Shown: positions 1 to 43,550 of the stretch, in pieces
How positions within the stretch are numbered: the stretch's first letter is position 1
Layout of the letters: every line of letters begins with the position of its first letter
NCBI GenBank assembly: GCA_020440465.1
Contig: JAGROB010000054.1
Span: forward strand, 1 to 43,550
Length of the DNA stretch: 43,550 bases
Direction: 5' to 3'
Source: Chlamydiia bacterium
GTDB lineage: Bacteria; Chlamydiota; Chlamydiia; Chlamydiales; Parachlamydiaceae
Position numbers and translations under genes: made by a program
The notes under the pieces: model-generated
Told to the model about the DNA's origin: nothing
The model's database searches: none
The model's input: only the letters and a program-made list of their open reading frames with translations

Positions 1-52
1 GGTCTTTAAGTCTTTCAATTAAAAGCTTTTGGTATTTCGTCAATTTTGCCAT
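1..52 (-). CDS. 5' end of an ORF running off the left window edge (MAKLTKYQKLLIERLKD...), possibly another HTH/antitoxin-like gene
   Basis: ATG at 52..50 on the minus strand, 2 nt downstream of the antitoxin stop (55..57). Frame is open to position 1. Only 17 codons are visible. Confidence 0.25.
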   Translation of the reverse strand, partial: MAKLTKYQKLLIERLKD

Positions 53-54
53 AG

Positions 55-321
55 CTAAGACGTTGCATGGACCAGTTTTGCTAAAGTATTTAACGTGGGA
101 TTCTTGTTTTTAAAAACGTGATAGAGGGTATTTCTAGAAATATCACAATCTTTAGCCAGCTGACTTTTATTTTTTGCTGAAAGATGCGCTTCAATTATTT
201 CGATAACCCCATCAGGATCATTATCTTTAAGACACTCCCAGACTGCCCTTGCAATTAACTCTTCATCCAGTAAATCTTTTGCGGGGTTGTATTCGCGAGG
301 TTGCTTCTTTAACTTAATCAT
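55..321 (-). CDS. HTH antitoxin, HigA / 'addiction module antidote' type
   Basis: 88-aa frame from the ATG at 321..319, with an 8-nt overlap (ATGATTAA) onto the toxin stop at 314..316. C-terminal HTH-like segment SQLAKDCDISRNTLYHVFKNKNPTLNTLAKLV. The ORF-track start at 390 adds a K/R/S/T-rich 23-aa extension lying inside the toxin gene, so it is probably not the real start. Confidence 0.75.
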   Translation of the reverse strand: MIKLKKQPREYNPAKDLLDEELIARAVWECLKDNDPDGVIEIIEAHLSAKNKSQLAKDCDISRNTLYHVFKNKNPTLNTLAKLVHATS

Positions 322-610
322 CGATCCACTTTTTGTAGATTTTTTCCGCTTTGTTGATGTCTTTGGTCTGCCCATTTTTATTTCCTCCAAGGAGCATTAA
401 AACCTGTGCCTCAGGAATCAAGGAAAAATATACTCTTCTTCCATTCTCCCATCGTAGCTCCCAGAGATTGCTCCTTAATTTCTTGTAATCTCCAAAATGA
501 CCTTCATCTTGAATCCTATCAAGACGCTTCGCTATCTGAACACGCGACCTTGCCGGCTCGGACTCGAACCAATCAAAATATTCGTCCGCTCCAAGTATCG
601 TGTATCTCAT
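314..610 (-). CDS. RelE/ParE-superfamily toxin (HigB-like 'addiction module killer')
   Basis: 98 aa. Pattern ...LWELRWENGRRVYFSL...MLLGGNKNGQ... is typical of this small toxin family. It lies upstream of, and overlaps, an HTH partner gene (toxin-first order). Confidence 0.75.
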   Translation of the reverse strand: MRYTILGADEYFDWFESEPARSRVQIAKRLDRIQDEGHFGDYKKLRSNLWELRWENGRRVYFSLIPEAQVLMLLGGNKNGQTKDINKAEKIYKKWIDD

Positions 611-734
611 TCTTATTGTACCATATATTAGACATTTTTCTCACTATATCCCCCACTTTAAAGAGGATTTAATGAAAAATTGTAACATATAAACTACAAA
701 AGTCAAATATTTTATTAAGACAAAGGTCAATCTC

Positions 735-1160
735 TTAAGGTATATGCCCCACGAGCCAGGATAAAACTAAAAGCGAGCGGGCTGACCAAAAGAGGGTGCG
801 GAGCCAGTTGTAGCGGACGAGGTGCTGAACGTAGCGAGGATCGCCTGTTTGGGCGAGTTTGGCGTGAAGGGGGGCAAATTGCTTTAGGGTGAGGCCCCAG
901 ATGGCTAGAAGGAGCAAGGCTCCAAGCGCCCAGATTAAGGTTGTGGGATGCTTGAAATAGAGAAAAATCCCCGTGATCAGCTCAAGCGACATCATCGGCA
1001 GGACGATCCAGGCCGTTTTAACCCCATGCTTTTTGGTGTATAAAGGGCGGTGGCTGTCGGGCACGTCGGCAAAAAGCGGGTAGTGCACAAGCTGCACAAA
1101 CCAAATTAGCCCCGTCATAAAGAAAGTGGCAAAGATATGTAGGGATATTGTCCAAATCAT
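735..1160 (-). CDS. Small integral membrane protein (about 4 predicted TM helices), function unknown
   Basis: 141 aa with four hydrophobic stretches (e.g. ISLHIFATFFMTGLIWFV, WIVLPMMSLELITGIFLYF). ATG overlaps the stop of the upstream flavoprotein gene by 4 nt (1157..1160). Confidence 0.6.
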   Translation of the reverse strand: MIWTISLHIFATFFMTGLIWFVQLVHYPLFADVPDSHRPLYTKKHGVKTAWIVLPMMSLELITGIFLYFKHPTTLIWALGALLLLAIWGLTLKQFAPLHAKLAQTGDPRYVQHLVRYNWLRTLFWSARSLLVLSWLVGHIP

Positions 1161-2314
1161 GGGCTATTGACTCCTTGAATGACCGCCTGAGCGGCTTTTT
1201 TTCCCCCCCAAATCGCGTCGTTGATTGAGGGGGGGTCGACAAGCTCCCCCGCCAAAAAGATACCTTCATACTCCCCCTTTTGAAAAGGAGGCGCTTTATC
1301 TTGTTTCGGCAAGGCGTACGGGACATTGATACTTTTTAAAAACTGAAGCGTGCCGGAGGGTATCTTTAAAGCCCGGGTTAAATAAACTTCCACCGCCTCT
1401 GCCTGAGGCACTTCATGCCCAACAGAGGTCGCAGAAATTAAATGTTGTCCCTCGGGTGCGTAAGACGGCTGTACTTGGGAGAGTACCGAAAAATTATTAA
1501 CGGGACTTTCGGGACGGCTGTCGAGCCATAAAAACTTGTCGGCTTCCACTTTATCTTTTGGCGCGGAAAAATAAAACACCTCCGTCGCCTCTCCTTTCTC
1601 CTCCCGATCGACGCCTAAAAGCCTAAAAGCCGAAGGAAGCTCTGTCCCCAGGAGCAAAAAATCACAAGAAAGCTTCTCCCCGCTTTGGAGTACCACACCC
1701 TTTTTATGCACCTTCTGAACGGGAGTGTTCAGCCGAATTTCGGAGGATTTCAAATCTTTAGCCATCAAAGCGGCAAGTTCCCCCATCCCCTTTTCGGGAA
1801 GAGTCACTCTTCCCTTCAGAAAAAAAGGAATTAATGCTTTGATCCGCTTTGAGCGGGTTGAAAGCTCCGGGTCCAAGAAGACGCCCCTGAAAAAAGGGAT
1901 CCAAAAGGCCTTCATGAACGCATTTTCTTCAAATAGATGAGACGCCGGCTTGTTTTCAGAGGGATAAAACAGTTTAAGGCTTTTCAAAAGCCCTAAAAAC
2001 TCCGTTCTATTCCACCGGAAGGGATTAAAGGGGTTCAGCTTCCTAAAGTCATTTTCCCAAAAGTATCTTGCGCCGGTTTCAAAGGGCTTCAGTTTAAGCG
2101 CCGCTTCATACTCCCCGATTTCGGGATAGCTATCCAATAACACTTGAAAGCCCCGATCGAGCAAAAAGCCCTGAAACTCATCCGTTCTGACACGTCCCCC
2201 CACTTTATCCGATTGCTCCAGGATAAGGGGGCTTAACCCGGACGCTTCCAACACTTTTGCCGCCGCCAGCCCCGCAAGGCCAGCCCCGACAATCACAATT
2301 TTAGGCTTACTCAT
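1157..2314 (-). CDS. FAD-dependent oxidoreductase (amine oxidase / phytoene desaturase superfamily)
   Basis: N-terminal dinucleotide-binding motif IVIVGAGLAGLAAAKVLE...LEQSDKVGGR. C-terminal FLAGE...SINDAIWGGKKAA is typical of the flavin amine-oxidase fold. Confidence 0.75.
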   Translation of the reverse strand: MSKPKIVIVGAGLAGLAAAKVLEASGLSPLILEQSDKVGGRVRTDEFQGFLLDRGFQVLLDSYPEIGEYEAALKLKPFETGARYFWENDFRKLNPFNPFRWNRTEFLGLLKSLKLFYPSENKPASHLFEENAFMKAFWIPFFRGVFLDPELSTRSKRIKALIPFFLKGRVTLPEKGMGELAALMAKDLKSSEIRLNTPVQKVHKKGVVLQSGEKLSCDFLLLGTELPSAFRLLGVDREEKGEATEVFYFSAPKDKVEADKFLWLDSRPESPVNNFSVLSQVQPSYAPEGQHLISATSVGHEVPQAEAVEVYLTRALKIPSGTLQFLKSINVPYALPKQDKAPPFQKGEYEGIFLAGELVDPPSINDAIWGGKKAAQAVIQGVNSP

Positions 2315-2523
2315 AGCCCTAACATAACGAAAGCTTAAAAAGGGGGATAAGAAAAACTGCAGAGAGGGGCTTGGAACTTCGGCATCAACAAAGTTGATAC
2401 AGGTGGGTCCGGTTCTCTAAAGGCCACGGCCGAATAGTATCCCCGGTCCCTCAAACAATAAATATAGTTGAAAGCACTATGAGTTCCCTAAGGGATCCCT
2501 CTCCGCAGAAACCTTTATTATAC

Positions 2524-2889
2524 TCATTTAAGCCACTTTCTGACAATCTTCGGAAGCTCTATAGGGTCAAAAGGCTTTGAGACAACATCCTGAACGCCTA
2601 GGTTTTTATACGCTTCTACCTCGTCTCTTTGCACTTTAGCTGTTACAAAAAGCACCGGCGTCTCTTTGTAGCCCGGCAGTTTTCTTAAAGCATGAAAAGT
2701 GGACACTCCATCTAACTCCGGCATCATAACATCGAGTAAAATCAGATCGAACAGCTTTTCCTTCATCAATTCAAGCGCTTCTTTACCTGTCGAGGCCGTG
2801 GTAAGATGGACATAATCCATTTTTCTTATGATGTAGCTCACAATCAGGGTAATATCGGGATCGTCATCGACAAAAAGCACCTCTTTCAT
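2524..2889 (-). CDS. Stand-alone response-regulator receiver (CheY-like), no output domain
   Basis: 121 aa. Acidic pocket VDDD, phospho-acceptor context LILLDVMMP, FVTA (Thr) and SKPF (Lys). 4-nt overlap with the kinase gene stop. Confidence 0.9.
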   Translation of the reverse strand: MKEVLFVDDDPDITLIVSYIIRKMDYVHLTTASTGKEALELMKEKLFDLILLDVMMPELDGVSTFHALRKLPGYKETPVLFVTAKVQRDEVEAYKNLGVQDVVSKPFDPIELPKIVRKWLK

Positions 2890-3962
2890 GGATTCCTTTT
2901 AACTGTAGGCAGCTGAAAATAAAACGTCGAGCCTTTCCCCTCTTCCGTCACAAAGTCAATCTGCCCCCCATGTCCCTCGATAATTTGCCGACAAAGTGTC
3001 AATCCCAATCCCGCCCCCTCATGCTTACGGGTGTGAACACTTTCCGCCTGAACAAAAGAGTCAAAAATAATCGGGTGAAACTCTTTGGGTATTCCCTTTC
3101 CCTTGTCTTTAACTAAAACTCTTACCCACCCTTTTCCCGTTTTAATGGTTATCGTAATTTCTTTTCCCTCATCAGAGGCTTTCATGGCGTTTTTGACTAA
3201 GTTCGACAAAACAATAGTAAGCCGCTCTTTATCTCCCCTGATATGAGGAGCAGGACCGCGGTTTAGCTTTAACTTTATCGGATGGGTCTTTATGGAAAAG
3301 CCCTTCATAAAGTCTTTGATTAACGCTTTAACCTCCAGAATCTCCATGTCATACTTCAAAACCCCCTCTTTCGAGTCTTTTATATCTAAAAGGTTCTCGA
3401 CCAAATCCTTTAATCTCAATGAGTTTTTATAAGCTACCTGGATAAAACTTTTTGCCTCCTTGGGACGCATAGACTCGGTTGTCAAAAGGGTTAGTGCTCC
3501 ATGAATCGCAGTTAAGGGGGTCCTGATCTCGTGACTTATAACGCTTGTCACTTCAAGTCTTAAAGCCTCTAGCCGCTTCATCTCGGAAAGGTCACGGCTC
3601 AAAACTCGAAACCCTTTTTGCTCTCCATGACTATCACTTAGGGCGGTGACTTTACTGTCAAACCACATCTCTCCCCCTTTTTTCGTATAAAAGCGTGTGG
3701 TTAGAGGTATGTTGGCTTTTTTTCCGAGATGCTTTGTACCAAACCGAAGCAAGATCATTTCGTGATCGTCGGGGTTAAGTAAGGAAAAGACATTTATTCC
3801 AAGAATCTCATCTTCAGAATACCCTAAAAGTTTTTCTACCGAGGGACTTGAAAAAAGAATGTTTCCCTTTAAATCGCACTCCCATAGCCAATCCTCCATC
3901 GTCTCGATATAGCTTCTGTAAAGCGCCTCGGTCTTTTTCTTACTGAGCGGCCTGGCTTTCAT
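2886..3962 (-). CDS. Soluble PAS-domain sensor histidine kinase
   Basis: No TM segment. PAS-like N-terminal half (WLWECDLKGNILFSSPSVEKLLGYSEDEILG). H-box SHEIRTPLTAIHG, N-box LVKNAMKAS, G1 DKGKGIP, G2 GAGLGL. Confidence 0.9.
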   Translation of the reverse strand: MKARPLSKKKTEALYRSYIETMEDWLWECDLKGNILFSSPSVEKLLGYSEDEILGINVFSLLNPDDHEMILLRFGTKHLGKKANIPLTTRFYTKKGGEMWFDSKVTALSDSHGEQKGFRVLSRDLSEMKRLEALRLEVTSVISHEIRTPLTAIHGALTLLTTESMRPKEAKSFIQVAYKNSLRLKDLVENLLDIKDSKEGVLKYDMEILEVKALIKDFMKGFSIKTHPIKLKLNRGPAPHIRGDKERLTIVLSNLVKNAMKASDEGKEITITIKTGKGWVRVLVKDKGKGIPKEFHPIIFDSFVQAESVHTRKHEGAGLGLTLCRQIIEGHGGQIDFVTEEGKGSTFYFQLPTVKRNP

Positions 3963-4941
3963 ATACTACCTTTACTTCCTGAGCGATCTCTTTTAGAGTC
4001 TCTTCTAAACGAATAGAGGGAGCAAACCCTGTAAGGGCTCTTAATTTAGTTAAGTCGGGACAACGCCGTCTGACATCGACAAAATCGACGCCGTACGCTT
4101 CCTTGTAGTCCATAAATACGATCTCGGAGTCACTATCAGTGATTTTCTTAATAAGTTTTGCCAAATCTAAAATAGAGCACTCCCGATCATCCCCCACATT
4201 AACGATTTCCCCTGAGCTTTTCGGCGTCTCCATTAAAAGGGAAAGCGCTTTGACGGTATCTTTTACATTGGAAAAAGAGCGGGTTTGAAGCCCGTCCCCA
4301 AAAACTGTAATCGGCTTTCCCGATAACGCTTGTTTCAAGAAATTCGGAACCACCATCCCATAAGCGGGGCTTTGTCTTGCACCAATCGTGTTAAAAAGCC
4401 TGGCGATCGTCACTTTAATCCCCCGCGAGTGGGCAAAACTAAGCGCCATGATTTCATTCACATATTTTCCCACAGGATATGTCTCTTGCAAGAATTTGCC
4501 CGTGGGGAAAATTAGATTCACATTTTCCGGGACTTTCTCGTTTTGGGGGATATCCAGATGGCAGTAAACCTCAGAAGTTGAAGCAATCAAAATTTTCGCA
4601 TTTGTTTTGGACTTACTCATCGCCTCAAAAAGTCTTTCAGCCCCGTCGATATTATTCGAAATCGTGTTTACCGGATGATTTAAGACGTATTTTTGTCCCA
4701 CGCTTGCCGCCATGTGGTAAATCGCGTCCGCCTCTTTTACCATCGATTCAAGACCGGAAAAGTCTAAAATATTCGCTTGCACAAACTTGAAGTTGGGATT
4801 CTTTTTGAAAGGTTCGATATTTCTTTCCGAACCCGTCTGCAAGTTGTCAATGACAAGAACCTTATCCCCCTGATTCAAGTGATACTCCGCAATATACGAC
4901 CCGATAAATCCGGCACCGCCTGTAACGATCACGTTTTTCAT
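3940..4941 (-). CDS. NAD-dependent sugar-nucleotide epimerase/dehydratase (SDR), UDP-uronate decarboxylase-like or 4-epimerase-like
   Basis: Rossmann motif VTGGAGFIGS, DNLQTGSERNI, STSEVY and YxxxK (YPVGK). Substrate and reaction cannot be resolved by eye. Confidence 0.85.
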   Translation of the reverse strand: MKNVIVTGGAGFIGSYIAEYHLNQGDKVLVIDNLQTGSERNIEPFKKNPNFKFVQANILDFSGLESMVKEADAIYHMAASVGQKYVLNHPVNTISNNIDGAERLFEAMSKSKTNAKILIASTSEVYCHLDIPQNEKVPENVNLIFPTGKFLQETYPVGKYVNEIMALSFAHSRGIKVTIARLFNTIGARQSPAYGMVVPNFLKQALSGKPITVFGDGLQTRSFSNVKDTVKALSLLMETPKSSGEIVNVGDDRECSILDLAKLIKKITDSDSEIVFMDYKEAYGVDFVDVRRRCPDLTKLRALTGFAPSIRLEETLKEIAQEVKVVYESQAAQ

Positions 4942-6239
4942 GCTTTAATCACCTTCGACTTAGTCCCTTCAAGCTCTCCCAAAGCATTTCTGCAGTCGAT
5001 AATAAGCGAGCTATTTTTTAATACCTTTTCCCATTGGTAGCTATCATGATCCGTCGCGATCACAACCGCATCATACTTATCTAATTTGTCGTAATCCAGG
5101 GGAGTATTTTTCATATCGACACGTTTGAGTTGTTCTACGTAAGGGTCATTATACTCAACCTCAGCCCCATGCTCTTTTAAAAACCGAAGAATATCGATGG
5201 CAGGGGACTCTCTTGTGTCGTTTACGTTTCTTTTGTAGCTAACCCCCAGCACCAAAACTTTGGAACCTTTTACGGGAAGTCCCTTCTCGTTCAGCCCCTC
5301 CGCGATTTTATTAAAGGTATAAAGGGGCATTTTGTCATTGATGTGCCCCGATAGATCCAATAGTGTGGTGGGTCCTTTGGTCGCTCTGGCTTTCCAGACC
5401 ATGTAAAACGGTGCGATCGGAATGCAGTCCCCCCCGGCGCCTGGGCTGGGATTAAATCTTTGAAATCCGAAGGGTTTACTATCAGCGGCCTCGATCACTT
5501 CCCAAACATCAATACCCATCTTTTCCAGCATCACTTTCATTTCGTTGATGAAGGAAATATTGACCAGTCGATAGCCGTTTTGAAGAAGTTTTGCCGCTTC
5601 CGCCACTTTCGGAGAAGAGACTTTAAACGTCTCGCATCCCAAAGACTCGTACAACATCGCCGCAAGCTCAAGACAGCGGGGGGTAATGCCGCTAACGATG
5701 CGGGGAATTTGGGAAAAACTAAATTTTTCGTTGCCCGGATCAGCAATCTCCGGCACATGGGCCAAGAAAAAGTCTTCCCCTACCTTGAAATTTTCTGAGG
5801 CTAACAGGGGTAAAAGCTCCTCTTCGGTCGTTCCGGGATAAGTCGAGCTTTGTAAGATGACAAGCTGATCCTTTTTTAGATGTGACCGTACCGTCTTGAA
5901 AGCGGCTCTCAAATTGGTTAAATCGGGGTTATGATACTCATCAAGCGTCGTTGGAACGGAAATGACCAAAATATCGGCATCGTCCAGGACGTCGGGATTG
6001 GAAGAGGCCTTAAACCTCCCTTCGTCCATCAGCTTAAAGAGCGAAGTCAGCGGCATAAAGTTTAAATAGCTTTTGCGGCGGTTTAAAAGCTCCATCCGTT
6101 CTTGAGAAACGTCGAAACCGCGGAGCTGAAAACCGGCATTTCCGTACGCCTCTAATAAAGAAAGCCCGATATAACCGACACCGATCACACCGACAATGGC
6201 CGTGCGGTCTTCGATTTTCTTTTTTAATATCTCTTCCAT
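4938..6239 (-). CDS. Nucleotide-sugar 6-dehydrogenase, UDP-N-acetyl-hexosamine class (WbpA/TviB/WecC-like)
   Basis: N-terminal GVIGVGYIGL Rossmann motif, SVPTTLD, and catalytic-Cys motif GAGGDCIPIAPFY resembling the GGHCIPxDPxY of UDP-HexNAc dehydrogenases. 433 aa. Confidence 0.85.
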   Translation of the reverse strand: MEEILKKKIEDRTAIVGVIGVGYIGLSLLEAYGNAGFQLRGFDVSQERMELLNRRKSYLNFMPLTSLFKLMDEGRFKASSNPDVLDDADILVISVPTTLDEYHNPDLTNLRAAFKTVRSHLKKDQLVILQSSTYPGTTEEELLPLLASENFKVGEDFFLAHVPEIADPGNEKFSFSQIPRIVSGITPRCLELAAMLYESLGCETFKVSSPKVAEAAKLLQNGYRLVNISFINEMKVMLEKMGIDVWEVIEAADSKPFGFQRFNPSPGAGGDCIPIAPFYMVWKARATKGPTTLLDLSGHINDKMPLYTFNKIAEGLNEKGLPVKGSKVLVLGVSYKRNVNDTRESPAIDILRFLKEHGAEVEYNDPYVEQLKRVDMKNTPLDYDKLDKYDAVVIATDHDSYQWEKVLKNSSLIIDCRNALGELEGTKSKVIKA

Positions 6240-7672
6240 TTCATGGGTCCTTTGGCTTCGATCGCTTTTACCATCTTATTAATTCTGCGACTTACCTTTT
6301 GAATTAAGGGAAATCGAGCAAAAAAGCTTATAATCCCCCTTATACGCCAAATTAACGTGAGTTGTCGATAGCCAAAGTTTTCTATGAGGCTGTACCAAAG
6401 AAGAAGCAATAAAGCCCTTGGGCTTGAGTACCTTCTGAAACTTTGATCCTCGATAAACAAACAAAAGACCGAGTAGACGAAGGTATAGCCCCACATGATA
6501 AAAACTAAAACCCAAACAAAAGCTATATTAACCAGTCCCAGATAAAGCCCAATTATAACATAGGTAATGCCGATCAGCTCCATAATCGGCTCGATCGCTT
6601 CCGAAAGTACGACAAAGGGCATCACAAACAGGCCATAAACTTTATATACAGGATTAAAAATCATTACTTTATGAAACCAAAGCGACTCCCAAAGCCCCCG
6701 TTGCCAATTCTGTCTTTGCCGCCCAAGTTCTTTAAAGGTCGTCGGTCCCTCCGTCCAGGCGACGGGGTCGGGAAGATAGACGATATCATAAGGAGTCTTC
6801 GTCTTCAGCATGATCCGATTTAAGCGTAAGATGGCTTCCAGATCGTCAGCCACTGTCTCTTGAAAGCCGCCCGATTTAACAACGGCGGCGTGATCGAAAA
6901 CGGTAAACGCTCCCGATAAGATGTGATTTCCGCCGATATAGTCCCACCCCTGCCTCATCAAAAATGCGCGCAAATACTCAAGCGACTGCATGGCAGCGAT
7001 ATAGCTTTTTGGAAAGTCTTCTGAGTTAATTGCACGGTAGCCCACCTCGCACCCGTTTAAAATGCGGACGCTTGCCCCCATCGCAATCGTTTGGGGTGAT
7101 GTAAAAATTGGGCGAATCAAAGCTTCAAAGCCCTTATTGTCGATACGAGAGTCTGCGTCAAAAGTCACAAAGTAAGGTGTCTTTACTGCATTTAACCCGG
7201 CATTGAGTGCGTCGTGCTTGGTGCCGTTTTCTTTATCGATCACCCACACTTCATGGTGGGATAAACTCCGGTAAAATCCCCTCACAGGCTTCGATATCAG
7301 CGTTTTTTCGTAGTACTCCGGTATTTTTACAAGATTAAGCCGTTTTTTGATGATATCCAAGGTCTCGTCAGTCGACCCGTCATTAATAACGATAATCTCT
7401 TTTGCGGGATAGGTCAGACTAATTAAGTTATCGATCGCCTCTCTGATATCTTTCGCTTCGTTGTAAGCCGGCATTAAAAAAGTGATACCGGGAAGGGAAT
7501 TCGACTGAATGTCGTGTAAAAAATCCTGAGCCTTAAGCTCTTTTTCCCGCCGGTATATTTTGGTCACGCCCAAAAGCAGAAGGGTGACATAAAGCACGTT
7601 GATGGAGCCGAAATAGATAAGAAATAATGGCTCCAACCAGATGGAGACGCTTTCGAAAAATGACTCCATCAT
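6224..7672 (-). CDS. Membrane-embedded processive family-2 glycosyltransferase (PgaC/IcaA/NodC/BcsA-like polysaccharide synthase)
   Basis: N-terminal TM helix. GT-A motifs NDGSTDET and FDADS, VADDLE, then Q-R-Q-N-W (QxxRW), followed by several C-terminal TM helices. The first ATG is at 7672; the ORF-track start at 7678 is TTG and directly abuts the HEAT gene stop. Confidence 0.85.
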   Translation of the reverse strand: MMESFFESVSIWLEPLFLIYFGSINVLYVTLLLLGVTKIYRREKELKAQDFLHDIQSNSLPGITFLMPAYNEAKDIREAIDNLISLTYPAKEIIVINDGSTDETLDIIKKRLNLVKIPEYYEKTLISKPVRGFYRSLSHHEVWVIDKENGTKHDALNAGLNAVKTPYFVTFDADSRIDNKGFEALIRPIFTSPQTIAMGASVRILNGCEVGYRAINSEDFPKSYIAAMQSLEYLRAFLMRQGWDYIGGNHILSGAFTVFDHAAVVKSGGFQETVADDLEAILRLNRIMLKTKTPYDIVYLPDPVAWTEGPTTFKELGRQRQNWQRGLWESLWFHKVMIFNPVYKVYGLFVMPFVVLSEAIEPIMELIGITYVIIGLYLGLVNIAFVWVLVFIMWGYTFVYSVFCLFIEDQSFRRYSSPRALLLLLWYSLIENFGYRQLTLIWRIRGIISFFARFPLIQKVSRRINKMVKAIEAKGPMKWKRY

Positions 7673-7678
7673 ATTCAA

Positions 7679-8731
7679 TCACCCAAAGTTCATCGCGTAC
7701 TGAAAAGCCTCTTTTGCTTCTGGACTTTTCGTTTCATCAATCGATTCTAAAATCTCCATTTCTTCGAAGCCAAATTTTTTTAAGCTCCGGGCAGCGCCGA
7801 TTTTTACTTTCCAAACGGGATCTTCGATGAGCGCTTTTTTGAGACGTTCGGTAGTCTCATTCGAGTATTGATATTGCATGCCATACGCCGCTTCCTCTCG
7901 TATTTTCCAGTCGGGATCATCCATTTGCTTCAGCAAAACGGAACGGGAATTTTTCTGTGGATTTCTGGCATGCACTTTTGTGGCATAGTAACGAAGATCT
8001 TCGTCATCGGCTGCAAGACAATCGTCTAATAGCCGTGTAGTCAGCTGAAAACTATTTCCCGACAAAAGATCTAAACAGGCAATTTTCGTAAATCGTTTCG
8101 TTTCCCTTAGTCCGAATTCCTCAATCCACTCTAAAACCTCCCTCGATTTCATTTTAAGCAGCATGTCTCTAAAATAATAGTGAGCATAGCCTGGCTCATC
8201 GCTCATATGCTCTATCATTTTATAGACAGCTTCCGGGCTTTTTAAGTTTTTTAGTGCCCGTGCCGCCTGGCATCGAACTAAAAATTCGGGATCGTCTAAA
8301 AGTTTTAAAAGATCTTCAAGGTCGTATTTTAAAGGGGCCAAAACAAAACACCTGGCGGCAAAATTTCGATTCATCCACGATGGGTGATTGACAAGTTGCC
8401 GGGCTTTCGGCAACAAAAAACTTATCGCGATATCTGCCCGAAGCTCAAGCCATTCTTCCCCGCTAAACCTTTCGGAAAAGTGCTCCAAAACCTTTAAAAG
8501 AGTTACTTTTCCGGCATAGGGCTTTAAAAGCTGAAGATTTTGGCTGCCCGGCTCCATCACTTCGTTTACTATTAGATCGGAAATAAATCGTTTGGCTTCT
8601 TTTCTTTTTCGATCCAGCACATAGCGCGTAAAACCATGCGTTACCATCCCTGAAAAAAGGAGGAAAAATACCGTGACCAAAAAGATAAAGATGACCCACG
8701 CTAAGCTGATGATCGCATGCTGAAAAAACAC
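7679..8731 (-). CDS. Membrane-anchored HEAT-repeat protein
   Basis: GTG start 4 nt after the receiver gene stop. N-terminal TM helix (ISLAWVIFIFLVTVFFLLF). At least 4 HEAT/PBS-lyase-like repeats: DPEFLVRCQAARALKNL, DDEDLRYYATKV, DDPDWKIREEAAYGM, EDPVWKVKIGAARSLKKFG. Confidence 0.75.
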   Translation of the reverse strand: MFFQHAIISLAWVIFIFLVTVFFLLFSGMVTHGFTRYVLDRKRKEAKRFISDLIVNEVMEPGSQNLQLLKPYAGKVTLLKVLEHFSERFSGEEWLELRADIAISFLLPKARQLVNHPSWMNRNFAARCFVLAPLKYDLEDLLKLLDDPEFLVRCQAARALKNLKSPEAVYKMIEHMSDEPGYAHYYFRDMLLKMKSREVLEWIEEFGLRETKRFTKIACLDLLSGNSFQLTTRLLDDCLAADDEDLRYYATKVHARNPQKNSRSVLLKQMDDPDWKIREEAAYGMQYQYSNETTERLKKALIEDPVWKVKIGAARSLKKFGFEEMEILESIDETKSPEAKEAFQYAMNFG

Positions 8732-8735
8732 GGGG

Positions 8736-9128
8736 TTATTCTCTCTCCTGTTTAACTAAGGAGAGTGCTTTATTCACTAAAATCTGCAGGTTAAACGGCT
8801 TGCCGATATAATCTACAGCCCCCGTCCTTAAACCGGTTAGCACTTCTCTGTCTGAGGATAAAACCGAAAGCACAAGACAGGGCATATGATGCTCTTTTTC
8901 TCCCCACAACTTCAAAATTTCGATTCCATCCATGTCGGGCAAAATTCGGTCCAAAATTAAAAGATTCACATCCCTGTAGCGGCTCTCTTCAAACAGGTAT
9001 TTTTTTGCCGCCGCTCCCGTGTGAATACAGGTGACTTCAAATCCCCGGGACTCTAAAGCTCTTTTAATAAGCGCGGTTAAATCTTCATCGTCGTCAACAA
9101 CAACAATGTGTTCTTTTTTATCATTCAT
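8736..9128 (-). CDS. Stand-alone response-regulator receiver (CheY-like), no output domain
   Basis: 130 aa. VVVDDDED, LLILDRILPDMDG, LVLSV, YIGKPF. Confidence 0.9.
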   Translation of the reverse strand: MNDKKEHIVVVDDDEDLTALIKRALESRGFEVTCIHTGAAAKKYLFEESRYRDVNLLILDRILPDMDGIEILKLWGEKEHHMPCLVLSVLSSDREVLTGLRTGAVDYIGKPFNLQILVNKALSLVKQERE

Positions 9129-9420
9129 GCCTTAAAAAACTCTCCTGAAGTTGGTCTAGAGAACGTTTTAACTCATCGAGTTTTTTTTGAGGTAGCTCAA
9201 GTTTCAAAGTCTCTTCCATTGTTCTTAAAATTTTGGATAGCTCAGGGTAGCCGTAGGTTCCCGCACTTCCTGCAAACTTATGGATCTCGATATAAAGCGC
9301 TTTATATGCCGTCTCCGTGGGGTCTATACCATAAGCATTTAGAAGCCCTCTAATCGTTTCGATTTTTCCGGGAATCTTCTCTTTATATAACTCTTTTAAA
9401 TCAGCGGGTATCTCTTCCAT
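9121..9420 (-). CDS. Histidine phosphotransfer (Hpt) protein
   Basis: 99 aa, predicted helical. Hpt signature IHKFAGSAGTYGY (HxxKGxxxxxG). The start ATG directly abuts the TAG stop of the upstream porin gene. Confidence 0.8.
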   Translation of the reverse strand: MEEIPADLKELYKEKIPGKIETIRGLLNAYGIDPTETAYKALYIEIHKFAGSAGTYGYPELSKILRTMEETLKLELPQKKLDELKRSLDQLQESFLRHE

Positions 9421-11445
9421 CTAAAACCTTAAATCTGCCTGGGCTCTTACACTCCAGACGGTATAGTCAAGGGTGTCTTTGTAGTAGGTTCCTGTCGTAA
9501 AAATATCAAAACAGGACGTTGGGTTATACCCCAGCGTCCAGAAAAATTGGTGAATCTGCCACGACTCCGTCACGATCGGAAACAAGATCGGTAGCGGAAT
9601 CACAACGATCTGGTTGCCGGGGTCTCTTCCCCTTGTCGTTCTTAGGCCATACCAGTATTCAAGATTGCACCGTAAACCATTTAACCAGCGTTTATTAAAG
9701 TGCGCCATAAACCAATGCGTTGCTTGATAATCGAAAGAATAATAGCCGAACGTCTCTTCTTTAAACTGGCGATATGAAAAATAATATCCCAAAGAAAAAT
9801 TTTCCGTATATTTGGGAATCCCCATCTCCAGCCAGCCCCAAAAGGCTTGCTCTTGGTTACTTATCGGATCATTATAAAAGATCCACGTCGCGCTTGCCCC
9901 GTAAAAACGGTTAGGGCCGAAGGTGTATTGATAATTTAAAAAGGGAGCCTCTCGGGTGAATACTTTCGTTTTTTGCTGAAAATAGTCACGGTAGATCCAA
10001 CCGTCGGTAATCACCCCCAAAAATAACCTTTGGGTGTCAGTTTGATACTTCCAAACGACTGAAGGCTCGATCAAAAGCTTTTCCTCGATCGGCAAAACGG
10101 CATGACTATCCAGATCCGTCGCGTATTCGATGGTCAAATCGGCCTGTGTCGACCACTCAGGGCTATTAAACCACTCCCCGCGAACGACTCCCCCATCTAA
10201 GCGCAAGTCAAACTGGTTTCTTCCCGAAATCAAGTATCTTTGACGCACCTGATTCGAGCGCCCTTTTAGCGTTACACGAAAACGGTCGTGGACGGGGTAA
10301 GTGACACCGGCTTCGGCGTTAATGTAACGTATCGAGGCCACCCATCTATCTAAAAACTGACTTTTTTCCCGTTCTTCCCCGTAGCCTCCAATGACAAAAG
10401 CTGTTGGACGGGTGTGGCTGTAGGTATCAAATAAAGCGGCTCGATAGCCCCGTTCATCACAGGTTAAAGATCTGCCGTACCGAAAAGCCCTTGCCGCTTG
10501 TGTGTAGCGCCGATCTTTGGCAAGCAGCGCCCCCATCATTTTCCATGCGGGCTCTCTTGTGGGCTCAAGCTCCAAAAAAGTCCAGAGTGTCTTTTCTGCC
10601 CTGCAATCATCGCCAAGCTTCTGATACGCCCGAGCCAGGCCATAATATGCTTCGGCATAGTCGGGGTTAAGGCGCAAAACTTCTTCATAAAGTGCCTTTC
10701 CCAAGCAGTATTGTTTTACGATCAGATACTGACCCGCAAGGAGCAAAAGCGCGTCTTGGTGATCGGGCTTAATCTCAAGCGCTCTTTCAAACGCCTCAAT
10801 CGCAGCACAAGGGCACTCCATTCTGCGGTAGTTATCCCCCAGACGAAACCAAAGATCGGCATTATCGGGCTCCTCTTCGATGAGGGGCTCTAAGATTTGG
10901 ATAGCGGAAGTATTATCCCCGGCCTCTCTTAGAGCTTTTTCCTCTTTTAGAAGCGGCTCGAAAGGATGCGGTTTTTCAGGTTCAGGTTCAGGTTCAGGTT
11001 CAGGCTCCGGCACGGGAAGAGGCGCTTTTAGACTAAGCGCCTCATACATTAGGCTATACGCCAAAAGGACTTTAATGTCGGGATTATCGGGGTCGGCTTT
11101 CATCGCTCGCCGAAATAAGGGCGTTGCGAGCGAAAAAAGTTGGTTTCGGTAGTAAATCCTTCCTAATTGATAAAGATAGATTGCTTCTTGGGGATATTGA
11201 TCGACAAGATGCTCGAGCAGCTCCACGCCCTTCCATTTTGCTTTTTTTGGTTTTAAGACGGAGGGCTCTATCTCATTCGCTTTAATTTTAGCAATTTTTT
11301 CAAGTCCTTTGATTGCATCGGGGTAGCCGGGAGCCTCGATTAAAGCTTCTTCAAAAAGCAGCTCGCTTTCGTCCAACTCCAACGCACTAAGGCTTAAGAA
11401 AAATGACGAAATAAAAATAATCAAAAAAAGTCTTTGGCGTCCCAT
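9421..11445 (-). CDS. Secreted TPR-repeat protein with a C-terminal beta-barrel (PgaA/BcsC/PelB-like polysaccharide export porin candidate)
   Basis: Signal-peptide-like N-terminus MGRQRLFLIIFISSFFLSLSALE from the ATG at 11445. TPR-type repeats (e.g. AIEAFERALEIKPDHQDALLLLAGQY, YEEVLRLNPDYAEAYYGLARAY). The C-terminal ~325 aa is rich in alternating, aromatic beta-strand patterns and ends ...VRAQADLRF, an OMP-type terminal Phe. The ORF-track start at 11589 overlaps the mutS start and precedes the signal peptide, so it was rejected. Confidence 0.7.
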   Translation of the reverse strand: MGRQRLFLIIFISSFFLSLSALELDESELLFEEALIEAPGYPDAIKGLEKIAKIKANEIEPSVLKPKKAKWKGVELLEHLVDQYPQEAIYLYQLGRIYYRNQLFSLATPLFRRAMKADPDNPDIKVLLAYSLMYEALSLKAPLPVPEPEPEPEPEPEKPHPFEPLLKEEKALREAGDNTSAIQILEPLIEEEPDNADLWFRLGDNYRRMECPCAAIEAFERALEIKPDHQDALLLLAGQYLIVKQYCLGKALYEEVLRLNPDYAEAYYGLARAYQKLGDDCRAEKTLWTFLELEPTREPAWKMMGALLAKDRRYTQAARAFRYGRSLTCDERGYRAALFDTYSHTRPTAFVIGGYGEEREKSQFLDRWVASIRYINAEAGVTYPVHDRFRVTLKGRSNQVRQRYLISGRNQFDLRLDGGVVRGEWFNSPEWSTQADLTIEYATDLDSHAVLPIEEKLLIEPSVVWKYQTDTQRLFLGVITDGWIYRDYFQQKTKVFTREAPFLNYQYTFGPNRFYGASATWIFYNDPISNQEQAFWGWLEMGIPKYTENFSLGYYFSYRQFKEETFGYYSFDYQATHWFMAHFNKRWLNGLRCNLEYWYGLRTTRGRDPGNQIVVIPLPILFPIVTESWQIHQFFWTLGYNPTSCFDIFTTGTYYKDTLDYTVWSVRAQADLRF
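10975..11010. repeat. Hexanucleotide tandem repeat (TTCAGG x5 plus 1 degenerate unit) encoding (PE)6 in the porin gene
   Basis: Direct reading gives ttcagg at 10975, 10981, 10987, 10993 and 10999, then ctccgg. On the minus strand this translates as PEPEPEPEPEPE. Confidence 0.9.
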
Positions 11446-11496
11446 CCTTAACGGCACGTTACCAGAGACAAGATAATTCCAACACTCTTTTCGACT

Positions 11497-11533
11497 TTTT
11501 ACCACCGAGATTGAAGCCGGGGTTGTGGTAAAA
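11497..11533. promoter_or_regulatory. 9-bp inverted repeat (TTTTACCAC N19 GTGGTAAAA) in the divergent intergenic region between the porin operon and mutS
   Basis: Seen directly in the 117-bp divergent intergenic region 11446..11562. The function (operator or hairpin) is not known. Confidence 0.3.
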
Positions 11534-11562
11534 GAATACGTCATTATGCTAAATTTTCCCCT

Positions 11563-14037
11563 ATGACAAAGACACCGATGATGATGCAATGGGCTGAATG
11601 TAAAGAAAAAGCCCCCGATGCCCTCTTACTTTTTCGCTTGGGCGATTTTTACGAAGCGTTTGAAGACGATGCCATCGCTCTTGCCAAAGCCCTCGATATC
11701 ACACTCACTAAGCGGCAGGAAACCCCCATGGCGGGCATCCCCTTCCATGCCGCGGAAGGCTACCTCGATACCCTTATGACTAAGGGCTTTAAAGTCGCCA
11801 TCGCCGAGCAAACCGAATCGGCTTCCGAATCAAAAGGGCTTGTGAAGCGCGAAATCGTTAAAATCTTAAGCCCGGCGACCTCTCCCAACTTAAAACAAGC
11901 ATCTGAAAACAACTTTTTTATCGCCTTTATCCTCCATCAGAATAGCTACGGTCTTGCCGCTTTGGATCTTACGACGGGAGAGTTTAAAGCGACTCAGTTC
12001 GAAGATAAATCGCTTTTTTTATCCGAGGTCTTTTCTCTAAAACCGAGTGAAATCTTAACTTCTCACCCCTTTTATCAAAAAGAGACTTCGCTTATTGAAG
12101 AGATCCGGCGCTCCCACGCTCCCCTCATCACCCCCGTTGAGCCGTGGCATTTCGAGCAAAACTTAGCGATCGGCCATCTGACTACACATTTTAACGTCTT
12201 CAGCTTAGACGGCTTCGGGCTTAAAGATCAAACCGCCGCCGCCATGGCCGCGGGCGCTCTTTTAGCCCATGTACAAGAAACCCTTTCCCACTCCGTCACG
12301 CACATTCGGGAGCTTAACACCTGGCAGCCGAAGGACTTTTTACAAATCGACCGAACGACGCTTGAAAATTTGGAACTGACCCAGTCGTTAAAAGATCAAA
12401 GCCGAAGCAATACCTTGCTCGAAACCCTAGACACCACCAAAACCCCCATGGGAGGGCGTCTTTTGGTCAACTGGGTAAAGCGCCCCTTGATTTCTGTCGA
12501 TAAAATCCGCATGAGGCAAGCGGCCGTTAAAGCGATGCTTCCCTTTACCGCAGCTATTAAAGCTAAACTCGAGCCGATTCGAGATTTAGAGCGTCTTTTG
12601 ATGAAAATCTCATCCAATATCGCCTCTCCCAAAGATTTAGCGGCACTAAATATCTCTTTAAAGCAGATCGAGCCGCTGAAAGAGACGATTAGACCCCTTG
12701 ACTCCTCCCTTATCGCCATCTTGGAAGAAGAGCTCACTCCCCTTAAAACGCTTACGGACGAGCTTTCAAAAGCTCTTGTTGACGATCCCCCTTTTCGCCT
12801 TTCCGACGGGGGCGTCTTTCAAGCGGGCTACCATCCGGAGCTGGATGAGCTTTTAGATTTGGCTTCAGGCTCCAAAACCTGGCTTGCCAACTATCAAGCG
12901 GAGCTGAAAGAAACAACGGGGCTTAAGACGCTTAAAGTGGGCTACACCAAAGCGTTTGGATTTTATATCGAAGTGAGTCGGGGCCAGTCGGATAAAGTTC
13001 CCGATACCTTTCACCGCCGTCAAACGCTTACCAACAACGAGCGATTCATTACACCGGAGCTTAAAAGCCATGAAGAGAAAATCCTTCATGCCGAAGCGAA
13101 GATTCAGGCTTTAGAAGCGGAACTCTTCAAACGGCTGAAAGAAAAAATCTTGGAAGAAACCGACGCGATCTACCACAATGCTCATGCGATTGGCCACTTA
13201 GACGCGCTTCAGAGCTTAGCTTACGCCGCTTCGAAGTGGGGATGGGTCATGCCCGAAATCGAAGAGAGCGACGCGCTTTCGATCAAGGCGGGTCGCCATC
13301 CCGTGATCGAAGCGAAAGGCTCAGAGCCATTTATCCCGAACGATACCGATATCGACGGCAAAGAAACCCGTTTAATGATGCTTACAGGCCCCAACATGGC
13401 GGGAAAGTCGACGTATATCCGTCAAAACGCCTTGATCGTTATTTTGGCTCAAATGGGTGCATTCGTTCCGGCGGAATCGGCTCAAATCGGGCTTGTCGAC
13501 AAGCTTTTCACAAGAATAGGCGCTTCCGACGATTTGACTCGCGGCCATTCCACATTCATGGTGGAGATGACGGAGGCCGCCAATATTTTAAACAACGCCA
13601 CAGACCGCTCCCTTGTGATTCTGGATGAAATCGGTCGGGGCACGAGCACTTACGACGGGATCGCAATCGCTTGGTCCGTTGCGGAGTACTTATTGACAGA
13701 GCAGGGAAGACGCCCCAAGACACTTTTCGCGACCCACTTTTGGGAGCTGACGAAGCTGGAAAAAGAGGGCAAGGGCGCAAAAAACTTCACCGTCGCCGTT
13801 CATGAAAAAGAGGGGGAAATCCGTTTTCTAAGAAAGATTATCCCCGGCTCCACCGACAAAAGCTACGGCATTCATGTCGCGAAGCTCGCTGGACTGCCCG
13901 AGGGGATGATCTTAAGGGCTCAAGAAATCTTGCACCATCTGGAAGAGACTTCCGGAAGGGATAAAATCTTTGAACCCCCTAAGCGAAAAAAGGTTAAGAA
14001 AAAAGAAGCCAACGAGCACCAACTTGTGCTATTCTAG
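11563..14037 (+). CDS. mutS: DNA mismatch repair protein MutS
   Basis: 824 aa. N-terminal TPMMMQW...FRLGDFYEAF, Walker A GPNMAGKST, DEIGRGTSTYDG. Confidence 0.97.
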   Translation: MTKTPMMMQWAECKEKAPDALLLFRLGDFYEAFEDDAIALAKALDITLTKRQETPMAGIPFHAAEGYLDTLMTKGFKVAIAEQTESASESKGLVKREIVKILSPATSPNLKQASENNFFIAFILHQNSYGLAALDLTTGEFKATQFEDKSLFLSEVFSLKPSEILTSHPFYQKETSLIEEIRRSHAPLITPVEPWHFEQNLAIGHLTTHFNVFSLDGFGLKDQTAAAMAAGALLAHVQETLSHSVTHIRELNTWQPKDFLQIDRTTLENLELTQSLKDQSRSNTLLETLDTTKTPMGGRLLVNWVKRPLISVDKIRMRQAAVKAMLPFTAAIKAKLEPIRDLERLLMKISSNIASPKDLAALNISLKQIEPLKETIRPLDSSLIAILEEELTPLKTLTDELSKALVDDPPFRLSDGGVFQAGYHPELDELLDLASGSKTWLANYQAELKETTGLKTLKVGYTKAFGFYIEVSRGQSDKVPDTFHRRQTLTNNERFITPELKSHEEKILHAEAKIQALEAELFKRLKEKILEETDAIYHNAHAIGHLDALQSLAYAASKWGWVMPEIEESDALSIKAGRHPVIEAKGSEPFIPNDTDIDGKETRLMMLTGPNMAGKSTYIRQNALIVILAQMGAFVPAESAQIGLVDKLFTRIGASDDLTRGHSTFMVEMTEAANILNNATDRSLVILDEIGRGTSTYDGIAIAWSVAEYLLTEQGRRPKTLFATHFWELTKLEKEGKGAKNFTVAVHEKEGEIRFLRKIIPGSTDKSYGIHVAKLAGLPEGMILRAQEILHHLEETSGRDKIFEPPKRKKVKKKEANEHQLVLF

Positions 14038-14045
14038 TTCGTACT

Positions 14046-14726
14046 ATGTTGAACAACTGCACGCTTTACGCCTATCACCATACGGGAAGTTTAGTCCTTC
14101 AGTTTGTTCTCAACGACTTTTTGATGGCTTTAGAAGAAGCCTCTTTTATCGAGTCGTTCACCCGGAACGAGACGGACTCCAACCGGTTTTACCATCAGCT
14201 CACTTGCTATCTAATTAAGCTGGCCGGATCGGAGCAAGAGTACAAGCGGATTTTTTCCTGGATTGTCGACGCCGGGGTTTTAACTAAACTTAAGACCAAC
14301 TCCGATTTACTTTCCGAAAAAGGGGAAAAATCGGATAACGACTATATGGAATTGCATAACTGCGCGCATAAAACCTGGCTCTATTGCTTAAACGCCGTCG
14401 ATCAGCTTCGCGATGTCGAGCGAGCACAAGGCTCCATTACCGATTTAAAAGAGGGCGTTGAAAAAGCGATCACCTCTCTTCATAAGTTGAAGCCCTTGAT
14501 CGAAAAAATTATCCCAAAGTTTGCGCAAGATGAGAACGTGATTTATTTTATCCTGCGCCACCATGAAAGCTTTGATCGCCATATGGGCTCCGGCTGGACC
14601 CGAAAACTTTTGTCGCGCCTTTACCCCGAAGGGATCTTTGATTTCATGAAGGAGCGGTATGAAACGCGGGGCTTTTTTGAGCATATCCCCCGCATTAAGC
14701 TTAAGATAGAGGAGCTGGCTTTATGA
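14046..14726 (+). CDS. Hypothetical protein
   Basis: 226-aa ORF starting 9 nt after mutS. No motif recognised. 4-nt overlap with the next ORF. Confidence 0.55.
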   Translation: MLNNCTLYAYHHTGSLVLQFVLNDFLMALEEASFIESFTRNETDSNRFYHQLTCYLIKLAGSEQEYKRIFSWIVDAGVLTKLKTNSDLLSEKGEKSDNDYMELHNCAHKTWLYCLNAVDQLRDVERAQGSITDLKEGVEKAITSLHKLKPLIEKIIPKFAQDENVIYFILRHHESFDRHMGSGWTRKLLSRLYPEGIFDFMKERYETRGFFEHIPRIKLKIEELAL

Positions 14727-15196
14727 CAGAGGCTTCCAAGGAAGAGCTTTTAGAGATCACCTCCAGCTTAAAACTTACCCTTACCGAGACCTTCGACCGA
14801 TCCTTAAGAGTCCCCATTGATTTTAAAGAGATCGAGGCATTTCATAAAAAAGAGTTTCCCAACTACCCCTTAGAGACACCCCAAAAAGGCACTGATATCT
14901 GCTTAGTCTCTTTTGGCGAGTCGGACGCTTACAAACCCTTTTTCAAAATGCTTAAATCAGCCCTTGAAATGACGTTTAATACCGATGTCGTAATCACCCA
15001 CAAAACGGATTGGCAATCGGCTAAATTAGTGATTGCTTGCGAAGCCGATCCTAAAACGCTTTCCGATTTAAAAGATGTTCCCCACCTTATTTTGTCCAAC
15101 CTTACTGACTATCAAAAAGAGCCCCAACAAAAACGCGCCTTCTGGAAAGCCTTATGCCAGGAAATTGTCCGCCTGAAATTGCCGAAGTCCTGTTAG
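14723..15196 (+). CDS. Hypothetical protein
   Basis: 157-aa ORF coupled to the preceding ORF by an ATGA overlap, and overlapping the priA start by 43 nt. No motif recognised. Confidence 0.55.
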   Translation: MTEASKEELLEITSSLKLTLTETFDRSLRVPIDFKEIEAFHKKEFPNYPLETPQKGTDICLVSFGESDAYKPFFKMLKSALEMTFNTDVVITHKTDWQSAKLVIACEADPKTLSDLKDVPHLILSNLTDYQKEPQQKRAFWKALCQEIVRLKLPKSC

Positions 15197-17391
15197 ACGT
15201 CAACTTAGAAAGGCCGCTTGACTATCGGATTCCGGAGGCTTTACTTAATCTAGTCACTCCGGGAAGCCGCGTTGAAATCCCTTTAAGAAACGGTTCTGCC
15301 TTCGGCGTAGTCTCAAAAATAAAGTCTCACTGCGACTTTCCCAACCCCAAAGCGATTTTAAGAGCCATTGAGGAAGCCAGCATCAAATCGGATCTCTTTG
15401 AGCTAGCCCTTTGGATGTCCGATTTTTACCTGACCCCCTTGAAAAAGGTCTTGAAAATCTTGCTTCCCAAAAGCGTAAGAACCGAAAAAAAAGAAAAGCT
15501 ACAATTCGCCGTTCGCCGAAAAAAATCGCTCGCAGAGATCACTCAAGAAGCTGTTCGACTTAGGACAAAAAGTCCCAGGCAAGCTCAAGTCTTGGATGTT
15601 ATGTTAAAAGCGGAAAAGGAAGCACTTTTGACAGAAGTTTTAGAAGCCTCTCAAGCCTCAAGAGCCTCTTTAGAAAGTTTAGTTAAAAACGGCTGGCTTG
15701 AGCTAGTTAAAGTCCAAATCTATCGATCCCCGTTGGAAGGTGCAGAGTATTTTAAAACCCTCCCTAAAACGCTTAATGAAGAGCAAAAAGAGGCACTTTC
15801 TAAAATTTCAGAGTCTATCCTATCGTCAAGGTTTGAAACCCATCTACTGTGGGGCATCACGGGCAGCGGCAAAACCGAAGTTTATCTTCAAGCCATACAA
15901 AAGGCGCTCGACCAAAATAAGGGCGCCATTTTAATGGTTCCCGAAATCGCGTTGACAGAGCAGACGATTGAGCGTTTCAGAAGCCGGTTCGAGGGGCATA
16001 TCGCGATCCTTCACCACCGACTCTCCGAGGGAGAAAGACTGGACGAGTGGCACCGGGTTCGAAAAGGAGAGGCTAGAATTGTGATCGGGGCAAGATCGGC
16101 CATCTTCTCCCCCGTTCAGAATTTAGGGATCATTATCATCGACGAAGAGCACGAAGATACGTACAAACAATCGGACGAGCACCCCCGCTACCACGCAAGA
16201 GAAGTGGCCATCATGCGGGCCAAAATTTTGGGGATTCCCGTGGTCTTGGGCTCCGCCACTCCCGCGCTTGAGACCTTTCACAACGCCATCACAAAAAAAT
16301 TCACCCTTTCGGAGCTATCATTTCGCGCGACCTCCCAAGCGCTTCCTAAGCTTGAAATCGTCGATATGAAGCGAGAGTATGAAAAAAACGGAGGCTATAC
16401 GCTTTTCTCAAGCGCGCTTTTAGAAGGAATAAAATCTCGCGCAGAGGCAGGTGAGCAAACGCTTTTGTTTTTAAATCGCCGGGGCTATCACTCCTGTATG
16501 AAATGTTTGGGGTGTGGAGAGGCGATTAAATGTCGTCATTGCGATGTCTCCTTAACCTTTCACAAATCGGAAAAAAAGCTTGCCTGCCACCTATGCGGCT
16601 ATGAAACCCCGCCCCCCACCATCTGTCCCGAATGTAAGACAGCCAACCCGATGAAGTTTAAGGGGGTCGGCACCGAGCAGGCGGAGGCGACTTTGAAAGC
16701 GGTCTTCCCCGAAATCCGCACCCTAAGAATGGACGCTGACACGACCCGGCATAAGGGAAGCCATGGCAAGCTTTTTAAAGCATTCGGACGGGGTAAAGCC
16801 GACGTGTTGATCGGCACGCAAATGGTGGCAAAAGGGCTCCACTTTCCCGAAGTGACGTTAGTGGGGGTATTATCTTGCGACACCAGTTTAAATATCCCCG
16901 ACTTTAGAGCCTCGGAAAAAACATTTCAGCTGCTCACACAGGTGGCGGGCCGTGCCGGCCGGGGCGTAAAAGCGGGTGAAGTGATCTTACAAACGCTCCT
17001 TCCCGATAACGATACGATTTTACTTGCCCTGAAACAGGACTTTCGTGCCTTTTATGAGGAAGAAATTGCCGTCCGGAAATGCTTTTCCTACCCCCCCTAT
17101 TCCGCCCTTGTTAAGATTTCTTCATCTTCTCTTTCGGAAAAAAAGGGCTTTCATACCCTTGAAAACTTGAGAAATGCACTGATCCCCCATCTTCCCCCAA
17201 ACTGCGAACTTATGCCCCCGCTGCCTGCCGGACATGCTCGTGTGAAGGACCACTATCGGTTTAATCTGCTCCTGAAGGGGCCCACTCCCCTCCCCCTCCT
17301 TCGAGCGCTTCGCCCAATCTTACCTAAGTTCTTAACCCTTAAAGATGTAAAAATTTCCGTCGACGTCAACCCCTCTTCCACGTTTTTCTAA
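15154..17391 (+). CDS. priA: Primosomal protein N' (replication restart helicase PriA)
   Basis: 745 aa. Walker A GITGSGKTEVY, DEEH box, and Cys-rich zinc region CLGCGEAIKCRHCDVSLTFH...CHLCG...CPEC. Confidence 0.95.
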   Translation: MPGNCPPEIAEVLLDVNLERPLDYRIPEALLNLVTPGSRVEIPLRNGSAFGVVSKIKSHCDFPNPKAILRAIEEASIKSDLFELALWMSDFYLTPLKKVLKILLPKSVRTEKKEKLQFAVRRKKSLAEITQEAVRLRTKSPRQAQVLDVMLKAEKEALLTEVLEASQASRASLESLVKNGWLELVKVQIYRSPLEGAEYFKTLPKTLNEEQKEALSKISESILSSRFETHLLWGITGSGKTEVYLQAIQKALDQNKGAILMVPEIALTEQTIERFRSRFEGHIAILHHRLSEGERLDEWHRVRKGEARIVIGARSAIFSPVQNLGIIIIDEEHEDTYKQSDEHPRYHAREVAIMRAKILGIPVVLGSATPALETFHNAITKKFTLSELSFRATSQALPKLEIVDMKREYEKNGGYTLFSSALLEGIKSRAEAGEQTLLFLNRRGYHSCMKCLGCGEAIKCRHCDVSLTFHKSEKKLACHLCGYETPPPTICPECKTANPMKFKGVGTEQAEATLKAVFPEIRTLRMDADTTRHKGSHGKLFKAFGRGKADVLIGTQMVAKGLHFPEVTLVGVLSCDTSLNIPDFRASEKTFQLLTQVAGRAGRGVKAGEVILQTLLPDNDTILLALKQDFRAFYEEEIAVRKCFSYPPYSALVKISSSSLSEKKGFHTLENLRNALIPHLPPNCELMPPLPAGHARVKDHYRFNLLLKGPTPLPLLRALRPILPKFLTLKDVKISVDVNPSSTFF

Positions 17392-17410
17392 GCGTCTGGC
17401 ACACCTCTTG

Positions 17411-17445
17411 CTCCTCTTTCCTCATACAAAACAGAGGAGTTTTTT
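17411..17445 (+). terminator. Possible intrinsic terminator after priA whose 3' stem arm doubles as the SD of the next gene
   Basis: CTCCTCT (17411..17417) pairs with AGAGGAG (17433..17439), followed by TTTTTT (17440..17445) and ATG at 17446. The loop is long (15 nt). Confidence 0.4.
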
Positions 17446-19011
17446 ATGTCAGCAGATTATGGGACCTTAGGCCCGCCACCTAGCACCCCCCCTCCCCCAC
17501 CACCCGATACCGGTAAAACAAGTGGAGCGCAGAATGCTCAAGCGCCTACTCAAACTCAAGTAAATCGAACGAATCAGAAAGTTGAAGAAGCGGTAAGCGT
17601 TGAAGATCTTATGAAAGAGTTAGACGCGCTTTTTAGTCAATCAAGGGACTCTCTTGAAGGTCGTGCCAGCACCGACACCTCTAAGGTTTCCACCGTTGAG
17701 ATTGAAAAGCAACAACTAGAAGGGTTTACCGCCCTTGTAGCAACTAAAGGAAAACCCCCTGCTGCACCGAAACCACAAACTGAATCGAAACGAAATTTCG
17801 AACCCACTCCTCCTTCCACACCCAGCCCCGCTGCCCAAAAACGCGGAGCTGAAGCCAAAAAAAGCCCGGGCATTCAGATAACCGGGGATGAAGCGGCCCA
17901 ATTAGCCAAAGAGTTTGAAGCGGCAGAGGGCTTGCCTGTAGTCCACATAGATGCTTCATCTGAAAGTGTTGATGATTTGAGAGAACAGCTGTCTGAAATC
18001 GAAGACGACATAAGTCACATAACAGACAAAACCTCTCCCGACTACCAATTCCGAATGAATGAGAAGAAGAAAGTAGAAACCAAAATCCGACAGCTAACCG
18101 GAGAATCTCCGCAAACAGAAGGCGCCACGAAGAAGCGGAAGTTTGAAGCCTTGACGACGACAATTTCAGATGGTTTTCAAACCTGGGTGGACGGAGCCAA
18201 AAGAATGGTTCCAATAGCGACAAGCGCGATTAAATCAGCCAATGCTAAACGTCAAAAGACCGGACGTGACGAGCTTGACCGACTGGGACAAGAAGTAGTT
18301 GATAGCGCCCAAGCCAAAGTAGGCGAAGAGGGTGGCAAGTCCAAAGGGCGTCTAAGAGATTTAACCCAAACCTTCAGCCACATCTATCCCCGAAAACGGG
18401 CGCAGACTGAATCAACTCCTTTGTCTGATGCCTCCACAAACGAGGGTACTTCAAAACAGTCTTGGGTCAATCTGGCAAACTTGACTAGAAGTTTTACTGA
18501 ACTCGCTCTTAAAAAAGCAAGAGCCGAAGCCATAAATCAACAGAGAGACCTTTTGGAGGGTAAGCTAAGAAAGGCTAAAGCAGACTTAGAAGATTTTACA
18601 GGTTACTATGACGAGGAAGAAGACGTGGGTCTTAAATTTAAGTTAGGAAAAGAAGTGGATAGACTCAAAAATGAAGTCAAAAATCTGGAAGAGTCTTTAA
18701 GGCTATTCAAAGAGCCATCCGATGCTTCTGAACAACCTCAAAAAAGCCCTTCTAGCGCCCCACTCACAGAAGCTGCAGCGCCCGATAAAAGAGCTCAAAA
18801 ACTTGCAAAACAACAAATTGAAGAAATGAAAGGCCCCTACAGAAGAGCTGTATACGATCTTGAGCAACAGCGGGAATATCTTGCAGAAGCTCAAGCGCCG
18901 TATGAAAAGCGACTTTTAGAAGCTAGTATCGCAAGGCTTAAAAAAGATATCGATAGCTTTCAGGCTGTAACGGGACTAACTCCCGAAGAAGTTACTGAAG
19001 AAGAGAATTAA
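17446..19011 (+). CDS. Proline-rich / coiled-coil orphan protein (candidate secreted effector)
   Basis: 521 aa with an AGAGGAG SD 6 nt upstream. No signal peptide or TM segment. N-terminal PPPSTPPPPPPD, second tract PPAAPKPQ...PTPPSTPSPAA, and a Glu/Lys-rich C-terminal half with heptad-like character. Confidence 0.7.
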   Translation: MSADYGTLGPPPSTPPPPPPDTGKTSGAQNAQAPTQTQVNRTNQKVEEAVSVEDLMKELDALFSQSRDSLEGRASTDTSKVSTVEIEKQQLEGFTALVATKGKPPAAPKPQTESKRNFEPTPPSTPSPAAQKRGAEAKKSPGIQITGDEAAQLAKEFEAAEGLPVVHIDASSESVDDLREQLSEIEDDISHITDKTSPDYQFRMNEKKKVETKIRQLTGESPQTEGATKKRKFEALTTTISDGFQTWVDGAKRMVPIATSAIKSANAKRQKTGRDELDRLGQEVVDSAQAKVGEEGGKSKGRLRDLTQTFSHIYPRKRAQTESTPLSDASTNEGTSKQSWVNLANLTRSFTELALKKARAEAINQQRDLLEGKLRKAKADLEDFTGYYDEEEDVGLKFKLGKEVDRLKNEVKNLEESLRLFKEPSDASEQPQKSPSSAPLTEAAAPDKRAQKLAKQQIEEMKGPYRRAVYDLEQQREYLAEAQAPYEKRLLEASIARLKKDIDSFQAVTGLTPEEVTEEEN

Positions 19012-19954
19012 ACACACCTTTGGTAGCCCAGAAGGTCCAACCTTGAGGATGAAGCCAGGAGAGAAGGGCTCTTGAGGAGTAGGGAAGGGTTTCTAAGATA
19101 GATTGCATGAGGGCGGTATTGTCTGTGGGCGGTGGTGCCCCTTCTTTTTGGACATGTAGTGTTATCCCTTGGAATTCAAGCGTCTGGTCGTAAAACGGGG
19201 TGGGGTTAGGCGTTTTTTTGAGCGGCTCGCCGTAATCTTTTAGCAGGTTTAAAAAATCGGGATCGTTCATCAGGGACCGAGAGACGACAATACCGAAAGA
19301 GGCTATCGGAGTGGCTTTACCTTCGTTTTTGACAAGTTGAGTAATGAAATCACCGAATAAGAAAGCTTTATCGGGTCCCTTTTGCACTAAATAAAGACCT
19401 AACTTTAAAAAAATTGGGTGTGCTAACCCCGGCGTATCAACTCCGCCGAAATTTAGCGATTTAAGCGCATAGGGGCGACGCTTTTCTTCAAAAAAAAGAT
19501 AAGAGCTTTTGTCGATAAGATCGGGGTCGAAGGGTTTGTCTTGTATCCAAAGCTGATCCAAATCAACAAGCGTTCGGGGATGAGCTTCAAGGTAGCGTTT
19601 GAGTCGGGGTGTAAGTACCCCTTTTTGCATCACCGCGGCGAGCGCAATTGCGCGAAACATCGGATTCGGCGGCTTCATCATATCGGCCGTTTCTAATAAG
19701 ACATCGGCATTGTGCTCTTTTAAAATATCCATACACTGTTCCATCGACGATCTGGGGGAGAGGCGCCTTAAAAGCACATGCATGGCCCCTTCGTTCAAAA
19801 TTCCCAGAGGAGGTACGGTAAACTCGGAGGGAGAGCGGGGTGTCTCCGAAGGGCTTACAGAGTGAGAGGAGGCCAGGCTTAAAATCGTAGAAGTTGCAGG
19901 TTCCATAGGCAACAAGCCTATGCGCGATACACATTTCCTACAACCCCAAACCAT
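18992..19954 (-). CDS. Hypothetical protein
   Basis: 320-aa ORF with no motif recognised. Its 3' end overlaps the convergent 17446..19011 ORF by 20 nt. The start is uncertain (alternative ATG at 19906). Confidence 0.55.
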   Translation of the reverse strand: MVWGCRKCVSRIGLLPMEPATSTILSLASSHSVSPSETPRSPSEFTVPPLGILNEGAMHVLLRRLSPRSSMEQCMDILKEHNADVLLETADMMKPPNPMFRAIALAAVMQKGVLTPRLKRYLEAHPRTLVDLDQLWIQDKPFDPDLIDKSSYLFFEEKRRPYALKSLNFGGVDTPGLAHPIFLKLGLYLVQKGPDKAFLFGDFITQLVKNEGKATPIASFGIVVSRSLMNDPDFLNLLKDYGEPLKKTPNPTPFYDQTLEFQGITLHVQKEGAPPPTDNTALMQSILETLPYSSRALLSWLHPQGWTFWATKGVFNSLLQ

Positions 19955-20051
19955 TTTTTGAAATTTTTACTGCCGGAAAAAGAGAAAGATAAGTTTTTCA
20001 ACGAAACTTCTGGATTGAAAAGATAAGTGAGTTCGGCTAGTATTTTTTCCT

Positions 20052-21458
20052 ATGTTAAAACTTGCGAAGTCAAATAGCGCCGTTATCGAGGCGCCGAAAG
20101 AAGCCGTGTATACTCCCCACTTAAGGGCGGCCGGCAATAAGATCTATTTTATCAGCCTCGGCTGCCCCCGAAACCTGGTCGATAGTGAAGTGATGCTCGG
20201 CATCCTGCTAAGGTCGGGCTATGAAGTGGCGGAAGCGCTGGAAGATGCCGACTATATCGTCATTAACACCTGCGGTTTTTTAGAAGCGTCACGAAATGAG
20301 TCTAAGGAGACCGTTCAGATGACGCTTTCGGAGAAAAAGCCGACTGCGAAAGTGATCGTCACGGGCTGCATGGTGCAGACCCACTCCAAAGAGCTTAAAG
20401 ATACTTTTCCCAAGATTGATTATTTGCTCGGCTCCGGCGATGTGGAAGGGATTTTAAAGGCTGTGCAAGCGGAAGCGCCCGGAGAAAACGTCTCTAACGC
20501 CCGAAGTTATCTGGAAGTGGGAGAAGTCCCCCGCATGCTATCGACGCCGAAGCACTTTGCGTATTTAAAAATCGCGGAAGGTTGTAAAAAACGGTGCGCC
20601 TATTGCGTGATCCCCACGATTAAAGGGCCGCTTAAGAGCAAGCCAAAAGAAAAAATCTTGCAAGAGTTTAAAACGCTGTTAAATCAAGGCGTAAAAGAGA
20701 TTATTTTAATCGCGCAGGACCTGGGCGACTACGGCAAAGACCACGGCTTCAAAAAGTCGGAAGGGCTTATTGACTTGCTTAAATCCCTCTTGGAGCAAAA
20801 AGAGCGCTTTTGGCTCAGACTTTTGTACCTTTACCCCGATGAAATCACCGATGAGCTGATCGATCTTATGAAATCTGACGATCGGATCTGCCCTTATCTC
20901 GATATGCCGATTCAGCACATCAATGACCGGGTCTTAAAGTCGATGCACCGGGCAACTTCGAAAGCGCAAGTGATCGATACGATCACAAAACTTAGAAAAG
21001 CAATCCCTGACATCTCCATTCGAACCAGCTTAATTGTGGGTTATCCGGGAGAGACGGAAGAAGAGTTCGAAGAGCTTTGCCAATTTGTACAAGACTATCC
21101 CCTGGAAAACGTGGGGATTTTCACCTTCTCGAAAGAGCCCGGTTCTTATGCCTTCGATCTGGAAGACCAGATTGATGAAAAGGTCAAACAAGCAAGGAAA
21201 GAAAAGCTCATTAGCATCCAGCAAACCGTCTTAAAACGGACGAATCAGCGCTTTGTCGGAAAGACAATCCCCGTTGTGGTAGAGGGCTTTCATCCCGAGT
21301 CCAACTTACTTATGGTTGGACGCCACCGCGGACAATGTCCAGAGATCGATGGCCAGGTCATCATTAACGACACCCGGAAAGTGAAAGGGTTCGGGCGTGT
21401 CTACCAGGCTAAAGTGACTGACGCTTTTGAGTACGATTTAGTTGCAAGAATCGTCTAA
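20052..21458 (+). CDS. rimO: Ribosomal protein S12 methylthiotransferase RimO (radical SAM MTTase)
   Basis: N-terminal MTTase motif YFISLGCPRNLVDSE, radical SAM cluster CKKRCAYC, and a C-terminal TRAM-like domain. Confidence 0.85.
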   Translation: MLKLAKSNSAVIEAPKEAVYTPHLRAAGNKIYFISLGCPRNLVDSEVMLGILLRSGYEVAEALEDADYIVINTCGFLEASRNESKETVQMTLSEKKPTAKVIVTGCMVQTHSKELKDTFPKIDYLLGSGDVEGILKAVQAEAPGENVSNARSYLEVGEVPRMLSTPKHFAYLKIAEGCKKRCAYCVIPTIKGPLKSKPKEKILQEFKTLLNQGVKEIILIAQDLGDYGKDHGFKKSEGLIDLLKSLLEQKERFWLRLLYLYPDEITDELIDLMKSDDRICPYLDMPIQHINDRVLKSMHRATSKAQVIDTITKLRKAIPDISIRTSLIVGYPGETEEEFEELCQFVQDYPLENVGIFTFSKEPGSYAFDLEDQIDEKVKQARKEKLISIQQTVLKRTNQRFVGKTIPVVVEGFHPESNLLMVGRHRGQCPEIDGQVIINDTRKVKGFGRVYQAKVTDAFEYDLVARIV

Positions 21459-21476
21459 GTTAGTGATGATGGCAGT

Positions 21477-21590
21477 ATGATTAAAAAACTGCTGAAAATG
21501 GATCCCAAAACGCGTTGGTTTGCCTTTAACTGGGCAATATATTTATTAATTTTGATTGTTACGACTTTATATAGTTATTTTAGATTATGA
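21477..21590 (+). CDS. Possible 37-aa small membrane peptide / upstream ORF overlapping the lysS start
   Basis: ATG at 21477. Translation MIKKLLKMDPKTRWFAFNWAIYLLILIVTTLYSYFRL contains one TM-like helix. Its TGA stop (21588..21590) overlaps the lysS ATG (21587..21589) as ATGA. Below the ORF-track size cutoff, with no clear SD. Confidence 0.3.
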   Translation: MIKKLLKMDPKTRWFAFNWAIYLLILIVTTLYSYFRL

Positions 21591-23161
21591 CCGAAAAGCC
21601 AGAATACCATTCCCACGAAGAGTTCATCAACCGCTCTCAAAAACTCAAAGAAATCCGCGAACTTGGGATCGAACCCTATCCGCATAAATTTCACCCTGTT
21701 CACAATACCCACGCCCTTCATACCCGCTTTGAGAAAGCCGATATCGGCCACAGCGATAAGGCAGAAGCGGGAGAGTCTCCCCAAGCGGCCCTTGCGGGAA
21801 GGTTGGTACTCTTCCGTGCGATGGGAAAAAACGCGTTTGGACATATTCAAGACGCTTCCGGCCGCATCCAGGTGATGTTCAACCGCGATAATACCGTGGT
21901 TGAGGGGCTTGACAGTGAAAGCGAAGTGAAACCACTTAAGTTCATTGAAAAGAAACTCGATTTGGGTGATCTGATCGGGGTAGAGGGGCATCTCTTCCAC
22001 ACGAATAAGGGGGAACTTACCCTTTATGTGAAAAAAGTTGTCGTCTTAGCCAAAACGCTGCTTCCTTTGCCCGACAAACATGCCGGGCTTGCGGACAAAG
22101 AACTTCGCTACAGAAAACGGTGGCTCGATCTCATCGTGAATCCCGACGTTCGAGAGCGCTTTAAAGTAAGAAGCCACATTTTAAAAACCGTAAAAGACCA
22201 CTTTTTAGACTTAGACTTTTTAGAGGTGGAAACCCCTGTGTTGCAAAGCCTTTATGGCGGAGCGGAAGCGAGACCCTTTACCACAAAGCTAAACGCGCTC
22301 GATCAGGATATGTTTTTACGGATTTCCCTTGAAATTCCGTTGAAAAAGCTGATTGTCGGTGGTATGGATAAAGTCTTTGAGATCGGAAAAGTATTCAGAA
22401 ACGAAGGGATTGACCGGAATCACAACCCGGAGTTCACGCTGTTAGAAGCGTACGCGTCTTATTGGGATTACAACGACATGATGCACACGCTTGAGACCCT
22501 TTTTGAAAAGCTTGCAATCCAACTTTATGGCTCTACAAGAGTCCCCTTCCTTGACCCCCAAACGGGAAAAGCCCTCGATATCGATATGAAGGCGCCCTGG
22601 AAGCGGCTGACCATGAAAGAGGCAATCAAAGAGTACGGCAAAGTCGATGTCGATACCCTTAACGATGACGCCATCAGAAAAATATTGGTTGAAAAAGGAG
22701 AAATGGAGTCCAAAGAGGCGGCAAAATTAAGTCGCGGGCTTTTGATCCAAAACTTGTTCGAAGTGCTTTGTGAAGATCAACTGATCCAGCCGCACCACAT
22801 CATCGACCATCCGATCGAAACGACGCCCCTTTGCAAGCCCCACCGTCATGAAGAGATGAGAAAAGAGGGGCTGGTCGAGCGTTTTGAAAGCTTTATCTTG
22901 GGACAAGAGATCGCGAACTCTTACTCCGAGCTTAACGACCCCGAAATACAAAGAGAGTTATTGGAGTCGCAGGCTGAACGACGCGAGATGGGTGACGAGG
23001 AAGCGGCCCCGTTGGACGAGGAGTTTATCGAAGCAATCTGCCAGGGTATGCCCCCTTGCGGCGGCATTGGCATTGGGATTGACCGTCTGGTGATGCTGTT
23101 TACTAGCTCCCACTCTATCCGGGATGTGCTCTACTTCCCGTGGATGAAGCCCTTGGGATGA
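21587..23161 (+). CDS. lysS: Lysyl-tRNA synthetase, class II
   Basis: 524 aa. OB-fold N-terminal domain and class II motifs (FRNEGID, GGIGIGIDRLVM). Confidence 0.97.
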   Translation: MTEKPEYHSHEEFINRSQKLKEIRELGIEPYPHKFHPVHNTHALHTRFEKADIGHSDKAEAGESPQAALAGRLVLFRAMGKNAFGHIQDASGRIQVMFNRDNTVVEGLDSESEVKPLKFIEKKLDLGDLIGVEGHLFHTNKGELTLYVKKVVVLAKTLLPLPDKHAGLADKELRYRKRWLDLIVNPDVRERFKVRSHILKTVKDHFLDLDFLEVETPVLQSLYGGAEARPFTTKLNALDQDMFLRISLEIPLKKLIVGGMDKVFEIGKVFRNEGIDRNHNPEFTLLEAYASYWDYNDMMHTLETLFEKLAIQLYGSTRVPFLDPQTGKALDIDMKAPWKRLTMKEAIKEYGKVDVDTLNDDAIRKILVEKGEMESKEAAKLSRGLLIQNLFEVLCEDQLIQPHHIIDHPIETTPLCKPHRHEEMRKEGLVERFESFILGQEIANSYSELNDPEIQRELLESQAERREMGDEEAAPLDEEFIEAICQGMPPCGGIGIGIDRLVMLFTSSHSIRDVLYFPWMKPLG

Positions 23162-23190
23162 AACCCCACTGAGCCATAGTCTCGCTTTAG

Positions 23191-23520
23191 ATTTTCAACG
23201 CAAAAAACGCAAAAGCGCAAAAACACAAAAGGCGGCTTCGCCGTCAGAAAAGGCCCCACGGCGTACCGCCGTAGGGCCAACGGCCTGCAACCGACAATAT
23301 AAAATTGTCGTCTGCGATAGCGGCGCTATAGGCGCCGCGCCTCCTTGCCATGAATTTCGCGGCTGAAAGCCGCCGGCGGATTTGCCGCCGTTGTTATTCG
23401 AATTGGCGCCTTGGCGCCAATTCCAGCCGGTAGGCGAAAAAGCGTTAAGCTTTTTTGACTTTTCTGACGGCGAAGCCGCCTTTTGCGCTTTTGCGCTTTT
23501 GCGTTTTTTGCGTTGAAATT
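23191..23520. repeat. 330-bp GC-rich nested-palindrome element bounded by 62-bp near-perfect terminal inverted repeats (MITE-like or structured RNA)
   Basis: The left arm (23191..23252) and right arm (23459..23520) are reverse complements with about 3 mismatches. Each arm carries phased A-tracts (CGCAAAAAA/CGCAAAAG/CGCAAAAA/CACAAAAG). The interior holds at least 7 separate hairpins, e.g. GAATTGGCGCC-TT-GGCGCCAATTC at 23400..23423. Confidence 0.85.
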
Positions 23521-23530
23521 TTACACGAGC

Positions 23531-23776
23531 TTATTGTTCAAGAAGGCGCAAGACCAGCTTTTCCCCATGGGGGGTAAGACAAATCTCCTCCCCTCCCTGT
23601 TTCTTTACGAAAGTAGTCTGTGCCAAAAGCTTCACGATGTTGTTTACCGTGCGGGGGTTCATGCCAAGCTTCTCTCCGATCGCATACATGTTCCTGTCGG
23701 CGTAAGGATCGCCTGTAGCTACCGCAGACTCGTAAAGGGTAATTAAATACTTTTCGTCTTTTGTAAAACTTTTCAT
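23531..23776 (-). CDS. Small winged-helix-like DNA-binding protein, function unknown
   Basis: 81 aa. HTH-like segment AIGEKLGMNPRTVNNIVKLLAQTTFVKK. ATGA overlap with the cysS stop. Confidence 0.55.
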   Translation of the reverse strand: MKSFTKDEKYLITLYESAVATGDPYADRNMYAIGEKLGMNPRTVNNIVKLLAQTTFVKKQGGEEICLTPHGEKLVLRLLEQ

Positions 23777-33734: not shown

Positions 33735-33936
33735 AATTTTGCACCTTAAACTGGAGTCTAATTTCTACCAACTTTAAAAAATTCATAGCGCTTAATTATT
33801 TCAGAACTTTTTTAGGTTTTGTAGCTTAAGAATTGAGGAGTCTTTTAGAATTGCCAATAGCCTTTTTAGCGGGGTGACAAGTCACCCCGTCCGAATGCGG
33901 TAACGAGTCACCACACTCCAAATTGGAAACCGTTTA

Positions 33937-35538
33937 CTAAAAAGTGGCGATTTTAGACTCTAGCTCTTGGACACCGGCAGTTAGGCAATCAAGCTTTTCC
34001 TTTTCCTCTGCCAATTGCTGAGAGAGCTCCAAAGCCTTAACCATATCCAGACCCGATCCGCCGGCTTCTTTTTTAAGCTTATCGACAAGCTCTTTTTGGG
34101 CCTTTTTTCGATCACGTCTTTCTTGAAGCAACTCTTTAAGTTGTTTAAGAGCTTTTTGATCGTCTTCCGGCAGATCTAAAAGTAAAGCTTCTTTTTTCTC
34201 TACCAGGATGTCAGCAAGCGGACGGAAGGCTTTCTCTAAAGGAGCTTTATCACGTTTAGGGTAAGAGAGAGAAGCTATCTCCTCAAGAAGCTGATCTCTT
34301 TTAGCTTCGATAGCTTTAATTTCAAGCTTTTCAGACTCATTTACAAGCTGCTCAATCTTTTCAAGGAATTGGCTTAATTCTGCTTGTTTTTCAGCCTCTT
34401 TCTTCTCGGCTTCTTTGAGCCGCTCTTTAGCTTCCTGCTCCGACCTATTGTCGATAAGCGATTTAAATTCAGAGGCTTTTGATCTTAGAACCTGAACTTC
34501 TTCACGTCCCAGCTCTTTATCCCGCATTTCATTGGAAAAATCTTTTAAAGCAGTCTCCGCATTATGGGTAGAAAGCTCGTTGGCCTCGAAGCGGCTTTTA
34601 ATCTCTTCTAAAGTCTTTAAAAGCTCAGCTTCATTAGCTTTAAAGACCTCTCTTTTTTCCTGAAGATGCTTTTTAAACTCTTTTTCTTCGGCTTTAAGCA
34701 TATCCCAGCATTCCGATAAAAGAAGACGACTTTCTTTAAACGTCTGGGCAGAAAGTGTAAAGAATTTTGCCGCCCCTTGAAGCCCTTTGATTTCATCTCT
34801 TAGAAAATGAGGTGACTCAACTACGCCGTTTGCAAAGTATTTTTGTTTAAAAGTTTGAACTCTTTCTTTGAAACGATCGGAAATGTCTTTGATCAACTCC
34901 TTTCTCTGGGGAAAAATGAGATCCCCTACTTTCGACAGTCTTTGAAAAAATTTATTTTTCTGGCGAATTCTCATCTCCAATTTAATTAAATCTTTTCTTA
35001 GGGCATTGACTCTTGATGCGTAGGCATTCAAAAGGTTTAAAGCGCGTTGCTTTGGCTCAAAATAACTTAAGTCAGATTGCAAGAACTTGGAATACTCCGA
35101 AAGATCGAGCTCTGGCTGTAAGGAGATTTCGTTTTCAAGATTTGAACACTCTTCTTCGATCGCTTTAATCGCCAAATCGATCTGCTCCGAGTGAAAAGCG
35201 CTTTGCTCATCCAAAATATCTTTTAAACGTCTGGCTTCTTTGGATAGTTCGCTAAAGCGCTCCCATAGCTGGTTTCTAACGACAGGGTTTTTTACTTCCT
35301 TAAAGAGATCAAGTGCTTTTTTTCGCGCTTCCCAAAACTCTTTAAACTGGGGAGTCTTGTCGTTGGAAAGCAAAGACTCCATAAAGTCCACCAACAGGCG
35401 AGTCTTGTTATCGGGGTCGCTTTCTTTTGCAATCTGGCTGAAAAGGGTGCTAAGATCGGTTGCGGCATCACTCATTTGGATTTCCATCGTAGGGTCAGAA
35501 ATTTTTAAATTACAGTAAGCTAGTGTACCATTGAGCAC
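33937..35538 (-). CDS. Glu/Lys-rich coiled-coil protein, function unknown
   Basis: 533-aa ORF with long heptad-like E/K/L-rich stretches. The ORF-track start is GTG; alternative ATGs at 35487 and 35475 are equally plausible. Confidence 0.6.
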   Translation of the reverse strand: MLNGTLAYCNLKISDPTMEIQMSDAATDLSTLFSQIAKESDPDNKTRLLVDFMESLLSNDKTPQFKEFWEARKKALDLFKEVKNPVVRNQLWERFSELSKEARRLKDILDEQSAFHSEQIDLAIKAIEEECSNLENEISLQPELDLSEYSKFLQSDLSYFEPKQRALNLLNAYASRVNALRKDLIKLEMRIRQKNKFFQRLSKVGDLIFPQRKELIKDISDRFKERVQTFKQKYFANGVVESPHFLRDEIKGLQGAAKFFTLSAQTFKESRLLLSECWDMLKAEEKEFKKHLQEKREVFKANEAELLKTLEEIKSRFEANELSTHNAETALKDFSNEMRDKELGREEVQVLRSKASEFKSLIDNRSEQEAKERLKEAEKKEAEKQAELSQFLEKIEQLVNESEKLEIKAIEAKRDQLLEEIASLSYPKRDKAPLEKAFRPLADILVEKKEALLLDLPEDDQKALKQLKELLQERRDRKKAQKELVDKLKKEAGGSGLDMVKALELSQQLAEEKEKLDCLTAGVQELESKIATF

Positions 35539-35621
35539 CCATTTCCCGAAAGCCCAAAGATATGACCTGCCTCTGCCCTCGAGTTTTGATCTTTGCGAGA
35601 TTCATTTGAAGTGCGGCGACT

Positions 35622-36662
35622 TTAAAGCCCCATTTCGTAGTCTTGCTGGATGATATCCATGACCACTTCGGGATCGTGAAGATCCAGATCGAGCCAACGA
35701 AACATCGACTCTTTTCGAAACCAGGTCAGCTGTCGTTTTGCGTAGTGGCGGGACGCTTTTTTAAACTCCCGCACAAAAGTCTCGAACGCTTCTTTAGACT
35801 GATCGGAATCCAAGTAATCAAGCGTTTGTTTATAGCCGATCGCCTGAGAGGCGGAAGAATTCTTCAAAAGACCTTTTTCTTTCAGGTCCCTTACCTCGTC
35901 TATCAAACCCAATTCAATCATATCGTCGCATCGTTTTTCAATCCGACGGTATAAAATATCTTTAGGACGATGTAAAAACCAGCACCTAAAATCATAATTC
36001 TGGGGCTTTCTTCGCTCTTTCCACGAGTGACGACTGACCTTTTTACCCGTAAGTTGAATAATTTCTAAGGCGCGTACAATTTTTTGACGATCATTTTTCG
36101 TAATCGTATGAGCGTATTCAAGATCGAGCTGTTCGAGCTTCTGGTACATAAATTCGGGGCCCATTCGATCGAACTCTTCTTCGATTTCTTTCCGAAGCTC
36201 CGGAACTGATGGGGGGCCCGATGGGGGACCATAGATTAAAGATCTGAGATAAAAGCCCGACCCGCCCACAACAATCGGCACTTTCCCGTTGGAAAGGACG
36301 TGCATACATGACTGTCTTGCTTCATAGTAAAAATCGACAACATTGAATATCTCGTCCACATTGCGAATATCAAGAAGATGATGGGGAATACTTTGCCGCT
36401 CTTCCAACGTCGCTTTCGCCGTGCCGATATCCATCCCCTTATAGACTTGCATGGAGTCGGCTGTGATGATTTCGCCGTTCATTTGCTCGGCAAGCTCCAT
36501 CCCTAAAGCGGACTTTCCGGTAGCCGTAGGACCCGCAAGAATGATAACCCGTTTTTTATTCTGCTCTAAGGTAGAGGGTATCTCTTTTTCGGCTTGTGTT
36601 GCAAGCCCTGCAAAGATTCGCTCAATTTCATCTTTCTCAATCGAGATTCCGGATAAACCCAA
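35622..36662 (-). CDS. miaA: tRNA dimethylallyltransferase
   Basis: P-loop LAGPTATGKSAL and DSMQVYKGMDIGTAK. TTG is the only in-frame start upstream of the P-loop. Confidence 0.93.
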   Translation of the reverse strand: MGLSGISIEKDEIERIFAGLATQAEKEIPSTLEQNKKRVIILAGPTATGKSALGMELAEQMNGEIITADSMQVYKGMDIGTAKATLEERQSIPHHLLDIRNVDEIFNVVDFYYEARQSCMHVLSNGKVPIVVGGSGFYLRSLIYGPPSGPPSVPELRKEIEEEFDRMGPEFMYQKLEQLDLEYAHTITKNDRQKIVRALEIIQLTGKKVSRHSWKERRKPQNYDFRCWFLHRPKDILYRRIEKRCDDMIELGLIDEVRDLKEKGLLKNSSASQAIGYKQTLDYLDSDQSKEAFETFVREFKKASRHYAKRQLTWFRKESMFRWLDLDLHDPEVVMDIIQQDYEMGL

Positions 36663-36678
36663 CTCTCATCCTTAGGGG

Positions 36679-37026
36679 CTAAAATTTATCGATGGCGTCT
36701 TGTTCTGTCTTGACAAGATCTAATACATGCTCAAAACCCGACATTTTCAAAACATCCAAAACAGGGCCATTAATATCGGATAATATCAGCTTACCCGAAT
36801 AAGATTTTGCTTTTTTTGCCGCGGAAAGAAGCATTCTCATTCCGGCCGAACTAATATATTCAACCTGCTTAAAGTTCAAAAGGAGATTGTATTCTCCCGA
36901 ATCAATGATATCTAAGACTTTTCTTTCCGTATCAGGAGTTGTTACCGCATCCAAACGTCCCTGCAGCTGAAGGACCTGAACCTTCCCTTTTTTTTCAGCT
37001 AAAATACTTACTCCCTCTTCTTGCAC
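36679..37026 (-). CDS. STAS-domain anti-sigma-factor antagonist (RsbV-like)
   Basis: 115 aa. STAS pattern with the phosphorylatable-Ser region YISSAGMRMLL. Confidence 0.85.
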   Translation of the reverse strand: MQEEGVSILAEKKGKVQVLQLQGRLDAVTTPDTERKVLDIIDSGEYNLLLNFKQVEYISSAGMRMLLSAAKKAKSYSGKLILSDINGPVLDVLKMSGFEHVLDLVKTEQDAIDKF

Positions 37027-37047
37027 GGTGAAATGCTCCTACATTTT

Positions 37048-37446
37048 TTAAGTTTCACAACAAACAAAGTCTTCTCGTCGGTCTCTTGATTCATCTACCG
37101 ATTTATCGCCCTGGGTACGTCTGTCGATAAACTGGACTCTCTCAGCGGCTACACGTAGTTTACACCGCTTTTCACCGTCTTTTCCCACCCATGTATCCAA
37201 TTGAAGTCTTCCTTCGACTAAAACAGGCGAAGAACAATCGAGCGACTCGGCAGACATCTCTGCCTGTTTTCCCCAAACCACAACATCGACAAAGCAAACC
37301 TCTTGCTGTTTATCTCCCCCCAGAGTGACAAATTCCCGATTAAGTGCCACTAATAAATCCGTTACGTGTATGCCGTTGGGGGTTTTTCGGAGCTGAGGTT
37401 TTCTTGTCAGTCTTCCTGCGATAATTACTTTGTTCAGTGCTACCAT
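37048..37446 (-). CDS. SSB-like OB-fold protein lacking the canonical acidic C-terminal tip
   Basis: MVALNKVIIAGRLTRKPQLRKTPNG...VVVWGKQAE...VLVEGRLQLDTWVGKDGEKRCKLRVAAERVQFI matches the bacterial SSB OB core. It ends ...RREDFVCCET, with no Gly/Pro linker and no DDD(I/L)PF tail. The ATG at 37446 is preferred over the TTG at 37452. Confidence 0.75.
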   Translation of the reverse strand: MVALNKVIIAGRLTRKPQLRKTPNGIHVTDLLVALNREFVTLGGDKQQEVCFVDVVVWGKQAEMSAESLDCSSPVLVEGRLQLDTWVGKDGEKRCKLRVAAERVQFIDRRTQGDKSVDESRDRREDFVCCET

Positions 37447-37513
37447 GTTCAATCAGATCCCTGTCAGATGCGGTTAATGAGTTTAAGTCGTTGAAGCTAT
37501 CATAAAAACAAGT

Positions 37514-37831
37514 TTACTGGCTACTTTCTTTCAACCAATTCAAGTAAGCCTCACTCCCCCCTTCAATCGTCTTGTACAAGACCTCCGGGATGTCGTACTT
37601 GCTGTTTTGTTCAATCACTTTTAAAATCTTTTCAAAGTTACCTTTTAAAGCTTTAAAGACCACTTTGCTTTCTTGCTCTGATTCAAGCTGGCCATCCAAT
37701 AAATAGATCGACTCGATCCACGGAATAATTTTTGCGGAAGCAATCCATTTTTCCTGAACCAGGTATCTCGATACTTTTCTGGCCTCGTCAATGGAACCGG
37801 CGGCCCAGCTTATTTCAATAATCTCCGTCAT
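37514..37831 (-). CDS. cutA: Divalent-cation tolerance protein CutA
   Basis: 105 aa. CutA1 pattern (...ARKVSRYLVQEKWIASAKIIP.IESIY...G...E..E...V.K). Confidence 0.8.
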   Translation of the reverse strand: MTEIIEISWAAGSIDEARKVSRYLVQEKWIASAKIIPWIESIYLLDGQLESEQESKVVFKALKGNFEKILKVIEQNSKYDIPEVLYKTIEGGSEAYLNWLKESSQ

Positions 37832-38540
37832 AAAGCAAAATTCCTTCTATTCTCAAGTCAACTTGAGCTCCCGGTTTCGGGTGGATTTTAAAAAACTTTT
37901 CAAGTCCCGAGGCTAAAAAGTCGGGGTTCAGCCGTCCAAAGGCGCCGTCAGCTTGTATAATCACTTCTCTTTCGCCTAAAGATGAAGCATTGGCCTTCGT
38001 TACATCAATCGTCTGAACCCGGTCCAGCACTTGGGCTTCACTCAGCCATTCCAAGACACTTTTAGCTATCTTGAAGTTTTCTTTTTTTCCGGTAAACAGT
38101 TTTGGAAGCTTTTTTGGAGTATAAAAGGGGCTCAAGGGAAAAACATTGCCGTGAATATCGAGACCCATATTTTTCCTTTCCCCCAAAAAAGCGATCGGTT
38201 CTCTCATCTCCGACCAAATAACAAGCTGGGAAGGAGGCTCGATGGATACCTTTACACGGTTTAAAACGAGCTTCTTTTTTAAGATTTTATGGATTTGCTT
38301 CAAGTCTAAAGCAAAAAGATTTACCGGTTTATCGACCGAAAAATTCAGCCATTCGGAAATGATTTCGGGTCTTAAAAGCTCACCTTTGGAAGTTTCCGAC
38401 TTAATCTTCGTAAGACGATATTTGGGGTCGAGCTTCTTTTGACGGGTAAGCTCTTTCATATAATAAAAGCCGCCCCACAAGGGCCCATTGAGAAGCAAGG
38501 TGCTTAAAACAATAATTCCTAATGACTTATACCAGGGCAT
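37815..38540 (-). CDS. ftsQ: Cell division protein FtsQ-like (TM + POTRA)
   Basis: N-terminal TM helix (LGIIVLSTLLLNGPLWGGFYY). POTRA-like segment (...NLFALDLKQIHKILKKKLVLNRVKVSIEPPSQLVIWSEMREPIAFL...GLDIHGNVF). Lies immediately downstream of murC/ddl. Confidence 0.7.
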   Translation of the reverse strand: MPWYKSLGIIVLSTLLLNGPLWGGFYYMKELTRQKKLDPKYRLTKIKSETSKGELLRPEIISEWLNFSVDKPVNLFALDLKQIHKILKKKLVLNRVKVSIEPPSQLVIWSEMREPIAFLGERKNMGLDIHGNVFPLSPFYTPKKLPKLFTGKKENFKIAKSVLEWLSEAQVLDRVQTIDVTKANASSLGEREVIIQADGAFGRLNPDFLASGLEKFFKIHPKPGAQVDLRIEGILLYDGDY

Positions 38541-40893
38541 AGGATTTATTTCTTGCGCGCTTTAAAGCTTGAAGGGCAAGCTGAGTCAAAACGGTTTTAA
38601 AAGAGAGCCCTGATGCACTTAACATTAAAGGAAATAAGCTTATAGGGGTAAATCCCGGTATGGGGTTGATTTCACTGAAATAAATACCCTCTTTCGTCAA
38701 AAACAAATCGACTCTTGCCATCTGGTCACAGCCAATCGCTCGGTAAGTCCTCAATGCGATAGCTTTAACCTCGTTTTTTTCAGCCTCGGATAAATCGGCT
38801 TGAACAGCGGTTTTAAAACTTTCTGCGCCATATTTCTTATCGTAGTCGTAAAACTCTCCTCCCGTCATGACCTCTCCGGGTTCGCTTACGACCCAGGGCC
38901 CTTCGCCGATAATCGCGCACTCAAGCTCCCTTGCTTTTACGCCGTTTTCCACTAAGACTTCATTATCGTACTGAAAGGCCTCTAAAATTTTGGGCTCCAA
39001 GTTTTCTTCATCTAAAACTTTATAAACCCCGATGGAAGAGCCCAGGTGAGTGGCCTTAACGAAAAGAGGATATTTTAGCTTCTCTTTAATCGTCTTTAAA
39101 ATTTCCCCTTTTTCAAGCGCCCACTCGGAGCGAGTAAACGAGACAAAGGGAGTCACTTGAACACCGGCTCTTTCAGCCAGTTTTTTACTCGTCGCTTTAT
39201 TCATCGAAATCGCGCTTGACTCCACATCACAGCCAATATAGGGAAGTTTTAACATCTCGAAAAGTCCCTGGATAGTTCCATCCTCTCCATTGGGGCCGTG
39301 CAGTATGGGAAAGACCAAATCGCAAGCTTTTAGCTCCTGAAAGTCAAAAGGAGCCGGTTTAAACGGCCTTGACTCTAATAGCGCTTTGGCTTGATCTTTT
39401 GAGACCCAAACCCCCTCTTTAGTGATACCAAAAAGCTCTGTCTCGAAAAGTTCGGGGTCTAAATTTTGAATCACGCCTTTAGCGGAAATTAAAGAGATTT
39501 CATGCTCTTCCGACTTTCCTCCGAAAATGCAGCCCATTTTTAGCTTCCGGGGGGTTTTTTCGGAAAAAGCCCCCGCGATTTTACCAATATCCCCCGCTCC
39601 CATGAATACAAGCACCCGGTAAGGTTTAAGGTAAGACTCCGCCACTTTTTCAAGTTGATCAAAAGGGATATATCCCCCCCTTCCGATCACTTGAATCAAC
39701 CGATCGGGATCAACTCCCTCGATCAGTTTTTCCCCGGCGGAATAAATATCGGTAATAAAGACCTCATCCGCTGCTTGAAACGCCTTTTTAGACTCTTTAA
39801 GACAGTCTCTTGTACGGGTATATCGATGGGGCTGATAAAAAACATACAGTTTGTGATGGGGATAAGTCTCTTTAATTGCTTCTAGGGTAGGTTTGATTTC
39901 GGAGGGATGATGGGCGTAATCCTCGATACAAATCGATTCATTGACCTGAAGTTTGATATCCATTCGTCTTTTCGCGCCTTGAAAAATTTGAAGCCCTTTT
40001 CGAATTATGGCCTCTCGAATATTGAGCCGATGCGCCATCGCGATCACCGCCGCGGCATTCAGTGCGTTATGGCGACCAATCAGAGGGATAAATACTTTTT
40101 CAAACTGAAGTTCTTTGCCCTTAAGATCAAACTCCGAGCCCCCTTTAACCGGGATAAAGTTTTCGATTCTGATATCGGCATCCTGAGAAAATCCAACGCT
40201 GACTCCCCTTTTTAAAAGCACGGGGTCGAGCGCTTTGATCCCGGGATCGTCGGCTCCATAGAAAAAAAACCCTTCACATTGGACTTGGGACAACAGTTGA
40301 TTAAAAGAAGTCTTAAGCTTTTCGAAAGTGCCGAAGTGCTCCATATGCTCTTCATCGACGTTCGTAAGAATTAGTCCATAGGGAAAATAGCAGGTATGCG
40401 TTCCGTCGCTTTCATCCCCTTCGGCCACAAAGTACTCCCCCGTGCCCAAAGCCGCATTGGTGCCGTATGTTTTAATCACCCCCCCCACAGCCCAGCTAGG
40501 TGAAAGATTTGCCTCGGTAAGAACCGTAACTAATAAAGAGGATGTGGTCGTTTTACCGTGAGACCCTACGACTAAAAGTCCCTTTTGCTCTTCCATCAAC
40601 TCTTTTAACAGTCTCGAACGATGGATAATTTCATGCTGATCGGCTTTGCAGCCTTTAAGTTCCACATTGTCTTTCGAAATCCCCGTGGAAACAACGACTC
40701 TTCCCCTTTCCGGCAAATTTGTGGGACAATGCCCCTTATTTACTTCTAACCCCAGTGTTTTCATCGACTCGATAAGGGGATTCAAATTTTGATCGCTTCC
40801 GCTAACACTTATCTTTTTTAAAAGGAGTAAACGTGCAAGTGCGCTCATTCCAATGCCGCCAACGCCAATAAAATGTGTTTTAAGAGGCTTCAT
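38527..40893 (-). CDS. murC: Fused UDP-N-acetylmuramate--L-alanine ligase / D-alanine--D-alanine ligase (MurC-Ddl)
   Basis: Single uninterrupted frame. MurC part has HFIGVGGIGMSALA and VGSHGKTTT. The Ddl part starts near residue 455 (CIFGGKSEEHEISLISA...) with an ATP-grasp C-terminus. The ATG at 40893 (MKPLKTHF...) is preferred over the ORF-track TTG at 40911. Confidence 0.93.
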   Translation of the reverse strand: MKPLKTHFIGVGGIGMSALARLLLLKKISVSGSDQNLNPLIESMKTLGLEVNKGHCPTNLPERGRVVVSTGISKDNVELKGCKADQHEIIHRSRLLKELMEEQKGLLVVGSHGKTTTSSLLVTVLTEANLSPSWAVGGVIKTYGTNAALGTGEYFVAEGDESDGTHTCYFPYGLILTNVDEEHMEHFGTFEKLKTSFNQLLSQVQCEGFFFYGADDPGIKALDPVLLKRGVSVGFSQDADIRIENFIPVKGGSEFDLKGKELQFEKVFIPLIGRHNALNAAAVIAMAHRLNIREAIIRKGLQIFQGAKRRMDIKLQVNESICIEDYAHHPSEIKPTLEAIKETYPHHKLYVFYQPHRYTRTRDCLKESKKAFQAADEVFITDIYSAGEKLIEGVDPDRLIQVIGRGGYIPFDQLEKVAESYLKPYRVLVFMGAGDIGKIAGAFSEKTPRKLKMGCIFGGKSEEHEISLISAKGVIQNLDPELFETELFGITKEGVWVSKDQAKALLESRPFKPAPFDFQELKACDLVFPILHGPNGEDGTIQGLFEMLKLPYIGCDVESSAISMNKATSKKLAERAGVQVTPFVSFTRSEWALEKGEILKTIKEKLKYPLFVKATHLGSSIGVYKVLDEENLEPKILEAFQYDNEVLVENGVKARELECAIIGEGPWVVSEPGEVMTGGEFYDYDKKYGAESFKTAVQADLSEAEKNEVKAIALRTYRAIGCDQMARVDLFLTKEGIYFSEINPIPGFTPISLFPLMLSASGLSFKTVLTQLALQALKRARNKSYALV

Positions 40894-41938
40894 GAATAAA
40901 CTCCCGAACAATCTCTAAAAGGGTTTTTGAAGGGTGCTTTTCTTTAAATCGCCGGGCTTTTTCTCTTCTTAGATTTCCCGAAAGCAAAACCGACATCAAC
41001 ATCTTCGATAATTTATCGGGGTCGATCCGTGCCTCCGTAAGCATTTCTATCAATCCGGAATGAAGCATCGCTTTGGCGTTTTCTTCCTGGTGGTTGTCAG
41101 CGGAAGAGGGAAACGGGACCACGACTCCCGGCACTTCAAAGACAAGCTGCTCTCTTAAAGAGACGGCTCCGGCACGCGTCAAAGCGATGTCTGCTACAAG
41201 CCAGGCATAATGCATTTTCTCTTCAAAGGGCTTGACTTGAGCTTTTTTACCCTCTTTTTGATACACCGCTTTTAAATTTTCAGCCGCTCCTTGAGAGCCG
41301 GCAATATGCACGATCTGAATTCCGGCGGGAAGTCTTTTAAGCGCTTTGGGAGCGATTTCATTTAAAAACTTAGCACCCTGAGAACCCCCTACAATCAGCA
41401 AAACAGGGTGATCTTCACTAAGACCGAAGTAGGCTAAAGCTTCTTTTTTTTGAAGCCCCTCTTTTTGAAAGTTTTCTCTTAAAGGCATCTCGCCTAAAAG
41501 CGTTGCCCCCTTGATATGTTTTGCCGCTTCCGGATAGTGAACCGCCGTGAGTTTAGCATACGGAGAAAACCAGCGAATCACTTTTCCGGGGTACGCGTCT
41601 GCTGCCCAAAGCACAAGGGGCACTTTTTTAAGCTTTGCCGCAAGCAACAGGGGAAAACTTGTAAAACTACCGAAACCGACGACAAGGTCGGGCTTAAAAC
41701 AATTAATCAATTTTAAACTTTCATAAGTCCCTTTGCCGACGTAGGGAAGCCCCTTGAATCCGGGACGAGAGGTGACTTCTTGAAAAGGGAGCTCATCTTG
41801 TCCAAAAAAAGAGCTGTTTTTAAGTTTAGCACCGGCAACCAGCACTTCAATTCCCTCTTTTTTAAGCTGGCTTGCCAGCACAAGAGAAGGAAACAAGTGC
41901 CCGCCGGTTCCTCCGGAAGCTATCAACACTCTTGCCAT
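40880..41938 (-). CDS. murG: UDP-GlcNAc:lipid I N-acetylglucosaminyltransferase MurG
   Basis: N-terminal IASGGTGGHLFP and GT28 architecture. 352 aa. Confidence 0.93.
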   Translation of the reverse strand: MARVLIASGGTGGHLFPSLVLASQLKKEGIEVLVAGAKLKNSSFFGQDELPFQEVTSRPGFKGLPYVGKGTYESLKLINCFKPDLVVGFGSFTSFPLLLAAKLKKVPLVLWAADAYPGKVIRWFSPYAKLTAVHYPEAAKHIKGATLLGEMPLRENFQKEGLQKKEALAYFGLSEDHPVLLIVGGSQGAKFLNEIAPKALKRLPAGIQIVHIAGSQGAAENLKAVYQKEGKKAQVKPFEEKMHYAWLVADIALTRAGAVSLREQLVFEVPGVVVPFPSSADNHQEENAKAMLHSGLIEMLTEARIDPDKLSKMLMSVLLSGNLRREKARRFKEKHPSKTLLEIVREFIHEAS

Positions 41939-43032
41939 TGATTCTCTCCTATGCTCAATAAAAGAGCGATTTCAGAAAAATTAGCCATTAACGAGGTTCC
42001 TCCTTGGCTAAAGAGCGGCAGGTTAAGTCCCGTGGAGGGCAAAAGCCCCGAAACAACCCCCATATTTAAAAACGCCTGAAACGATATCAAAAAAACGATC
42101 AATAGCGCGATCACTGCCCCCTCTTGAACAGGGGATAAAAAAGCAATTTTGAATCCAGACAAAAGAAGGGTTAAATAAAGCAAAATCAGAGCTAAAACTC
42201 CCGCAAAACCAAATTCTTCGGCCCAAATCGCGGCGATATAGTCGTTTTGCGCTTCGGGAAGATAGGAAAGCTTCTGCAGACTTTTAGCCGCCCCTTTTCC
42301 GAATAACCCCCCTGATCCGGCGGCGATCTTTGCCTGGTAGGGTTGATGCCCTTTGCCTCTTAAATCAAGCTCAGGGTGAAGGTAAACCTGGAGACGTCTA
42401 GTTACATAAGGCAGCTGAGAGGCAAAAACGCCCCCAATAATAAGCATTCCCAAAAGAGGAAAAGCCCAAAACTTTAAGGGAACCTTTACCAAAAAAAAGA
42501 CAACGACCAAAACCGAAAGCGTGACTAGAGCCGTACCGTTGTTCGGCTCCACCATGATTAATACAATCGGAATAAGTGTAACGGCTAATAATTTAAGAAA
42601 AAAAAGGAGATTTTTCTCCCCTTTGGCGTGTTGCCATCCGTAAAAAAAATAAAGCGGCACAATAAATTTCGCAAACTCCGACGGCTGAAAAGAAAACCCC
42701 CCAAGAGAAAGCCAACGTCTCGATCCGTTGACGACCTTACCCACGCCGGGGATTAATACCAGCGTTAAAAGAACCACGATACCAAGCATGATCCAGGGAG
42801 TGCTTTCATAAACTCTAACCCAGCCCAGACGATATACGCCCACGGCCAAAAGAGCGGCGGCACCCGAAAAAAGGATTTGTTTTAGGAGCTGAGAACTTAA
42901 TCCCTGAACCTTCGCGTGATCTAAAGCATCAGCCGAAGTCGTGGAAAAGATCATTACAAGACCCAAAGTAAAGATGACCAGCGCCGCCATAAGCAAAAGG
43001 ACGCCAGGTCGAATCTTTAGTGCGGAGATCAT
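41923..43032 (-). CDS. ftsW: SEDS-family peptidoglycan polymerase FtsW/RodA
   Basis: 369 aa, about 10 TM helices. SEDS motifs (RRWLSLGGFSFQPSEFAK, PEAQNDYI). Its position in the dcw cluster favours FtsW. Confidence 0.88.
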   Translation of the reverse strand: MISALKIRPGVLLLMAALVIFTLGLVMIFSTTSADALDHAKVQGLSSQLLKQILFSGAAALLAVGVYRLGWVRVYESTPWIMLGIVVLLTLVLIPGVGKVVNGSRRWLSLGGFSFQPSEFAKFIVPLYFFYGWQHAKGEKNLLFFLKLLAVTLIPIVLIMVEPNNGTALVTLSVLVVVFFLVKVPLKFWAFPLLGMLIIGGVFASQLPYVTRRLQVYLHPELDLRGKGHQPYQAKIAAGSGGLFGKGAAKSLQKLSYLPEAQNDYIAAIWAEEFGFAGVLALILLYLTLLLSGFKIAFLSPVQEGAVIALLIVFLISFQAFLNMGVVSGLLPSTGLNLPLFSQGGTSLMANFSEIALLLSIGENQWQEC

Positions 43033-43550
43033 TTGACGCGGATCTCCTGCCCCACTTTAAGATGCTTAGATTTTTCTTCCGTCATGTTATTGAGTCGTAA
43101 GATATCTTCAAACCTGACGTGGAACTTTTTCGCGATCTTCCAGGGATTGTCTCCGCTTTGAATCTTGTAAAAGACCGGGCCTTGTCCGTCTGGACTCTCT
43201 TTTTGACTTAGCGGCTCTTGAATCTTGGGTTTTTCAGCCGGCTTTTTCTCTCCTACAGGGACTTTAAGCGTCTGTCCAACTGCGAGCTTGTCATTTTTTA
43301 AATTATTCAATGCCTTTATAGCGTTGACCGTGGTTCCGTTGGCGCGGGCGATTTTTTCAAGCATATCCCCTTTTTTTACCTTCACTTCAACAATCTTATC
43401 GGAGGTTTTTTGGAGAGGTAAAATACTTTCTTGAACAGGTTCCGATTTAACCACAGGCTCTGTCTTAAAGACTTCGATCACTTCTTCTTCAAGGAGGGTT
43501 GTGTTTGAGCTTTCCTGCGGTAAAAACTCTTTCAGAGCCAGATCGACATC
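43029..43550 (-). CDS. LysM-domain peptidoglycan-binding protein, 5'-truncated by the window edge
   Basis: Two LysM repeats (VKVKKGDMLEKIARANGTTVNAIKALNNL...GQTLKVP and YKIQSGDNPWKIAKKFHVRFEDILRLNNM...GQEIRV). The ORF-track start at 43481 is GTG. My translation of 43482..43550 shows no stop, so the gene probably starts beyond the window. Confidence 0.8.
   Translation of the reverse strand, partial: DVDLALKEFLPQESSNTTLLEEEVIEVFKTEPVVKSEPVQESILPLQKTSDKIVEVKVKKGDMLEKIARANGTTVNAIKALNNLKNDKLAVGQTLKVPVGEKKPAEKPKIQEPLSQKESPDGQGPVFYKIQSGDNPWKIAKKFHVRFEDILRLNNMTEEKSKHLKVGQEIRVK

Follow-up and report, generated by a model that had tools for sequence, protein, structure and literature searches.

We analyzed a window of 43,550 nucleotides from a Chlamydiia bacterium (contig JAGROB010000054.1). 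Its positions 2524-11445 carry nine minus-strand genes, each abutting, overlapping or closely spaced with its neighbor (Table 1). Based on the ORF coordinates, the junctions in transcription order are: abutting, an 8-nt overlap, a 4-nt gap, abutting, and overlaps of 16, 4, 23 and 4 nt. These values agree exactly with the coupled operon described in the initial annotation, and its domain assignments were all recovered with Pfam and NCBIfam, with a refined wording for the SDR protein. The tight gene coupling suggests that the nine genes are carried on a single transcript. Promoter and terminator scans of the locus yielded the same counts as in shuffled sequences. The structured 3' region of the operon (closing stem of 12 bp, then UUUUU; MFE -58.1 kcal/mol; z = -2.3) matched no Rfam family and represents a possible operon terminator.

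Table 1. Genes and other features of the locus, in transcription order (window positions).
Feature	Positions	Strand	Basis
TPR/outer-membrane protein gene	9421-11445	-	ORF coordinates
Hpt gene	9121-9420	-	Pfam PF01627
REC gene (RR1)	8736-9128	-	Pfam Response_reg
TM-HEAT gene	7679-8731	-	Pfam HEAT_2 and TM segment
GT2 gene	6224-7678	-	Pfam GT2 families
NDP-sugar 6-dehydrogenase gene	4938-6239	-	TIGR03026
SDR gene (UXS type)	3940-4941	-	PDB match and motifs
PAS histidine kinase gene	2886-3962	-	Pfam PAS_9, HisKA, HATPase_c
REC gene (RR2)	2524-2889	-	Pfam Response_reg
Structured 3' region with terminal U-tract, possible operon terminator	2335-2523	-	Folding

The GT2 protein comprises 484 aa when read from a TTG codon (482 aa in the database call, which starts at an ATG). 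It matches Pfam GT2 families and hydropathy places TM segments at both its N- and C-termini. The motifs D98, D172xD174, D277 and Q319-R320-x-x-W323 show little or no variation among its relatives; in the QxxRW motif, however, position four is occupied by Asn in this protein, and no more than 11 of 31 relatives have Arg there. The AF2 model of the protein (pLDDT 90.6; pTM 0.90) was compared to solved structures with Foldseek: the ten best matches were all processive hyaluronan synthases aligned over their full length (TM-score 0.62-0.66; about 500 columns), with BcsA and chitin synthases ranking next. The structural matches further included PcManGT (TM-score 0.47), a non-processive membrane enzyme. 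No significant match to hyaluronan synthase chains was returned by a sequence search of the PDB. As initially proposed, the protein models confidently as a processive synthase embedded in the membrane, and it is the predicted inner-membrane synthase/translocase.

The TPR/outer-membrane protein is composed of a signal-peptide-like helix (residues 1-21), TPR helices (residues 72-345) and a barrel (residues 348-673). The ATG at 11445 gives MGRQRLFLIIFISSFFLSLSA, the signal-peptide-like start; the ORF stays open upstream to a TTG at 11589, which was rejected as a start since the gene would then extend into divergent mutS, located at 11563. Pfam TPR families match the protein, and its AF2 model (mean pLDDT 82) presents a TPR solenoid and a 16-stranded beta-barrel, the blocks of which are mostly at pLDDT ~85-95, with a loop (residues 610-626) below 50. 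The only solved structure matching both the TPR and the barrel was E. coli BcsC (9b8a/9b8h; 564-603 columns), and comparisons of 11 and of 19 orthologues showed no change of the C-terminal Phe. These observations support the proposal that the C-terminal half of the protein folds as an outer-membrane barrel. The barrel protein presented no sequence match to PDB chains, PgaA or NfrA (hhalign probabilities of the barrel of 0.7 against PgaA and 0.6 against NfrA). In Chlamydiota, the orthologous TPR-barrel gene adjoins the GT2 gene in every locus with enough flank, although orientations vary. The predicted fold and this gene linkage suggest that the protein is a polysaccharide export porin.

Alternatively, the product of the GT2 enzyme might be a short oligosaccharide, as for NodC, or a glycan that is membrane-bound or stays in the periplasm, with another role for the TPR-barrel protein, such as that of a Slam-like surface-lipoprotein translocon. 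The relaxed QxxRW motif, the presence of PcManGT among the structural matches, a barrel without sequence similarity to known polysaccharide porins and a weak TPR_Slam match (19 bits) would all fit this alternative. However, the TPR_Slam score lies far under the cut-off of 35.2 bits, and the processive hyaluronan synthases, BcsA and chitin synthases lead the structural matches of the GT2 model. Moreover, the TPR-barrel model matches BcsC in both domains, and rearrangements in Chlamydiota have not separated the TPR-barrel gene from that of GT2. We consider this alternative quite unlikely and retain the export of a polymer as the preferred reading.

We further analyzed the two sugar-nucleotide enzymes. 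The dehydrogenase scored 364 bits against TIGR03026 (cut-off of 190), and the next best models (archaeal UDP-ManNAc dehydrogenase, TviB and WecC) all fell under their own cut-offs; its best PDB matches were 4r16 and Cap5O. We infer that it is a UDP-HexNAc-type 6-dehydrogenase, nearest to UDP-ManNAc and UDP-GlcNAc dehydrogenases. The SDR protein had been described as an epimerase/decarboxylase. Its best PDB match is human UXS1 (187 bits, relative to 122 for the next family) and its motifs STSEVY and Y-x-x-G-K align with UXS1, which points to a decarboxylase; the epimerase was set aside, and the protein is predicted to be a UXS-type UDP-uronic acid decarboxylase. With the substrate specificity models, every equivalog score was below cut-off for both enzymes. 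Judging from these similarities, the two enzymes may supply an unusual precursor: a UDP-hexosaminuronic acid and/or a decarboxylated pentosamine, e.g., UDP-XylNAc.

The remaining genes encode the HEAT protein and a set of phosphorelay proteins. The histidine kinase (358 aa) contains the Pfam domains PAS_9, HisKA and HATPase_c, and its gene overlaps by 4 nt that of RR2, a single-domain receiver of 121 aa (Response_reg; 96.7 bits). RR1 is also a single-domain receiver (130 aa; Response_reg; 74.9 bits), and the Hpt protein (99 aa) carries the motif HKFAGSAG (PF01627; 36.7 bits vs a cut-off of 24.6); fusions of Hpt to REC domains occur in relatives. Hydropathy revealed no TM segment in the kinase or in either receiver. 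An alignment of 54 sequences shows 93%, 83% and 100% conservation of the RR1 residues Asp13, Asp60 and Lys110, respectively, and RR1 is likely phosphorylatable because these acceptor residues are conserved. Related loci encode fusions of an RR2-type REC with Hpt, next to a kinase (L015), or with both Hpt and a dehydrogenase (L001). These fusions suggest that the phosphorelay belongs to this sugar pathway, with RR2 as the predicted first receiver and RR1 as the predicted terminal receiver. Searching the nine proteins against Pfam and NCBIfam (E <= 0.01), we detected no PilZ, GGDEF, EAL, deacetylase, hydrolase or lyase domain, and both receivers matched Response_reg only, with no DNA-binding output, as stated in the initial annotation. 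MshEN and GIL domains were likewise not detected in the nine proteins with these databases.

The HEAT protein (350 aa; HEAT_2; 70.3 bits) possesses one N-terminal TM helix based on hydropathy, and its solenoid is likely cytoplasmic because a K/R-rich stretch comes after this helix. By their sequences, its relatives constitute a distinct family of TM-anchored proteins, each about 350 aa long: their length is uniform (~340-355 aa; 95 clusters at E <= 1e-30), the N-terminal TM is found in 71 of 73 members, and W119, R122, R127, D147 and R278 are conserved. No fusion, including to REC or GT2, was found among the 150 best representatives. We then compared the gene neighborhoods of 82 non-redundant related loci, in which the order [Hpt..REC], TM-HEAT, GT2 is nearly invariant. 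The HEAT gene adjoins the GT2 gene in 69 of the 74 loci with room, and a REC-containing ORF lies directly upstream of the HEAT gene in 60 out of 63. These loci belong to at least five phyla (Chlamydiota, Gemmatimonadota, Nitrospirota, Chloroflexota and Cloacimonadota). The neighborhood search for the HEAT-GT2-Hpt-receiver-TPR combination thus recovered the core in Chlamydiota and four other phyla, and a homologous barrel beside the module in Chlamydiota but in none of the loci outside this phylum. The receiver-HEAT-GT2 regulatory core is not confined to Chlamydiae, and its arrangement is not due to chance since the same order recurs in dozens of independent loci. The HEAT protein is predicted to be an adaptor or regulatory subunit of the synthase.

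A different possibility is that the HEAT protein is a structural or assembly subunit only (like PgaD, IcaD or the BcsB anchor) and that the relay acts elsewhere: it might target the sugar-nucleotide enzymes, serve as a phosphate sink or regulate transcription via an unlinked partner. The contact between REC and HEAT is indeed deduced from gene order, the L001 fusion joins REC-Hpt to the dehydrogenase and not to HEAT or GT2, and some related loci possess extra kinases and receivers in their relays. However, across the five phyla, the receiver is found directly upstream of HEAT in these 60 of 63 loci, including where kinases are absent or distant, and this adjacency would otherwise be hard to explain, which suggests that the receiver works with the HEAT-GT2 pair. 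Both receivers also lack a DNA-binding domain. This possibility therefore appears rather unlikely, and a CheY-like receiver acting through the HEAT protein has strong comparative support in the REC-HEAT-GT2 order kept across the five phyla; the gating itself is proposed from gene order.

The protein encoded upstream of HEAT in related loci is often an Hpt-REC or REC-Hpt-REC-GGDEF-REC protein, and always presents a REC at its end. GGDEF domains, mostly degenerate, were observed in these proteins in Gemmatimonadota, Nitrospirota, Chloroflexota, Cloacimonadota and two Chlamydiota loci. The absence of GGDEF noted initially thus holds for this operon but not for the family, many members of which carry this domain. 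The module could then be a c-di-GMP system at its root, with the HEAT protein or the synthase sensing c-di-GMP and a chlamydial version that lost its cyclase and uses the nucleotide made elsewhere. Indeed, six upstream proteins retain GG(D/E)EF with an RxxD site, and synthase-dependent systems are usually activated by c-di-GMP (PMC12802240). In contrast, 20 of 26 long upstream proteins are devoid of GG[DE]EF, about half of the loci (this operon among them) possess Hpt-REC or REC only without any GGDEF, and the element beside HEAT is always the C-terminal REC. The nine proteins are also without detectable PilZ, MshEN or GIL domains. We view a c-di-GMP-sensing module as improbable relative to control by the receiver.

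Our results favor, with moderate confidence, an operon encoding a synthase-dependent exopolysaccharide system whose phosphorelay gates polymerization post-translationally via the HEAT partner. Based on fold and motifs, the GT2 enzyme would polymerize the sugar and thread the chain through its own inner-membrane channel, and the polymer would cross the periplasm along the TPR domain and exit via the 16-strand outer-membrane barrel. Gene coupling and the fusions point to a four-step His-Asp relay from the soluble PAS kinase to RR2, Hpt and RR1. From the conserved gene order, phosphorylated RR1 may bind the cytoplasmic HEAT solenoid, the TM helix of which may pack against the synthase, such that RR1 binding would switch polymerization on or off. 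RR1 and HEAT would then take the role held in known systems by PilZ, PgaD, PelD or Alg44 with c-di-GMP. An environmental chlamydia would thereby make and export a surface sugar polymer switched by a receiver-HEAT pair instead of the usual c-di-GMP sensor.

The initial annotation considered this cluster to be a candidate undescribed system. Consistently, full-text literature searches returned no characterized system of this composition, and the words Chlamydia, HEAT, response regulator, Gemmatimonad and Nitrospir are absent from a 2020 census of synthase-dependent systems. The locus might represent a divergent Pga/Ica (PgaABCD; PNAG) system in which GT2 and the outer-membrane protein correspond to PgaC and PgaA, respectively. 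In sequence, the GT2 catalytic domain is nearest to PgaC (E. coli PgaC, hhalign probability 99.6; PgaC/IcaA, best NCBIfam match, 104.9 bits), the homologues are named cellulose synthase/PNAG synthase-like by JGI, and both systems pair the synthase with a small membrane-anchored partner encoded beside it (PgaC-PgaD) and with a TPR-barrel porin. However, the PgaC alignment is confined to the catalytic domain and its score is far under the 422-bit cut-off. PgaA scores 20.9 bits against its own cut-off of 367, and the barrel presents no detectable similarity to that of PgaA. Pfam revealed neither a PgaB deacetylase/hydrolase nor PgaD, the partner being a HEAT solenoid of 350 aa where Pga has the two-TM PgaD, and the presence of a dedicated dehydrogenase and decarboxylase indicates another sugar. 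A divergent Pga system is therefore very improbable.

The proposed exopolysaccharide system shares with Bcs an inner-membrane processive GT2 with its own channel and an outer-membrane protein with periplasmic TPRs and a 16-strand barrel, BcsA and BcsC being among the best structural matches. In contrast to Bcs, this operon is devoid of PilZ, BcsB and BcsZ, family models score far under their cut-offs (BcsA, 28.9 vs 699 bits; BcsC, 25 vs 858 bits), and the predicted regulator is REC and HEAT instead of c-di-GMP with PilZ. The operon also has its own uronate and decarboxylase enzymes, so that the polymer is likely not made of glucose. Class I hyaluronan synthases (Chlorella virus HAS, vertebrate HAS and streptococcal HasA with HasB) are the best full-length structural matches of GT2, and the has operon also places the synthase gene next to a nucleotide-sugar 6-dehydrogenase gene. 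The dehydrogenase is here of the HexNAc type and followed by a decarboxylase, whereas HAS lacks a HEAT or REC partner as well as an outer-membrane porin. E. coli NfrA-NfrB presents a similar minimal layout (GT2 synthase, TPR-barrel outer-membrane protein and HexNAc-derived precursor), but NfrB shares no detectable relationship with GT2 other than the generic fold (hhalign probability of 1.9) and has a c-di-GMP-binding C-terminal domain, and the NfrA barrel is without similarity. [quoted passage not shown] That system is Wzx/Wzy-dependent, targets a phosphoglycosyl transferase and uses no HEAT adaptor, whereas the one described here is synthase-dependent; in both cases, a phosphorylated receiver without output domain controls, or is here predicted from gene order to control, exopolysaccharide post-translationally.

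Machines of the general kind encoded by the operon, synthase-dependent and equipped with a TPR porin, are already known; its new variants are the regulatory slot, filled by a phosphorelay receiver and a putative HEAT adaptor, the family of the barrel and the pair of precursor enzymes. The operon comprises nine minus-strand ORFs (see table), and the junctions listed in the initial annotation (in transcription order: abutting, an 8-nt overlap, a 4-nt gap, abutting, then overlaps of 16, 4, 23 and 4 nt) match the ORF coordinates exactly. Its gene order was recovered with Pfam and NCBIfam: TPR, Hpt, receiver, HEAT_2, GT2, NDP-sugar dehydrogenase, SDR, PAS-HisKA-HATPase kinase and receiver. The best start of the TPR gene is the ATG at its 5' end, which yields the signal-peptide-like N-terminus MGRQRLFLIIFISSFFLSLSA; a longer frame reaching back to 11589 would run into the divergent mutS at 11563. 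Hydropathy profiles placed TM segments at both ends of the GT2 protein and none in the kinase and receivers. The HEAT protein presents one N-terminal TM segment followed by a K/R-rich stretch, which implies that its solenoid is probably cytoplasmic.

Features of the window and of related loci (positions refer to the window unless a locus is named)
Feature	Position	Strand	Remark
Operon	2524-11445	minus	nine ORFs
TPR/barrel gene	9421-11445	minus	ATG at 11445
RR1 gene	8736-9128	minus	receiver adjoining HEAT gene, 130 aa
HEAT gene	7679-8731	minus	
GT2 gene	6224-7678	minus	
RR2 gene	2524-2889	minus	receiver coupled to kinase, 121 aa
GT2 processivity motif	6711-6725	minus	residues 319-323
Pro/Glu-rich stretch	~10975-11035	minus	TPR protein residues ~139-158
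Spacer after last gene	2335-2525	minus	210 nt
AMP-binding protein	25185-27899	minus	904 aa; domain at residues 399-760
MurC-Ddl fusion	38527-40911	minus	794 aa
murG, ftsW	with 40880-43032		follow the fusion
ORFs without Pfam match	14046-15196, 17446-19011, 18992-19954, 33937-35538, 37815-38540		157-533 aa
Dehydrogenase fusion, L001	14436-16493		685 aa
TPR protein, L029	6668-8158		
TPR protein, L047	7136-8680		
TPR proteins, L076 and L031			
TPR protein, L064	12831-14627		
TPR protein, L082	13016-15001		
TPR protein, L074	14346-16493		
TPR proteins, L078 and L081			

Relatives of the GT2 number in the thousands, and the closest 120 (44-58% identity) include proteins whose source is named as Parachlamydiaceae, Simkania and other Chlamydiota. 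Across 31 aligned relatives, little or no variation is seen at D98 (DGS), D172 and D174 (DxD), D277 (catalytic base) and Q319-R320-x-x-W323. In the window the processivity motif is QRQNW and not Q(Q/R)xRW. At the fourth position of QxxRW, Asn in the window, 11 of the 31 relatives carry Arg, nine Asn and five Leu, so that the family tolerates the loss of the usual Arg. We searched the AF2 model of the protein (pLDDT 90.6, pTM 0.90) with Foldseek and found that every one of its best PDB matches is a processive synthase embedded in the membrane, with an alignment spanning the full length: hyaluronan synthases of Chlorella virus and Xenopus (TM-score 0.62-0.66 over ~500 columns), with BcsA and the fungal and oomycete chitin synthases further down. 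The initial annotation had read the GT2 as processive and asked for a test of a membrane channel and, as far as prediction shows, motifs, model and structural matches agree: the protein is predicted to be an inner-membrane processive synthase that doubles as the translocation channel. Sequence-level membership in the class I hyaluronan synthase family was rejected, no such chain being found among the PDB sequence matches (E <= 0.01), and the predicted likeness is at the level of the fold only. Synthases of Gemmatimonadales (L016, L017, L018, L020, L021, L030, L038 and L056, all related loci) measure ~711-764 aa and carry a C-terminal extension of ~230-280 aa with no Pfam match.

The C-terminal half of the TPR protein, used alone as a query, returned zero matches, the window's own protein included; orthologues were therefore collected from related loci and aligned. 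These proteins are conserved over their C-terminal ~340 residues, which show alternating hydrophobic patterns and end in a Phe present in all of them. With a profile of 11 orthologues we retrieved 18 database proteins, whose alignment served for structure prediction. The resulting AF2 model (mean pLDDT 82, barrel blocks mostly ~85-95) consists of TPR helices at residues 72-345 and 16 beta-strands at 348-673. E. coli BcsC (9b8a, 9b8h) is the only PDB entry spanning both TPR and barrel (564-603 columns, E about 1e-13), and the remaining structural matches are confined to the TPR region. The modelled strands, the two-domain match to BcsC and the C-terminal Phe all bear out the earlier proposal of a beta-barrel, and the protein is predicted to be a porin of the outer membrane whose TPR part forms a scaffold in the periplasm, the TPR and barrel layout that BcsC also has. 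By sequence, the barrel presented no similar PDB chain (hmmsearch) and no significant relationship to PgaA or NfrA (hhalign probabilities of 0.7 and 0.6), and it therefore represents a new family at this level. It shares the architecture of known polysaccharide porins, linked to BcsC by predicted fold only. Between the N-terminal TPR pair and the main TPR array lies a Pro/Glu-rich stretch, LPVPEPEPEPEPEPEKPHP, predicted to be disordered (pLDDT < 50).

In every Chlamydiota locus that has sufficient flanking sequence, a member of the TPR-barrel family adjoins the module, in differing orientations, and hmmsearch of all collected loci found no match outside Chlamydiota. Some loci of Gemmatimonadota and Nitrospirota contain other TPR proteins near the module with outer-membrane-like C-termini (..GLRFTQGL, ..FNLIWHW, ..GQWTF; see table), for which hhalign against the chlamydial barrel was not significant. 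These candidates may be local export porins. It may also be that the GT2 makes a short or non-exported glycan and that the barrel serves another purpose; this reading has to be set beside the processive synthases to which the GT2 model aligns and the consistent placing of the barrel gene next to the module in Chlamydiota, both of which are compatible with a polymer made and exported by the same operon.

We compared the operon with the synthase-dependent systems already described. A divergent Pga system is the weakest of the alternatives, because the family thresholds of Pga were not reached and its accessory genes were not found. The GT2 does resemble E. coli PgaC by hhalign (probability 99.6), but in the catalytic domain only, and it scores 104.9 bits against the PgaC/IcaA equivalog TIGR03937, so far under the cut-off of 422.3 that it is not a PgaC orthologue. 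The PgaA model TIGR03939 scored 20.9 bits (cut-off 366.65), and the operon contains neither a polysaccharide deacetylase domain nor the PgaA/PgaB/PgaD set. Membership in Bcs was rejected (28.9 bits against TIGR03030, cut-off 699; no PilZ and no BcsB), as was membership in Nfr, with a non-significant hhalign probability of 1.9 for NfrB and the low value already given for NfrA. The NfrB-type synthase carries a c-di-GMP-binding domain, and the operon GT2 is not NfrB-like.

Relative to synthase-dependent systems in general, the operon shares the GT2 channel synthase and the TPR porin but lacks the c-di-GMP module and the periplasmic modifier. No PilZ, GGDEF, EAL, deacetylase, hydrolase or lyase domain was found in any of the nine proteins (Pfam and NCBIfam, E <= 0.01), as the initial annotation had stated, and the same search returned none of the c-di-GMP receptor modules PilZ, PgaD, PelD, Alg44 and MshEN; epimerases of the periplasmic modifying kind were likewise missing within the operon (Pfam). 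The slot usually taken by the c-di-GMP receptor module is occupied by the REC and HEAT pair, and both receivers are bare Response_reg domains, also in line with the earlier description.

The domains of a phosphorelay are all present above Pfam cut-offs: HisKA, HATPase_c, two Response_reg and Hpt. The kinase contains SHEIRTPL, the Hpt protein HKFAGSAG, the receiver coupled to the kinase (RR2) D53 and K105, and the receiver adjoining the HEAT gene (RR1) D60 and K110. Judged by domains and motifs, the operon encodes a complete set for a four-step His-Asp-His-Asp relay, with intact phosphorylation motifs. Of 54 aligned sequences of the receiver adjoining HEAT, 83% keep the acceptor Asp, 93% the Asp of the acidic pocket and 100% the conserved Lys. 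In related loci the relay is joined to the pathway by fusions, REC-Hpt-dehydrogenase in L001 and REC-Hpt beside a kinase in L015.

We further examined the precursor enzymes. The only model whose cut-off the dehydrogenase exceeds is the general one for nucleotide-sugar dehydrogenases (364 bits, cut-off 190), and the enzyme lies nearest to UDP-ManNAc/UDP-GlcNAc dehydrogenases (archaeal UDP-ManNAc DH, TviB, WecC, PDB 4r16 and Cap5O), with UDP-glucose dehydrogenases scoring clearly lower. The SDR is closest to human UXS1, a UDP-glucuronate decarboxylase (187 bits; next family 122), and the alignment conserves STSEVY, Y-x-x-G-K and FNT-G-R. A Ser/Thr-x-Glu signature, as in UXS and ArnA, combined with YxxxK marks decarboxylases and not 4-epimerases. 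Of the earlier designation "epimerase/decarboxylase", the second half is retained and the first dropped: the SDR is a predicted UDP-uronate decarboxylase of the UXS type. A HexNAc-type dehydrogenase next to a UXS-type SDR therefore resembles the route from UDP-GlcNAc through UDP-GlcNAcA to UDP-XylNAc, which Gu et al. reportedly described in 2010 in Bacillus cytotoxicus, a work cited in PMC12407052 and PMC4514872. In the related chlamydial contig L001, receiver and Hpt domains precede the dehydrogenase in one polypeptide, so that the supply of precursors may be a further direct target of the relay.

The distribution of the core was analyzed in 85 loci (82 non-redundant), gathered from the contigs of three chlamydial homologues and by scanning a single genome of each species; the ORFs of these loci were searched with the nine window proteins. 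An ORF of the HEAT family ends within 250 nt of the GT2 start in 69 of the 74 loci whose sequence reaches 1.1 kb or more upstream of GT2, and a receiver-containing ORF ends within 250 nt of the HEAT start in 60 of the 63 of those loci with further room upstream. The loci belong to Chlamydiota, many Gemmatimonadota, Nitrospirota, Chloroflexota and Cloacimonadota. Other conserved neighbours sought by ORF clustering were mainly antisense shadow ORFs of high-GC genomes and unrelated housekeeping genes. The HEAT family is discrete: 95 clusters at E <= 1e-30, all collinear and ~340-355 aa long, with no fusion to REC or GT2 among the best 150 representatives. An N-terminal TM segment is present in 71/73 members, and conserved Trp, Arg and Asp positions stand out.

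In representative loci, Pfam distinguished two forms of the protein upstream of HEAT, Hpt-REC (~270-360 aa) and REC-Hpt-REC-GGDEF-REC (~700-930 aa), both ending in the REC domain that adjoins HEAT; the window keeps this order, with two overlapping genes that encode Hpt and REC separately. The long form occurs in L005, L019, L032, L044, L064, L074, L085 and similar loci. The absence of GGDEF noted at first is thus true of the operon but not of the family, in which many relatives carry the domain, mostly in degenerate form: the GG[DE]EF motif is missing in 20 of 26 long proteins and kept, together with an RxxD site, in six. Degenerate domains may serve as c-di-GMP receptors or scaffolds. These GGDEF domains speak for the alternative that the family is basically c-di-GMP-dependent, which may be the case; the operon itself carries no c-di-GMP module and has receivers in that slot.

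Our preferred mechanism assigns control to the relay. Phosphate would pass from the kinase to RR2, Hpt and RR1 in this order, as suggested by the translational coupling of the kinase with RR2 and of Hpt with RR1, and by the REC-Hpt fusions of L001 and L015. From conserved gene order, phosphorylated RR1 would bind the HEAT solenoid in the cytoplasm; the HEAT protein, held in the membrane next to the synthase, would pass the signal to the catalytic or gating region of that enzyme. RR1 acting through HEAT on the synthase would then play the role of the c-di-GMP receptors in Bcs, Pga, Pel, alginate and Nfr systems. In known synthase-dependent systems (cellulose, PNAG, Pel, alginate, Nfr), post-translational control is frequently based on c-di-GMP (PMC12802240). 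EpsW and EpsZ, in the Wzx/Wzy pathway of Myxococcus xanthus, provide an earlier example of a polysaccharide enzyme that is switched through contact with a bare receiver (PMC12802240). Alternatively, the HEAT protein may be purely structural and the relay may act elsewhere, a reading that would be compatible with the L001 fusion of relay domains to the dehydrogenase; the recurrent placing of a receiver directly before HEAT is what points to the adaptor role.

Overall, the original observation is confirmed and its interpretation supported, with an extension to a multi-phylum module and corrections to the SDR and GGDEF points. We tentatively propose, as a possibility that we regard as somewhat doubtful, that Hpt/REC-HEAT-GT2 defines an undescribed and widespread synthase-dependent class (Chlamydiota, Gemmatimonadota, Nitrospirota, Chloroflexota, Cloacimonadota), in which a phosphorylated receiver read by a membrane-anchored HEAT adaptor replaces or joins c-di-GMP as allosteric switch of the synthase, and that environmental chlamydiae export a polymer containing HexNAc-uronate or XylNAc. 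We found no description of the module in the full-text literature, a search of incomplete coverage that leaves an earlier description possible. The words Chlamydia, HEAT, response regulator, Gemmatimonad and Nitrospir do not appear in the text of a 2020 census of synthase-dependent operons, and databases name the proteins generically (glycosyltransferase family 2, TPR repeat protein, hypothetical). If the proposal holds, Chlamydiota would gain their first synthase-dependent exopolysaccharide, and a His-Asp phosphorelay acting via a HEAT adaptor would constitute a second control route for such machines. Abundant soil Gemmatimonadota and nitrifying Nitrospirota are among the at least five phyla that share the core, whose relevance to biofilms and matrix would therefore extend well beyond one chlamydial genome. 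Chlamydiae are obligate intracellular organisms with an extracellular stage, and for them the regulated export of a polymer would have consequences for attachment to the host, survival outside it or the biology of the inclusion. The system is compact (nine genes, three in the core) and so directly testable by heterologous expression.

Promoter and terminator scans gave counts equal to the shuffled expectation, and no Rfam family was found in the window. Downstream of the last gene, the spacer has a branched fold (MFE -58.1 kcal/mol, z = -2.3) closed by a 12-bp stem (CUGCGGAGAGGG / CCCUCUCUGCAG) with a U-tract directly after it, and may represent either a small structured RNA or the terminator of the operon. 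Several ORFs elsewhere have no Pfam match (E <= 1e-8; see table), and the AMP-binding protein has no domain assigned in its N-terminal ~400 residues. The operon is surrounded by mutS, priA, miaB, lysS, cysS, fabF, type III glnA, miaA, murG, ftsW and a MurC-Ddl fusion, and GC-content is even over the whole window; these housekeeping neighbours and the even composition therefore indicate that it belongs to the core chromosome of an organism resembling chlamydiae. The fusion is a single ORF joining a MurC-like Mur ligase to a D-Ala-D-Ala ligase, an arrangement characteristic of Chlamydiae that backs the taxonomic assignment.
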